In this document: one piece after another, positions 1-64,000 of the stretch
Position numbering within the stretch: the first letter of the stretch is position 1
Layout: each line of letters opens with the position of its first letter
Translations under genes and position numbers: made by a program
Assembly (NCBI GenBank): GCA_040437565.1
Contig: JBDOQK010000004.1
Location: 186,001 to 250,000, forward strand
Direction: 5' to 3'
DNA: 64,000 nucleotides
From: Albugo candida
Lineage: Eukaryota
The notes under the pieces: generated by a model
Told to the model about the DNA's origin: nothing
Database searches by the model: none
The model's input: the letters and a program-made list of their open reading frames with translations, nothing else

Positions 1-37
1 CGACTACATACATCAGCTCGAATGTGCTCTTGAATGC

Positions 38-385
38 TTGGAAAACCGACCGAACAGTGTTAGCGGTACGATGGAGTGTCCATTTGCGGCACCCGAAGAA
101 AGTCAAACGGAACTCATTCAACCGGAGGAACTTATCGAAGACTTGTTACAAGAGTTGGGAAGCAAGACGACGGAGCTTTACCAAGCGCAAGAGCAAATAT
201 GCAAACTTGAAGCGGAAGCTCAAGTCTTACGAAAAATGCGGCCGGGGAACGAAGATGGCAACATGGCGTATCTCTCAAGTGTGGAATTGAAGCATTTCAG
301 CGGCGTGCAGGTTCAAGCCGCTATTCTAAAGTGGGAGTTGAAGATTCGCACAACGGTTGCAAAAAACCTACCAGTTGGAAACTGA
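38..385 (+). mobile_element. Coiled-coil ORF remnant, possibly a degenerate LTR-retrotransposon gag fragment next to an LTR-like segment
   Basis: Heptad-rich ORF (LLQELGSKTTELYQAQEQICKLEAEAQVL) followed by VELKHFSG, a repeated palindromic motif, an AT-rich tract and a gap. No pol motifs seen; the assignment is inference only. Confidence 0.2.
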
Positions 386-476
386 TTCGGACAAAGCAAA
401 TTCATCGATTGGCCCCATTACGCCATTGTAGATGATGCAGACAACGCGTGCCATTGGAACCCGATCACTGGCATCG

Positions 477-628
477 ATGACCTCATTACGTCATCTGGGT
501 GTGAAAGTTCTGGCAATGACCTCATCACGTCATTGCATGTGCATGTGCTGGAATGACATCTCCGATGACCTCATTTCGTCATTGGAGGTGCAAGTGCTGG
601 AAGGTTATGGATGACCTCATTACGTCAT
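477..628. repeat. Four interspersed copies of an 18-bp quasi-palindrome ATGACCTCAT(T/C)(A/T)CGTCAT
   Basis: Copies at 477-494, 516-533, 565-582 and 611-628; spacers of 21, 31 and 28 nt; the ATGAC and GTCAT ends are reverse complements. Confidence 0.9.
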
Positions 629-1060
629 CATCTATCTAGCTCTTCAATTGCACCTGTGAGTATTTAAATGTAATTAATATAAGTCTTGTTGTCGTATTTG
701 TAGTTGCTTCTACTGTATTCCCTTTGCACAAAACTTGTGTAGNNNNNNNNNNNNNNNNNNNNNNNNNNNNNNNNNNNNNNNNNNNNNNNNNNNNNNNNNN
801 NNNNNNNNNNNNNNNNNNNNNNNNNNNNNNNNNNNNNNNNNNGACATCATCGTACATGGACGAACGCATTCCATCAACACCCGATATAAGTGAATCTCCT
901 TGACCAGTTTATTGAGGCTATGTGATGGTATTTCTCAATTCTGACTATCAGCTTCCGCATACAAATTCACGAATTCTCACGATGATACATTCACGAGCTG
1001 CGGAAGTGCACCGACACGATGTGATATTTTTTTGATATTTTTGGTGGTATTTCTGGCTCT

Positions 1061-1930
1061 TTGAGACCTGGAAAATCGGTGAATCCTTCCGCATTGCCAT
1101 TCACAGCTACCAAATCATCAAAAACAGGACGAAAGACGGAAGAGATGTTGGAACTCTCTGTACATCGGATACAAATGCGCTTGGATGTGTTTAATGCTAG
1201 CAAATCACAACCACTTGCTTTAAATATGGTGGCAGCAATAGAAGATTTGGAGATTCTGGATTACATCTCGACCTCACAAATACGCAAGATGGTNNNNNNN
1301 NNNNNNNNNNNNNNNNNNNNNNNNNNNNNNNNNNNNNNNNNNNNNNNNNNNNNNNNNNNNNNNNNNNNNNNNNNNNNNNNNNNNNNNNNNNNNCATACCT
1401 CGATATTCCAGTCAAAGTACCAAGAAAAAGTAGCGATGAGTCCGATAGCTTCGAGTGCGATCCAAGACATGAACGTATTGCTGAGGAAGTAGCGGTTCTG
1501 AAAAGAGCTTGGAAGGTTATCAGCAGTGTCTGAGCGATGAGCGCAGTATCTCAGACAATAAATTCGACACTGCAGGAATGAGAAGCTTGGACTGTCTGAT
1601 CATTCAAGTAGCAATTCCAGCGCAATATGCTTCACACAATGCAACTCACCGAAAATCACATCAAATATGAGCGAATTTCAAACATTGCGCCGTAAAGCAT
1701 ACTTTTTATTGCATCAGGTGCAAGAATCTTTTTCATCCAGCAATGATACTCGAAGCATTGATCACTCAACTTGGGATAAAATTGGCAATGATGTCGATAT
1801 CAATCAGTCACCCTCAGCGTGCGATCGAGGAATTGGAAGGAGCTCTAGGATTTGATTCATTGGGTAACCAGGAGAGCATGCAAAGTCAAGACGGCTGCGA
1901 CTTTGACATTTTTGGATTCCGACGATGAAC
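1061..1930 (+). pseudogene. Frameshifted coiled-coil gene relic, inverted paralog of the 57-58 kb gene
   Basis: ~1426-1712 is near-identical to the reverse complement of ~57061-57350; fragmented ORFs; contains a gap. Confidence 0.6.
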
Positions 1931-2043
1931 AAATCTCTGACGACCGTAATAGTCTCTTGGAACGAGCACGGAGAATACTTCGGCAACAAGACACTCAAGA
2001 TAGCTAGATCAAGTCACATATGACCGAGGCTGTATCGTAAATT

Positions 2044-2730
2044 TTACAATCTTTTCAGAGCTTTTTTCTTGAGCATTTTCAAGTGACAGCTTTGTGTGGG
2101 TCGATGAGCCGAAGATAATGGACCCTCTTTCCGTTGTTTCTTGAACCCTTCAGCACCCTGACATTTTGTTGCTTCCAATTCATGCGGCTTCCGCTTCCCA
2201 ACCATTTTTCGACTGGGCTCCCTCTGTGGCTCTGACTGAGATACAATGGAGGACTTTGCAGCATGAATCTTGGTCATGATTCTAGCACGCTCAGCATACT
2301 CCTCATAACTCTCCATGAATAAACGTCCTGCTTCGTCGTTGAGAGCCGAATCGGGTGACGGAACGATCAACAAACATCGAATTACCTGAGCGATATGTAG
2401 AATACCCACTTTTGGTGACCAGTCTTTTTTGAGCGTATTCACACATACTTCCCCGTTATTCGTTGCGATATTCGGGTGATAGATTTTTGTGTCGAAAAAT
2501 GCTTTTGGTGGGGTGTCTGGAAACTGCTCTGAGAGTACTAATTTGACTTTAAAGAAAGCATTCTCATAAGGCGTTTTATCCGGTCCTTTGATTTCCACAT
2601 AAATGATATTCAGCTGATTATCGGATGGAACATATCGTATATAATCGGTCACATTCGACGCAAGTTGTCGGATTTCGTTGGAAATGCTTCGAATTGTTTG
2701 ACTTGAGAACACGACTCCAGATTCGGACAT
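2044..2730 (-). CDS. UBE2S: Ubiquitin-conjugating enzyme E2, UBE2S/UBC22-like
   Basis: Intronless 228 aa ORF with GPDKTPYE, IYHPNI, catalytic EVCVNTLKKDW, PDSALNDEAG and the basic C-terminal tail KKKALKRL typical of UBE2S. Confidence 0.9.
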   Translation of the reverse strand: MSESGVVFSSQTIRSISNEIRQLASNVTDYIRYVPSDNQLNIIYVEIKGPDKTPYENAFFKVKLVLSEQFPDTPPKAFFDTKIYHPNIATNNGEVCVNTLKKDWSPKVGILHIAQVIRCLLIVPSPDSALNDEAGRLFMESYEEYAERARIMTKIHAAKSSIVSQSEPQREPSRKMVGKRKPHELEATKCQGAEGFKKQRKEGPLSSAHRPTQSCHLKMLKKKALKRL

Positions 2731-3825
2731 GTTGACACTATTTATGGTTTTTTTCTTTCTTACAATAAAAAATTTTCTTCAAATAAATTTCAAGTGAGAA
2801 AAAAAGCCTGGGAAATGCGTACCGAGGTTACAATACGGAATTTACATAATTAGTCACAGTCGATCATGATCAAGACGTCACAACACCTTGTCTGTTCCAA
2901 CTCAATGAAGTGGTCCCGAACCAAGTCAAGTTCCAGGAAAAGCCGGTTTAGCATCGGCTTACCCGAAACCGACTCTTTTTGCTGCTCATTGAGCCACTAC
3001 GGAATTATAAGCTCCACCGCTTGATCAGACCTTTCAATCGGCACATGCAGCCTCTGAGGTAATTATTTTACCAGTATCTTCTTATATGATCGCTTCCGCT
3101 TTTTGGTAAAACGATTCATGGATGTTGTATATCGGTGGCGATGGAGCCAGTTTACTTTATTGATTTTCCTTGAATTCCTGCATCGATTGACACCGCGAAC
3201 CTTGGCATGATGCTTTCGGCTTCTTTTTGTGCCTGTCATAAATGCTGAGTCCTCCCAGATGATCAACAATAACTAGCGTGATGTTAATCAGGTTATACAG
3301 TGTGAATGAACGAAGCCGCGTAGATAATAAGCCTCTTATAGATAAGTGGACTCTAAGTGCAGAGTGTAAACGCGCACAAGTTTGTATCCAGGGATCGCCG
3401 CAGATGATAGTGTGTACGTATACCATGTGCATCGCACAATTCATCACGAAGTAAGTAGCTTCTTCGAGGAAGGGCATGTACACTGCTAGAAATTGACATA
3501 GATACTCTCAGTGGTGGACCCGTCTTTAGGCGCAGTTTATAGAATGCTTCTGCCGCTAATGATGTGAACAACTGTACTCTTTTCTCACTTATTCGCATAC
3601 AAAGCATGTCCGATCTACAGAGAATCGACCATTTACTATCGTTAATGCGAATTCGAGCTCGAATTTGCTCTTTGTTATGAATGAAGAATTGGCTTTTTCA
3701 AAGGCTTCATGGGCAAAGACCCGATTCATTCACCGTACTTGTATATTACATCATAGTCAAGTCAATAATGGTTCGAACTTCTACGTGTCTACTGCAATGC
3801 AATCTATTCGAATCTAGTGCTGTCT

Positions 3826-4422
3826 TTATTTTCCACTTTTCAAATGCTCCGGTGGCGTTGGCTCGAATGAAGCATCCCGTTTCCACTCCGGTACAAACCG
3901 AGATAGATCTTCTTCTTCCTCATCCTCGTCATACATGTGATCATCATCATTATGATCGTTCAGTTCTATTGAGTCCGACCGTTTTCGCGCTGCTCGTTTT
4001 CGTTCTTCTTTGTCCAGTTGAAATTTTTCTTTTGCGGGAAGACCCTGTGCTTTTTTTAACGCGCTTTGCCAAGTCTCTAAAGATTTGCGCGTGTTGATAA
4101 ATGAATCAACTGGATCACGGATTTGAAATGTGCCATATCGAATGATACAGAAGCTGTTTTTTAGTTTTTTGTCGATTTTTTGCAGCACATCCGAAGTGGT
4201 ATTGAACTGGGCGATGATTAATTTTGCATCATAGTGGCATTGCAGTTCACCCCATCGCCGATCCTTAATTCCGTATCCTAGGCGACGTTCCCCTCTGTTT
4301 TCAACTCCGCGGATGACACCGCCATTAAGTGTAATGATATTTGCACATTCTTGAAATATTTTGGCTACTTGCTTTGGGGTGGCTTTTCGACTTGTCAGGA
4401 GAACTTGTTTGTACAGCGGCAT
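3826..4422 (-). CDS. MRPS6: Mitochondrial ribosomal protein S6 (bS6m) with acidic C-terminal extension
   Basis: Starts MPLYK; GGVIRGVENRGERRLGYGIK matches the bS6 signature GxRxLxYxIK. Confidence 0.85.
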   Translation of the reverse strand: MPLYKQVLLTSRKATPKQVAKIFQECANIITLNGGVIRGVENRGERRLGYGIKDRRWGELQCHYDAKLIIAQFNTTSDVLQKIDKKLKNSFCIIRYGTFQIRDPVDSFINTRKSLETWQSALKKAQGLPAKEKFQLDKEERKRAARKRSDSIELNDHNDDDHMYDEDEEEEDLSRFVPEWKRDASFEPTPPEHLKSGK

Positions 4423-6302
4423 TTCGTTGGGAAATGAGTAACAATATGATCCACCGATTTTTTTGAGGAGTTGGACGCAAAATTAGGTAGTGGTAACAAT
4501 TTGATGTGGTGGCACGTTAAAAGAACCATCAGTTACTTAATCATAAAGAAATTTGCCAGCTTTTGGTTGTATTGCTCGCTTGCTCGTCACTATGAATTTC
4601 GACCNNNNNNNNNNNNNNNNNNNNNNNNNNNNNNNNNNNNNNNNNNNNNNNNNNNNNNNNNNNNNNNNNNNNNNNNNNNNNNNNNNNNNNNNNNNNNNNN
4701 NNNNGGTAACAATTTGATGTGGTGGCACGTTAAAAGAACGATCAGTTACTTTATAATAAAGAAATCTGCCAGCTTTTGGTTGTATTGCTCGCTTGCTCGT
4801 CACTATGAATTTCGACCTCACCAAATAATTACGTAATAATACCCAGCAGCTACTACGAGTATTACAACAGTGATCATCTTTTTCGCGCCGTGTCCGCTCA
4901 TTGGGTTTCCATAGCGCCGATAATTCCGTTAATTCAAGCATTTGTAATATGTGCGGAAGCCACTATCTGTTAATGCGTGACTGATCTCAACTTCCTGTGC
5001 CCACCGCATTGCTAAAAACGTCTACATCCTAGAACTATTTTGATCTATTGGATGGAGTTCACTTTTACGCCAGGACGGCGTAAAAACCATGATGATCAAG
5101 ACGATGCAAGATTTATCCTTTTAGATATCGAATGAGCCCGAGTCCTGTGGCTGTAAACAAGCGTTTGTACTAGGAGGAAACATTAATTGCGTGAAGTTGA
5201 TTAGCAATGTGCCGTATTGAATATGATGAAATGTCGTAAAGCAACAACAAGAGGGTGAGAGATGGAGAACCAACGATTCATGAGTCAATGATTTCAATCT
5301 CATCGGCTCGGTGGGTAAATAAAATTGCTGGATCGACTCCAGCCAGCATGCTACGCGTTCATTACTCTCGGCCTCCTTTACCGAGAAGTAAGTAATTTGT
5401 TGTCGCTGTTGAAGAGGAAGATTTGTTCGTGAGCGTTTTCATGTCTTCAACTTGTTGGACATATCAATCTTCTTCTTTTGCCCATTTTTTGATCGCATGC
5501 TGTCTATCTGTAATCGTAAATTTTAACAAATCCATCATCTAAAGATAATATTGTTTCTTCATGAACAAGGGCGTCAACACTTCTGTTGTGGTAATGACGA
5601 CGACAAATGAAGTACGGATCTTTTCTGCATAAGCTAATCAGGACAAGACGTCACTATAGATTCAAATGTCTAACTTTTCTCTCATAAAACAGTAACATGT
5701 TCAGCGACCTTCACTGTGTAGGAATGTGTGTATGTGTGCTTGGCATACTTAAAGCGCCCAGCTAATAGTAAGCACTGGTGAGATCAAACCATTCGTTATG
5801 CCACAAAATCAATCATCTCGTATAGTGCGATGATCGCTCAACTTATTCAAGTGCGTTCTCTCGNNNNNNNNNNNNNNNNNNNNNNNNNNNNNNNNNNNNN
5901 NNNNNNNNNNNNNNNNNNNNNNNNNNNNNNNNNNNNNNNNNNNNNNNNNNNNNNNNNNNNNNNCGGATCTTTTCTGCATAAGCTAATCAGGACAAGACGT
6001 CACTATAGATTCAAATGTCTAACTTTTCTCTCATAAAACAGTAACATGTTCAGCGACCTTCACTGTGTAGGAATGTGTGTATGTGTGCTTGGCATACTTA
6101 AAGCGCCCAGCTAATAGTAAGCACTGGTGAGATCAAACCATTCGTTATGCCACAAAATCAATCATCTCGTATAGTGCGATGATCGCTCAACTTATTCAAG
6201 TGCGTTCTCTCGTTGCCGAGATGCATCAGAAAACAGGGTACAAAGGTTCTATACTATCTTCGTTTTTGAGATATCGGTATTCGAAATACACAAACCTGGA
6301 AA

Positions 6303-6764
6303 ATGGATCCTTTGGCTGTGCTGGAGAGGGAATATCAGACCGTAATTACACAGTCTAGCCTGAGGCACGATCAGATTGCCGAAGAAGTGGGCGAAAAATT
6401 CATAGGGAATACGCAGGATGAACGGAAGGATCAGGAAGATTCATATGGCTATTCTATTCTTTGTAGTTCGCCTAGAGAAAACGAACCATCAGACCTTGAT
6501 GAGGAACCGATAGAACTGAACCAGCCTGTCGCAATAAGCCAGGGAAATAGTGATAAAACAGCATGTTTTACACGGAAAATAACGCTGGAAGCATCTAAGA
6601 AAGAAGCAATACAAAAATGCATGCAGAATATCCGGCTGAATCCATCTGCGAAGTACCAAAAATCGAATCTGACTGATTCTCAACTTGTGGATCTTGTTCA
6701 CGAACAACTCGGACTCGGTAGGATTCAAGACATCTCCCTCCTCCCTCTGGCTGAAATGGAATGA
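6303..6764 (+). CDS. Acidic hypothetical protein; C-terminus weakly resembles male-enhanced antigen 1 (MEA1)
   Basis: Clean ATG-to-stop 153 aa ORF; ITLEASKKEAIQKCMQNIRL...LTDSQLVDLV recalls the MEA1 motif (weak, from memory). Confidence 0.6.
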   Translation: MDPLAVLEREYQTVITQSSLRHDQIAEEVGEKFIGNTQDERKDQEDSYGYSILCSSPRENEPSDLDEEPIELNQPVAISQGNSDKTACFTRKITLEASKKEAIQKCMQNIRLNPSAKYQKSNLTDSQLVDLVHEQLGLGRIQDISLLPLAEME

Positions 6765-7558
6765 TTGATCAATAGAGTCATATCCAACAATTATTATGAT
6801 CTATTTCTTAAGTTCTACAAGAGGAGTCCGTAGATCGTTAAGCAAGTTCATCTCATGGTATCGTCGCATTACTTCATCTAAACAGATCAAATAGTGCAGT
6901 TTTATAGATTCGTAATTTGACCGATTGCGCCGTAATATAATATCCATTACGTATGATAATGCTGTTCTAATTTGCCGACAAGCACCACTTTACAAGACAA
7001 AGAGACATCGATACAGGCACGATATGGCTGAAAAAGGTCACTGTCAAAGGTAGGAGGATCTACCAATTGCACACGATTCGATACAAATTTATACAGTCCG
7101 GATTATGGTGGCTTTGACATCAGATCATCAGTGCTGTTTTGGTGTAATTACGATGAAGTACCGGCAAGGCATTTAGTTCAGGGAAGAGTAGTTGATTCCA
7201 TTAACGAGACTTGTAGCTCTTTCGATTTCTCTCCTGTTAATTGAGGGAAGGCTTCATATAAATTTCAGATTTCCAATTAACTTGAGTAGATCTCGCTAAT
7301 ACTGAGCATAGTGGAAGAGTAGGTCATCTCTAGTAGAACTGTAACGTAAAAATTAAGCAAACATTGGTGCAGCGCGAGGTGAGAAATTAACAATTTGAAT
7401 GTGCGGACATTTGATTGAAACGATAAAAGTGTAAGTCATTATACGATGGCACGTCCAAGAGACTAGATTATGAGCCCACCCATGCCTTCACGCAAAGATG
7501 TATACAAACAAGTGACTTTAACAAAAAAAAACATACAATTCACTTTGCTTCGGGAAAC

Positions 7559-9054
7559 TCAACGTTTATAGTCTTCCTTGATTATCTTGGCGATCGTCGA
7601 CAGTTGGATATTGCTGGTTCCTTCGTAAATCGCTCCTATTTTGGAGTCGCGGAAGAACTTTTCCGCAAACAGACCTTTTGTGAAACCAACACCACCTAGG
7701 AGATCGATGCATTTCGATGCCGTCTGTTCAGCGATTCGGGAACAATAAAGTTTGGCCATTGAAGCTTCTTTCATAAAAGGATAGCTGGCATCTTTTCGAC
7801 GAGCTGCGTTGTACACCAGAAGCCTGGCAGTTTCAATTCCCAACGCAAGTTCCGCGTACTGATGCTGGACCGCTTGAAAATCACCAACGGGACTTCCAAA
7901 CTGGTGTCGGTCAAAAAGATACGGCATCGTCTGGTCATAAACTCCTTGGGCGAGACCGAGCATTTGTGAAGCGATTCCTATTCGACCTTCGTTCAACGTG
8001 CTCATTGCAATCTTGTATCCTTGCCCAACATCCCCGATGATGTTTTGCGAATCAACCCGAACATCGTGCAAATACACCGGACAGGTTGATGACGCACGAA
8101 TGCCTAGTTTGTCTTCTGCTTTGCCAATTTCGATTCCCTCGCTATTTCGGTCAACGATAAAACATGTTATTCCTTTGTGTCCCTGGGAACTGTCGACGGT
8201 TGCGAAAACCAAGAAAAGTCCCGCGTATCCAGCGTTCGAAATCCACATTTTTTGACCATTTAGGGTGTAAAAACTGCCATCTGTGGATTTCTTGGCTTCT
8301 GTTTTAAGTGAAAATGCGTCACTACCAGAGTCTGGCTCGGTCAAACAGAAACTTCCAATCTACAATCCCAGATGCTTAAGTTCCATTTGGTAAGAAGGGT
8401 ATACGTACAGTTTTCTTGGCGAGCTGGGGAAGATACTTCTCTTTCAAGCTCATCGATCCAAATTGCTACAAAGCGTAACTTCATGCTCACCCTCGAATAT
8501 ACATTGATCGTACCATCAAAGAATTGTTGATGACGGTGTTTTGTAGATCACAGAGTACGCTCACGGAAGGATCAACTTTTGACAACTCCTCAACGGCCAA
8601 ACAGACATTGAAAAACGATGCACCCGATCCACCGAATTCTGCTGGTATCTCAATTGACATGATCTACACATTAATTGTAAATTATAGAAACGTGTTTGGA
8701 TTGGACAGATAGAATCTTACCCCGTCCTTGAACATTTCTCTTATCAGTTCATCATCCATTTTACCATTGCTCTCCATTTCCTGAACTTTTGGCTGAACTT
8801 TCATCCTAGCAAATTTGGCGACTAAAGAATGAATTGAGATCCTTGATACAAAACGGCTGGAAAAATATGCACTTTGCACCGGAATTTTGGAATAGTTCCT
8901 CATCCTCGGATAACACTGTCAAGGGTGACGCGGAAGTATGCTTCGTTCTGGGTGAAATATTTCTGAATCTCTTCTCGACGCTTTTTATAGCATGCAGGTT
9001 ACGTGGCCATTTCGCAGCAATCTTGCCGGTCCACGGGAGCAAGTAGCTTTTCAT
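7559..9054 (-). CDS. ACADSB: Short/branched-chain acyl-CoA dehydrogenase (5 exons)
   Basis: Spliced reading MKSYLLPW...[13 protein letters not shown] / [17 protein letters not shown] / [12 protein letters not shown] / [11 protein letters not shown] / [12 protein letters not shown] / LNEGRIGIA / [17 protein letters not shown]; four short GT-AG introns between ~8360 and ~8880. Confidence 0.92.
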
Positions 9055-10352
9055 CCTACAGTTAATCTTAGCAGAAAGATCCACCAGCCTTGTATTTAGG
9101 GACTGTTGCTGTTTAGTTTCAACTTGATAGATATCTCGCTGAGGTGATTGCTAGGATGACAAGAGTAGCCATGTGTTACAAAAATGGCGCTAGGTGACTT
9201 AGATGAGCTAGCGTGAAATACATGTGATCCGCATCGAAATGACACATCGTAGTCGTTTTGCTTGTCTATAGATTGAGTGAGAGTTATTGCGAATATTTGG
9301 TACAAATGTAAAGAAACAACGCGTTGATGCACTTGACATCTTATTGTATTCAAGCACGATCGTAATTTGATCCTTCTTACCGAATCAACTAATTCGTGAC
9401 GTATCCCAGCACATTATGAACCAGCGTCCTCCGCTGCAAGTATGTTGGCGCTTCATACTGCCCTCGTAACTTTAGCTCGAGAAACTCCATACAGTGATGA
9501 CATGATCAAATAACACTAGGCGTAGCATGGTTTACAATTATCAGGTATTGCATGTGCGATTTCTAGGTTTGATCTAATGATAACAATATAACTAGATGGG
9601 CACACAGACACGAGTTGGAAAGCAACTGGTCGGCTATCTTACACCCAGCTCTTTGCTAGATTNNNNNNNNNNNNNNNNNNNNNNNNNNNNNNNNNNNNNN
9701 NNNNNNNNNNNNNNNNNNNNNNNNNNNNNNNNNNNNNNNNNNNNNNNNNNNNNNNNNNNNNNCATGTGTTACAAAAATGGCGCTAGGTGACTTAGATGAG
9801 CTAGCGTGAAATACATGTGATCCGCATCGAAATGACACATCGTAGTCGTTTTGCTTGTCTATAGATTGAGTGAGAGTTATTGCGAATATTTGGTACAAAT
9901 GTAAAGAAACAACGCGTTGATGCACTTGACATCTTATTGTATTCAAGCACGATCGTAATTTGATCCTTCTTACCGAATCAACTAATTCGTGACGTATCCC
10001 AGCACATTATGAACCAGCGTCCTCCGCTGCAAGTATGTTGGCGCTTCATACTGCCCTCGTAACTTTAGCTCGAGAAACTCCATACAGTGATGACATGATC
10101 AAATAACACTAGGCGTAGCATGGTTTACAATTATCAGGTATTGCATGTGCGATTTCTAGGTTTGATCTAATGATAACAATATAACTAGATGGGCACACAG
10201 ACACGAGTTGGAAAGCAACTGGTCGGCTATCTTACACCCAGCTCTTTGCTAGATTTTAGGATTTGACGTTTGAGGCTGTTTCATTCATTGATGACATTAA
10301 CCGTGATAATAAGTTTTCAATCTTATCCTTTCTTATACACCACGTCAAGTGT

Positions 10353-10680
10353 ATGTGTTTGGCTCTTTTTACTCTGTTTTGCATGTGTACAAACATTTGT
10401 AGCTTGGTGTCGTTACAAACTGTCCGCATCCAGGTATTGTTCCGAAAGAGTATCGAATGCATACTGCAGACATTTGGTGACAAAAACCGCTGTTAGAATA
10501 CTCTGGTGCACTTAAGGTCCTACAGCTATACAGCCACGATAGGTCTCATTTGTACGAAATTGTGTCATACGATTACAAGTTCTTTGTCTAAAAAGTAAAG
10601 AGGGGTATGAGGTGCAAGCTGACTACCGAATCATCGAGCCAATACTGCTGGCTTTGATGTCGTCGAAGTGGTTCTTAAAA
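10353..10680 (+). pseudogene. Possible relic of a secreted CCG/CHxC-type effector
   Basis: Signal-peptide-like MCLALFTLFCMCTNICS, then SIECILQTFG (10449-10478), one base (AGT vs TGT) from CxxCxxxxxG; the frame breaks afterwards. Confidence 0.3.
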
Positions 10681-13600
10681 CTCAAACATTTGAATTTTCA
10701 TGCACCCACCAATTGCAAATCCATCCGAGTACTCTGTTGACACCCAACTGTCAAACATCAATCGCAGTAGCAGAATTACGACATTACTAGAACTCGTAAA
10801 GGTTTTGTTCTCAGCTATATCAGTGTACATCTGGGTCCTCGATACAATGACACTGGAGATGAATTTTCTATTCAATCATTTTTTATTTGCTTGCTAGTCA
10901 ATTCCTAAATTGAGTTCTTGGACAACATAAATTTATGTCATGTTAACTGTAAGACTGCACAGACGAATAGCTGAATCAGACAAACCATAGTATTTATCAC
11001 ACAGGGAGCGACTATGGCTATTCGACCCCGTTGCATATAATCGTGTTACGTACCTCCCTCCTGGATTTGTACGTTTTCGTCATGTTGCATGGAAGAGAAG
11101 ATTCTTTACATGGAATTGCTAATCAACGTGAATTGTATATTGGTTTGTGCTTTCTGTGGAAAATCCAGCAGAAGCGCTCACTAGTGCTGCAGTATCGATA
11201 CAAGAGACGGAGTTCGTTATGCTTTTGATGAGAAAGTCGAAGTGGAAGAAGACTCAGCGAGACGCATCATGTGATGTGTTATGATCTATTTCTTCGTAGT
11301 GTTTTTTTGTCTGCCAAACGGCATTCGAAACGCAGTCTCGTGTGATTCTCATGCTTTTGGGACGGATAGTTTGGCATTGATCGGTGCATTATTGTCCAGA
11401 GTGCTGATAACGAGTTTGGTAGCCATACACTATACGGCTAAAATATACTGCAGCGAGAAGATATATGGCATCCAAGCAATTAAATGTATTCTCGCCGTTC
11501 TAGTAGAGCATCGAGGCACAGAACAAGTGAGATTGTACCAAGGCAAATTCAATAGTGACTGAGTTGGTAGAGTCACGTTTATATGATGGTACGCCGAGTG
11601 GCAAGTAAAGATAAACTCATGCATTCAGTAGTAATGGCTTAGTTGATTTAGTGACAAAGCTGCGCATAATCGCTCGCCCTCAGCTGATAGCTCGAGTCCT
11701 CAATAAAAATGCGTATTTGAGGTTCAAGGATGATATTGAGAGAAGATTTAACACTCCAAAAGAGCAGTAATTAGAATTATGTGTTTAACTCGACCTTTGG
11801 AACAAAGTGAGTGTACTTTGTCTTTGAGATAATCAGGTTTGATCGGTCTTGAATATATCTCATCTCTGCAATCACAATGAAGCTATTCCTCGCTTGCTGG
11901 TAGGAATTTTGGGAAGCGATTTTGCAGTGAAGGGCGATGACAATATCCTGATAATGTTTTTTTATCATCACAGCAGTTGTTTTTCTGTGTGAAGCAAGAG
12001 CTTAATAGCCGTGAATTACTGCGTAAAGCAGTCAAGTCACCTGTCAATGTTGTTTACTTCACAATATTGCACCGAGCAAAGCTAAGTTGCACAGAATGTT
12101 GTTGCCCGCTTTTTCTGAGAAATTCTACAATATGTGAGATGAAGGAATTATCTGTCCACCATGCAGGTATGTTTGTATTAATCAAGCATACCCTCACAAA
12201 AGGTCAAACATGTAGTTCATGTGACCATGACTTTATCATTACTTCCTTATAAACCACCCCAACCCAACCAGTGTCGATTGACGAAAGGTTTTGGCTTGAC
12301 AGCTACTTCCTTTCTTGCCTGCTCTAGCTACATGGAAGGAATTGTTATCAACTATCCGTCTATGTCAGTGTTGAACAGAAATACTTTGGAATTTGTAAAA
12401 AGTACATCTTCTGAGGCATTTACCAGATAACGCGTTGCTATGTTGAGGATAAAGTCTACTGCCGCTTTTATCGGTAAAGCAAGCGTTATAAATTCTAAGG
12501 ATGCATTACCATGCCGTGAAAAATCGGCGACCAATACTACAACGACGAAGAGCTCAATACATTTATGTGGATGAAGAAAAGTTACTACATCGACTTTACA
12601 ATGAAGTCATCTAGATACCACTCGACGATTGGTCTCATCACTCCAATACAACAAGGTCAAATGGCAAATCGTTCTACGTGGGAGTTCAAAGGAAGGGAAA
12701 AATCATTTTTACTCTCTAATCCACTTTCAACTCCTAAAACCGTCTGATAACCTTCCGAAGCAACCAAGAGTCATCCGATGTTGACACATTAATTAGCGCT
12801 GGAGCGATCCAACAAAGTAGGTACAGAACGTGTTCAGACGTTTAAGGGTATATCACGACATCTTTGAAAATGGGTCTTCCTCTCTCCTGTTCTTTGAGAA
12901 TCTATAATATCATTTCGCATTTAGCATGTTGCCAGTTCGATCTCGGTCCGGGTTCTGATAGATATTATATATATATATATATTTTCTGCCCGACATTATA
13001 TGTTGTAGTCAACCTTCAAGTTGGGCAGTGGAATCCGATGAACGTCTTTTATCGAGTACGACCACACGGCACAAGGATGGCTGGAGCTACCTCATACTTA
13101 TGTTTAGTATTTCTCCTCCGTCGACATTGGATGCTTATTGGATGTGCAATCGTGCCAACGACACGGACGGAATTGGTTGGCCTATTAGCAAATTATATCC
13201 GACTTATAGCTTGGTTTCCAGGCAGTAACACTGCCTTTTCTCTGGACCGATAGAGTCGTCGGTCACTCGAACAGGGATCAGCACCGCAAATAATTCCAGC
13301 AGTTTCCGTGATCTACAGCACATTCAGTGCGCACGTTTGGTACTTTCGACGGCATGTTACGATCAAAACGAGCGCATTTTGACTTGGAAAGGGCTTGGTC
13401 AACTCGCAACGCAAGGATCATTTAGTGGTTTTTATAGGACGGACTCAAAGATCATTACTGCGGTCCCGGCTCAGAAAAATAAAACTGCATGTGCAACACC
13501 GATCCTAGACCTATTTGGATGGCTGTGTTCACCTAGCATGGTGAGCACTAAAACGGAAAACACGTTACTTTTGGACAAGTAAGAGTTGGACATATCTCGT

Positions 13601-14099
13601 TTGAGGTGGTTTGAGGCAACCGCAAATAGGACTATCAGCGAGAAGACATATTATCATCTCCCACAGGTGTTTTGAGGAAATGTTTCATTGTTGAAGGTAG
13701 CCTAGGGACCTAAAGAGACCAGTTAGTTGCTCGAATTCTAGTAACATAGACGACTCAGTTGTACACCTTAAGAAGAAGTTGAATTAGTGATGCTAACTAT
13801 ACATTATAGATAAAGACGCACAGTCACATACTTGAGTGCCTATCCCGGACAAATAAAAATCTTCCCAGGACATGTCCGTCAGGAGGTTCTGAGGACAGTA
13901 TGTCTTATTCGAAGCTAACTGAAGTGATCGGGAGAAGCAACATGAACACCAAAAGCTGAAATGCATACCAGTTCTTTCTTTGCGTCATCTTCGAGCTCAG
14001 TGGATTAATCAAGTGCCCTGCGGCTTACGGCAGCAATGGTGGAAACATCTCATTTCTCCGCCGGATTTCCCCTCGCGGGTGTGAGCTTCACATTTGTTA

Positions 14100-15000
14100 C
14101 CGTTCACATCCTCCAAGATATCTTACTTTACCACGTATTTTGCAATACTAGGACCATTTAGACTAGCGGTGAAAGCAATTGATATGATAATCCTGATATC
14201 ATTGCGTTTGACCATTGAAGAAAATCACCGCTCCTTTATAATAAAAGCCTAAGCAGATCATACAAGTTATTATTTATCTTTTGACGGTCCCACATATAAG
14301 GTACCTCGCGCAATTTGTATCTATGTTGCAGACTCAAAGAAAGCATCTCGCCTTTCCAGTTGCTCACAAGATCATATCGATGAAGGATATTCAAGTTTTC
14401 TGGAAGCAATCTAAGTGTACGGAATGGTCCTATGATCAAGTTTTGTAGATTGTCCCGAAAGGTTAGCGCTAAAAACCATTCGCTCTACGAAGGCTGCTAT
14501 AAATTAGGTGGTCTATCACCCAAAGCGCATCCCGTGCATATTTCTTTTGGCGAGTGCAATGTCAAAATAAGCGATTCAGGATTATCTCTATATGTGTCCC
14601 CCAAAATAGTCTTGAAAGGAGTGTGAGCGGAACCGTCTTTTCACTTTCCTGCACTAAGAGATTGCTTTGTACCATCACGAATAATTACATAAGCGATGTG
14701 ATGGTGCCTGCAAAAGGCACGAGAAGTGATTCCTGCTACTACTAGAGTGATATTTTTGCAGCTAGCTTACTTTCAAGCGATAGAATTCCTACGGGTGCAT
14801 CATGTAGGGAATGCTTGAATCTCGAGGAAACATTTAGCTCAGTTTGGAAGATGAAAGGGTTATCATACACTGATTTCCCGCCGCTTGATGCCTGCGTTGC
14901 ATTCATTAGCAATAGGCTGTACTCCTAAACGCGTGATGACTTGGCATGACTTTTTTGGATCGAAAAACTCTACGCTTCTACCAGGATAGCATAATCTTCA
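14100..15000 (+). pseudogene. Degenerate Cys-containing gene relic, effector-like
   Basis: Broken frames with coding-like peptides, including SCRECLNL at ~14800-14823. Boundaries approximate. Confidence 0.25.
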
Positions 15001-15524
15001 AGGTTAGTTATGCGAAATCTACAAATTTGGATAGCATAATAGAATAACGTGATTATGTGCGTCTATCTGGTCGAAGCGTTACTCTGGTACATTAAGTCTC
15101 ATGTCCCATTGAAAAAGAGAAGTCCAATCTTTTTGCTATCTCATACGTTGAGGCTGGATGAGGTGGGGTGATTTGGTTCTCTGCAAAATCTTTGCTTCGT
15201 CCTCAGATGTAGCGTAGCAAAGAGAATCAATTTGCTTGATCTATTGTGATAAAATTCAAACACATTTCATAGCCCCTTAAAACCCTTCTTTTCATGTTTC
15301 GTGAATAGCTTTCACTCGAGACAGCTGATTCTATGTTCTGTGCTACCAATGAGTGAAGAGGCCTTCTCTTGATTAAGCGGGTATCTTATCGAGGTCTCAA
15401 TCACGGACTTCATCTTGCAAAGCAGAAAGAAGCTTGGGAATGACGGAGTAGTTGCATGATGCGCTCGGGCAAGCAAATAAAGGTAAGAATTTTTGATTTT
15501 GATATTACAATGGATAATTAGATT

Positions 15525-16470
15525 AGCTGTTCCTACTTCCTCCGGACCCCAAAGGGAGTCTACTGTTAGTGTCACCTTGCTTTTCTCATTTTCAAGTGAA
15601 ACGTTTGTTCTAATGCAGCAACTTTTTATTAGTAGCCTAACCTTCGGAATTGGAGTCTGAAAACCTCTGTTTTCGTTTCTTAGTGCAACATTCAAAGTGG
15701 GTCCGCCTCACACGATCAGGCTCTTGGAAAGGTGGCTTCGCATGTGGAGATATCAACACAATACTTAGCGGAACTTGGGTCAAATGCTTCTTATACTGAA
15801 TGAGCTTATTCTTGGTTTTTTCTAAGTCGCCTTCGGCTTTTCTCAACCGTTTTTTTGTCTTTTTCGAGTTGAGAGACGCAACTGCTCAAGCGGGAAGAGA
15901 AATCTAGAATGATCGCCTTAAGCGCTTCAGTTTCCGATTCTTGCTAGTTGACTCGATGCAAAAGCGTACTACGTTCTTTCAATACTTGTCCATATTGCGT
16001 ATTGATGTGATGTGATGTCGCTTGTTCCTGAGGAAACGACGTGCCGAGCTTCAGAATCTCTTCTTTGACAATCAAGATTTCCTTTATGGGCTGGTCATTC
16101 TCTCTTGCAAGTCGTGATATTCTGTCGGATGAGTTTAAACTTGGTCGGGTCGTTCTCGGAGTTGAATCCCGAATGGGTATCCCCGCCGACTCGGCGTTTG
16201 TTGGCGGGTGTAATACGTTCTTTCTACTATTGTTCGATTTGCGTATTTGTTTTGAAGCAAACATCGTGCCGAGCTTCATGATTCGCTTCTTTGAGGATCG
16301 AGTCTTCCTTTCTGAGCTGACCATTCCCTCTTTCAAGTCGAGGTATTTTGTCGGATGAGTCTTAACTTGGTCGGGTCGTTTTTGGAGTTGATTCTCGAAT
16401 GGGTACGTATCCCCACCAACTCGGCGATGTTTGCGGGTGTCATTAGCTGGTTTGTTGGTCGTGTTGACAT
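15525..16470 (-). pseudogene. Coiled-coil family relic with an internal ~228-bp tandem duplication
   Basis: Relic ATG at 16470; units ~16255-16440 and ~16025-16212 align; shares the N-terminal TPAN..RVGG motif and the 3' gaagtaggaacagcta segment with copies at 16648 and ~30600 (N-terminal motif also at 29408). Confidence 0.7.
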
Positions 16471-16647
16471 TTTCGGAAATTGGTTAGTGAGACTGACCAC
16501 ACTCATATAGTATACATAAAATATGAGCTGCAGAATATGGAGAGCTCTTGCGAAGAGACCAAACTCAAAATGTCATTCTTACTTTGCCGTGTTTCAGATC
16601 TCCTAACAACGATCAACTTCTCTCGCCTTAATTACCAATTTCCAAGA

Positions 16648-17350
16648 ATGACGACACGGTCAGCAAACCAGCCGTTAACACCCGCCAACATGCGCCTTGT
16701 TGGTGGGGGATGAGAATCCCCATTCGGGACTCATATAAAGGCCAGCCTGACTAAGATTGAATTCCTCCGACAAGATACCTCAGCTTATTGAAGGAAGCGA
16801 AGAGCTTAAGACTGGAAGCATGCAACTACAAAATGATATACAAACGCTGTAGATAATAGTCGCTCAGAAGAAGTAACGTTCAATCATCATCTTCAATGAG
16901 CCGTACAGAAAACAGCATTCATGTTGATCCAATCAGGCACTACGAGTCAGAAGTAGCCTCGTTGAAAGAGGGCATTCGAAGCTCTTCTCACCCTAATTCA
17001 GTTGCGCCGGCAAACACGAGCAAAAAAAATCCCTTTTCGATAAGCCGAGGTTGACTTGCAACAAGCGAAGGACGCGCTTATTGAGTACAAAGTACACCTT
17101 AGCTGAGTTCTACTCTGTAGCACTTCGATCTCGCCAACTTCAAAATCACCTATCCAAGAATGTAAATCTGAAAGCAGTCGGTCTTGTACAAAAGCTATAA
17201 TATAGCGTCAAAAAATAAAGACAAAGGCCTTCACTCTCAGATTATCGAGCTACAAGCAACGAATAAGGAAGTTGCAGCGTCAGATAGGTCGTTTTACTGT
17301 TCAAAACAAAGACTTCCTCCCTTTGAAAACGGTTGGAAGTAGTACCAGCT
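16648..17350 (+). pseudogene. Coiled-coil family relic, head-to-head with the 16470 copy
   Basis: MTTRSANQPLTPANMRLVGGG* followed by frameshifted homologous sequence. Confidence 0.7.
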
Positions 17351-17418
17351 ATATTGTTTATTTGATCATCAATGTCCTTCTTGTTCCCCACAGTTGCCAC
17401 GTTTTTTTCTCGACTGGA

Positions 17419-18690
17419 TTATAAGTAGCATTGTGAATATCCCGGCGCACGCTTTAAGATGTCGCTTGAAACAATTTCAACGCAGAATATAGCATCAGCA
17501 GTCGATTGTGAGACCGGTGACAAAACACGAAGTGTAACTTCGGTAAGAGGCAAACCACTTGCGGTAACGCATTGATACATTCGATCGAGCAAATCGTTTT
17601 TGTTTGCTCCGATACATCCAAGCATGAATCGAGTTAGTTCTTTCGTATTTGATTCAACAAGAAATTCAGAGAGAGCGAAGAAGATTGGCGAGTTGTTGGG
17701 TGTCCTGTTGGAGCTTATCACCGGAATGTAGCATGAGTCTGGGATGATTTGCTCTTATTGAGATATTTCTTCACACGACGCACATGAAGCGGTAGCAATG
17801 GGACGTCTTGATTAGACCCGGTTTTGCCTTGATCGCCCGACAGAATCCCCAACGTCTTCGAATGTACGCTCCAAACAAAGTTTTTTACAGGTCAGCGGGA
17901 ATGCATTCCATCCGCTTTGCTCTTGAAGTGACATTAGAATTGCATGATGAATTTGTCGACGACGAAATTGGAGAGGATGATTTCAATCGATATAGGGTCC
18001 AAGTGAAAAGTGAAGATCTCCCCCAACATACTCGAAATGTTGCGATAAACGAAGCCGCAACATTTTTTGCTGGCATCGTTTGATAAACACGATGAAGCAA
18101 GATGCTACCACATTGGAATAGCATACTGCACATACAATCGCACCGGGTTCTTCATCCAATGGGACCTCTGTGAGCTAGCATGATCCTACACTCGGAAAAA
18201 GTGAGAAAAGTATTTATATAAATCAAAGTGCTTGCAAGACGTATATTTCTCGTGGAGTTGCTAGAAAGTTCAAGGATGCACAGAGGACGTACTTTTGGTA
18301 AAGGTTCAATGTATTGTGAGTTGTAGTGACCAACATATACTCGTCTGAGCCAGGGAAGGAACACGTTCGCGTGAACGGAGGTAAGTATTCGAGTTTATTT
18401 TTTGGGCAATAAAAGCGCAGGTACTTGCTCTTGTCCTTTACGATCGCAAAACTCATTGAGCCAGTGTTTACAACAGCGCTTTCCTCTATTGGATTTCCCA
18501 TTTTCTTTGCAATACACAAGCAGTGATAAGTATCCACGCCATCCGAATAGATTGACGTTTTCTGCGTCGATGAGCTCGAAATTACAATATGTGCCAAAAT
18601 ACAGCCAGAATTTCCTAAATAATGAAAGCGTTGGCATGAAAATTCTGTTAGTCTGAAACTTCCATCGTCCAGACGCATCTTGCTTCATGG
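17419..18690 (-). pseudogene. Frameshifted Cys-rich gene relic, possibly a CCG-type secreted effector
   Basis: Chain of minus-strand ORFs (18223-18678, 17885-18133, 17419-17721); hydrophobic CILAHIVISS then YHCLCIAKKMG (18496-18528); ECRIMLAHRG near 18165-18195 could be a shifted CRSCLAHRG. Confidence 0.4.
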
Positions 18691-19705
18691 AGCCGGAGGC
18701 GATATTTTCTCTGTAAATACGACCTCAAAAGGGAGATTATCATCCGTCGATGCATGTACCACGTGAATGTATCCGGAAACATGATCAAAAATCACACGGA
18801 ATGGACCATCCAAGAGTATCATTTGCAATGTCTATGTGGTGGCATCTTCGACTCCCGTGCCAGTGAAGAGTATAATCTTAGTTACTATGACTCTCCTCCT
18901 TGTTATAAATCCCACGTTGTCCTCATGATGTAAAAATATAAAACTTTTGCTACTATGTGATGATTGTGAGATTTCGTCGCTATTTCCAGCGCTTGCATCA
19001 TGTTGCTGGGCAAGGACGATCGAAGGAACCTTCCTACTGTCGAAATTACTATGACCCAGAAACTAGCCTATTTTCCATACATTGAGAGTGATTCTACAAA
19101 AACTTACCTTACGGCTCTTCTCTTCATCAGTCCATTCGCGTCGTTTTATAAGGGATACGTTCATCTGTCCAAGTCAAAGGAACCTTCACTGATACTCTCT
19201 TTTGAAGAGCACTTCAAAACGCTGCACGAAGGTTGAGCGGAGCAAAATCTAGAATATGATCTCTCGCCAGAGAAGAAAAAGTGGTCGGGTATATTGGTGA
19301 AGGAGATGTATGATACCGATTTCTACATCTTGGCAAGTATCGTCTGTCCGTGCGTCCATTTTACACGATGCCAGACGCGGACAATACCCGTTGGAGCAAC
19401 TCGCACGATATAATGATTCGTGGCGAAGAGATTGTGTCGGAAGGCCAACGTGTGAAGATGCCAAACTACTGGAAGATCATCTCGATGCTCTCAACGTGCC
19501 CAAAGAAACCTTTGAAGCGTATATCGACGCACGATTCGGTGCATTACCTCAAGGAGGGAACGGGATTGACTAGAGCGCGTCGTTATGCTTTAACTTAGCC
19601 CCGAAAACGTACGCAAAGCATCCATGTTCCAAACAGACCCGGAAACAAATTGTATTAGATCGTGTCTGCTGACAACTCTGATCGTGTACGTCTTGGCAAA
19701 AGCGT

Positions 19706-20751
19706 TTATTTCCATGATTCATAGGTACCGGTAGCCTGAGGCAAGTCCTCTTTATTCAAGAGCTTCTCTAATCGTCGAGCTTCCTCTACGTTTCCAGCTT
19801 TATAAAATGTTTGCATCTGCACGCGGAGCTGTTCTTGTGATCGCATCGCACGAACTTTCTCCGTGTCCATTGTTTGCAGTAATGCTTTAAACTCGTCTTT
19901 GTCCTGGCGTTCTCGTGCCGCTTGACGCTCCTTCCGCATGTATTCTTCATCCGTACGTGGATTCCTACCATGATCCGTGCTCCGATGCTTGTTCTTGCTC
20001 TGCTTTTTTGCGTACTCCTTCATTTCGTAAGCCTCGATATCATAAAATTTCTCGTGTGGCAGTGTCGCAGTATTGAAATCCTCCATATATTCTCGAAAAA
20101 ACTCCATGACTTCTCGCTTGGAGCCATTAAAATTTTGTAACTAAAGCATCAATGCTCAGAAGCATTCCCCAGTAAGCAATGTATGATGCCTACCTGCTTG
20201 ACATCTCGAAGCCACGCTTGAAACGAAACACATTTCGACTGAAAATCGCTCTCGCGAATGATCCCATACTTTCCATATTCATTCTGATCAACAGCAAGAG
20301 AAGTGCGCGTTGATGATTTCTTCTTCTTTTTTTTCTTCTTCTTTTTATGCGAGCTTTTAGAGCTTTTCGGTGATTTTTCTTTACCACTTTTGTAACTAAA
20401 GTCTTCCTCGACGGACTCCAAAGAATGGGAGTCCGATGAGTAATTGAAGCATTGTTCTTTTGAGTGTTTACGTAAAATTTCTGTATATTCGGAGTCGTCA
20501 GCGATTGTACTTATTCGTGACCGATGCTTCCCTCGTCTTGGATTTCCTCTTTTCAATCGCTGAACGTCTCCAGCTGCATGATCTATAGAGCTGCCTCGAT
20601 GTCGCCTTTTGTGATTTCGAGAGTACGATGCTGAAATCGTGGACGATACCACGGATGCATTCGAATCAGAAGTATCCTCGCATTTCCTTTTCTTGTACTT
20701 TGATGATCTATGATCTTTGGATTGACGACGGCTATCGTGCTCGCGGCGCAT
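19706..20751 (-). CDS. Conserved uncharacterised Arg/Ser/Lys-rich, probably nuclear, protein (2 exons)
   Basis: MRREHDSRR..., poly-Lys, YGKYGIIRESD..FQAWLRDVK; intron 20141-20193 (GTAGG...TTTAG) joins in frame to EFFREYMEDFNTATLPHEKFYD. Confidence 0.85.
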
Positions 20752-22110
20752 GGTTGAAAAGGTACCGAGAAATAGGCACAAGTGTACCGCTATGTAGAAT
20801 TATGTATACCACCCTTGATAGGACGATGTGATTAGTCATGCATTCCTATGCATCCGCCTACAGAAGGATGTGTATGCTTACTCTTCAGCCCCCATTGAGG
20901 TATTTGCAGATTGTGGGCCTTTCATGGTCTTGTTTTGCGAGATCATATCATTGGAAATGCTGCTTCTGTACCACATACCTCAGAGGTAAGCATGAGGCTC
21001 GAAGATGTAGCGTGGCATTTCACAAAGTTTACTACTCTCTCCTTGTGTCATTTGCTCCAACGACACATAGAATCGCCATATTAGTAGAAAGACGAGTTCT
21101 AAAAGGCATACAGTCACCTAAAGAGTTGAATAATTTTTATTTCCTACTTTCTATTTGCATCTTGATAATATCAACAGGAAGGCGAATACGTAAGAATGAT
21201 CATTAACATTCGGTCGAGGTGCTAGCAATATCTCTATGGTAGTAACAGGGACTGCTTATCTCGTTCCTTGCGGGTACTATTACATCGCTTACGCAATAAA
21301 TGCCACTGATAGTCTAAACCAAAGTCCAAGTGCAATCCCATAGAAAAACAGCGCTGGCAACAATGCTCGCAGACTCCTTTCATGAGAAACACAAGTGCAG
21401 CGACTCAAAATTGTGAACTTGATATTTTATTTTTGAGCGGGATGCTAGTGGGGCACGGTGTGTACCGGATGCTACAAGTCGTGAGCTCAATTTGCTTTGT
21501 TAAAAGCGAATGATTTCGAAGTATAGCTTTTTGATAGCAAATAATTTCGAACCTGGGATCTCATGATGTTTACCAACCTTGTTCTTGGAGTTAACCGCTA
21601 CTTAGAAAGTGCTTTGTGAAGGACTGAAAGAGCGACGTTTTCCTTGATCCTGCACTGTATTCGAAGCCACCATTACCAATCATGAATCCAATATTCCAAG
21701 GTACACAGGGCAAGAGGTGGCTAACCTGTGAGCTGCAGCAATATTCTTTGATCTCATTTCGGAAGTATTTGAGGCTACACGATTATAAAAATGGGCTTCC
21801 AATAGCGGTGTTTACAGTGAAGTAAAAATCAGCGACACCAGGATGAACGTACCACTTCCATGAACCTCTAGGCAAANNNNNNNNNNNNNNNNNNNNNNNN
21901 NNNNNNNNNNNNNNNNNNNNNNNNNNNNNNNNNNNNNNNNNNNNNNNNNNNNNNNNNNNNNNNNNNNNNNNNNNNNGACACATAGAATCGCCATATTAGT
22001 AGAAAGACGAGTTCTAAAAGGCATACAGTCACCTAAAGAGTTGAATAATTTTTATTTCCTACTTTCTATTTGCATCTTGATAATATCAACAGGAAGGCGA
22101 ATACGTAAGA

Positions 22111-23500
22111 ATGATCATTAACATTCGGTCGAGGTGCTAGCAATATCTCTATGGTAGTAACAGGGACTGCTTATCTCGTTCCTTGCGGGTACTATTACAT
22201 CGCTTACGCAATAAATGCCACTGATAGTCTAAACCAAAGTCCAAGTGCAATCCCATAGAAAAACAGCGCTGGCAACAATGCTCGCAGACTCCTTTCATGA
22301 GAAACACAAGTGCAGCGACTCAAAATTGTGAACTTGATATTTTATTTTTGAGCGGGATGCTAGTGGGGCACGGTGTGTACCGGATGCTACAAGTCGTGAG
22401 CTCAATTTGCTTTGTTAAAAGCGAATGATTTCGAAGTATAGCTTTTTGATAGCAAATAATTTCGAACCTGGGATCTCATGATGTTTACCAACCTTGTTCT
22501 TGGAGTTAACCGCTACTTAGAAAGTGCTTTGTGAAGGACTGAAAGAGCGACGTTTTCCTTGATCCTGCACTGTATTCGAAGCCACCATTACCAATCATGA
22601 ATCCAATATTCCAAGGTACACAGGGCAAGAGGTGGCTAACCTGTGAGCTGCAGCAATATTCTTTGATCTCATTTCGGAAGTATTTGAGGCTACACGATTA
22701 TAAAAATGGGCTTCCAATAGCGGTGTTTACAGTGAAGTAAAAATCAGCGACACCAGGATGAACGTACCACTTCCATGAACCTCTAGGCAAATTTTGCATC
22801 ATTGCAAGTACGTGGGAATGCGTGGTCTAAGTAGGTGGGACTCACATCCGCGATTATAAATCCGGTCAATGTTGCGATATCTCGGCCAATGATGTGACAA
22901 ACGTCGCAGACTCGTTCTTGAGTCCATTTGGCTCATAGATCACCCAAAGAAAGTGATGAGATGCGTTTCAGATGCAGACGTATATCATTCACTTGCTCAG
23001 GAGGAAAGACTGACTTTACCTGTTACCACTTCTCTGCCTCGGAGATCACAATGCTTCCTTAACCGACAAAAAATAAAAGTAGACTCCATGATCAATAAAA
23101 AAAACAGTCATTGCTTGGCAAGGATGTCATACGTAATGATGTTCGATCGATATTTCAAGTATCCGTTTTTGTTCCACGATCTCATTATAAGGCTAATTGT
23201 GCAGCACAGACTTCCCGCGAGCATATCACAAAGATTATTGGCTCCAACTCAGACATTATTACGGCTGTAAAACGGAAGAGATCCTTCGAATGGATCAGGA
23301 TGTAATCAACGCCGTTGATTGAAACAATTCCTCATACTTTTTTATCTGTCACTGGTTGTGGAACGATCTACGAGTACGGTGAACAAATAGTTGGGGCTTG
23401 GACGATTTCCCGTATTAAAGTCACCGAGCTGATAGTCTTCCAGCCACTAGAGCAAATCTAGGGGAATCTAACTAATGTAGGAGAAGAGGTTCTTTGTCAT
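22111..23500 (+). pseudogene. Degenerate paralog of the mitochondrial glycerol-3-phosphate dehydrogenase gene at 32853
   Basis: Collinear shared blocks accattaccaatcatga, cgacaccaggatgaacgta, gcctcggagatcacaatgcttcctt; many indels and stops. Its 5' part is also repeated at ~21197-21875 across a gap. Confidence 0.85.
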
Positions 23501-23621
23501 TGGACATGCTTTGTTTGATGCAACCTGATCAAGAAGCAAGAAGTATTCGATGGGCTGTGTGGTTAAAGAGTAATCTCACAACTCACGTACTATTCTACGC
23601 ACAATCGACGGCTCCTGATTC

Positions 23622-26600
23622 TACTTTACCCTCTGAGACAGGATGGTAGACGATCGCCCTGCTGGAGAACAAGCCGTTGCCGTTGACCCGTTATGCTTCA
23701 TGTTGGCGAAGACGACTAGGAGGGGAATACCGGGAATGGAGAGAGGTCTGTCGGCTGGAAGCTGCTTGATGACTTGCTGCATCAGCTGTGTCCGGACGAC
23801 CGCAAGGTAGATCGCAGTCGAAGCAATTTTCGACTTCAGCTCCACACGGGGCTTGCGGATTGCCTGCGTACTGTGAATTTCGAGGACGCAAGACCTGGTC
23901 TCGGTGCCTCATCGTCAGCGAAGAAAAGAACAAGCTGAAGAGCGTACGGTCTGTTGTCCCGGGTATCCCTGCGTGATGCTCTCGGGGTGCCGGTGAGCAG
24001 GAGCAGCATCTCGGTCGTGTTGTAGCACATCGAGGCGACCCATGCGAAGTCGGTAGGCGATTGATAGGGCTCACGCTTCAGCAGTCAAACGGACATGGCG
24101 TGAACCAGCACAAACTTCCAGTCCTCGAAGACGTCCAAGATGGAATCATTCCGGGAGTCGAACGCTAGTCACGTGGAAAGCAAGGACGTCATATAGGCAT
24201 GGAGGACACCATCCGCGTGCTGAAACGTCTCTCAGTCTCAACCCGGCTCTGACCGCCTGTTCAAGGGCCTAAGACTTTGTCGGCCCCTCCCTTCCACCGA
24301 TCGTACGGTTCATCGTCGTGACAGGGATCGGCAGGTGCGTCGAGATGGCTACGCAGCTTGTCAAGGGCAGGTGCCAGATGCCAACGAGGATAGTGGTTCT
24401 CGTTTGGTCGTACGTCGTGTGTTGTGCTCTGAATGACATACCTTATTCGATGCTGCTGCTCAGTCTCTTCTGCGTCCCGCACGCGGAAACGCCTGTCCCA
24501 TGAAGCGGCTCGTACGTGTTCCAGCAAACCTCTTAGCCTAGGCACACCCTCGTCGTCTTGCCCTATTTCAAGCTACGCATGCGACCACGTAGTCAGCGAA
24601 GTAGATCGCCTTGTGCCTCTCTTCCAGCACTTTCCCCTCCTCTCGCTCTCTAATAGAATTCCCGTCTATAAGGCTTATCACTGACGATGCACTCTCTAGG
24701 GAGGACGGTGGCAGACTTCAAGACATGCTTCCTAAGCCAGACCAACAGATTACGATGATTTCAGCTTGCTCACCCTGCGATATGATCTCTTGAAGACAGT
24801 ACGGCTTGTTAGCGCGACCATGCAAGCATGGAGGAACGGGTCGATCGCTCAACATGTCATCACAGCGCAGAGACGTGCCCTGACATACTGAAGATTTTTC
24901 GGTGTTCTGGAGGCGATGTGCACTACCTCGAGGGATACGTATCAAATGCTTGACAACGTCGACGTCTGCCTGTCGTCTCGTAGGGACATGCTAATCCGTA
25001 ACGTCTTACGGAGGCCTATTGCCGCATGGATGCTTCCAAGCTACTCGATGCCCAAGGCTGGACATCTAGTTGGATTGGCATCCACAAGACGCATAGATCT
25101 GCCTGTTGATCCCAGAGCACTTCATCTCGGGCATCCGGACAGTCCAGTATCGAGCGGTAGCCAGTAAGAGTGTGCATCGACATCGCTTCGCATACGTTGC
25201 ACGAAGTCCTGTTCGCATTCGTCTAGCGTCGCGTCCTCACGGCTGGCGTAGGGCGATGCAAGTCACTACTCATCGAGTAACCGTACATCGTTCGACCCTG
25301 GAGCAGAACAGTCATGACGCTGACTCGACGAAGATTTTGTAGATGCTTGGCAAGACGCCACAGCCACTAGTATGCTGGCTCGGTAGCCCCTTCCCATGGA
25401 AACGACGTCCTGTTGAACGTGTAGGCTGATGCGCAGAGCATGATGCACATGATGCGGCATGCGTTGAAGCCTCTCGGGGAAGCGGGATAGACCACCCAGC
25501 TCTACTCAATGTCGAAGGGGACATGCTGGTGAAGCGGTCCTTATGTAAGGACTTTNNNNNNNNNNNNNNNNNNNNNNNNNNNNNNNNNNNNNNNNNNNNN
25601 NNNNNNNNNNNNNNNNNNNNNNNNNNNNNNNNNNNNNNNNNNNNNNNNNNNNNNNAAAGTCCTTACATAAGGACCGCTTCACCAGCATGTCCCCTTCGAC
25701 ATTGAGTAGAGCTGGGTGGTCTATCCCGCTTCCCCGAGAGGCTTCAACGCATGCCGCATCATGTGCATCATGCTCTGCGCATCAGCCTACACGTTCAACA
25801 GGACGTCGTTTCCATGGGAAGGGGCTACCGAGCCAGCGTACTAGTGGCTGTGGCGTCTTGCCAAGCATCTACAAAATCTCCGTCGAGTCAGCGTCATGAA
25901 TGTTCTGCTCCAGCGTCGAACGATGTACGGTTACCCGATAGGTAGTGACTTGCATCGCCCTACGCCAGCCGTGAGGATGCGATGCTGGACGAATGCGAAC
26001 AGGACTTCGTGCAACGTATGCGAAGCGATGTCGATGCACACCACCCGGTCGTTACAATCACTCTCTTCTAAGTCCTTCCAGATATTCGTCCTCGAAGTAA
26101 GCACGCTTTCCACAATCCACACCTTTAGGACTGTATAGGTCCGCCTCACGGCCGACACTGAGCTATGGTTGCGCCACCGTACGAGGAGGTAGAAAGCGAC
26201 ACCGAGACGTCACCAACTGCGACGAGGTAAAGCCTGCTTCAGCTCCCATGTATGCGATGGCTGAGATAAGCAAGATAGCGAAGCTGGTGAGAAGAATCTC
26301 ACTGACACATCTGGGCCGTTGCAGCCTTGCAAACCCACTTGCCTAGCCGCACACGCCACACCTTGAAGCACACTTCAATGCGGACATCTAGGCGACTGCT
26401 AGGCGCTCAGAGTCTTGACCCTGTACTGCGACTGCCCCGAAGAGGTCAGAGCTGTCGTCAAGCTGGACATCCTGCGAACCAATTGCTCTATCAACGGCTA
26501 CATCGATTCGTCTATCCAGGGGGCTGACGACATGGGTGACATCCTCAAAGGCAAGTAGGCGCGCATTATTAAGTTCATTCCCGAGTCACATGGGTTTTCA

Positions 26601-29097
26601 AAACTCGATGTCGAAGGGAAGGGAACGATGACAGCAGCGACCTCCCGTTTAGCTCGTCTAGACAGCTCGTACTTGGACACGGACTTAGGTGGACCTCCAC
26701 GAATCTTCACCTCCTGCTCCTCCGACAGCTCACTAATCACCTACTCTATCGAGTAATATGCTCTTACACCTGTAATTATAAGTGGCACGTAGAATTGTAT
26801 GCGTTGATGTTCAGCTTGCCAAACGACACCTCGTCATCTACTGGTTTCCTCACCGATATGACGCCCATGTCGAGAAGCCGTCTACCACTCTCGTCGATGA
26901 TAGGATGCGCAATCGAACAGAGTACTTCGCGGCCAGGTGGTAAGATGCACTCTGAGACAATTTACAACGCGACAACGAGGTCACACAAGGCACGGAAGAT
27001 GTCGGACCTGGCAAAGTAGTCACGCACAGTATTCAGCGTCTGCCCATCGATAAGCGGAACCGAGGACTTGCTTGTGCGTCGAAAAGCCTCCATCAGGTAA
27101 GCGTCTTGCAGCACCTTTGAGCCGAGATGGGCGGCTTCGAATGCGCGGATCAATAGACCCGTATAAGCGCTTTGAATCGCTTCGACAAGCCTGGTCGGTA
27201 GCTTCTGCAGTCCTTGATTTCGGCGGCATTGCTCACGCATGTAACCAGGCGGATGATCATCGAGAAGAAAAATTTCATGTTCTGCGGGACATCCATTACG
27301 CATTGGTAGATATGCCGTTTGGAAAGTCTGTGGCGGACTACTTTTCCAAATCGATCATCCTGTCCATAATGCGCTCCTGAAAGGCTGAAATTCGTCTCAA
27401 CAAGCTGATGAAGTTTAAGTGGTACAGAGTGTCGCGTGCGTCAAGCGAGTCAGGATTTGATGCTTCCTCCCTTAACAACAGGTGCGTTAACTTCATGAAC
27501 CTGTCCGCCCTGAGTGTAGATCGAGATGTAGAACGCGTACAGGTGGCGCCGGTTCACGACTGGTTTCGTTGCAACTGCACGCAGTGGATCGTGTTCTCGT
27601 CACACCTTCGCAAAAGGAGAGAAAGGATGGAGACCTTCATGCATAGGTGCACTGACATCGTTCACGAATTGAAGTAGAATCAAATACGCGTCTCCGAGGG
27701 GTTCCCGTGGGTCGGCAACTCAAGCACGTCTTGTTGCAGACGGTGACTTCTCAGAGTGGTACGGTGACTCGCTGGGTGCCTGAAAAAGAAAGATCCCGTG
27801 TCAGTGTTCAAGAACCCTGATATCTGGCTAGGGAGTACAGCTTTTCTGGGACGAAGCTTTACTCCGGCGTGTCCGGCACGATCCAGCAGGCGTTGATGGA
27901 CAAGAGGAAGCATGGACCCGGGTCGCATACTTCCAGATTTCTCCTGTCGCTGCTCACCGGGAAGCAGTCATTCTTTGTCACGAGGGATACGAGTGGTAGA
28001 GTGGACGTCGAGTCGGGTAGCCTGACGTGCGGTACAGCGGTTGCTGCGCTAACAGGCTCGACGTCGCCCAGCTTAGGGATCCCGCTGAAAGGTCCTCGAG
28101 ATGCCTACTCTCCGTGAATCTTGGCTGTCACCTATCGCGCATCAGTGCCTCTAAGACGGGAGTAGTCGAGTTAGCGCACTCTCTGTTCTACTCCACGTAC
28201 GTCGATCCTGACGCTGCAATCCCCAGCTCGCTGAGCGTTAACTATCTCTCGAAGACGTAATCACCCGTCGTGCTCGCTGCCGCAAGAGATCGTCGGGCCC
28301 GTAGCCTGTAGCGGCACAACGTTGTGCACTGGGAAGAATTCGAGGCGGTCAGACTTTACTTCGTAAATTCAGTCGATGGATCCCTACGCAGACGCTTCTG
28401 GAGAAGTCGCTTATCTGCAGTGCATGCGAGTCCATGAAATGGAGGTACTGCAGAGAAGCCGCGTAGTAGTTCATGGACACGTTCAACAATTCTAACAGCG
28501 TGTTGACTTCGATGCATGCTTCCACATTGTGCGACAAGAGCCCATGGAGCTGATGAATAGGTAGGTCGAGCCACGATACGAGACTGACCGCATGCCCAAG
28601 ATGAAGTGTTTCAGGATCAGGTGGTAGGTGGGGAACATCTAGTCGTGGTAAGCACTGCCGAATGGGAAGCGGACCCGTGGCATGCTACCCCGTAACATAT
28701 TACGGAATCAGGTGTCCGACGTCGTGATCTTCGAACCCCGCTTCATCGTCTCAGTACCCTTCGAGACAGGATGGTAGACAATCGCCCTACTGGAGAACAA
28801 GCCGTCGTCGTTGACCCGCCTGCTGACTACTATGCCGTTCTCGTAGTAATGCTTCATGTTAGCAAAGACGACTAGGAGGGGAATGCTGGGAATAGAGAGA
28901 GTCTGTCGACTGGAAGCTGCTCGATGAATTGCTGCATCAGGGAGTCTGGACGAGCGGGAGGCAGGTCGCAGTCGAAGTAATCGTTGACGTCAGCTCTACA
29001 CGAGTCTTGCAGATTGCCTTCGTACATACCGAGGACGCAAGACCTGGTCTCGGTGGCTCATCGTCATCGAAGAAGGGGAACAGGTGGAAGAGCGTGC
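23622..29097. repeat. Diverged direct repeat pair (~320-340 bp): ~23622-23947 and ~28755-29097
   Basis: Both read gagacaggatggtagac.atcgccct.ctggagaacaagccgt...gacgactaggaggggaat...cgaggacgcaagacctggtctcggtg; the left copy lacks ~26 nt. Confidence 0.9.
25170..26041. repeat. Long inverted repeat (arms 25170-25555 and 25656-26041) centred on an N gap
   Basis: The arms are reverse complements over ~386 bp with about 10 substitutions, all in the outer half; the inner ~180 bp are identical. Confidence 0.9.
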
Positions 29098-29407
29098 AAC
29101 AGCCGTGCTCTCTACAACTAAAGCGATCTTGTTCGCCATCAGCTATTCATTCATTCAAGCGGCTTAGTACATCATTCTCATCTTAGTCAATTTATTATAA
29201 AAAAAACTACAAATGGTCACTTTCATTCTCCTTTGATCCTTCTGACTACGCTCATATATTTTACGATAAAGACGAGCTGCGGTGATGGAGAAATTCTTGC
29301 CAACAGACCAAATCTTCAGATAATTTCTTTATTCTTTTCTTTTCTTGACGTCCATCAAACCTCCTGTCGATCATCAGCTACACTCGCCTCACATACCAAT
29401 CTTGAAC

Positions 29408-29850
29408 ATGACAACACGCCGAGAAACCCAGACAATGACACCTGCAAACATACACCGCGTAGGCGGGGTACGTACCAATTCGCAACCCAATTCAAAGATC
29501 CACACGACCAAGGCTTACCTCATCCGACAACGTAGCTCAACTTGAGCGAGAAATGAAAAGATAAGAGGTGAAATCTAATTCTCAAGAACGAAGTTCAGAC
29601 GATCAAAAAGATGTTTGCCGAAGAACACGCGAAATCGCAGCAGCAAAGCAATCCACTTCAACAAGTCCAGGAAGACAAACTTTCCACGTCTCAGGCAGGT
29701 ACTATGCTACTTACAATTAACGGCCTCTTGTAAGTCTATCCGGTCCTTTCGATATAAACAAAAAGGTCTCACAGCTTTTGGACATCATAGACTTGTAAAA
29801 TATCGTTCAAATTTAGCAAAGCCAGCACCCATCGATAGGCAATCAGGTTA
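29408..29850 (+). pseudogene. Coiled-coil family relic
   Basis: MTTRRETQTMTPANIHRVGGV; ctcatccgacaa shared with the 16.3 kb copy. Confidence 0.65.
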
Positions 29851-30594
29851 AAGCTGGGGTTAATAGAATCTGATCCACTCAGCCCTATATAGACAACAAA
29901 GTCGAGCTCATTGATGTTCTCTTCATTTGGACTCATAGTATTATAATCATTGTAGTAAAGCGCGTATTATATACCATGTCTGCTTGTGTCGATTGAAAAA
30001 GTAATTACAAAATTTAGACTTCCACTTGTTGCTTGTAGCTCGATTCTAATCATTCCAATTATCCATTTTGACTATAGGAATGCACAAAGTCCTCGTTGAT
30101 ACAGAACGATTCCCGCACAAGATCTTCAATTGTCTCCTTGATCTGCTGATCCTGATCAATGTCGAGAAACATGGAGATGACTCAAGTAGCAGTATCCATG
30201 TAAAGGATCAAGAGACGTACACCCGAGCGCCAATACGCAGAACTATCACGACAATCATAATGAGTGGATTAGTGCATGGATTTCGAGGTTATATCAAACA
30301 CGTGAGCAAGCGCCATCCAAGACAGCCTATCGTGAGTATCCGCAACATGTCTTGGTCCCATCAATATACACTTCAATTCCACTTGTCTGGGCCAATATGT
30401 GTCGATAGAATCTACAACTGGTCACTTTCATTCTCCGTTGCTCCTTTGCATTCTCTGTCTGACGATACCATTATGTATGCGATAAATTATGAGCTGCACA
30501 AGATGGAAAATTCTGGTCTAGACCAAACTATAGCATTCTTTTCGATTTCGAATCTCCTGTAGCTTCCCTTTCCTCAACAAACAATTTCATAAAG

Positions 30595-31305
30595 TAACGA
30601 CGCCTCGAAAAATAACTCAGCCATTGAAACCCGCCAGCATGCGCCGCATTGGTGAGGACTACGTCCCCACCAAGGACTCACTAAAGAGGTCGACACGAAT
30701 AAGATTGAACCCATCCCATTTAATAGCTCAGCTTACTCAAGAAATGAAGAGCTAGGGGTAGAAACGAGCAGCTGGAAACCGAAAGTCAAACGCTGAAGAC
30801 TATGTTTGCTCAACAAAGAAGCGATATCCAAGTATCATGTTCAACACGATCTGAAAGAAAGCAAAGCGATCGTGCGTCAAGTCGGTAAGTCCGAGGCGGA
30901 AGTAAGCTCGCTGAAGGCAAGCATTTAGGGGCACTCTTCGTGCTTATCCAGCTGCGCCGGCAAATTCGAAATCGAGCAAGAAAATGCCCGATCTAGACAA
31001 GTCGATGCTGACTTGCAAAAATTAAGGAACGCGCTCCATGTATACAAAGAGAAACCGGGACCAGCTCTCCCCAGTAGCATTCCGATATCGCCTAATTCAG
31101 AGCCACTCCATTCGAGACTTGAACCGTGGTGGGCAACCAGCCACTTTGTTCAAAAGCTGATCATTGCATTGATAACTGAAAACAAAGATCTTCCGCATCA
31201 AATCATCAAACTAAAAGCAACTAACGAGAAATTGCATCGTCAGATAAACGTTCTTCTGTCACAAGCAGCAAACTCCTGTCCTGGGCCGTAGGAAGTAGGA
31301 AAAGC
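30595..31305 (+). pseudogene. Coiled-coil family relic
   Basis: QPLKPASMRRIGEDY near 30618; ALITENKDLPHQIIKLKATNEKL...GP*EVGKA matches the 3' ends of the 15.5 kb and 17.3 kb copies. Confidence 0.65.
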
Positions 31306-32852
31306 TATTATTGATCGTTATTAATCATTCAAATATCAATCGTTTCTCTTTTATCATTCAATTTGTTCGCTTGCTAATACTGCCCCGTTACGAGATTTTC
31401 GGTCGAATGTTTTAGATAAATCCGTGAATATCATTCTGAATATATGTCCGCTCATGCAAGAACTTGAGCATGATACTAATTGGCAGGAGTGACGCTGGCT
31501 GACGAACCATAAAGTACAACCGTGGTAAAGGTGATACTGCTCGTGAAATACATCAATACGGTAGATTGTATCTATTCGTTAAGCCACCTCTGAGGACGAG
31601 ACGCTAATTTTGCATTAGCTCTAAAGATACTTTGCAGGGATTCCCAACTTGGAACCAAGTTAATTTATGAAGCAAGTACAAAACCGTGGCTTTATCCTCT
31701 ACAATGGAACACGAAAATCAATGTTTCAGTAAACCTTCCGACAACACAATACGCAAAATTACATCAACCTTCTATGATATGGTAAGACATCATCAAGTCT
31801 TCGACTTGGTCCACGATTCTCTACGAAGGCACCTCGACTTTTGCAAGAATGCAAAACTGCAACTAAAGGCACTTTTTTGGGCACACCAGATACCATGTAG
31901 CAATGCAAGTACTATATTCTTCTTACAGCGATCCCGATACCAATCCTGAATGCAATGCTTTCTTGGCACAAACGCATGAGTTCGCGATCGAAATGTCAAA
32001 CCGACTTTATCAATACAGCTTTCTCATCAAAAATGAGCACGACTTAATGGATGGAATACAGGCATCAACAAGAGATGAATAATATCGGCATAATGGAACT
32101 TTCATCGTCGATACTNNNNNNNNNNNNNNNNNNNNNNNNNNNNNNNNNNNNNNNNNNNNNNNNNNNNNNNNNNNNNNNNNNNNNNNNNNNNNNNNNNNNN
32201 NNNNNNNNNNNNNNNATTAGCTCTAAAGATACTTTGCAGGGATTCCCAACTTGGAACCAAGTTAATTTATGAAGCAAGTACAAAACCGTGGCTTTATCCT
32301 CTACAATGGAACACGAAAATCAATGTTTCAGTAAACCTTCCGACAACACAATACGCAAAATTACATCAACCTTCTATGATATGGTAAGACATCATCAAGT
32401 CTTCGACTTGGTCCACGATTCTCTACGAAGGCACCTCGACTTTTGCAAGAATGCAAAACTGCAACTAAAGGCACTTTTTTGGGCACACCAGATACCATGT
32501 AGCAATGCAAGTACTATATTCTTCTTACAGCGATCCCGATACCAATCCTGAATGCAATGCTTTCTTGGCACAAACGCATGAGTTCGCGATCGAAATGTCA
32601 AACCGACTTTATCAATACAGCTTTCTCATCAAAAATGAGCACGACTTAATGGATGGAATACAGGCATCAACAAGAGATGAATAATATCGGCATAATGGAA
32701 CTTTCATCGTCGATACTGCAAAGTGCAGCAGTCCTTTCATCAGACAAAGTACTAAATTGCGATTATAGACCAACTTTATCCAGATATTCGCTTTTAGAGC
32801 ATTCATTTTGTAATTGGACAAAACAATAAAGATCTAACGCGAATCCGAAAGA

Positions 32853-35299
32853 ATGGCATCGTTTCGATTCAGCCGAACTGCAAGAAATATTACTTTAGGA
32901 ATAGCCGGGACCGGTTCTCTCGCTCTTTGCGGGCATCATTACATAACTTCTTCTGTAGTGAATGCCAAAGAAGATCCAAAGCGATTTCTTAGTGCAGTCA
33001 CTTGTGAAGACGGCTCTATCATCAATCCTTGCGAAATTCCTTCGCGGGAAACACAAGTACAGAGACTTCGAAATCGTAAATTTGACATTTTAGTCATTGG
33101 AGGAGGGGCTACTGGCACAGGATGTGCTTTGGATGCTACAACTCGTGGGCTTAAAACAGCTTTAGTGGAAGCGAATGACTTTGGAGCTGGAACTTCAGGA
33201 CGATCTACGAAACTTATACATGGAGGCATTCGATACTTGGAAACAGCTTTTAAGAAACTTGATTATCCATCCTTGAAATTAGTTTATGAGGCACTGGAAG
33301 AACGAGCTTTTTTCCTTGGATCTGCACCATACATGAATCGACCATTACCAATCATGATTCCAATTTACAAATGGTGGGAAGTCCCTTACATGTGGGTTGG
33401 TGCAAAAGTCTATGATCTCGTTGCAGGATCGAAACGTTACGTACCAAGCAGCCACTTTATCAACGCAGACGAAGCTTTATTTCAATTTCCAATGCTACAA
33501 AAAAAGGGGCTGAAAGGAGCGGTTATCTACTATGACGGTCAAACTAACGACACCAGGATGAACGTATCTCTTGCATTGACCGCTACACAAAATGGTGCAA
33601 CTATTGCTAATTATGTGGAGGTGCTTGATATTTTGAAGGACGCTAATGGTAAGGTATGTGGTGCTCACGTCCGCGATAGAGAGTCAGGTCAAGAGTGGGA
33701 TGTTTCCGCCAGTGCTGTCGTAAACGCGACAGGACCTTTTACTGATTCCATTCGTCTCATGGATGACCCAAACAAGGAAAAGATTTGCGTACCAGCTGCA
33801 GGTGTTCATGTCGTCTTGCCCGACCACTTCAGTCCTCATCGAATGGGGCTAATTGTTCCTAAGACGTCCGATGGCCGCATCCTGGTAAGATTCTCATCTT
33901 TCTCGGCGTCAAACACAATGACTTCAAGTTTTCATGTCCTTTAGTTTTTCTTACCATGGGAGAATGCAACTTTAGCTGGTACCACTGATTCAGCCTCGGA
34001 GATCACAATGCTTCCTTCACCGACAAAAACAGAAGTAGATTTTATCATCAATGAAGCGAATCGTTATCTGGCGAAAGATGTCACACGAAACGATGTGCGA
34101 TCCGCATGGTCAGGTATCCGCCCTTTAGTCCGCGACCCACGTCATATGGCNNNNNNNNNNNNNNNNNNNNNNNNNNNNNNNNNNNNNNNNNNNNNNNNNN
34201 NNNNNNNNNNNNNNNNNNNNNNNNNNNNNNNNNNNNNNNNNNNNNNNNNNCGACAGGACCTTTTACTGATTCCATTCGTCTCATGGATGACCCAAACAAG
34301 GAAAAGATTTGCGTACCAGCTGCAGGTGTTCATGTCGTCTTGCCCGACCACTTCAGTCCTCATCGAATGGGGCTAATTGTTCCTAAGACGTCCGATGGCC
34401 GCATCCTGGTAAGATTCTCATCTTTCTCGGCGTCAAACACAATGACTTCAAGTTTTCATGTCCTTTAGTTTTTCTTACCATGGGAGAATGCAACTTTAGC
34501 TGGTACCACTGATTCAGCCTCGGAGATCACAATGCTTCCTTCACCGACAAAAACAGAAGTAGATTTTATCATCAATGAAGCGAATCGTTATCTGGCGAAA
34601 GATGTCACACGAAACGATGTGCGATCCGCATGGTCAGGTATCCGCCCTTTAGTCCGCGACCCACGTCATATGGCTGGCTCTACTGCACAGATCTCACGTG
34701 AACATGTCGTGGAGATTTCTGACTCCAACTTGGTGACTATCGCAGGCGGAAAATGGACGACATTCCGTCGTATGGCTCAAGATGCAATCGATGCCGTTAC
34801 CTTTGCCGTACCTGAAGTAGGCAAGAAAGCAGATACCTGCCAGACCAAAAACATTCATCTTATCGGTGCTGATCGCATTGGAGTGGTTTGCAACAAGAAG
34901 TTTGACAAAATCACAGTCACATTACGCGAAAATTATCATCTCGATAAAGATGTGGCAGAACACCTCATGCGGAATTACGGAACGCGTGCTCTGCAAATTG
35001 CAGAAATTGGAAAACGAGGATTTTTGGATCGCAAATCTGGTACTTTTCCACGCCGTCTTCATCCAAAGTATCCATATCTCGAGTCAGAAATCGTCTTTGC
35101 AGTACAACAGGAATATGCTATAAGGGTGACGGATATCATTGGTCGACGAATGCGTCTTGCATTCATTGATTCTGAAGTGGCTTTCCAGCTAGCACCAGGT
35201 ATTGTGCATCTAATGGGAGATCTTCTGAAATGGTCCAAAGATCGTCGACAGAGAGAATTGGAAGAATGTGAACAGTATCTGAACACAATGCGGCAATAG
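32853..35299 (+). CDS. GPD2: Mitochondrial FAD-dependent glycerol-3-phosphate dehydrogenase
   Basis: FDILVIGGGATGTGCALDA, GTSGRSTKLIHGGIRYLE, VVNATGPFTD, AWSGIRPLV, IAGGKWTT; intron 33885-33944. 33727-34150 is repeated at 34251-34674 across a gap (probable assembly overlap). Confidence 0.95.
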
Positions 35300-35751
35300 A
35301 TCTCCATGAGAATACATACCGGACGCAAGGTATACTTTTCTCGAAAAAAAATCACTTCAAGCAATGATCGGATCAGGAATTCATAAGAAAAAGTAGTTAG
35401 GCAACTCGTTAGTGGATAGGCTAACGTTTACATGTAAAGCTTGCCTTTGACTTATCTCTATGTCAGTTCAGTTTTGGAATATCACGTCGACAACGCTGCA
35501 AATTTTCACTACTTTGTAAGGAGCACCACTTCAAATGTCGTAGTCAGTGGAAGAAACTTTCACATAACAGTTAGTGCCGAAGATCATTTGGTAAGCTGTT
35601 GTCCTAGCAAGAGTGATATCTGTTTACATCGTCCCGAGATGGCAACGGTAATCCTAGCCAACCGGATACCACAGTCAATGCTGACGCCATTTGAATGCTT
35701 CTTTCCAGATTCATTCGAATTCTTTCCTCAGTTTTATCTTTTTATTTCATA

Positions 35752-36579
35752 ATGGCAATAATGCGTCAGACAAAGACCACTGGGGATACTTCTTTGGAAA
35801 AAAAGAGAATGACGCGTGCGATTAAAACATATACAGCTAATCAGATTTTGGAAAGTGAAGCTCGCGTATGGATTGAAGCAATCACCGCGATGCAAATTGG
35901 TCATGATTTTGGCTTAGGCTTGCGCGATGGAATTATCCTGTGCTCATTGATTAATAGGATTGAACCCAAGATGATCCGATGTATTGAAATCAATTCAAAG
36001 CTAGGATTTAAAATGGTAGAAAACATTCTCAACTTTTTGAATGCATGTCGTAGCATTGGTGTATCCGAAGCTGAGCTTTTCGAAACAGTCGATCTCTTCG
36101 AGATGAAAAATATAGGTACAATAGTCTCTTTCTACGAGTGATATTACATTACAAAGACGTTTGTCGCTTTAGGTATCGTCGTCCGCTCCATACACGCTCT
36201 TGGCCGAGCAGTACAGAGAAAATATCCAAATTTTGCGGGGCCAAAACTCGGAGGAAATGAAGCAATTAGGAGTGGAAGGACACCGCCGGTAATCAAGCTA
36301 ATGAAAGCCAAATGGGTGCCTTCGAAGGCGGATATGGGGAAAATTCCACGTCTAAATCCCACTATCTCCAATCACATAACGTTTGCCGCTGACGCTGTCA
36401 GAAAATTCAATCGACCTCCTCCACCGCCGCCTCCGTTGTCCGCTGAAAGATTGCGAATAGTGTTTGGCGATTTGATGCAAATCCATGATGAAGGAACGAG
36501 TACGAATATAAAAAAATACCGTTGGAAGGAGGATCCGGTGAGCGCCGCAATGGATGTACCCAATCCGGCTGATTCGTGA
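35752..36579 (+). CDS. Calponin-homology (CH) domain protein, transgelin/calponin-like, with a polyproline tract
   Basis: EARVWIE, GLRDGIILCSLINRI, MVENILNFL, ELFETVDLFEMKN; intron 36116-36172 joins to VVRSIHALGR...GPKLG and continues in frame to RPPPPPPPL. Confidence 0.88.
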
Positions 36580-36820
36580 TAGGTAGAGTAGACATTATCG
36601 GTTTGAATTCTTTGATATTTCAATCATATGAAACTCCACGTTGAGTCGCATAAATTCGAAAAAAATAAGCCGGATGATATCGTACGCACAGATTTGCACG
36701 TTATGAACAATTCAACAATTCGCCGTTTCTATGAAACCTCTGGAACTAAATTCTTCTAGTCAGATAAGTTCACCTAAAGCGAATAAGTAGAGCATTTATT
36801 TGTGCTTTGAATTCACACAA

Positions 36821-39800
36821 ATGGTGCAACATGCACAAAGTCATTCTCCGCAATGTCAGGAACATCGAAATATAGAGACAGAACTGGAAGGTAAGTTTCT
36901 CGCAACTGCGCTTTTGGCTCTCAGCAATGTATACTTATCACATTAGACACAATCAGTCTACCGGAAGAAATAGTTTGGTCTCTTTTGGACGATGCGATAT
37001 ATTCGGATTCTGAGCACAAATTGTATCGGCATTATGCTCCAAATGAGACATTGCCGCGATATTACCTGAGAGGGAATTTACCGTTTCCTGCGGACACTGT
37101 GTTTGACACTTTATTCGATAGTGCTTACAGTGAGCGCTGGAAACCGATGGGAATCAAAGGAACAAAAAATTTAGCCATAATCGATCTTCAGCCGTTAGAC
37201 AAGATCTTGCATGTGACCTGTGAGCTTCCGTGGCCTTTTATACCCAGAGACTATGTCTACCAGCGTTATCTCCGATACTATAAGCATTTAGATAAGGATA
37301 TGTATGTAATGGTGTCACGTGCTGTTTTCGATGGAAGGGCACCCGAGAGTGAAGGGACGAAGCGAGTCGAGATTTATTCCTCCCGAATACTGATTCGAGA
37401 AGCCGAAAATGGATCGTGTGATATATTCATGGAATACCAGGATGACACACACTTCAGCATACCTGGATACATTTTCAAAGTCGCTATTGCCTTGATTTTA
37501 CCTGTCTTCTTCAGAGAATTGAAAACGGCATGCGAGGAACTCGATGAATATAAATGTCAACTCGAAACACATAATGGAGCAGAAATGCCGTCCGTTTCCC
37601 TGCGTAAAGTGACTCGGAATTCGGAGAATCAAAATAGTAGTGACGGACAAACAATGGCCGAAATGGATAGATCGAATTTTAACGTAGATGATGAAAATGA
37701 ATCCAGATGTGATCGAAGCCTCCTCATGAAGGAAGCAGCGGATACGGGTAGAGTCCTGAAAGCAGCGCCAAACACCTCGAAACTAGGCATGACAGCGGAA
37801 TTCACAGTTGAATTCTATAAAGAGGAAACTGGGCTACGCATTTCAGTTGAGACTGGTACAGGCGATGTCATCGTTGACAAGTATGACAGACATCTGAAAG
37901 AATACGCATCAATGAGCTTCTTGAAATTACGTGAAGGATCTCGTTTGATGACTGTCAATGGGATGCGGATCTCAGGTCTTCCGTACAATGATGTATTAGT
38001 GTGCTTGAAAAATTCATCAAGACCCATGAAGCTAAGCTTTCAAAATGTCGGTTTGAGTAAAACACAATTCCAAAGTAACGCACGTATCATTAAGCATCCG
38101 AAAGCACGACTGCGATGCGTTGTGCCTCCTGATAACAACTTCAAATTTATCGCCAGCCTCAAACCTTTTCGAAGTAGAAATGGATTAACAGGAGCAATTC
38201 TACAAGAAAGCATCTCTTTACAAACGCGATCGACTATATTCCGAACCGCGCCAAAGTATATCACAGTTGCTAGCGGCTTTGTGTTACAAAAGGTAGATGG
38301 CTGCAATGTACTCTCCGTCTCATATGCCGACATCCGACTTTTACTGATGCAAGACAAAGACATACCAAAAAATGTCACTTTGTACGCAACTGACGCTGTG
38401 GAGGAATTACAAGACCTTGAAAGGGCTTCATTCTTATCCAGTTGGTCTTCATCGATATCGCAGGCTATGCCAAGATATAGCTCGAGCTCCAACTCAAGCT
38501 CCTGGTCACTACGATCAAGGAAATCTGGCGATTTAGAACATGAAGGACCGATCCAACAGAGCTCTGATGAAGATCCCGACGATCAGGTGGTATCCTACAA
38601 GGAATGTCTTTTGGATTATTCGGATATTGTGATCTCTGAAGATAACGTAGATTGGGCCTGGAAGCATATACAAGCGTTGCGAGTCGACGAACGGCTAATC
38701 TCTGTGAAAATACTGCTGGACAAACTGGAGATGTTTTTCAGCCAAATGGATAAACGGCAAGCATCCTTGCAAATCTGCAAAAACGTACAAACCGCAATGG
38801 AACAAGACACAATCGCTCTCACACAAATATTAAAACGTTATGCTATCGTACAGGAAGCTTTGCATGAATTCAATTATGAAAAAGAAGCTGAATGGCAATT
38901 TGCTCAGTCGTACCTCGGAGTATCGACCTTTTGGAAGCCAGGTGAAAACGGCACAATTTGGCTTAAGATGGATGGATTGATTGAAGGTGCTGACATTCTC
39001 AATACACTCGCTGTTATCCGAGAAATCGACTTGTACCGACTCTGGGCGCCATTTTGCACAATCTCTGAGGTGCTCAAAGAAGAGAGCCGAGTCGACTTAC
39101 TGGCATACTTGTGCGTCTCACTGCCAATCCTGACTCGCGATGCGGTATTGCACGCGTTTGGTGTGAATGCTTGCTATGAGCATCGTTGTATCTTGTTACT
39201 TGGGCAATCGGCATCCGACGATATGATACAAGTTCCAAAAATGAAAGGATGGAATGTCGACCGCATAGACATACGTGGTTTTCGAGCCAAGATTGAACCA
39301 ATCGAGCTTTCTAAGGCTCAGGCATGTATTGTTGTCAACATGGATATCAAATGCTCGATTCCAAAAAGCTTGCTGAATTATGGAATTCGCAAAGGAGCTG
39401 GTCTTATTCATCATCTCATTTCTAGGCAGGCCGTAAAGATCGAAAAAGCTTGCAGAGAAAACATTTTTGATGAGCACGTGAAACGGATTCATACCGATCC
39501 CTCTAATGTGTATTCCTGGTTACGACCTCGTCTAAGGCACTGGTTTGAGTACAAAGAAAAAGGGTGTTTGGCCTCACCTTTGCCGCTTGATTCCAGCTAT
39601 AAAAAAGCATCTCCGGCAACGAGCAAGCAACCAAATTCAAGTCAGAGTGTGGCTAACGACCCATCTCCATGCACACAAGCGATCGGAGATGAAGCCAAAC
39701 AGGTTCCAGAATTACTGACTGTATCAATGTCACCACATAAGCGAATGCTTACATGGAGTACTTGGGGCACATTGTCAGTTCTTTCGCTTCTCTATCTTCT

Positions 39801-40170
39801 CCTTTCACTTGATCTCAACCACCCGCTATGGATAACTTGTGCCAGCAAATTTTTGTTTTTGTGTTCGTTTGCACAAGCTGGCTTTCAGTTGATACCACGG
39901 CAAAAAAGCACACCCAAGACTGCGCTACCATCGATACCACCATCATATAACGTATGGGTGGAAAGGGTCATGTATGCAATTGCATATGATGTGTTGAGCA
40001 CATGTCTTGCTCGAGCATGGGTACATCGCGATCAAGCTGGGTGGACATGGGTCTTCAGCGGTGATGGACATCGGAGATCGGAAAATATATTCCTTGTCAC
40101 TAGCTGCATTGCATTCATAGGGGTGACGTTTGTCTTGGATGTAAAAGGAGTTGATGAGCGGAGCGGCTAA
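36821..40170 (+). CDS. START - PDZ-like - START domain protein with C-terminal transmembrane helices (paralog A)
   Basis: Exon 1 36821-36890, intron 36891-36946, then a long ORF: LPWPFIPRDYVYQR (START), GSRLMTVNG...SSRPMKLSF (PDZ), IREIDLYRLWAPFC...LTRDAVLH (START), hydrophobic C-terminus. Confidence 0.88.
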
Positions 40171-40197
40171 AATCGCCATTCCATGATAACGCTGTGG

Positions 40198-41601
40198 CTA
40201 AACGTGTTTCATGGCTGTGTTCTGAAACACTGGACGAAGTTCTGCGAGACGATCAAGACGTACGAATATTCGTTCAAATTTCAGTTGGAACCCGTCCATG
40301 GTGGGAATCCTTGTGACGTTATAGAGAGACGGGACAGCTGTGACTCTGACTTCTGCTTGTGCTTGAAATGGACTTTTTCGTCGTTTCCACTCTTTATACT
40401 CATCGGCAACTTCAGCTGCAAGCAGACGGGCATTTGAAGGCGCGTAGGCGTGATAAGCGATATGTAATGGTACTTCGATAAAGCGGCAGTATGGGCACCA
40501 TGGTCGGTTATTTTCCAAGTGACCCGAGACGAATAGGACAAAGAATAAGTGTTCTTCTGCACTTTGTGGTCGTGTTCGATATTGCTCCAGCATGGCCCGA
40601 TATTCTGTGTAATTATTTGTGAGTTTGTACTTCTTTTTTCCTTCCAAAGCACGAGCTATGGAGGCGTCGCTCGTATTGTCAGCAATCTCGAAAACATAAT
40701 CGAGTGTGGCTTGTTCGAGAAGCGAGTGCTCCCACAAGGTCATAGAAGTCGTCCCATTTCCATCCCAGCGCATCAAAGAAGGGATACGCTTAAGTTTTAG
40801 ATCAAAATCGGTTTTGTAGGAATTAGTGCCTTTCTTCCATTCCGTTTCCGAGCCGACTCGGATCATCACCAATCGATACTTTTCATCCGCCTTCTCGAAA
40901 GTCTGATTGATCAAATTCGTTGCCTGCGTACATACTGCCATCCATTCTGATGGCTCTTCATCATCCTCGTCACATGTAAATAGAAGCACGAGAACAGTAT
41001 CGGTCTTCTTTTGACTCCTATCCTGATCGTACTTCTCCAAGAACGTACGTAAATCGTCATAATTGTCCATAATCTGATGACGAGGAACAAGAGGTGTTTC
41101 TGTCACCGTCGAAGGCTCACTCATTTCTACTTTCGTTGGAACAACAGGAATAGCTATAGTGGGAGTGTCCATCAGAGAAGGGATAATTTCCATTTCACTC
41201 CCTTGCGCTTCTTCTTCCATACGCATTAAACTTTCCGCATCAGTGGATGGCTTCTTGTTTACATTGCTTGCACGGTTATCAGGCAACGTAATCTCAATCG
41301 ATATAGAGGTACTAACGGATGCATTAGGCACATCAGCGCGCTCTGAAGGGTCTTCTTTACTCACTTTCTCAAGCTTCTGCTCTTCTCTGATTGTAAGAGA
41401 AGGCGCTTTCTCATCGGTAGCCAACGTGCTCCAATGCAAATGAAGGAGGAACACCACGTAGACGAGCATAAACAAGCAGAGGGATACAAGTCCAAATGAA
41501 ATACGAAAACGATAGTTTTGCCTGCTTTTCTCCTGCTTACGCTTATTGATTTCATCAGAAGCGAAAAAATGCTCGGCAAACTGCGATGGATGGCGGCGCA
41601 T
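40198..41601 (-). CDS. Type II membrane protein with two TRP14/TXNDC17 (DUF953)-like thioredoxin domains
   Basis: N-terminal TM FGLVSLCLFMLVYVVFLL; first domain with degenerate site SEWMAVC, VGSETEWK, LKLKRIPSLMRW; second domain RPWCPYC...VRVTAVPSL. Confidence 0.8.
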   Translation of the reverse strand: MRRHPSQFAEHFFASDEINKRKQEKSRQNYRFRISFGLVSLCLFMLVYVVFLLHLHWSTLATDEKAPSLTIREEQKLEKVSKEDPSERADVPNASVSTSISIEITLPDNRASNVNKKPSTDAESLMRMEEEAQGSEMEIIPSLMDTPTIAIPVVPTKVEMSEPSTVTETPLVPRHQIMDNYDDLRTFLEKYDQDRSQKKTDTVLVLLFTCDEDDEEPSEWMAVCTQATNLINQTFEKADEKYRLVMIRVGSETEWKKGTNSYKTDFDLKLKRIPSLMRWDGNGTTSMTLWEHSLLEQATLDYVFEIADNTSDASIARALEGKKKYKLTNNYTEYRAMLEQYRTRPQSAEEHLFFVLFVSGHLENNRPWCPYCRFIEVPLHIAYHAYAPSNARLLAAEVADEYKEWKRRKSPFQAQAEVRVTAVPSLYNVTRIPTMDGFQLKFERIFVRLDRLAELRPVFQNTAMKHV

Positions 41602-41718
41602 ATTTGAATGTGAATAGGTTCTGATAAAAGCTAGGCGACAGAATCGAGTAAGTTGGTGTTTTTACTCACTGATAAGATCAGATGGCAAGTAATCAGCTAA
41701 TAACTCTATCTTATTTGT

Positions 41719-44700
41719 TCAGACTCTTATGATATGGATTATGTGCATGAGAATGACCAAGGAAGGGAAGAAAAAGGAGCTCGTTAAAAACCAAAAATTC
41801 TCCTCATTTTCTTGGAGAAGTGCTGACTCCTGCGCACCCAGCATACCCGTACTAGAACCAAATCTGCTTGTCCACAGCCAAATCGCTAATGAGCTCATTA
41901 TATCATATGCGATTGCAATGTACGTAAATGTTCGCTGGTCAATTTGACACGGCTCGCGCTTGTTGAGATTCTTTTCAATGATCCTGTCGGTACGCAATGA
42001 GAAATTTGGAAGACGAACGTGGGCACAGGAGTATGTGAACCAAAACTTGACCATACAAGCATACCAAAAGGAATGGCCCGGGCGAATGGAAAATAAGATG
42101 CAAAGCAGGAATAGCGCCCAGACACGCGAATCCCATACATACGCTACCCAGTAGTATTTTGTTTCACATGTAGAAGTCGAAACTCTTGGAATTGAGCTGC
42201 AATCACTGCTTCGTATCTCAGAGTCACTGAGTTGTTGGCTACCGGGTGGCTGTGACGATTCTTGTTGAGCTCTTGAAAAACTTTGGATTCGTGGATCGGT
42301 CTGATGAGTTACAATCAATTTCTGGTCCTTCACTTGCTCTTGAGATGCACTCATTATCATCGTAGACTTTTCCGAGAAGGGCGTTGGTAGACGATTCGCT
42401 TTCTCAAGCTCAAACCATTCATGAACCCGTGGCTGCAGCCAAGCATAGAATCCCACTGGATCACATTCGATTCTCTTGAGATGTTCATTTGCAGTCTTTT
42501 CTCGACGAGCCTTTTCGATCTTTATTGATTCTTTGATTATCATATAATGCATGAGGCCCGCTCCTTTTTTGATCCAGTAATTTATCACATTCTTGGGCAG
42601 CGCACACTTGGGGTCCATATTGATCACTATGCAAGCACGCGTCTTCAGCTTCTCTATGGGCTCGATCAGCGCCCGAAATCCATGGATATGAATGCGGTCA
42701 GAATTCCAGCCCTTCATTTTCGGTACACTTATCATGCTCGAATCTGGTGTTTCACCAAGTAGTAGTACGCAACGATGCTCGTAGCAAGCGTTCACACCAT
42801 ACGCATGTAAGACTGCGTCTCGGGGTGTAAGGGGCAGCGACAAGCAAAAGTAGGCTAAAAGTTCACATCGACCAATGTCTGTGAGTATCTCCGAATTACT
42901 GCAAAACGGAGCCCAATATCGATACAAGTCAATTTCTCGAATGACAGCTAAAGTGTTGAAAATATCGGCCCCTTCAATAATCCCGTCCATTTTCAGCCAT
43001 ATAGTTCCATCATCACCTGGCTTCCAAAATGTTGATACACCAAGATATGTCTGAGCAAATTGCCAATCCGCTCCTTCATCGTTATTGAAATCATGAAGGG
43101 CTCGGCTTGCACACTGTGTACGTTCTCTAATCTGCTTTAGCGCGTCCTTTTCCCCTTTCATTGCGCATTTCACAGCTTCAATTGAATCCATCTTATCTTC
43201 AGGAAGCGAGGAAATATAAGATTCCATTCTATCAAGGAGCAATGTTATGGAAAAGAGTCGTTCTTCAATACGGAGTAATTGTACGTGCTTCCAAGCCCAC
43301 TCGAAATTTTTCGCAGTAATCACAATACCAGAATAATCGAGGAGACACTCGGTTGCATTTAATTCATCCGAAATTCGCTGCTGATTCTCTTCTCGGTAAA
43401 ATTGCCCACTACTGCCGTGTCCATCAAGGGTGGATGGAAGTGGAATGTGTACGTCATGGCCGCTCGCACTTTGAATCAATGATGATGAGGAAAATGAACT
43501 TGGCCCAGCAGCACTTTGAGTTGACGTAGATCGCTTGTACCCAGGTATTGAGCGCGTGAATGAAGACGAAAAAGTTGAAAAAAACGACTGTTTCAGATGC
43601 TCATGCAGACACTCTACGGCGTCTGTCGCATAGAACGATAATTTTCTCGGCGTTGTCACCTCTTTCAAAAGATGATTGCATATGTCTACAAAATTTTCCC
43701 TGAGAAAGCTGCACCCATTTACTTTGTGAAGGACAAATCCTTTGGTAACCATCACATATTTGCCCGATGACTTGAAGACGCGTGATCTAGCGTGAAGGAA
43801 CACATCTCGTTGTACAACGGCGCCAGTATTTGTTTCGAGTTGAAATGGTTTCAAACTCGTTATGAACTCTTCGGTATCTTTCGCGGTCAGTATGCATTTG
43901 AGCTTTGTTTTTGAATGCTTGATAAGTCGAGGAGTGACATGCGGCCTTGTATCAGATGGCACTGGATTCTTGAAGCCCAGCTTCATTGGACGAGGACAAT
44001 CACGGATACGTTGCAAGACATCATCGAAAGTCAGCTCGCTCGCTAGTGTGCCATTTATGGATACAAGGTAGCAGCCAGGTTTCAGGTAGAAAGGATAGAT
44101 TGATGCTTCTGTGTCCTCTTCACATTTGGTCACAGATATCTGATTGTCACCCTTTTGCATCGTCAAGTGTAACCCGATTACTGCTTCATAAAATAGCACA
44201 GTGAACTGATCGGTTGAGATGATTTCAATTTTGTCCGCTAAGCAATCCATTGTACATTGGCGTTCATGATCCAATCGAGCTGGTCGAGATGAATGAATAT
44301 CAAGAGAATGACCACGATTCCATTTCTTTTGCTGTTTCTTTCGTGTAGTCTGGTCTTTGTGCTCCTTGTTGGCTTTCACGATAAGAAGAGATCCTTCGCC
44401 ATGTTCGATCCGCTTGGTTGCTATTGTTTTACTCGAATTCAAAACAGCTGACGGAATGCGATTCACTGCTTCATTGTCGAGACTACTCAAATAGCTTTTA
44501 TAGTTGGAGCAAGCCGCTTTCAGCTCTTTGAAAAATGTCGGTAGTGTAATTGAGATGACAACGCTAAGTACGTAATCGGGAATACTACAGTCGGTATCAT
44601 CCTGAAACTCTACATAGAGATCACAACGACTTTGTCCAGCTGCTCGTAACAAAAGACGAGCTTTATAATTTTCTACTCGCTTTATGTCTTTTGCTTCAGG

Positions 44701-45228
44701 AATATCAGCATCACGTACAGTATGTGAGACCATCACATATGAATCAACACCATTATCTGTATAATGTCGTAATTGACGCTGATAGACGTAATCTCTAGGC
44801 ATGAACGGCCACGGAAGGTCGCAAGTGACATGCAACAGTTGATCACAGGCACTTTCCCTATTTTGATCGTCTTTTCCTCGAGGTAGTACACGTGTTTGGT
44901 TGACTCCGATCGGTTTCCATTGCTCGAAATATGTGGCGTCGAACAATGTATTAAAGACCAATTCAGCAGGAGATGCAAACGATGCTTGTAAATAATAACG
45001 GGGCAAAGTCTCATTAGGCTGAAGATGACGATACAAACGGATATCTTTATCCGTGTACAGCTTCGTCTCCAATAGTGACCAGATTGCATGCGTGTGGAAA
45101 TCAGTCAATTCTAGAAAACAAGGCTTTCGTGAGCTAGGTATCCACACACATTTCTGATCCATTATCGTACCTGTTAGTTCGGATTCATACTTTTCAGTGC
45201 TCTCTTTTTCGTTCTGCTCGATACTCAT
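41719..45228 (-). CDS. START - PDZ-like - START domain protein with C-terminal TM helices (paralog B)
   Basis: 1169 aa ORF collinear with paralog A (PNETLPRYYL, LPWPFMPRDYVYQR, WQFAQTYLGVSTFWKPG, IREIDLYR); probable in-frame 60-nt intron near 45111-45170 at the same position as in A. Confidence 0.9.
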   Translation of the reverse strand: MSIEQNEKESTEKYESELTGTIMDQKCVWIPSSRKPCFLELTDFHTHAIWSLLETKLYTDKDIRLYRHLQPNETLPRYYLQASFASPAELVFNTLFDATYFEQWKPIGVNQTRVLPRGKDDQNRESACDQLLHVTCDLPWPFMPRDYVYQRQLRHYTDNGVDSYVMVSHTVRDADIPEAKDIKRVENYKARLLLRAAGQSRCDLYVEFQDDTDCSIPDYVLSVVISITLPTFFKELKAACSNYKSYLSSLDNEAVNRIPSAVLNSSKTIATKRIEHGEGSLLIVKANKEHKDQTTRKKQQKKWNRGHSLDIHSSRPARLDHERQCTMDCLADKIEIISTDQFTVLFYEAVIGLHLTMQKGDNQISVTKCEEDTEASIYPFYLKPGCYLVSINGTLASELTFDDVLQRIRDCPRPMKLGFKNPVPSDTRPHVTPRLIKHSKTKLKCILTAKDTEEFITSLKPFQLETNTGAVVQRDVFLHARSRVFKSSGKYVMVTKGFVLHKVNGCSFLRENFVDICNHLLKEVTTPRKLSFYATDAVECLHEHLKQSFFSTFSSSFTRSIPGYKRSTSTQSAAGPSSFSSSSLIQSASGHDVHIPLPSTLDGHGSSGQFYREENQQRISDELNATECLLDYSGIVITAKNFEWAWKHVQLLRIEERLFSITLLLDRMESYISSLPEDKMDSIEAVKCAMKGEKDALKQIRERTQCASRALHDFNNDEGADWQFAQTYLGVSTFWKPGDDGTIWLKMDGIIEGADIFNTLAVIREIDLYRYWAPFCSNSEILTDIGRCELLAYFCLSLPLTPRDAVLHAYGVNACYEHRCVLLLGETPDSSMISVPKMKGWNSDRIHIHGFRALIEPIEKLKTRACIVINMDPKCALPKNVINYWIKKGAGLMHYMIIKESIKIEKARREKTANEHLKRIECDPVGFYAWLQPRVHEWFELEKANRLPTPFSEKSTMIMSASQEQVKDQKLIVTHQTDPRIQSFSRAQQESSQPPGSQQLSDSEIRSSDCSSIPRVSTSTCETKYYWVAYVWDSRVWALFLLCILFSIRPGHSFWYACMVKFWFTYSCAHVRLPNFSLRTDRIIEKNLNKREPCQIDQRTFTYIAIAYDIMSSLAIWLWTSRFGSSTGMLGAQESALLQENEENFWFLTSSFFFPSLVILMHIIHIIRV

Positions 45229-45850
45229 TGCTATTCGCGCCGAGTTACGTAATCCAAAGTAAGTCGTACGACTTGCTGGGTTTGAAAGTCGTTACTTTGA
45301 GGTAAAAACAAAAGTGACGAGTTTCTTATTCGAAGTGATTTGACGGATTTTCATGGCTGAAATTTTCTTCGACCAATTTTCGAAATATGGTAAGTCATTC
45401 ACTTTTTCTGCCAGGCGGTATATCGCTATTCTATGAATGCGCGAATTTTATTATCACCATTAGAAGTTTCCACATTTTGGGATCAACGTCGAAAGAATGA
45501 ATCCGATTCCGGTAGATATCGTTAAGCAGTAAGAAGACATGTCACTTCCACCAACTGATTACGTGATACCGTCAAAAGGGAACATCTCATCGATGAAAAC
45601 AATCGGTTTACATCGCTTGGCCACGATGCAGTTGCGTCACTGATTTTAACGTTACAGACTCAAAAAACTTCTCCACACACAGTCATTTGCGACTGTAACG
45701 GGAACCATAAAGTGCGTGCCCCAAATCAAAATTTTAGATCAATGACATACGATTTGTAATGGATCCCTCGCTTCCTTGCAAAGGCTTTGCTGAGCGCTTC
45801 GTAGAAGGGCTCTATAAATTAATACATAACTGAAAAGGAGCACGAAGAAA

Positions 45851-46964
45851 ATGGCGGCTAGCGTCCGAAATACTGCCATCAAACGCATACAAGGCGTAAT
45901 GTTTACTTTGCTTATCTCCGCAACTATCGACTGACTAATTTTCGGTGCGATAGGATGTTCGTGAAATGATGACCAATCCAAGTGACCAATATACAGCTGC
46001 ACCTTTGGAGGTATTTTTTTTTCTGTACATATTCAGGTAGTTTGCTCATGATGTGCTCAGGATAACATGTTCGACTGGCATTTCACGTTACGAGGAACAC
46101 GAGATACTGAGTTTGAAGGAGGTATCTACCATGGTCGCATTCTACTTCCAGCAGACTATCCTTTCAAACCGCCAAATATCATACTACTTACGGTAAAAAG
46201 CTGCTCGATAATAACCTCGTCATGCGCGTCGCTAGCACTCAACATTGATCATTTTATAGCCTAATGGTCGTTTTGAAGTGAGAAAGAAAATCTGTTTGAG
46301 CATATCGGCGCATCATCCCGAAGAATGGCAGCCAGCATGGGGAGGTTGGCAAAAGTCATGACATGCATCAATGTGGGGTTCTAAGCATTTTTTTGCATCA
46401 GTGCGTTTGATTTTAGAGGCGTTGATCAGCTTTATGCCTACACAAGGAGAGGGAGCTATTGGAGCACTCAACTTTACAGTCGAAGAGAGACGTCGATTAG
46501 CAATAAAGGTAAAGGGCGCTTGTATACTCGTCGTGTGACTATTCCATTGATGTCTATGGTTCTAGTCTCGCGAATTTTGCTGTGATGTATGTGGTAACAT
46601 TGCTCAGTTACTTCCCGAGCTTTCTGAAGGATCAATTACGAACGAGAAAAAAGAGTCCGAATATGCTGAACAAATTGCAAAACTACACGTGCACACTGTT
46701 GAAAAAGAAGCAGAAAAACAGACTACCGCTGAAAACGCACGCTCCGAGTCCAGTGTACCTCAAGAAGAAAGTTCCTCTCCCCATGACAATCAGAACAACA
46801 CTACTTTATATGACGCTCAAGTGACGACTCCGCCACAATCTGCCACATCACATCCAAACGGGGATTTTGTCAGTGACGTTTTGGGCTACCTAGCGGTCGC
46901 AATTGCCATCGCGCTTTTCGCACTTATTTATAAGCGACTGTTACAGGTCTATGGTATCCTATAG
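45851..46964 (+). CDS. UBE2J1: ER-anchored ubiquitin-conjugating enzyme, UBE2J1/Ubc6 family (6 exons)
   Basis: Spliced: AIKRIQG/DVREM..AAPLE/DNMFDWHFTLRG..EGGIYHGRILLPADYPFKPP/PNGRFEVRKKICLSISAHHPEEWQPAWG/VRLILEALISFM; C-terminal TM anchor. Confidence 0.92.
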
Positions 46965-47227
46965 ACAGCGCAATTCGGGTACATCGACCTTACGTCTTTA
47001 CAGGAAAAGACCAAGTCAATCGATAGTGTACTTCATATTGCAAGTCGATTTTTACTGAACTCCCCTAATCTCATGATACATCGCTTGTAATAGCTTTTCT
47101 CTGTCGAGTAATTTGATGAGCATTCATTGTGAGCTGTTACCTGTTTGCTCGTATTGATTCTGCCACATAGAATTTTTTTTTTCATACGTTTAGTTCGTCA
47201 AAGTATTGAAACATTTGAAGGACCATA

Positions 47228-50200
47228 ATGCCAATTACAGTCAATGTATTTCGCGATGTGGTTCGTAGCAAAGGAATCGGACTGAGTATTAGTGGAAATA
47301 TTACGAGTATCATCAATCGAACCATTCCAACTACTTCGGGTAGTTTTAGTAAAGAAAAGCGCTCTTCCGCTACTTCATCAGTCACCTCAGTCTCGCAAGA
47401 AAGCTTGGATCTGAATGACGATGATGAGAGGCGTATGCGGCTACTTAGAAAAAACTCACAGCCGAGATATGTCCCTGATCAACCATCACTTGTCGGCTCC
47501 GATGAAGATGATACATATGGGTACAATGAGCCTCCTTCGCCCCCTGCTCCACCACCAGGAGGCCTTTTGGAAGCTGCTTCTATCAATGTTCAGTCTAAAA
47601 TGAGTGAGATGATGCAGATGTCCTGTCAAGTAGCGACTTGTACCGTCGAAGATGCTCCTATTGATTGTCCTGCGTACGTCTCCAAGTCGTCACGACATGT
47701 TGATCGGCTCGTCGTTTACATTGGCGACTCAGACGGCTCACCGGGGGGAATGTGGAGTGCAAAATTATGCACACGATCAGGATCTAAAGGTAAGCTGCAT
47801 CAGCTGTTGATTAAAGTGGTCGTTTTTAACATGCGCTCAAGGTGGTGGAATATATAATGGAAGCTTGGGATCCATGCTGCCCTACATAACTAAAGCCAGA
47901 AATGATAATTATGGTGTTGTCATATATGATGATATCTTCAAGGACTGCATGGACACAAACAAGATTGATGTAAGTTGATTTATTTTCGACCGCACCATAC
48001 GATTACTCAGTCTGAATGCAATACAGATGGATCAGGTAGTCGTTCGATTTATCACAGGATGGCGTCATTTTGTGGCTACATCAAATGCCACTCATATATT
48101 CCTTGCTGTATATCGCGATGGTGGAAAATTACTTGTTGAGGCCCTTCGAAAACATCAGCAAGAAATGGAGCGATTTATTAGTGGAATTGCTTTTATTGAT
48201 TCCACTCACGAAGTTGGATCAAAAGATCCGTATGTCCTGCGTAGGCTGTTGGCACAATGGTCCATCTCTTATATCACAAGTCGAAGTCCATTTTTGACCC
48301 GTCTTCGTGCGGATGAAGAGCGAGTAGGAAGCGTTTGTTTCTCTATCGGGAAGGAGTTTGCTGACGCAGAAGCCCTTAAATCCATTATGGAATCAGTCTA
48401 TGCGAGCTTCAAGGCACGCTGGTCTGGTTTTCGCGTAAAACCCGCATATAGCGGCATGGAGCGGCTGTGCTTCATTTGTCAAAATAGCTTCAACATGCGT
48501 CGGTGGCGGCGACATTGCCGGACATGCCAAAACGCATGCTGCGAGAAATGCTCTTCTGTTGAATCAACGCAACTGGAAGGGCAGGTGAGGCTTTGCTCCG
48601 TATGTCGAGCATTACCATCGCTGATACAGTGGTCTCGCCCACGTGCTGTGCGGACCGGAGAAAAGGAAAGCGTTCTGGGGGACTGCACCAAGCCTGGAAA
48701 ATTGTCCGTAATGGACTTTGAATTGATCACAATAATTGGGAGTGGAGCTTGTGGGAAAGTTATATTGGTGCAGAAGAAGGCTGGTCATGATGCAGGACGC
48801 TTGTTCGCAATGAAAGTACTGAAAAAAAACTGGGTCATGGACAAGGATCTGGTCACTCAGACGATGGCAGAGAGACGTATCCTTCAGGAAGCGAATCATC
48901 CATATATCGTACAGCTTCAATACGCATTTCAGAATCATGACAAGCTATATATGGTAATGGATTATTATAGTGGAGGCTCACTTCGTCACGCACTGCGACG
49001 CCGAGGACGGTTTAGTATTCGTAGAACTCAGATATATCTCGCTCAGATTTTCCTGGCAATTTCGCACTTACATTCACTTGGAATCATGTACCGAGATTTA
49101 AAGTTAGAGAACGTTGTGATTGCTGCTGATGGGAATGTTGCGTGTACTGATTTTGGATTATCGAAGGAAGAAATGGACGATCAAGGCCGTACCAGTTCTT
49201 TCGTAGGAACCTGTGAATACTTGGCTCCAGAACTCATTCTCAAAGAAGGTTATGGGAAAGCAGTTGATTGGTGGGCATTTGGTGTGCTTGCGTATGAAAT
49301 GATACAAGGGGATTCACCATTCCGCCATAATTCACCAGCAGTGCTGTTCGAGAAGATTCTAGGGGAAGAGCCGGTCTTCAGTGATCGATTTCCGTCTGAA
49401 GCAGCAGATTTGATCACCAATTTGCTACAAAAAAATCCGCAGCATCGACTTGGCTGTGGTCCGAAAGGAGTCGAAGAAATCAAAGCTCATGCTTTTTTTG
49501 CTGACATCGATTGGGAAAATCTTTTAGAGCGGCGTATGAAGATCCCACGTCCACCTCATCGACTAGAGGATGTCACAGATGAAAGTAATTTGAATCGCGC
49601 GATCACTAAATTGCGAGAGGAACGCGAGGAAATGATGCCGGATTCCCCTGTTTCACTACCACAATCTCCGAGAGAACGAATGCATTTCGATCGGTTTTCG
49701 TACGCTGGTGAAGAAAGTTGGGATCCAAGTATGGCTTCAATGCGATTTGACGAGAATTTGGGTGACTTCGTGCCAACCACCATTGGTGAAGAGGATGCCA
49801 TCATTGAGGATGAACATGAAGATGCAGACGAACGGCAGAATCGAAAGAGTGATCACGAGGACTACACGGACGATCCTGAATTCAAAGACTCGTATGTAGC
49901 CAAACATGAAGAAATCGTTGATTGTGAAGGTGACTTGAGCGACGAATGCGAAGTTGCAAGCAAAGTCAGCGCTGAGCATGATTCTGCTAATGAAGACCTG
50001 CTTGAGGATGGCGCTGAAGAATTTGAGTCTGACGGTGGATCCGTTGATGATGACAAAGATTGTGAAGAATCAGGCTCCGAGACGAGAACAGAGTCTTACG
50101 CAATCAAAACCGACAAGTTTGCAGATAATACGATGATGGACGGTGCCATGTGTCCAGGAAGCCCACACTCTCCACGGTCTTTTGTGGATAGCTTAGACGT

Positions 50201-50273
50201 TGCGGAAAACTACAACGTCATGGACATCATGGAAGATGATGAGAGTGAATATCAAGGACAATACTATTTTTGA
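47228..50273 (+). CDS. AGC-family Ser/Thr kinase with N-terminal Arb2/FAM172A-like alpha/beta-hydrolase-fold domain and FYVE-like zinc finger (3 exons)
   Basis: Introns 47790-47841 and 47970-48026 keep frame. GMWSAKL..GSMLPYITKARNDNYGVVI..IAFIDSTH; CFICQNSF..RRHCRTCQNACCEKCS..VRLCSVC; IGSGACGKV, FAMKVL, YRDLKLEN, TDFGLSK, SFVGTCEYLAPE; hydrophobic motif FDRFSY; acidic tail. Confidence 0.92.
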
Positions 50274-50603
50274 GGCCGTTTCATAATGACTCGACGGTGT
50301 TTTGACAGCGTAAAATAATTAACAGATTTAGCTTGTGGTAATCTTGATCAAGCAACTTTTCCATCCGATTTTCCGAATAGGGTGCTTCAGGTTTGTTTAA
50401 TCCACTGGACTTATATGACGAGCTGGATCATGCAAGGTCCACCGACAAGGGTTTCAAGTCAACGGGTAGAAGTCATACGTGACGACCTTGCACAACCTTC
50501 CTAGAAGCGAAGGTTGATCTAATTGAGAAAGGCACTTGTTGATTTGGTGCCTCATCCATGTTCGAGGCTGGAGAAAATTGCCCTGACTATTGACTTGCAA
50601 GAA

Positions 50604-51769
50604 TCAAACAGAATGACCGATGTGACTTGGATTGGTGAAAACGATGTTTCTCACCGGCATGTACAGTTTTGATTCTTCTAAACTCGAAGCAGAAGGCTGG
50701 TCACACATGGCATTTCGAGGAACCCACGGAGTGTAGTAACACTGTGCCTGAGGCTGGGCTGAAGTGCTCCTGAATTCAGTATGATGCAAACTTGTCGCCA
50801 GTTTCTGATAGTGTGCTCTTAGATGCTGACGTTCGCGAGAAAGATCTCTGTTCTCTCTTCTGAGCGTTCTGATCTGTAGTATTGCTTCCTTGAGAATACT
50901 GCTCTTGTGCATCCGAGGGCACACGCCAAGTAGTTCGACTAGCTCATCAAACTACACATTTCCAATAAGCAGGTCAATAAAAAGGACAATGACTCCGTTA
51001 TCGTACCCGTATTTTGACTTCTTGTCGCCTTATCTTTTCTCTCGATTTTTTTCGAAAGCCGCGCTCTTCTTCAGTGGTTGAGACCTCTGAAGGAGCAGAG
51101 CTTGATGAGCATATACCATTCATTGCTCTTTGGCTTTGTTTATCTTCTGACAACACCGTGAATGGTTTAGACGGTCTGATTGGTAGGCAATTTTCTGGAG
51201 TACATTCCACCATTACTTCAAAGCTTCTACAAAAAATTATGAATTAAAATGAGTTGCCGCTTCCGAAAATCTGTTCGATTAATGCACCGTTTTGGTGCTT
51301 TGGGCAACAGTGTACATGTCCCTGCTTGTGATCGATGGTATTGCTTTGTAGAAGGCTGATGATGAAAACAATTGTTGGAGTCAGCATTTTGGTCGGTGCA
51401 AATTCCTGCTGCCGATTGATGAATTTTGCTTCCGTGCAATATGAGGCCATCCTTCGAAGCACATGTAGTCTCTTGTACGATGCTGCCGTTAGATGGGAAT
51501 GGATTTTCGCGTTCATAGGATAGCTTTTCTAGTTCTGACTCCAACGCATTCATATCCGGTTCACAATTGAATAGAAGATTGAGCTCATTTCTATCTTTTG
51601 TTTCGTTTGCGATAATTAATGCGTCATCTTCTTCCTTAGTGTACTCGAGTGATAGATGCTTCCAGCTATCTTCTACTTCATTTTGCACGAGATATTCACC
51701 TAATTCTTCAATTGGAAGGCTCAAAAAATCGACATTATCAAGATCATTCATGATCTCCTCGCCAATCAT
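50604..51769 (-). CDS. bHLH(-zipper) transcription factor (3 exons; start codon uncertain)
   Basis: Spliced RKKSREKIRRQEVKIR/FDELVELLGVCPRMHKSSILKEAILQIRTLRRENRDLSRERQHL; introns near 51227-51287 and 50951-51005. Confidence 0.82.
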
Positions 51770-52023
51770 TAAGCCTCCAGAATGATAGATTTCATCCAAT
51801 CCGAATATGATCAGACAGCATGTTATCTGCTCTTTTAGCTGCTGAATGCTTCTTTCATTACCGATTTATACTACTGTGTAATACTGGAGAATAAAGCTAA
51901 GCGTTTGTAGCACTGCGGTGTACTTTTCGATCTCCTTTTAAGCGCTCAAAGGATTCCAGCATTGAGTCAATGATTTGATGGGTCTCTTGAGAATTCGTAC
52001 TGAAAGCAATTATCGCTACATCT

Positions 52024-54339
52024 TTAGCGACGAAATTCAGTACCGAGACACCAGGCAATGAATGTGTACACATCTGTGCTTTCCTCAATCTGCTTGGTTG
52101 TAGGCTTTCCGGCTCCATGACCTGATTTCGTATCGATTCGTATAACAAACGGGTTGTTGCATGAACTTCCAAGCTGATGTTGCAATTCTGCGATGTATTT
52201 AAACGAGTGAAGTGGTACAACACGATCGTCGTGATCGCCAGTCGTCAACAATACAGCTGGATATTGAGTACGCTCGAGCTGATTTGCTTTTGGTACGTTA
52301 TGAAGCGGAGAATACTTTCTGATGTAAGAGAAGTACTCCTTTGTGGACGGATCACCGAATTCACTGATCCAAGCGTGACCAATCGTAAACAAATGGAAGC
52401 GGAGCATGTCCATAACGCCAACAGCTCCAACCACACATCGATACAAATCCGGGCGCTGATTAGCACAAGCCGCAACCAATGTACCTCCATTTGAGCCACC
52501 GTGAATTGCTATTTTCGAAGGATTAGTGTACTTTTGCTCGATCAAGTATTCTGCGGCCGCATGGAAATCATCGAACACATTTTGCTTCTTGAACAGCATT
52601 CCTTGCCGATGCCATTCCTCTCCATACTCGCCTCCTCCCCGAAGATTGGCAATTGCCAGCATACCCTTGAAATGTTGCACGAACAATAGACGAGAGATGC
52701 TAAAGGAAGGCTTCAATGCAATGTTGAAGCCTCCGTAGCCGTATAAATAGGTCGGAATAGACCCATCAGGTTTCAACAACTTGTGCTTGACCAGGAACAT
52801 CGGGATCTGAGTACCGTCTTTGGATGGATAAAAAACTTGAAGAACCTCGTACTGAGAGGCATCAAAATCCTTGAGAGTTGATTCACGGAAACAAACACCC
52901 TCAAGTCGCGGAACCTTAGCAGTTTGAAAGTCTGGCAAATCTAAATGAAAAATCTTTCCGGGGTATAAAACTGAGACGAATTTGTAAAAGACCATAGAAC
53001 TTGCTCTTTTGCTTGAAACTTGAGCAGTACCGATAGCCGGTAAATCAATCTTCGTGTAAAATTGACCCTCCAGATTGTATATATGAAGGACGTTATGAAC
53101 ATCTGATAGTAACTTGAGGATGAGTAGATTTTTGCGAGCTGGATGCACAGACTCCAAGACGATAGATTCAGGTTGTTCAGGAATCACTTCCACCCAGGGT
53201 GGACAATTACTGGTTGCATCGGCGCCGAAATCATGACTGCTCAATATGAGTCCCAGATCAATCTTTACAACTCTTTCCCGAGGAGCATTCATGTTTGTCT
53301 GAAAATAGAAGAAAGACTCATCATTGAAAATGTAGTTGAATGAGTATTCCATCATGTCCACGAGCTTATATACCGGCAAATTTCTTCCGTTCTGGTCAAT
53401 CATCCAATCGTTAAAAACAGTGATTGAAGTTAGATAGACCATATTGGCATTCTTACATCCGTCAAACAGATAAACAATGATATATTTCCCATCTTCCGAC
53501 ACTTCAGCTGAAAGTGTGTAATTAGGTTTGGAGGGATAAGCAAATACCAGAACGTCCTTCTCTTGAGTTGTGTGCAAATGATGATACCAGATCTGATGAT
53601 TTGAATTTGCGTTAGTCTCCGTACCACGTTCTTTCTGCTGCTCTGTTGTTCCAGAGCCTTCAAATTGTGCGGGTGCTGGGAACCGACAATAGAAAAAGCC
53701 TTTGTCATCATGAGTCCAGCTTATACTGCTGAACTTGACCCAATCGAGTTTGTCCGTCAATATATAATCACTATAGTGAGAATTTCCGTCTCCAGCACTT
53801 TGAGATTTGGTGACGTCCAAAACATGTATACTTTGCCAGTCTGATCCACCGTGTGATATTCCGTACGCCATATAGAGTTGTGGATTGTTGCTTTTTTTAC
53901 ATTTCGAAAATGAGACATTGCTCAGCGCAATAGTCCCGTCTTTGGAGAGTTGATTTGGGTCGAAAAGGACCTGTGCGTCCCCATGTAATGTCCTCTGAAT
54001 GTACCACACATCCTGGTTCTGTAATCCATCATTTTTGGCGTAAACGTAGTATTGATGCTCGGCGAGTGTCTCACTTCCAATTTGAAATGGCACCGAAAAC
54101 TTTTCATAATCAAATAGCTCTGTGAGCCTGGCTTTGAATTCACTTTGAAATCGGACATTTTGTTCGAATACTGCAGATGTCAGCTGATTTTGTTCAGCTA
54201 CAAACTTCTTTGTCTCCTCAGTAGAAGGATTCTCCAACCAGCGATAAGGATCGGGTACGACATCACCAAAATGTTCTTCTTGCACGCTATCGTCCCGACG
54301 AACGTCCGGATATCTATTGCGTTGGGCGTTATTCGACAT
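52024..54339 (-). CDS. PREP: Prolyl oligopeptidase (S9A)
   Basis: VPDPYRWLE, YPSKDGTQIPMF, LYGYGGFNI, ANLRGGGEYGEEWH; catalytic GGSNGG, DHDDRVVP, SGHGAGKP. Confidence 0.97.
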   Translation of the reverse strand: MSNNAQRNRYPDVRRDDSVQEEHFGDVVPDPYRWLENPSTEETKKFVAEQNQLTSAVFEQNVRFQSEFKARLTELFDYEKFSVPFQIGSETLAEHQYYVYAKNDGLQNQDVWYIQRTLHGDAQVLFDPNQLSKDGTIALSNVSFSKCKKSNNPQLYMAYGISHGGSDWQSIHVLDVTKSQSAGDGNSHYSDYILTDKLDWVKFSSISWTHDDKGFFYCRFPAPAQFEGSGTTEQQKERGTETNANSNHQIWYHHLHTTQEKDVLVFAYPSKPNYTLSAEVSEDGKYIIVYLFDGCKNANMVYLTSITVFNDWMIDQNGRNLPVYKLVDMMEYSFNYIFNDESFFYFQTNMNAPRERVVKIDLGLILSSHDFGADATSNCPPWVEVIPEQPESIVLESVHPARKNLLILKLLSDVHNVLHIYNLEGQFYTKIDLPAIGTAQVSSKRASSMVFYKFVSVLYPGKIFHLDLPDFQTAKVPRLEGVCFRESTLKDFDASQYEVLQVFYPSKDGTQIPMFLVKHKLLKPDGSIPTYLYGYGGFNIALKPSFSISRLLFVQHFKGMLAIANLRGGGEYGEEWHRQGMLFKKQNVFDDFHAAAEYLIEQKYTNPSKIAIHGGSNGGTLVAACANQRPDLYRCVVGAVGVMDMLRFHLFTIGHAWISEFGDPSTKEYFSYIRKYSPLHNVPKANQLERTQYPAVLLTTGDHDDRVVPLHSFKYIAELQHQLGSSCNNPFVIRIDTKSGHGAGKPTTKQIEESTDVYTFIAWCLGTEFRR

Positions 54340-57060
54340 CGTTTTAGTTTTGTGGAACGAAAGTCGGTCCCAATATCACAGTAAGCACCGGACCGGGACT
54401 ATCGAAGCGGTTACTGTACGGATATGACAGTAGCGTTATAATCATTTGCGCAGATGCGACCTTACTTTTGATAAAAGTACGCAAAATTCAGTTGTGTGGG
54501 TCTCACGTAGACTTTGAACTTGTAATAGCACATACGTGCAGCAACTTTCTACCAGAACAATATCGGTAGCGACCTTAATAGAACAAAAGCAGTAGCAACA
54601 GGGCCCAACTGTTGGCAAGTCGATGCAATTCGATTTACTGCAATGTAATGTGTGGCCATTGGTCAAGCTCGAACCGCATACATTTAGTCAACTTCTTGCT
54701 CGCTTTCCCGATGATGGACTATAAGGCAATGTGGTTCACTATTGGAGCACCGCTTTTGTGCACTTGTACACGCCGTGTATCCACTTGCTTGCGATGCAGT
54801 ACATTCCCTTGCTTTCATCAAGTGCACATACTAGCGACCCGTTTCGGCTGCTGAATTGAATAAACATGTGTTCGTGCAGCACATGCGAAATACCTCTGGC
54901 TGGAATCTTAGCAGTACAGAAAAATGAAGACACGCGAAGTAGTAGTAGCTCTTGAGACAAACAATCGTACATATATGATGGGCGCTTGAACAATCAAAGC
55001 TAATCTGTTAAGCCGCTCCACGAAATTTTATTGAATCAAGATCAGATGAAGCGGATTTTTCTCAGGGTCGTAACGCAATTATAGCTCTCGCTGAAAGTCC
55101 TTATCACGGAGTCGAGTAAGTAAAGCAAAAGCTCTCGAACTCTCGATTGCTCTCAAGCATCTCTACCTAGTTTCTGAAAGCCTGATGCTGTCAAAGTTTG
55201 ATCAAGGTTCTATACAAAACAAACAAATTTGAAATATGTTTGCTTCATTCTATGCGATATTTCTAGCTCTGCTGCAGCTTCATGTCTTGGAAACAAAATA
55301 GACNNNNNNNNNNNNNNNNNNNNNNNNNNNNNNNNNNNNNNNNNNNNNNNNNNNNNNNNNNNNNNNNNNNNNNNNNNNNNNNNNNNNNNNNNNNNNNNNN
55401 NNNGCTGAAAGTCCTTATCACGGAGTCGAGTAAGTAAAGCAAAAGCTCTCGAACTCTCGATTGCTCTCAAGCATCTCTACCTAGTTTCTGAAAGCCTGAT
55501 GCTGTCAAAGTTTGATCAAGGTTCTATACAAAACAAACAAATTTGAAATATGTTTGCTTCATTCTATGCGATATTTCTAGCTCTGCTGCAGCTTCATGTC
55601 TTGGAAACAAAATAGACTTATGCTAAGCATATGGTCGCATGGTTGGGAGAAATCCTGTTCCGTAGTCACCGTTATAGACCGACACTTGGGGGCCACGACA
55701 TTGGTAGGCGTCATTTCTTTCATTTTGCTGCGATCGTCTCTTTCGTTTTTGAGATCATTCTTGCAAAGAACATATGCGAAAAGCGCAGCATGTAGGACCA
55801 CTCAGTCAAAAGCCAAAGTATGGACGAAGTGCGCTGAGCGCTGTTAGCATACGGTACATTACGGGTCGCTGGGCGCCCATGCTATCGCCGCAAAAGTAGA
55901 GCAATTGCTGTCGACAACGTACCAGCTGTTTACAATTTGATACGCGCTTCATTCGTGTTCGATGAGAGCAAATGTATTCTAATCTTTAATTGGAAGTACC
56001 AAGACGTCAACATCCAAGACTTTCACCGCACCGTATCAAAAGACTCAATGGCTTGGAGCTTCAGAGTTCGGATATTATACACTTTCGCGAGTATCTCGGA
56101 GTGTATGTAACAACCTCCATTGTACATGCATGCATAACCTTCATGCAATGCCAATCCCTCACACTCCGAGATCAAAAGTCACATATGGTGTATTTCTTGC
56201 AATGAACGCTCAATACGAACAGGCCCATGCATCAACGTTTCCTAGTGGTTCTCGCTCTTCTTGCTTGACCAGCTTCTCCTGAGGAAACATCGCTGAAAAT
56301 GCCACGACTACATTCACGGCTGTTTGATCTGTCACACTCCTATTTCTTCCTGGTATTATCTCTACTACTCTCTATGTCTCGCCAACNNNNNNNNNNNNNN
56401 NNNNNNNNNNNNNNNNNNNNNNNNNNNNNNNNNNNNNNNNNNNNNNNNNNNNNNNNNNNNNNNNNNNNNNNNNNNNNNNNNNNNNNCACTCCGAGATCAA
56501 AAGTCACATATGGTGTATTTCTTGCAATGAACGCTCAATACGAATAGGCCCATGCATCAACGTTTCCTAGTGGTTCTCGCTCTTCTTGCTTGACCAGCTT
56601 CTCGTGAGGAAACATCGCTGAAAATCCCACGATTACATTCACGGTTGTTTGATCTGTCACACTCCTATTTCTTCCTGGTATTATCTCTACTACTCTCTAT
56701 GTCTCGCCAACCCCACTAGCAACGATTTCAGATACGGTAGGCCTAGCACGACTATTTTTTACAACGAGAGATGGACGCCATCAGGGAGTCATGGTTGGCT
56801 TGTACCGAATCGAATCAACAACCATTGGAATCTGCAGTGACTCAGTGTGATTCAGTGAAAAGAGTTTCATTCAAAAGCGAAAGCGATCGTATAACAAGAA
56901 ACTGGATCAAAAAATTACCTTAGAGGCTGCATGTGCCGATGGGAAGGTTCGATTTAGCGATGGAGCTTATCATTCCGTGGTAGCTCATTTCCATATAGGT
57001 GCTCAATGAGCAGCAAAAAAAGAGTCGGTTTCGGGTAAGCCGATGCTAGACCGTCTTTGG

Positions 57061-58126
57061 TGCAATAAAAAGTATGCTTTACGGGCGCAATGTTTGAAAG
57101 TCGCTCAAATTTTGATGTGAATTTCGGTGAGTTGCATTGGGTGAAGCATATTGCGCTGGAATTGCTTGAATGATCCGACAGTCCAAGCTTCTCATTCCTG
57201 CAGAGTGTCGAATTTATTGTCTGGGATACTGCGCTCATCGCTCAGACTACTGCTGATAACCTTCCAAGCTCTTTTCAGAACCGCTACTTCCTCAGCAATA
57301 CGTTCATGTCTTGGATCGCACTCGGAGCTATCGGACTCATCGCTACTTTTNNNNNNNNNNNNNNNNNNNNNNNNNNNNNNNNNNNNNNNNNNNNNNNNNN
57401 NNNNNNNNNNNNNNNNNNNNNNNNNNNNNNNNNNNNNNNNNNNNNNNNNNCAAGTTGCATCTCCACTGCCTTTTCCGCCGCGCTATTACGATCGTTCTCC
57501 AGCCGGGTTTCAAGATCTTTGACTTTTGAGTTGATTCCACTGATCTCTATCTTTGCGTCTTCCAGCTGGGCTGATTTCTCGTTCAATGAGCGCAATAGCT
57601 GCTCATTTTTTCTCTTCAGCTGCTCGTTTTCACTCTTCAGCTTCTCAAAGTCACTAAGACGCGGTCGGTTCACTGATGCTGGTGGGGCATGCGCGACGGA
57701 GTTGCGATTCGCTGTTGCTGTGGAAGGCATTCTTGCTCGCGCTCCGGAAGCCGCTGCTGCGTCCACGCGCGTAACCGAGCCATTCGTATGAGTCATCGCC
57801 GGTGATGCTCGCACATTCGAGGCTGTTGCTTCGGATGGTGTCGTTCGTGATGCGTTGCCACCAGCGGCGCGGGTCACGTTTCTTGTCGTCGTTGGAATGA
57901 CGCGCTGCTGGATGGCGCGTGGTTGGGTGGTGCGTGGTTGGGTGGTGCGTGGTTGGGTGGTGCGTGGTTGGGTCGAGCGCTGTCGATTTTGTAACGCTGA
58001 CGTCTCTGTTGGGGCTCTCAGCGCATACCCGCCGCCGACACGCTTCAATGTCGGCGCTGTTTCGTTTTGAGTAGGCCCGTTTCTTGGGCGCATGTTGGCC
58101 GTCGTAGTTATGCTTTTTCGCTGCAT
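57061..58126 (-). pseudogene. Coiled-coil family gene with an intact-looking 5' half and a frameshifted 3' half beyond a gap
   Basis: TAPTLKRVGGGY, TQPRT repeats, RPRLSDFEKLKSENEQLKRKNEQL coiled coil; 3' part homologous to 1426-1712. Confidence 0.55.
57916..57973. repeat. 15-bp tandem repeat (gcgtggttgggtggt, ~4 copies) encoding TQPRT
   Basis: Directly visible. Confidence 0.9.
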
Positions 58127-59624
58127 GTTCAAAAAATAGTTAGTTCTTCGTTTAAGGCAAAGCAAACAAAGAATACTGACACATATCGACCTCACCGTGC
58201 AAGTCTCTTAGCATCATTCTGGATGCTGATTGGAGACATTATCGTTTTAAAAAGGCGGCCCTTTCCAAGCGATCGAAAGTGGAATCGGCAGATGAGTGGC
58301 GCTCATCAATGAGAATGACTCATTCTGAGTGTCTTTTGCAGTAATGGAATCGGTGCAAAGGACACACAAAACGAGATGCAGTCATTGATGAGTGCAACTC
58401 GTGCTGCGGAAGAGCTATTTTTAGATATGGCGGCAAGGAGTACCGTGAGATCCAGAAATAGCGGCAGCTTGAATATGTAGTTGATATGGAAGGTAAGTGT
58501 ATGATAAGTCCATAATACAGATTCGTAGGTAAATAGTATTGATGTTATGAAAAGCAACTTGACAATTAACCTAAAACAGTTTCACTTAGAAAGATCTTGG
58601 TGTCCTATACACTGGTGGAAACCGACAAGAGATACACAGTTTCAAAGCAATCATGCAACAATTACAAGGGTATTCCGATCTCCGCTGATCTCGGATATGA
58701 TTTCTAGTCGCTACTCGTCGCTGGCTCCATACTCACCGACATACAACATCCATGTCTCGTAGCACTACGTCATTTTTCGCCACCGGTGGCAAACGAAATC
58801 TTGGATTTAAGATCGCTAAAATGGGGCAAATTTGCAATATTTGTACGATGGCTCAATTGGTGTGTGTCCAGTATGCAACCTTCAGTTCGCAAATTCCTTT
58901 TTATCGTGTGAAATGATCGTTTTTGAAGTCAGTCGTCAGGGCCTCGGATTCTGGTCATAATCATTCCGACATGGTGGAGAACCGATCATGCTAGACGCAC
59001 TTGGTTAATATGATTCAAACTACGTAAACCAACGACAAATCTTGCATACGAATTCAAAACCGTGAAGGTAGAGACGATATTGCTGAGTGTGGAAAGCAGA
59101 GGCAGATAGGAATGCCTAGTTGTAAGGGAATTCATACATAAGTAAGTGCTGGTCGAATGGACTCCAGGTCACAAAGGAGGTCACATCGACCAAGAGTCCT
59201 TATCGTTTGGTGGTCGAGTAGACTGGGTGCAATTGACCTGGATCAACCGATTAGAGAACTGAATTAGTTGCTATCAATATGGAGCATACATATTTCGAAA
59301 CATCGGATGTGCGTTTTCAGAATTGGTGGCTACTTGACGAGTTGATGCACGCAATTGACGAGATAAGGTGCTTGATTAGAGTTGATGGCTTCTTGGCATG
59401 CTCCGGGGTCCTGTGGTTGCTGGTCAACAAAAAAGAGAAGTCAGATGGGTGGCGTGGTCGGCGGCTTCCACCAGACACCTCAGCTGAGATGGAATCAGGC
59501 TTATTACATTCATCTAGCCCTGCAAAGCGTATCTGGCATCGAGACAAAAGTGATTACAACCACACTTGTGCTGTGTATCTAACGAATAGACGTTTTTTTA
59601 TATCGTCTGCGTAGTATGCTTTTT

Positions 59625-61648
59625 TTATAAGTCTAGAAAGCTTGGCTTCGTAATTGCTATGCCATATGCGTGGTCCAGATTCGATACTAGTACACTACTT
59701 TGCTGATGGTAGCCATATGCTGCATTTTGAGCTCTAATTCGGCTGCCCAGGCACCATAATCAGCTAGAATTGATTTTGAACGGAGTAGTAATGGATCCTA
59801 TTATGCAAGCACATGATGAGATATGGATGGACAAAGTCAAGAATAATGAAAGTATCACCGATGTCTTCTTCAGTTCGGCATTCATTTCGGGTCGTATGTC
59901 TTCATAATAAGCTTTTATATCAAGTGTGACCGGTTCATCTGCGTTGGAGTCGGATGTCTCTGTCTTTTGATCATCTCCTACTTCCTCCAACGAGTTGATC
60001 GTACAGTCGTGCAGCTTTCCTTCTGCTATTTCAAGAGTGAGGGATCCATTATCCAGCGATACATGTGAGGTGCTTTGTATGGGTTTTTTTGGCTGTGTGT
60101 TGCTTCTTGCTTTTGAACAAAAGACTTCCGACGTCATTCCCTCTTTTTTATGCTTGGTGGCAGTTTTCGTTTTTGAGCGGTGAAAGGGTAGATTTTTCGT
60201 AGTTCCCACTTCCTTTGGTGGGAATAGAGCTGGCGTGGTCTTTTGTTGATTTTGTACAAATCTTCTACTTGATGCATGTAATCGTTCCCAAACTGGTATT
60301 CTGGTATCATTTTTCTGTTGCATTGGAGCGGAAATAGTTTTTGGGTGAGCAATGCTTTTGTTTGGCTCATTTCGTTCTCTTTTTTGCCTCTGTATGAGAG
60401 GAGATTTTTGCTTACACAAGCGCTAAATTATGAAACAATCATGTGTCAAAGCTTCTCCGATCCAACAAAGAGAAATCTGATAGCAACACACCTCATATAC
60501 AGACTTTGATATAGCGCCATTCGTCCGTGTTTGTGATGATTTAGTGAGCTCTGGCTACAGGTAGGTCATTAGTTAGCTATTTCTGCTGAGAGAGGATACT
60601 CACGACATACCTTAATAGACGGGCTCTGCTCTTGATTAGCGGTTTGACGTTTCTGAAGACTAACAGATCCCTTCTTGCTGTGTGGGTTGTATGTCTGCGG
60701 CCTGATTATATTCGATTTCAGGCTTTCATTCGCAAAATTTTGCTTGATACATGACTTCTGCTTTAGTAGTTCTGACGGGACGATTTCCTTCGCAGCTTTG
60801 CTTTTGAAAGATGTCGGATACGATGCTTTTGAGACAACCTTCTTTTCTTTCTCCAAATAGTCTTGACGTAGCTTTTGCAAACGAGTTACTTTTTGTGCAT
60901 TGTTTTGATAAAGGCGATCAAACACACTCGACTTATTTTCCTTCTTCTTTTTTGGCTGCTCGCAATGACTGATATGAGTAGTAGTGCATTCATTCAAGGC
61001 TTCATCGACTTTTGATGCAGACAAATTTGATCGGTTGTTTTTGCTTGCTCGAGGTGTATAATTGGTAGCTTTAGGTCGCGCATCACTTTTGCTCTGTGTG
61101 ATCGCCAAATTGTAAGGAGAAACTTTTCTAATTGTTGGAATTTTTGATCCAGCTGGCGGCTGTAGCATTGTCATAGTCTTTCTCACATTCGTTTGTTGTG
61201 CACTGAGCAAGGGTTTTGCTGGTGCTGGAATAGATCGTGAAGATTTCGCTTTCGGTGCTTTCGATGAATTCATCGCTGGATTTACCGTCCTGTCCGCTAT
61301 AGGCATATTTTCTTTGCTCAAAAATTCCGAAAGAAGTGATTGTTCACCTACGACATCCAATTTGCTCCTTTCTTGGCTAGATCGTATTCCTCTATTTCGT
61401 TTATCGCCACCACATATTTGCTTTTTTATCATTGGTTCAAATGCACCAGGAATTTGTGTACGCGATTGAAATTGGGATTTGACTGTGGTTGTTGGCGATG
61501 ATAAAACGGAACTCCTGGAGCGTAAAGTCTGCATTCGGTCGCTCACGATGTGTTTGTGAGATGTTAGCCTTTGAATTTGCCTCAAATCATGTTCACGAAT
61601 GATTTGCGATTGTTTTCTTGACGATTGGACGACTCGAAGATCCTTCAT
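59625..61648 (-). CDS. Low-complexity basic hypothetical protein with three [SP]V[FYW][DE]RL motifs (4 or more exons)
   Basis: ORFs 60569-61648 and 59760-60419 join via GT-AG introns and a small exon: SVFDRLY, SVYE/RLC, PVWERLH; last exon DPLLLRSKSILADYGAW...FLDL*. Confidence 0.7.
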
Positions 61649-62151
61649 CGTTTCACTGCACGATCAGAACTACAAGGCGAAGGCATTTATACAATGGTCA
61701 GAGGGAACTGACTCGATCAAAACTTACACCATGTCACAGAGAGCTCATCCCGAACGCGCTTTTTCTGTAACAGACACCTAGAGAATTGTAGGGTAAAAAA
61801 CATCTTTTTCCGACCATACTTGTATCATAGAAGTGGCGCCTGCCCTTTCCCACAGATATATTCTACGATGTGAGATGCCTACAATTCATTCTACATCCTA
61901 GCATTATCACAGAATGCAGAATCAAATTACAGAAAAACAAAGGGCACCCTGCTTGACGACATCACAAGGATCTTCCTTACTAGTCGGTTTACAGTATAAT
62001 GACTAACGCGACACCAACAATATTAAAATCCCTAGCGTCACTATTCGTGTGTTGAAAGAAAATCACCATTTGTAGTTTCTATAGATAATGACGTTTCAAG
62101 TATATAAAATCTCTTTAACAGCTACAATACCACTCTGGTACCGTATGGTAA

Positions 62152-62233
62152 TGTCAGCGGTGGGATTTGAACCCACGAGTGCGAACACAGTAGAACTTGA
62201 GTCTACCCCCTTAGACCGCTCGGGCACACTGAC
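62152..62233 (-). tRNA. tRNA-Leu(CAA)
   Basis: GTCAGTGTGCCCGAGCGGTCTAAGGGGGTAGACTCAAGTTCTAC...GTGGGTTCAAATCCCACCGCTGACA: acceptor stem, anticodon stem GTAGA/TCTAC with CAA, long variable arm, TTCAAAT T-loop. Confidence 0.95.
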
Positions 62234-62389
62234 TGGTGCTCCATGGTTTGGTGCAGTCTCATAAGTTGTTTATAAAAACGGATGAAGTGATTATCTTGCC
62301 ACGTAATCTGTCCGGTGTTGATCTTCTCTTTTTGCCAGCTGCTGCATACCTGCCCAGCAGAATACAACAAACTTTCTACCCTGTCGAAG

Positions 62390-64000
62390 ATAATGGTTTC
62401 TCTCGACATCTCAAGCCTTCCTACCGTACTTCACCGGATGCTGACCACCCGTATCCTAACAACTTGTCCGTTACATCACCGGATGTGGGTAACTTGTCTC
62501 CTCGTAACTCGTCCATAGCGACCCGTTACCTGTAAAGGATGCGCCCACGTCCTCACCTAGCCCGTCCAACCCTTTACCGGCTGACGTGGTAATTGGCCAA
62601 TCAGAGGCCGATATGGAGATTGAGACACCTCTCTCTCCCATTCCGATTCCTGCCAATCAGCCGGTCGCAATGGATTGTCAAGGATTTCATTACACTGTTT
62701 ATCTGGTTTTTTAACTACCTTCCTTATCCTATCATGAGTCCTTGACCGTGTGAATATCACTTAAGTCTGACTTCAAACCTAGGGAGGCAGATATTTTCCA
62801 AGCTTANNNNNNNNNNNNNNNNNNNNNNNNNNNNNNNNNNNNNNNNNNNNNNNNNNNNNNNNNNNNNNNNNNNNNNNNNNNNNNNNNNNNNNNNNNNNNN
62901 NNNNNNTAACTACCTTCCTTATCCTATCATGAGTCCTTGACCGTGTGAATATCACTTAAGTCTGACTTCAAACCTAGGGAGGCAGATATTTTCCAAGCTT
63001 ATTGCTTGGGTGGGCTCAAACCGCTGCCCAAACTGCCGGGAATCGAACCAACGACCTCCGGCAGGGGGTCTGTGCGCTCAAGTACTTAACCGACTGAGCT
63101 GGGTACGGCACCCCAGCCGGTCGCAATGGAGGTGGATGACGCGTTGCCGTTAGCACCTCGGAGATCGGTTGAGCAAGGGAAGAAAACCGGTAATCGGCCA
63201 AGTCTCGCTGATATCCTGAAGGGTCACGAGAAAATCCGCAAGGATAAAGCGGCTTAAGAAGCAACCTGGAAGGTTGAAATGCCCAAGCCTTTAGCGTCGG
63301 ATCTACGCGCAATTGAAAAGCTGTTCGAAGAGGGCCGTCCAAGTTGGGAGGTTTTGTCTGCTCACTTGATTGCAGCCAAACGTTTCGTATTACCGAGCGC
63401 CAAATTGTCGGTTGTATTGGAGACTGGACAAGCGCTGGTTCGAACCCCACCAGCGCACATTTTGCAATCTTTTGTTCGAGATCATGATAATGTGATATTC
63501 GACGAGCTCTTTAAAGCTGGACAAATTGGCCAATTGGCAAAATTACCTTGTGGTAATTTGAGACTACTTGTTACCGAAGAGGAAGTCTGCCAGAGATTGG
63601 CCAATGAAAATGTAAAGATTCTCGGTAGCAGCTACTCCTTCCAAGAATTTGATATTCTCGGTTCCTGATTTTTTTGGATATTTTCGGAATTGTACCGGAA
63701 ATGTCCACTCAAAAACTTGCGTCGGCATTGCATCGTCTTGGTTGCGATGTTCAGTATGAGAATTTTCGCGAAGCAGTGGCTTCCAGAAGACTTTCCATGT
63801 CGACTTGGAGAGTGTACTCTTTTTTCTTGTTTCTTGCGGCACAAGCTGTCCTTAGCAGCTCAATGTTGGCGGCAAAGTGTGTGAGCGAATATGTATCGAG
63901 GGGAGATACTACTTGGCTCGAGGAAAAGCTTCTCCACTCCCGGTCGATCGGTTGAGGATGGGTCAGCGCAGTCCGCACTGCTTACTGCTGCCGGTGAACA
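62390..64000 (+). mobile_element. Degenerate non-LTR (L1-like) retrotransposon ORF1 region, running off the window
   Basis: Pro/Ser-rich N-terminal relic, then 63279-63668 and (after a stop) FFLDIFGI...LHRLGCDVQYENFRE...STWRVY, resembling oomycete LINE ORF1 from memory. ORF2 is not in the window. Confidence 0.5.

Follow-up and report, generated by a model that had tools for sequence, protein, structure and literature searches.

A GC-rich island of decayed, virus-like gene fragments in the genome of Albugo candida

Composition and gene content of the island

The stretch of Albugo candida DNA analysed here, hereafter referred to as the window, is 64 kb in length and contains one GC-rich block (n = 1 of its type), located at positions 23628-29095 (5368 non-N bases). 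Its GC content is 53.8% vs. 42.6% in either 10-kb flank and 43.1% in the remaining window, and the shift at its edges, at 23.60 kb and 29.10 kb, is approximately 100 nt wide. To the left of the island lies a GPD2-like pseudogene (22094-23316) with 65-76% nucleotide identity to an intact gene at 32836-34798.

The island consists of broken reading frames throughout, on both strands, and 3838 of 5327 nt (72%) were assigned to pseudogene fragments of five gene families (Table 1). All fragments are truncated mid-gene, and frameshifts and/or stops were found in every one of them. The tblastn E-values of 4.5e-62, 7.2e-49 and 5e-84 indicate that these matches did not arise by chance.

Table 1. Features of the GC-rich island (window coordinates; L001, metagenomic relative described in the text)
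Feature	Position	Strand	Evidence
RNA polymerase beta, fragment B (left direct-repeat copy)	23628..24198	-	aa 309-506 of P0045; tblastn 65-82% identity, E 4.5e-62
Island DNA without assignment	24199..25105		53.9% GC
Helicase protein, short N-terminal piece (weak evidence)	25106..25156	+	aa 44-60 of P0003; tblastn against island only, 64.7% over 17 aa, E 0.003
173-aa ORF homologue, left palindrome arm	25109..25501	-	aa 23-149 of L001 ORF; tblastn against whole window, E 1.4e-10
Head-to-head inverted repeat, centred on N gap	25170..26041		arms 25170-25555 and 25656-26041, 386 nt, 97.4% identical
173-aa ORF homologue, right palindrome arm	25710..25967	+	aa 23-111 of L001 ORF; tblastn E 5.7e-9
334-aa family, N-terminal piece	26165..26310	+	aa 1-52 of P0001; tblastn 62-69%, E 5.7e-9
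RNA polymerase beta, fragment C (C-terminus)	26397..26600	+	aa 739-814 of P0045; tblastn 51% identity, E 1.6e-15
334-aa all-alpha protein family, near full-length pseudogene	26618..27406	-	aa 44-332 of P0001; tblastn 60-82%, E 5e-84
Beta-prime-like subunit fragment (probable)	27698..28194	+	aa 356-524 of 599-aa L001 ORF; tblastn 29% over 131 aa
Helicase protein, N-terminal part	28277..28677	-	aa 25-161 of P0003; tblastn E 1.2e-22
RNA polymerase beta, fragment A (right direct-repeat copy)	28702..29095	-	aa 393-524 of P0045; tblastn 76-85%, E 7.2e-49

Three fragments belong to the gene of an RNA polymerase beta subunit, P0045 (814 aa), which matches Pfam RNA_pol_Rpb2_6 with 36.8 bits (cut-off 23.4 bits) and NCBIfam rpoB_arch at 6e-13. 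Fragment A is distributed over three frames with 1 stop, fragment B over three frames with 2 in-frame stops and a 9-codon deletion, and fragment C has 2 stops and a 9-codon deletion. Both ends of the island fall inside this gene, at aa 506 and aa 393. The probable beta-prime-like piece was recognised from a single tblastn match (E 7.9e-4 for the whole window, 3.8e-5 for the island only) to an ORF carrying Rpb1 domain 2 (Pfam RNA_pol_Rpb1_2, 7.2e-9). The larger helicase piece occupies two frames and contains stops, and the P-loop helicase domain of P0003, which starts near aa 200, is missing from the 64-kb window; in P0003 itself aa 199-306 match TIGR01613 (P4-family primase C-terminal) at 2.1e-9, and the protein matches the PHROG family phrog_1156 (DNA primase) at 2.4e-7. 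The near full-length pseudogene of the 334-aa family is spread over three frames with 3 in-frame stops; to this family also belonged the initial database match of a 130-aa ORF of the island (92% identity over 39% of the ORF).

Further support for the assignments came from L001, a 23.7-kb metagenome contig whose gene content was read from 18.3 kb. Comparison of 14 L001 ORFs with the whole 64-kb window placed all 10 HSPs with E < 1e-3 within 23.7-29.1 kb, the next best match having an E of 0.12, and beta fragment B was also matched by the L001 ORF 8302-10791. In L001, the 173-aa ORF is followed by the 334-aa family gene, which is convergent with the beta subunit gene (6828-8270 on the plus and 8302-10791 on the minus strand). 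Likewise, the N-terminal piece of the 334-aa family comes after the 173-aa ORF in the island, and beta fragment C lies tail to tail with the 334-aa family pseudogene; synteny with L001 is thus retained inside pieces and lost between them.

Two sets of repeats were found. A direct repeat is located at the ends of the island (23627-23945 vs. 28755-29095, 77.6% over 348 columns), and the span shared by its copies, aa 393-506, is an internal coding segment of the beta subunit gene; the left copy has additional upstream codons corresponding to aa 309-392 of P0045. No disabling mutation is common to both beta copies. The arms of the inverted repeat are much more alike (97.4%). The gap at its centre (100 N, 25556-25655) is flanked by loose ends at 25555 and 25656 that are mutual reverse complements in three DNA sequencing runs, X1, X5 and X6, in all of which the region splits into short contigs; the arms reach into the gap by at least another 174 nt, giving a total arm of at least 560 nt. 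It should be added that stretches of exactly 100 N occur 13 times in the window, and that two other gaps are bordered by 100% identical direct duplications, which indicates imperfect scaffolding.

The segment without assignment has a size that would suit the N-terminal third of the beta subunit; its comparison with aa 1-312 of P0045 gave Smith-Waterman scores of 30-37, equal to the shuffled null (37.2 +/- 4.5), and no similarity. Pfam searches of six frames of 23401-29298, with stops as X, returned 0 families at E <= 10, and accordingly none for reverse transcriptase (RT), RNase H, integrase, protease, transposase or RdRp.

These results agree with the initial annotation of this DNA in respect of a sharply bounded GC-rich island, an adjoining truncated GPD2 pseudogene, paralogous plus-strand pieces (five in Table 1: beta fragment C, the beta-prime-like piece and one piece each of the helicase, 173-aa and 334-aa families) and a lack of RT, RNase H, integrase and transposase motifs. 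Its long minus-strand reading is indeed frameshifted coding sequence, but it comprises pieces of three genes, interrupted by a plus-strand piece, and not one gene. The second diverged copy with extra upstream codons was recovered at 23627-23945, whereas its stated extension to 24.6 kb was not recovered. As for the peptides quoted there, LSIPSIPLLVVFANMKHYY falls in an RNA polymerase beta piece, LSHNVEACIEVNTLLELLNVSMNYY in the helicase piece, and LNTVRDYFARSDIFRALCDL and IAHPIIDE in the 334-aa protein family; these four have database relatives, and RFMKLTHLLLREE lies in an island stretch without assignment.

Junctions and intact relatives

Each of X1, X5 and X6 has a contig spanning 22500-25199 and a second one spanning 26012-30500 (in X6, to 29675). 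The depth of island vs. flank was 122 vs. 116, 8.5 vs. 7.75 and 57.5 vs. 73, respectively, and at least half of the sampled words were present in 13 of the 24 listed runs. Since both host/island junctions are bridged by contigs of three DNA runs at single-copy depth, the insertion is real and chromosomal.

Three gene families of the island (P0001, P0003 and P0045) have intact members in many public assemblies; 6 of 10, 6 of 9 and 7 of 15 cluster members, respectively, are located on contigs of 17442-17456 nt. A sister cluster includes an Albugo laibachii Nc14 protein, and its contigs are 17624 and 17851 nt in length. Moreover, X6 contains short contigs at depths of 2268 and 1388, vs. 57-73 for nuclear contigs, which are 90-95% like the beta and helicase pieces of the island; the related sequence is thus at about 20-40 times nuclear depth. 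The depth profile of X5, with the same species label, is flat.

L001 encodes Rpb1-like and Rpb2-like ORFs, a P0001-family gene, a homologue of P0003 (37% identity over 422 aa, E 2e-78) and an ORF matching the RNA/DNA-primed Pfam family DNA_pol_B (1.6e-38) as well as archaeal PolB/Pol delta. The best PDB matches of its RNA polymerase beta subunit are archaeal and eukaryotic enzymes. Within its 18.3 kb, neither a capsid gene nor a packaging ATPase was recognised, and transposase, integrase and reverse transcriptase were not found. No capping enzyme was recognised.

Judged from gene content, the donor of the island is best read as a small autonomous dsDNA virus-like element that has a multisubunit RNA polymerase of its own as well as a P4/D5-type helicase. 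A DNA polymerase is seen, by sequence, in the metagenomic relative L001 only. The recurrent contigs of about 17.45 kb, the one high-depth run (X6) and the gene content together lead us to infer that the donor is extrachromosomal. Our literature searches returned no description of a virus-like Albugo element of about 17 kb.

In the portions available of PMC8472843 and PMC6211774, cytoplasmic linear virus-like elements (VLEs) of yeasts, of the pGKL2 type, are similarly small DNA elements the size of linear plasmids, in the 13-24 kb range, with a multisubunit-type RNA polymerase, a helicase and a family B DNA polymerase (the latter seen here in L001) and no capsid recognisable so far. They differ, as far as the available text of PMC8472843 goes, in their DEXDc/HELICc helicase (P4/D5-type P-loop in the Albugo element), in a large RNA polymerase subunit of ~987 aa with a small one of ~130 aa (here separate subunits, beta of 814 aa and, in L001, beta-prime-like of 599 aa), in a DNA polymerase that carries a terminal protein, unlike the archaeal PolB/Pol delta-like one of L001, and in their capping enzyme.

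Origin and fate of the island

The reading we favour, with a probability of roughly 0.78, is that of a dead nuclear insertion composed of rearranged, mid-gene-truncated fragments of a virus-like DNA element, which decayed after steps of capture and duplication. The donor would replicate and transcribe outside the nucleus or as an episome, using its own RNA polymerase, and end joining would have inserted pieces of its DNA at a chromosome break; we infer the latter because the ends are mid-gene and terminal and target-site repeats are absent from the island. Fragments of yeast killer plasmids (NUPAVs) and organelle DNA enter chromosomes in the same manner. An inverted duplication of the fold-back type, with one or more additional duplications or a second capture, and neutral decay of the whole block may have followed. 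The endogenous viral element proposed in the initial annotation therefore stands in so far as the DNA is foreign, virus-like and coding, fragmented, in both orientations and partly multi-copy; its donor, however, is a DNA element and not an RNA virus. The data do not establish the several related viral variants proposed there. The two beta copies have no disabling mutation in common, and a single capture that was later duplicated and decayed fits as well as two separate captures.

It is possible, albeit unlikely, that the donor is a large mobile element of the nucleus, about 17 kb long and present in many copies, and that the island is one of its old copies, since broken up and rearranged. Repetitive sequence comes out of an assembly as separate contigs with a constant size and raised depth, as seen here, so that a young multi-copy nuclear element would produce contigs similar to those on which the extrachromosomal reading is based. 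Furthermore, other related contigs have nuclear depth (8.5 for record 4 of X1, with 4989 nt; 59.7 for record 21 of X5, with 3681 nt; 77.9 for a joint contig of X6), which indicates additional copies or fragments in the genome. Against this stand the lack of transposase, integrase and reverse transcriptase in both the island and the 18.3 kb of L001, the mid-gene position of both island ends, and the high depth in X6 that is not seen in X5. Moreover, a separate RNA polymerase, a primase-type helicase and a DNA polymerase (the last in L001) equip an element for life apart from the nucleus. Poxviruses and yeast VLEs, which have their own RNA polymerase, helicase and DNA polymerase, replicate and transcribe in this way. 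The equipment of such elements is treated in the available part of PMC6211774.

A rather doubtful alternative to an inert locus is that the inverted repeat and the opposed fragments might yield hairpin or dsRNA, and from it small RNAs silencing an extant element, as an RNAi immunity based on endogenous viral elements (EVEs), along the lines of the small-RNA locus suggested in the initial annotation. Arms of at least 560 nt would make a hairpin transcript possible, fragments of the same genes lie on both strands, and X6, a sample that also carries the island, contains a related element at high depth. The likeness of the arms relative to the end repeats could reflect maintenance or recent origin; it is, however, explained equally by a recent fold-back duplication or gene conversion. 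Even the best-conserved stretches reach no more than 90-95% likeness to the high-depth contigs, and the protein identity of the pieces is 51-85%, which is poor for siRNA targeting, and the island shows general neutral decay. In mosquitoes, piRNA clusters containing EVEs are defined small-RNA-producing loci with mostly RNA-virus fragments. Like them, the Albugo island combines viral fragments of either orientation into a patchwork at a single locus; it differs in its donor, a DNA element.

An integrated giant virus (Nucleocytoviricota), as reported in Phytophthora and Pythium, is a very improbable source. RNA polymerase subunits, a D5/P4-type helicase and a family B polymerase (in L001) overlap the core genes of the phylum, which the text available of the survey PMC5294986 records in 10 of 40 oomycete genomes. 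The inserts in Phytophthora parasitica (PMC8204020, as far as its available text goes) and in that survey are likewise partly decayed viral replication and transcription genes in a chromosome; their donors, however, measure hundreds of kb and have capsid genes, whereas the closest intact relatives of the island are on contigs of only ~17.45 kb and on the 23.7-kb metagenome contig, with no capsid seen and no packaging ATPase recognised in the 18.3 kb of L001. In addition, none of the 22 PDB matches of the L001 beta subunit is a poxvirus or asfarvirus entry, and the main text of PMC5294986 does not mention Albugo among its named oomycetes.

An assembly artefact or contamination, with contigs of a free element mis-scaffolded into a nuclear scaffold, is scarcely credible. 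The runs of N, the imperfect scaffolding elsewhere in the window and the gap within the island would favour it; both junctions are nevertheless in gap-free sequence, where single contigs from three runs of three studies bridge them with a depth like that of the flanks, X1, X5 and X6 each give independent evidence of the inverted repeat beside the gap, and the fragments are decayed, with only 51-85% protein identity to extant genes. The misassembly considered in the initial annotation is thus dismissed. Finally, an LTR retrotransposon or other known transposon, or an RNA-virus relic, has a negligible chance: direct repeats of about 340 nt do lie exactly at the two ends of the 5.5-kb block, but they are copies of a beta coding segment, none of the corresponding enzymes was detected in six frames at E <= 10, and the island is neither a known transposon class nor a host gene family.

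The dead insertion has its closest parallel in yeasts, for which the available portions of PMC4431711 and PMC8472843 describe nuclear capture of cytoplasmic VLE DNA at various stages of degeneration. Yeast NUPAVs, too, are fragments of the transcription and replication genes of autonomous elements in nuclear chromosomes, variously degenerated, with a base composition unlike that of the host and without transposition machinery. In Albugo the host is an oomycete, the donor is GC-rich and not AT-rich, the donor gene set differs, and a single locus combines scrambled pieces of several genes with a long palindrome. As a probable chromosomal relic of a small virus-like DNA element, the island most likely has no function today, which is the default reading.

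The island in the host chromosome

The island (positions 23628-29095) has a GC content of 53.8%, against 42.6% in each 10-kb flank and 43.1% in the rest of the window, and the shift takes place within about 100 nt at each end; no second GC-rich block of this kind was found in the 64-kb window. Short open frames are abundant on both of its strands, and its two ends form direct repeats (23627-23945 versus 28755-29095, 77.6% over 348 columns). Among the 13 gaps of 100 N in the window, one (25556-25655) lies inside the island and is bordered by a 386-nt inverted repeat with 97.4% identity.

The window was compared with contigs from four of the 24 listed public sequencing runs, namely the DNA runs X1, X5 and X6, which derive from three studies, and X16, possibly RNA, none of the 24 being listed as RNA; X1 is possibly the source run of the assembly. 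The stretch 25656-29300 was present in 20 of the 24 runs, 13 of which contained at least half of the sampled words. Single contigs covered 22500-25199 and 26012-30500 (to 29675 in X6) in each of the three DNA runs, where island and flank depths were alike (8.5 vs 7.75, 122 vs 116 and 57.5 vs 73). Both host/island junctions are thus bridged, and the block stands at single-copy nuclear depth. The interval 25.2-26.0 kb was represented by short contigs only in all three DNA runs. The contig ends protruding into the gap from either side (174 nt) were reverse complements of each other; the inverted repeat is hence real, and its arms, at least 560 nt long, are arranged so that they could give double-stranded RNA. 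Short X16 contigs at 2-5x matched the island at 99% or more, the flanks being covered just as patchily.

Two other gaps in the window differ from that of the island in having 100% identical direct duplications alongside (21062-21876 and 21977-22791, 815 nt; 31614-32115 and 32216-32717, 502 nt), each pair placed around a run of 100 N. These are most likely contig overlaps left unmerged by the scaffolder, and they make the 5' part of a GPD2-like pseudogene appear twice. It should be added that positions 23787 and 27940 carry T in the window and G in all compared DNA runs, the possible source run included, and are probably two assembly consensus errors.

Directly left of the island, 22094-23316 is a diverged copy of 32836-34798 (65-76% nucleotide identity), the intact original being a mitochondrial-type glycerol-3-phosphate dehydrogenase gene at 32838-35299 on the plus strand. 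The copy ends about 500 nt before the 3' end of the gene, and about 300 nt separate it from the island. An older segmental duplication may have received the insertion or may lie next to it. The right flank (29388-29642 and 30618-31246) resembles 16008-17286, located 13 kb upstream, at 65-75% nucleotide identity and partly in inverted orientation, which adds to the signs of old local duplication near the place of insertion. Farther to the right, two long, intron-free paralogous host genes of 1091 aa (36895-40170, plus strand) and 1190 aa (41719-45291, minus strand), with long conserved blocks in common, flank a 487-aa gene in head-to-head orientation, and a 771-aa host protein (52027-54339, minus strand) is identical to an NCBI entry and clusters with the A. 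candida prolyl oligopeptidase CCI10032.1.

Protein relatives and a metagenomic locus

Searches with Pfam returned no match for ten island ORFs and 0 families for all six frames with stops read as X (E<=10), and the initial annotation, which had recognised no reverse transcriptase, RNase H, integrase or transposase in the island, was borne out in this respect. A word-indexed search linked the 130-aa ORF at 27354-26965 to P0001 (334 aa) and P0002 (339 aa), both intact and without a Pfam match, the 111-aa ORF at 28684-28352 to P0003 (470 aa), and the 93-aa ORF at 28989-28711 to P0045 (814 aa).

Profile matches identify P0045 as the second-largest (beta) subunit of an RNA polymerase (Pfam RNA_pol_Rpb2_6, 36.8 bits vs a cut-off of 23.4; NCBIfam rpoB_arch, E 6e-13). 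The P-loop region of P0003 (aa 199-306) is, on similar grounds, the helicase module of P4/D5-type primase-helicases, as judged from PHROG DNA primase families (phrog_1156, E 2.4e-7) and TIGR01613, the P4-family primase C-terminal model (E 2.1e-9, below the model's own cut-off). Pfam gave weak P-loop matches only for P0003 (DUF5906, E 0.29), comparison of P0003 and of alignment A3 with PDB sequences gave no meaningful match, and a fold model of P0003 from a two-sequence alignment was unusable (pLDDT 28.2). The P0001 family counts 23 representatives, the query included, at E<=1e-3 among 1.84 billion. Its predicted fold is confidently all-alpha (pLDDT 77.8, core >90); there were 0 matches at E<=1e-3 in BFVD and 0 at E<=1e-3 in PDB Foldseek, and the best VIA-align wide hit (Z 5.1) was confined to the long N-terminal helix.

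A member of this family, P0014, led to L001, a locus of 18,267 nt with a GC content of 46% on a metagenome contig of 23,672 nt; a second locus, L002, duplicates part of L001 at 99.97% identity. L001 encodes a protein of 599 aa with Rpb1 domain 2, a 173-aa ORF directly followed by P0014, a convergent Rpb2-like protein of 829 aa (33% identity with P0045 over the whole length), a family B DNA polymerase of 750 aa (Pfam DNA_pol_B, E 1.6e-38) and a P0003 homologue of 463 aa (37% identity over 422 aa, E 2e-78). For the polymerase, DNA_pol_B (PF00136) was the sole Pfam match at E<=0.01, and the best PDB relatives were archaeal PolB and Pol delta. No capsid family was detected in the 10 largest ORFs of the 18,267 nt at E<=0.01 or in the eight L001 ORFs without family assignment at E<=5; a 660-aa ORF considered as a capsid candidate had no usable match in the Atlas, where its model is poor (pLDDT 0.31). 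Positions 1-386 of L001, at the contig end, carry tandem repeats (a 94-nt unit at 292-nt spacing, 99% identity, and two 49-nt units), which may suit a linear-replicon terminus or may simply mark where the assembly stopped.

Gene pieces in the island and the donor element

The island was mapped by tblastn with P0001, P0003, P0045 and 14 L001 ORFs as queries. The best E value in the island, 5e-84, was obtained against proteins residing on 17.45-kb contigs, and all ten HSPs of L001 ORFs with E<1e-3 fell inside the island, the best one elsewhere in the window having E 0.12. Genes could be assigned to 3838 of 5327 nt (72%), and the remaining 28% is island-like in composition (GC 50-59%).

Gene pieces located in the island by homology to P0001, P0003, P0045 and L001 proteins
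Feature	Position	Strand	Method
RNA polymerase beta aa 309-506 (copy B)	24198-23628	-	tblastn
907-nt stretch next to the beta aa 309-506 piece, without assigned gene			
Helicase-protein bit, 17 aa	25106-25156	+	tblastn
173-aa ORF, left palindrome arm	25501-25109	-	tblastn
173-aa ORF, right palindrome arm	25710-25967	+	tblastn
P0001 aa 1-52	26165-26310	+	tblastn
Beta C-terminus, aa 739-814 (copy C)	26397-26600	+	tblastn
P0001 aa 44-332	27406-26618	-	tblastn
Probable beta-prime-like piece	27698-28194	+	tblastn
P0003 aa 25-161	28677-28277	-	tblastn
Beta aa 393-524 (copy A)	29095-28702	-	tblastn

All pieces contain frameshifts or stops and end mid-gene, and neither the helicase domain proper nor any DNA polymerase was found in the tblastn map of the island. 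Within pieces the L001 order is kept, with the 173-aa ORF before the P0001-family gene and the latter tail to tail with beta; between pieces it is broken. The long minus-strand reading of the initial annotation dissolves into pieces of three different genes, and its presumed second copy is another piece of the beta gene. The island is thus made up of foreign fragments, rearranged and decayed, that lie in a chromosome; it carries no transposition genes, and both its ends lie mid-gene.

Positions 24150-25170 were also compared with the N-terminal third of beta, which is missing from the map, and scored no better than shuffles. The two overlapping beta pieces, A and B, have no disabling mutation in common. 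Both differ from P0045 at five positions, at two of which the outgroup L001 agrees with them, so that the shared states are no proof of common descent of A and B.

The donor is known here from proteins, recurrent contig sizes and run contigs. Cluster members of P0001 (6/10), P0003 (6/9) and P0045 (7/15) reside on contigs of 17,442-17,456 nt, which argues for a discrete element of about 17.45 kb that carries these three genes or more. P0002 belongs to a sister cluster, on contigs of 17,624 and 17,851 nt, which includes the Albugo laibachii Nc14 protein CCA27708.1, and other members of the P0001 family come from Peronospora belbahrii, from the chytrids Lobulomyces angularis and Zopfochytrium polystomum, and from metagenomes. 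In P. belbahrii two 334-aa-family paralogues (P0004 and P0043) share one contig of 30,110 nt, with accession numbers six apart, a pairing that may reflect a related element, or an insertion of one, in the genome of this downy mildew.

In run X6, short contigs matching the helicase and beta pieces with 90-95% likeness reached depths of 2268 and 1388 against a nuclear depth of 57-73, whereas X5, of the same species label, had a flat profile; a related element is therefore present at some 20-40x nuclear depth in one sample and not evident in the other. Other nuclear fragments elsewhere are indicated by contigs at nuclear depth that match short stretches only (X1 record 4, X5 record 21). In one X6 contig, 23785 is connected with 29068, although these are not homologous positions of the terminal repeats; with a shorter side of 25 nt, this contig is tentatively read as an additional related copy, the third, whose alignment is split in two, and not as a deletion allele. 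The longest X16 record examined measures 17,448 nt, the size of the element contigs, which we regard as a notable coincidence and not as evidence.

No relative of P0003, P0045, the L001 polymerase or alignments A4 and A3 was retrieved from IMG/VR in scans for exact peptide patterns, a dependence that makes this negative weak evidence. The literature searched, mostly open-access texts outside subscription journals, yielded nothing relevant on linear plasmids, DNA viruses or extrachromosomal and virus-like elements of Albugo, nor such a gene combination in a small element.

Known systems and the origin of the island

The initial annotation had proposed an endogenous viral element against a background of RNA viruses. 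This reading is partly supported: the island is a foreign, chromosomal and decayed virus-like insertion, and the donor is a DNA element and not an RNA virus. The closest precedent is the nuclear capture of cytoplasmic virus-like element (VLE) DNA in yeasts, the resulting NUPAVs being described in various stages of degeneration in the relevant passages of PMC4431711 and PMC8472843. As in pGKL2-like VLEs, an own RNA polymerase, a helicase and a family B polymerase (the last from L001 only) are combined on a small element. The VLE gene list in PMC8472843 comprises a DEXDc/HELICc (SF2) helicase and a fused large RNA polymerase subunit together with a small subunit, whereas the donor helicase matches P4-family primase C-terminal and PHROG primase models and its beta and beta-prime-like proteins are separate (814 and 599 aa, the latter from L001). 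Furthermore, the A+T content of yeast VLEs is given as extreme (>75%) in PMC4431711, as opposed to 53.8% GC in the island and 46% in L001, and the VLE polymerase is protein-primed with a terminal protein, while that of L001 matches DNA_pol_B and archaeal PolB/Pol delta. The donor works like the yeast VLEs but is placed outside their family, from which it departs in its helicase, in the build of its RNA polymerase, in the type of polymerase and in base composition.

Likeness to the Nucleocytoviricota consists in the core genes for PolB (in L001), D5-type helicase and RNA polymerase subunits in the donor and L001, of which the island itself contains RNA polymerase pieces and an N-terminal helicase piece only. 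That phylum is defined by a double jelly-roll capsid, a packaging ATPase and genomes of tens to hundreds of kb. Neither the capsid nor the ATPase was recognised in the 18.3 kb of L001, and the intact relatives sit on contigs of only 17.45 and 23.7 kb. Phytophthora and Pythium are named in the main text of a survey of eukaryote genomes for giant-virus genes (PMC5294986), where Albugo is never mentioned.

Polinton/Maverick elements and polinton-like viruses are defined by a protein-primed PolB, an integrase and capsid proteins, none of which turned up in the island or among the L001 ORFs searched (18.3 kb). RNA polymerase genes are not known to belong to the Polinton/Maverick gene set. The reading as an LTR retrotransposon was rejected on the empty six-frame Pfam search and on the terminal direct repeats, which are coding RNA polymerase beta segments.

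We propose that a replicon living apart from the chromosomes, with its own RNA polymerase (and, in the relative, a DNA polymerase), would have been the source of the pieces, which would have been joined into a chromosome break by end joining. The palindrome could have formed by a fold-back type of inverted duplication and the two overlapping beta pieces by duplication or a second capture, followed by drift of the whole block. The locus is most likely an inert relic; a small-RNA role of the palindrome is possible on structural grounds, as far as the sequence goes.

In a bolder reading, the island may be the footprint of a small (17-24 kb), autonomous double-stranded DNA virus-like lineage, not found described, whose RNA polymerase has beta and beta-prime as separate subunits and whose helicase is of the P4/D5 type, the relative having in addition a family B polymerase that is RNA-primed. 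This lineage would live in oomycetes and, by its family members, in chytrid fungi, and would stand between giant viruses and cytoplasmic linear plasmids, and the palindromic two-stranded patchwork would act as a hairpin source of small RNAs restraining a resident element in Albugo. To this reading as a whole we assign a probability of only about one in eight.

That nuclei can capture DNA of foreign replicons is already known, and the interest lies in the donor: the island is a pointer to an oomycete virus-like element that was not found described in the literature searched. For Albugo genomics, it accounts for small contigs of high depth and for GC-rich blocks of the "orphan" class, and it provides a presence/absence marker among isolates. 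If the donor is an autonomous cytoplasmic element, it would widen the host range and gene repertoire of plasmid- and virus-like elements with multisubunit RNA polymerases, and would bear on the relation of such elements to giant viruses.

Follow-up and report, generated by a model that had tools for sequence, protein, structure and literature searches.

What a protein kinase of the AGC type does with an Arb2 domain, and whether that domain ties it to Argonaute, are the questions raised by a locus on the forward strand of the window, the whole 64,000-nucleotide stretch of Albugo candida DNA that was analysed. Positions 47228–50273 form one expressed three-exon protein kinase gene, whose product has 978 residues (Table 1).

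Gene structure and relatives

Joining the exons by script gives a coding sequence of 2937 nt, or 978 codons, with an unbroken frame and a sole, terminal stop. The protein is identical to A. candida CCI10034.1 at 970 of 978 positions, and the A. laibachii orthologue P0002 is continuous across the junction of exons 1 and 2. A contig of 4366 nt from run X1 (depth 29.9) covers 47153–47786, skips 52 nt, covers 47839–47969, skips 57 nt, and continues from 48027 to beyond 50500. At intron 1, its joint runs from 47786 to 47839, with the cut at +3. Both introns are retained in runs X5, X12, and X13. The absence of both introns from its contig is the sole ground for treating X1 as RNA-derived; no run is registered as RNA, and the run labels are guesses. 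The X1 contig thus places the 5′ exons and the kinase on a single spliced transcript; the contig covering the upstream gene stops at 47065. The first-pass annotation had proposed this gene model with both introns, and its coordinates and splicing are exact. It had also considered that the 5′ exons might be a separate gene, and the single spliced transcript over the three exons speaks against this. Public orthologue models are often fragmented or incomplete (P0025, P0029, P0030, and P0308 are examples), which is a lesson for genome annotation, and predictions based on open reading frames, such as P0001, begin at exon 3. Both facts could suggest that the Arb2 exons and the FYVE–kinase reading frame are two genes mis-joined in our model, but the X1 contig, the continuous frame, and the full-length orthologues found throughout oomycetes leave that idea a negligible probability. 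P0031, P0028, and P0032, considered as paralogues, were dropped as the same orthologue, wrongly modelled.

Table 1. Features of the gene and its product, in positions of the window
Feature	Position	Strand	Details
5′ untranslated leader	47153..47227	+	RNA-derived contig X1 starts at 47153; no ATG upstream of 47228
Exon 1	47228..47789	+	ATG at 47228; residues 1–187, then the first nucleotide of codon 188; 3′ end in phase 1
Intron 1	47790..47841	+	52 nt, GT..AG; interrupts the Arb2 Gly-rich loop
Exon 2	47842..47969	+	Finishes residue 188 and extends to residue 230
Intron 2	47970..48026	+	57 nt, GT..AG; contains an in-frame stop
Exon 3	48027..50273	+	Residues 231–978; stop TGA at 50271–50273
N-terminal region	47228..47569	+	Residues 1–114; Ser/Thr-rich, low model confidence (pLDDT <50)
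Arb2 domain	47570..48461	+	Residues 115–375 (profile envelope 115–375); both introns inside
Gly-rich insertion GGGIYNGSL	47789..47867	+	Residues 188–196, split by intron 1, just before GSMLPY; clade A only
Nucleophile elbow YRDGG	48111..48125	+	Residues 259–263; Arg260 where AHSYGG has Ser
FYVE-type zinc finger	48468..48605	+	Residues 378–423; eight Cys in CFIC, CRTC, CEKC, CSVC
FYVE–kinase linker	48606..48719	+	Nearly invariant, LPSL..WSRPRAVR.GEK.SV
Protein kinase domain	48720..49499	+	Residues 462–721; Pkinase E 1.5e-62 (Pfam)
AGC C-terminal extension	49500..49703	+	DSPVSLP.SP conserved, SP at residues 770 and 777
Hydrophobic motif FDRFSY	49686–49703	+	Residues 784–789
Acidic tail	49704..50270	+	Residues 791–978; 61 of 188 are Asp/Glu

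The product is sequentially composed of a putatively disordered N terminus, the Arb2 domain, the FYVE finger, a conserved linker, an AGC kinase of the RSK/MSK/Akt-like kind with the FDRFSY motif, and an acidic tail. A conserved PPSPPAPPPGGLLEAA motif, from residue 102 onward, closes the N-terminal region. The strings quoted in the first-pass annotation (LVVYIG, GGMWSAKL, GSMLPYITKARNDNYGVVI, WRHFV, IFLAVYRDGG, IAFIDSTH, and its FxxFSY tail, which reads FDRFSY) are all found in the sequence. The acidic tail is poorly conserved, with 48 % identity to A. laibachii. The full-length AlphaFold2 model of A. laibachii P0002, built from a 14-row alignment, has a mean pLDDT of 45.6 and a pTM of 0.34; no domain contacts are readable from it, and it gives a weak hint that residues 1–117 and 806–978 may be disordered. 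A weak RXLR Pfam match in exon 1 (E 0.045; 14.6 bits against a cut-off of 26.9) is taken as chance.

Albugo has two co-orthologues of Phytophthora sojae PsZFPK2, and sequence comparison places the gene as one of them; the Albugo paralogues were counted among public A. candida proteins and not in the assembly. The clade-A cluster of P0017 contains PHYSODRAFT_354099, which is PsZFPK2, a member of the named oomycete FYVE-AGC kinases PsZFPK1–5. In a quick tree with clade B as outgroup, the window protein and its Albugo relatives fall inside the PsZFPK2 clade (starred). The window copy and A. laibachii F0WN57 are the faster-evolving copy, with a stem of 0.67 as against 0.26 for the Albugo paralogue CCI46957.1; with such a long branch, the window protein may have diverged in function from PsZFPK2. 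It shares with PsZFPK2 and P. infestans EEY53403.1 the domain order and the motifs YRDGG, (D/Q)STH, MRRWRRHCRTCQ, LPSL..WSRPRAVR, SFVGT, and FDRFSY. It differs from both in having FIDSTH instead of F.QSTH and a longer acidic tail, and in that Albugo carries two copies; overall identity to EEY53403.1 is about 54 % (541/997 columns). A literature search found no functional study of PsZFPK2.

PsZFPK1 (PHYSODRAFT_345221) likewise consists of Arb2, a FYVE-like finger, and an AGC kinase. It belongs to the sister clade in a quick tree of the Arb2 domain, in which the node uniting clades A and B has an SH-aLRT of 92 (not starred), and the window clade, like that of PsZFPK1, lacks the IPI..PE.H insert. 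Unlike the window protein, PsZFPK1 keeps the elbow Ser (AFSRG) and a T-loop Thr, has Ala at the site in the hydrophobic motif (the Plasmopara orthologue reads FNDFAF), and carries a FYVE core, RRIPCS, that is further from the canon.

Among named records, the kinase group is confined to oomycetes and a handful of further stramenopiles. Nannochloropsis oceanica and one Parmales species also have Arb2–kinase fusions, in their case lacking a FYVE finger, so the fusion probably predates the oomycetes and the finger is probably a later addition. The architecture, which the first-pass annotation had taken for undescribed, is already known as typical of oomycetes and has been described in Phytophthora. 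Arb2-bearing AGC kinases have been in print since Judelson & Ah-Fong (2010) reported Arb2 in two P. infestans AGC kinases and listed it as a novel combination (PMC3019232); the P. infestans clade-A gene is PITG 01365 or 06776 of that paper. PsZFPK1 was characterised genetically by Ru et al. (2023), the only oomycete FYVE-AGC kinase known to have been so treated (PMC10381902).

The Arb2 domain

The resemblance of the domain to Arb2/FAM172 sequences is far above chance, and homology judged from sequence is firm. A family alignment of the domain, including the translations of the window exons, matches nine FAM172-like proteins in hhalign with 99.5 % probability and an E-value of 2.5e-23 over 242 columns, which bears out the Arb2/FAM172-like domain of the first-pass annotation. 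The same profile, run against 1.84 billion proteins, retrieved 218 at E<=1e-3, and all 36 proteins analysed with Pfam, out of the 150 listed profile matches, score above the curated cut-off of Arb2 (PF22749), 26.8 bits. Exon 3 alone reaches 18 bits, below that cut-off, because only the last third of the domain lies there. All nine full-length orthologues pass with 30.9–43.8 bits, including the A. laibachii orthologue (82 % identical) with 35.6.

The fold was compared using a model of the P. ramorum orthologue fragment P0025 and not the window's own protein. Overall pLDDT is 57.9, and the model is confident only in the core, residues 103–355, at pLDDT 80–92. The structural match to Arb2 that the first-pass annotation had called for is present: Foldseek places Clr3/Hda1 at all of ranks 1–5 (E 1.1e-8 to 7.1e-7), and VIA-align superimposes the model on Clr3 with a Z of 18.4 and an rmsd of 3.7 over 221 aligned residues, and on the Hda1 Arb2 domain with a Z of 17.3. 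Membership in Arb2 rests on the sequence profiles, because the margin of the fold over ordinary esterases is small (Z 18.4 versus 16.8 for the best esterase). The link to Clr3/Hda1 is seen by fold alone; a sequence-profile search of solved structures with the Arb2 alignment gave no Arb2 chain, only weak FYVE matches at E 0.17–2.6. ESM Atlas features for P0002 residues 100–430 have Arb2/FAM172 as their nearest clusters with a score of 0.80, which is under the meaningful level and serves as a lead only.

The Arb2 domains of the class II histone deacetylases Clr3 (5IKK) and Hda1 (5J8J, 6Z6F, and 6Z6O) also lack a catalytic triad. They are only 12–15 % identical to the domain described here and follow a deacetylase, whereas this one precedes a kinase. 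Arb2 has been classed as an inactive α/β-hydrolase module mediating protein–protein contacts (PMC11878206). The Hda1 and Clr3 domains act as interaction modules that homodimerise and bind histones (PMC11878206, PMC5036196), and FAM172A, an Arb2-domain protein of animals, homodimerises as well (PMC10205598).

The window domain has an α/β-hydrolase fold and is judged from its sequence to be non-catalytic. The nucleophile-elbow Ser had been noted as replaced, and indeed Arg260 occupies its position in VYRDGG, as against the AHSYGG elbow of FAM172-like proteins; Aphanomyces has Gly at this site and the early-branching P0024 keeps Ser. The segment after strand 8 is devoid of His. The domain likewise lacks the NPN motif and the IPI..PE.H insert of FAM172-like proteins, as well as the His that they carry after strand 8. 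With FAM172A and its family the domain shares a homologous fold, the W-S/A-R after strand 3, G(S/T)xxPY, the xxGG elbow, and A.AF.DS.H. FAM172-like proteins, however, are standalone and keep HGSG, AHSYGG, SAGTxxHE, and a long CK2-NLS insert, in place of which the window protein has IGDSDG, VYRDGG, a short DDIFKD... segment, and SIGKEFAD. As all four hallmarks are absent or replaced, the window protein is a domain homologue and not an orthologue of FAM172A. Because the nucleophile and other esterase hallmarks are lost, the domain is most likely a non-catalytic binding module.

The Gly-rich insertion is invariant at G185–G187, I188, and G191–P198 in 14/14 rows (P0002 numbering). It has a model pLDDT <50 and occupies the position of the Hda1 'arm' after strand 3, the element through which Hda1, Clr3, and FAM172A self-associate. 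An autophosphorylation or pseudosubstrate site at the RSGS of this loop was considered and dropped, the second Ser being His in several orthologues. Together with the invariant His of (D/Q)STH, the insertion could mean that the domain holds a ligand-binding pocket and is not a plain scaffold. A degenerate hydrolase pocket that still binds a small molecule, such as a lipid, ester, or metabolite, and thereby controls the kinase allosterically would agree with the pocket-forming elements kept by the fold and with the invariant residues around the pocket, namely the W of GxWS, GSMLPY, the (D/Q)STH His, and the clade-specific Gly-rich loop. The position of that invariant loop, at the dimerisation arm of Hda1, favours a protein contact instead (PMC5036196), and we consider such ligand sensing decidedly unlikely.

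The first-pass annotation had suggested that the kinase couples endosomal lipid or TOR signalling to Argonaute regulation. The S. pombe Arb2 protein associates with Ago1, and the window domain is a true homologue of the Arb2 domain of FAM172A. FAM172A binds AGO2 directly (PMC10205598), and Judelson & Ah-Fong note the association of the domain with chromatin and siRNA (PMC3019232). Arb2 might thus bind Argonaute or a chromatin-silencing partner, so that the kinase would link nutrient or lipid signalling to small-RNA pathways. However, the binding of FAM172A to AGO2 needs E229, which lies in the CK2-NLS loop that interrupts the Arb2 domain and projects from its fold (PMC10205598). Aligned to FAM172-like proteins, and not to mouse FAM172A, this clade has lost the matching insert, which follows the NPN strand and precedes the next helix. 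The solved Arb2 domains serve dimerisation and histone binding (PMC5036196). Moreover, GFP-PsZFPK1 shows the pattern of empty-vector GFP, in the cytoplasm and strongest in the nucleus, which domain deletions do not affect (PMC10381902). The literature search, which turned up only Judelson & Ah-Fong (2010) and Ru et al. (2023), yielded no Argonaute data on these kinases. The suggested coupling is therefore unsupported, and an Argonaute or silencing partner is very improbable. Equally slim is the chance of a wider scheme, in which Arb2 would be an old partner-recruiting module of stramenopile AGC kinases, joined to kinases in Nannochloropsis and Parmales already, that docks Argonaute or chromatin-silencing proteins in oomycete clades after the fashion of its relatives FAM172A, Arb2, and Hda1, the invariant Gly-rich arm insertion would be a new binding surface, and the PDK1/TOR-regulated kinase would phosphorylate small-RNA or heterochromatin machinery on a nutrient cue.

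The FYVE finger and the kinase domain

The FYVE finger read in the first pass stands, with eight Cys and a Pfam FYVE (PF01363) score of 28.4 bits against a cut-off of 27.8. The pass is marginal, and three of nine orthologues reach the cut-off. PI3P-binding FYVE domains of the EEA1/Hrs type have WxxD upstream of their first Cys and RVC close to the final Cys pair; the window protein has RLC at residues 418–420 and no W..D among the 12 residues preceding CFIC. In an alignment to EEA1 and Hrs, its core reads WRRHCR versus R(R/K)HHCR, with Trp in place of the first Arg and Arg in place of the first His, and four of six residues are kept. All crown members have WRRHCR, the early-branching P0024 and P0044 keep WRHHCR, and the paralogous clade C has the canonical RRHHCR. 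The R and H residues of the R(R/K)HHCR core give critical hydrogen bonds to PI3P (PMC10381902).

The kinase domain looks catalytically competent by its motifs: GSGACG at residue 468, Lys493, YRDLKLEN at 585, DFG at 605, the T-loop Ser621 (49197–49199), and APE at 630. Its best relatives of solved structure are the N-terminal kinase of MSK1 (E 1.4e-83), followed by RSK2, Akt (about 1e-77), and S6K1. The T-loop SFVGT (residue 621), DSPVSLP.SP, and FDRFSY are invariant or nearly so in 14 aligned orthologues. Pfam Pkinase_C has no match on exon 3 at E<=1. The AGC kinase with an FxxFSY hydrophobic motif proposed earlier is supported.

Like Akt with its PH domain and SGK3 with its PX domain, the protein places a module of the lipid-binding type upstream of an AGC kinase with T-loop and hydrophobic-motif sites; unlike them, it uses a FYVE finger whose PI3P core is altered, and a pseudo-hydrolase precedes that finger. 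From its sequence, PI3P-driven membrane targeting is possible. The FYVE finger could bind PI3P and bring the kinase to endosomal or vacuolar membranes for activation, as in SGK3 or Akt, with Arb2 merely accessory. Ru et al. liken these kinases to Akt and SGK3 (PMC10381902), and the eight Zn-binding Cys, RLC, the four retained core residues, the passing Pfam score, an alignment that extends to the FYVE domains of EEA1, Hrs, and Vps27, and the fuller cores of P0024, P0044, and clade C all point this way. On the other hand, the core is altered in all crown members, at R and H residues that Ru et al. call critical for PI3P, W..D is missing, and most orthologues fall short of the FYVE cut-off. In PsZFPK1, a paralogue with a more degenerate core, the FYVE finger is essential for function and not for localisation (PMC10381902). 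On balance, activation through PI3P recruitment seems rather unlikely.

Proposed role and significance

With modest confidence, we favour a growth-signalling AGC kinase whose Arb2–FYVE part is a non-catalytic interaction module. The kinase would be switched on in the manner of RSK/MSK/Akt/S6K-type kinases, with Ser621 of the T-loop phosphorylated by a PDK1-type kinase and Ser788 in FDRFSY by a TOR-complex kinase or by the kinase itself; proline-directed sites are found between the T-loop and the hydrophobic motif. Rather than working as an enzyme, Arb2 would bind proteins or self-associate. Probably, Arb2, the atypical FYVE finger, and the invariant linker make up a single rigid cassette for regulation or targeting, on which kinase function depends. 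In keeping with such a cassette, hardly any change is seen from Aphanomyces to Albugo in the last part of Arb2 (SVYASFKARWSGFRVK), the FYVE finger, or the linker.

The cellular role is likely to be in growth and nutrient signalling, by an analogy that crosses the paralogue boundary from PsZFPK1 to the window clade. Knock-out of PsZFPK1 lowers growth, oospore production, and virulence, and reduces sensitivity to rapamycin (PMC10381902). Deletion of residues 2–321, of FYVE, or of the kinase domain each abolishes function and leaves the cytoplasmic localisation unaltered; complementation with T602A gives slight rescue, and with T602D rescue like that of the wild-type copy (PMC10381902).

These findings would not surprise a specialist, and the additions to what is in print are modest: the Arb2 domain of PsZFPK1, and the Arb2–kinase fusions of N. 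oceanica and Parmales. The term Arb2 does not occur in the text of Ru et al. (2023) (PMC10381902), and sequence comparison here identifies PsZFPK1 as an Arb2-bearing paralogue, with the domain lying in its N-terminal region. Ru et al. regard such kinases as possible oomycete-specific fungicide targets (PMC10381902). The required 'N-terminal region' of PsZFPK1 is an Arb2 pseudo-hydrolase domain, so that the deletion result of 2023 acquires a structural meaning and a tie to the kinome observation of 2010.

A three-exon gene on one spliced message

The gene consists of three exons separated by two short introns. The exons, joined in a script, give 2937 nt, or 978 codons with a single terminal stop. 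Logan contigs from four public sequencing runs were mapped onto 46900-50500. In run X1, one 4366-nt contig starts at 47153, extends past 50500 and skips exactly both introns, which confirms them as read in the first-pass annotation. The contigs of runs X5, X12 and X13 keep both introns, so X1 is taken to be derived from RNA; the label of that run is a guess only. A single spliced message carries both the Arb2 exons and the kinase. Over about 3.6 kb (46900-50500), the X12 contigs carry 29 differences from the window and those of X1 and X13 only a few, suggesting that the public runs include diverged strains of A. candida.

Features of the kinase locus, in window coordinates
Feature	Position	Strand	Basis
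START-domain open frame	41719-45291	-	
Ubiquitin-conjugating (UQ_con) gene	46052-46964	+	
Kinase gene, ATG	47228	+	sequence reading
Kinase gene, exon 1	47228-47789	+	sequence reading
Kinase gene, exon 2	47842-47969	+	sequence reading
Kinase gene, exon 3	48027-50273	+	sequence reading
Kinase gene, introns	two, GT..AG, 52 and 57 nt	+	sequence reading
Prolyl oligopeptidase gene	52024-54375	-	

The upstream neighbour has several exons, one of which encodes UQ_con, and its product has a hydrophobic tail at the C-terminus. The RNA contig covering this gene stops at 47065, just 88 nt before the start of the kinase contig. Farther upstream, an open frame of 1190 aa, stop to stop, encodes, close to the N-terminus, a lipid-binding START domain (E 1e-13) and has no Pfam match outside it. 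The downstream prolyl oligopeptidase gene (Peptidase_S9_N 1.8e-90, Peptidase_S9 1.3e-59) is apparently intronless.

The kinase gene is already annotated in public databases. Its product, the window protein, is identical to A. candida CCI10034.1 at 970 of 978 residues and to A. laibachii F0WN57 in 802 of 981 columns. It is also identical to KAL0591729.1 (A. candida, 960 aa) apart from a gap of 18 residues where exons 1 and 2 meet. Missing from that record are residues 187-204 (window 47786-47900), and with them the invariant GGGI..GSLGSMLPY. Against KAL0591729.1, both CCI10034.1 and the spliced RNA contig back an intron of 52 nt and a product of 978 aa. Many orthologue models are likewise split or cut (P0025, P0029, P0030, P0032). 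P0308 (P. ramorum, 647 aa), labelled 'Cotranscriptional regulator FAM172A', is a truncated Arb2-FYVE-kinase model of the paralogous clade B. A weak RXLR-effector match in the Ser-rich N-terminus (residues 32-77, 47321-47458; E 0.045, 14.6 bits against a cut-off of 26.9) probably reflects composition.

Fold and altered motifs of the Arb2 domain

Exon 3 alone gives a sub-threshold Arb2 match in Pfam (18 bits, profile positions 182-259 of 260), and all nine full-length orthologues pass the cut-off with 30.9-43.8 bits. A profile of the Arb2-FYVE part (A1) was built from five truncated public models and the three exon translations of the window. Searched against 1.84 billion representatives, it matches 218 proteins at E<=1e-3, 59 at <=1e-10 and 20 at <=1e-30. 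For a Pfam check, 36 of the 150 A1 matches listed were taken, longer proteins among the more distant matches being chosen; Arb2 scores above cut-off in all 36 and a kinase domain is also present in 12. Aligned by hhalign with nine FAM172-like proteins, A1 reaches 99.5 % (E 2.5e-23) over 242 columns.

AlphaFold2 was run on P0025, a P. ramorum orthologue fragment, in place of the window protein, with an alignment of 18 rows. The core of the resulting model (residues 103-355) reaches pLDDT 80-92, and the overall mean is 57.9. Clr3 (5IKK) and Hda1 (6Z6F, 5J8J, 6Z6O) take ranks 1-5 in Foldseek, with esterases below. In VIA-align, Clr3 scores Z 18.4 (rmsd 3.7, 221 residues) and the Hda1 Arb2 domain 17.3, versus 16.8 for the best esterase. 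As judged from this model, the Arb2 region of the window protein is plainly predicted to adopt an alpha/beta-hydrolase fold. Its membership of Arb2 specifically rests mainly on sequence profiles.

The Arb2 domains of the kinase clades were aligned with FAM172-like proteins, whose hallmarks are LIHGSG, NPN, a long insert that terminates in IPI..PE.H, and AHSYGG accompanied by AFTDSVH and SAGTxxHE. In the window protein, YIGDSDG replaces LIHGSG, YDD replaces NPN and AFIDSTH replaces AFTDSVH. The protein lacks the long insert, and the His following strand 8 in SAGTxxHE is absent. Its elbow is VYRDGG, in which Arg260 occupies the nucleophile position; the loss of the nucleophile had been correctly recognized in the first-pass annotation. 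It may be that Arb2 forms a ligand-sensing pocket in this predicted fold, a role that appears improbable.

In clade A, the oomycete Arb2-FYVE-AGC kinases that include the window protein and PsZFPK2, the elbow residue is Arg in Albugo, Pythium, Lagenidium and Peronosporales, and Gly in Aphanomyces. The early-branching member P0024 has Ser at the elbow and retains WRHHCR in its FYVE finger. In the Arb2 alignment, only clade A contains an extra Gly-rich stretch, GGGI..GSL, ahead of GSMLPY. All 14 aligned orthologues share this stretch unchanged; it is interrupted by intron 1 and has low model confidence. It occupies the same position after strand 3 as the 'arm' that is reported to build the Hda1 homodimer (PMC5036196).

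The first-pass annotation proposed a link to Argonaute, which found no support. Binding of FAM172A to AGO2 is described as running through E229 in a protruding CK2-NLS loop (PMC10205598). This insert is missing in the window protein, weakening the idea, and we consider it very unlikely that Arb2 links the kinase to Argonaute or chromatin.

Relatives and the Albugo duplication

All named relatives with the exact Arb2-FYVE-kinase design are oomycetes. Among 40 database matches, Arb2 is on record in 32, one match is unrelated, and seven lack Arb2 as a result of being ORF models truncated at the N-terminus. PHYSODRAFT_354099, named PsZFPK2 in Ru et al. (PMC10381902), and P. infestans EEY53403.1 both fall in the 90 % cluster of P0017.

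An Arb2-domain tree was computed from 58 rows, hand-picked out of 222 proteins matching the local Arb2 profile. Clade A is monophyletic (SH-aLRT 100) and joins clade B at 92, not starred. Clade B includes PHYSODRAFT_345221 (PsZFPK1) along with proteins of A. candida and A. laibachii; its elbow is AFSRG, its FYVE core either RRIPCS or RRFQCT, and its hydrophobic motif FNDFAF. The paralogous clade C includes PHYSODRAFT_360424 (PsZFPK4) and one A. candida protein; its elbow is GYSYGG, its core is the canonical RRHHCR, and a Pkinase_C domain is present. Other architectures found are Arb2-C2-FYVE-kinase, PH-Arb2-kinase and Arb2-kinase. Arb2 also occurs with an AGC-type kinase but no FYVE finger in the ochrophyte algae Nannochloropsis oceanica (P0164, P0234) and Parmales sp. 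(P0241), so the fusion is not confined to oomycetes.

In a quick tree built from 26 rows, clade B serving as outgroup, the window protein, CCI10034.1 and F0WN57 share a long stem (0.67). A second A. candida protein, CCI46957.1 (P0287; 842 aa, 56 % identical to the window protein), is sister to this group (SH-aLRT 98, stem 0.26) and contains YRDGG, MRRWRRHCR and FDRFSY. This placement suggests a gene duplication, which appears specific to Albugo, with the window copy evolving faster.

Kinase, FYVE finger and proposed mode of action

The kinase domain (Pkinase, E 1.5e-62 on exon 3) contains all catalytic motifs, the T-loop SFVGT (Ser621), conserved SP sites and the hydrophobic motif FDRFSY. It is nearest to the N-terminal kinase of MSK1 (1.4e-83), followed by RSK2, Akt and S6K1. 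A tail of 188 residues, 61 of them acidic, is poorly conserved.

The region comprising the last Arb2 helix, the FYVE finger and the linker is near-invariant across oomycetes. The finger scores 28.4 bits on exon 3 against a Pfam cut-off of 27.8, which only 3 of 9 full-length orthologues reach. Its eight Cys are present. Aligned to EEA1 and Hrs, its core reads WRRHCR in place of R(R/K)HHCR; the FYVE motif W..D is absent upstream, and RLC stands in place of the FYVE motif RVC. The main alternative to a non-catalytic interaction module, that such a finger directs PI3P-driven targeting, seems rather unlikely. Ru et al. (2023) report that residues 2-321, the FYVE finger and the kinase of PsZFPK1 are each needed for function, not for localisation (PMC10381902).

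In the same study, PsZFPK1 knock-out lowered growth, oospore production and virulence, and reduced rapamycin sensitivity. Complementation with T602A gave slight restoration only, and T602D acted like the wild-type copy (PMC10381902). We favour, with modest confidence, a growth-signalling AGC kinase that would be switched on by phosphorylation of its T-loop and hydrophobic motif, the Arb2-FYVE cassette most likely serving as an interaction module without catalysis.

The architecture, which the first-pass annotation did not know as characterized, is real but already described: Judelson & Ah-Fong (2010) report Arb2 in two and FYVE in two P. infestans AGC kinases (PMC3019232). Arb2 is not mentioned anywhere in Ru et al. 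(PMC10381902), and a full-text literature search for Arb2 with oomycete or kinome, and for ZFPK, returned no further study. New, but minor, are the identification of the N-terminal regions of PsZFPK proteins as Arb2, the apparent Albugo duplication of the kinase gene, the clade-specific Gly-rich arm and the ochrophyte Arb2-kinases.
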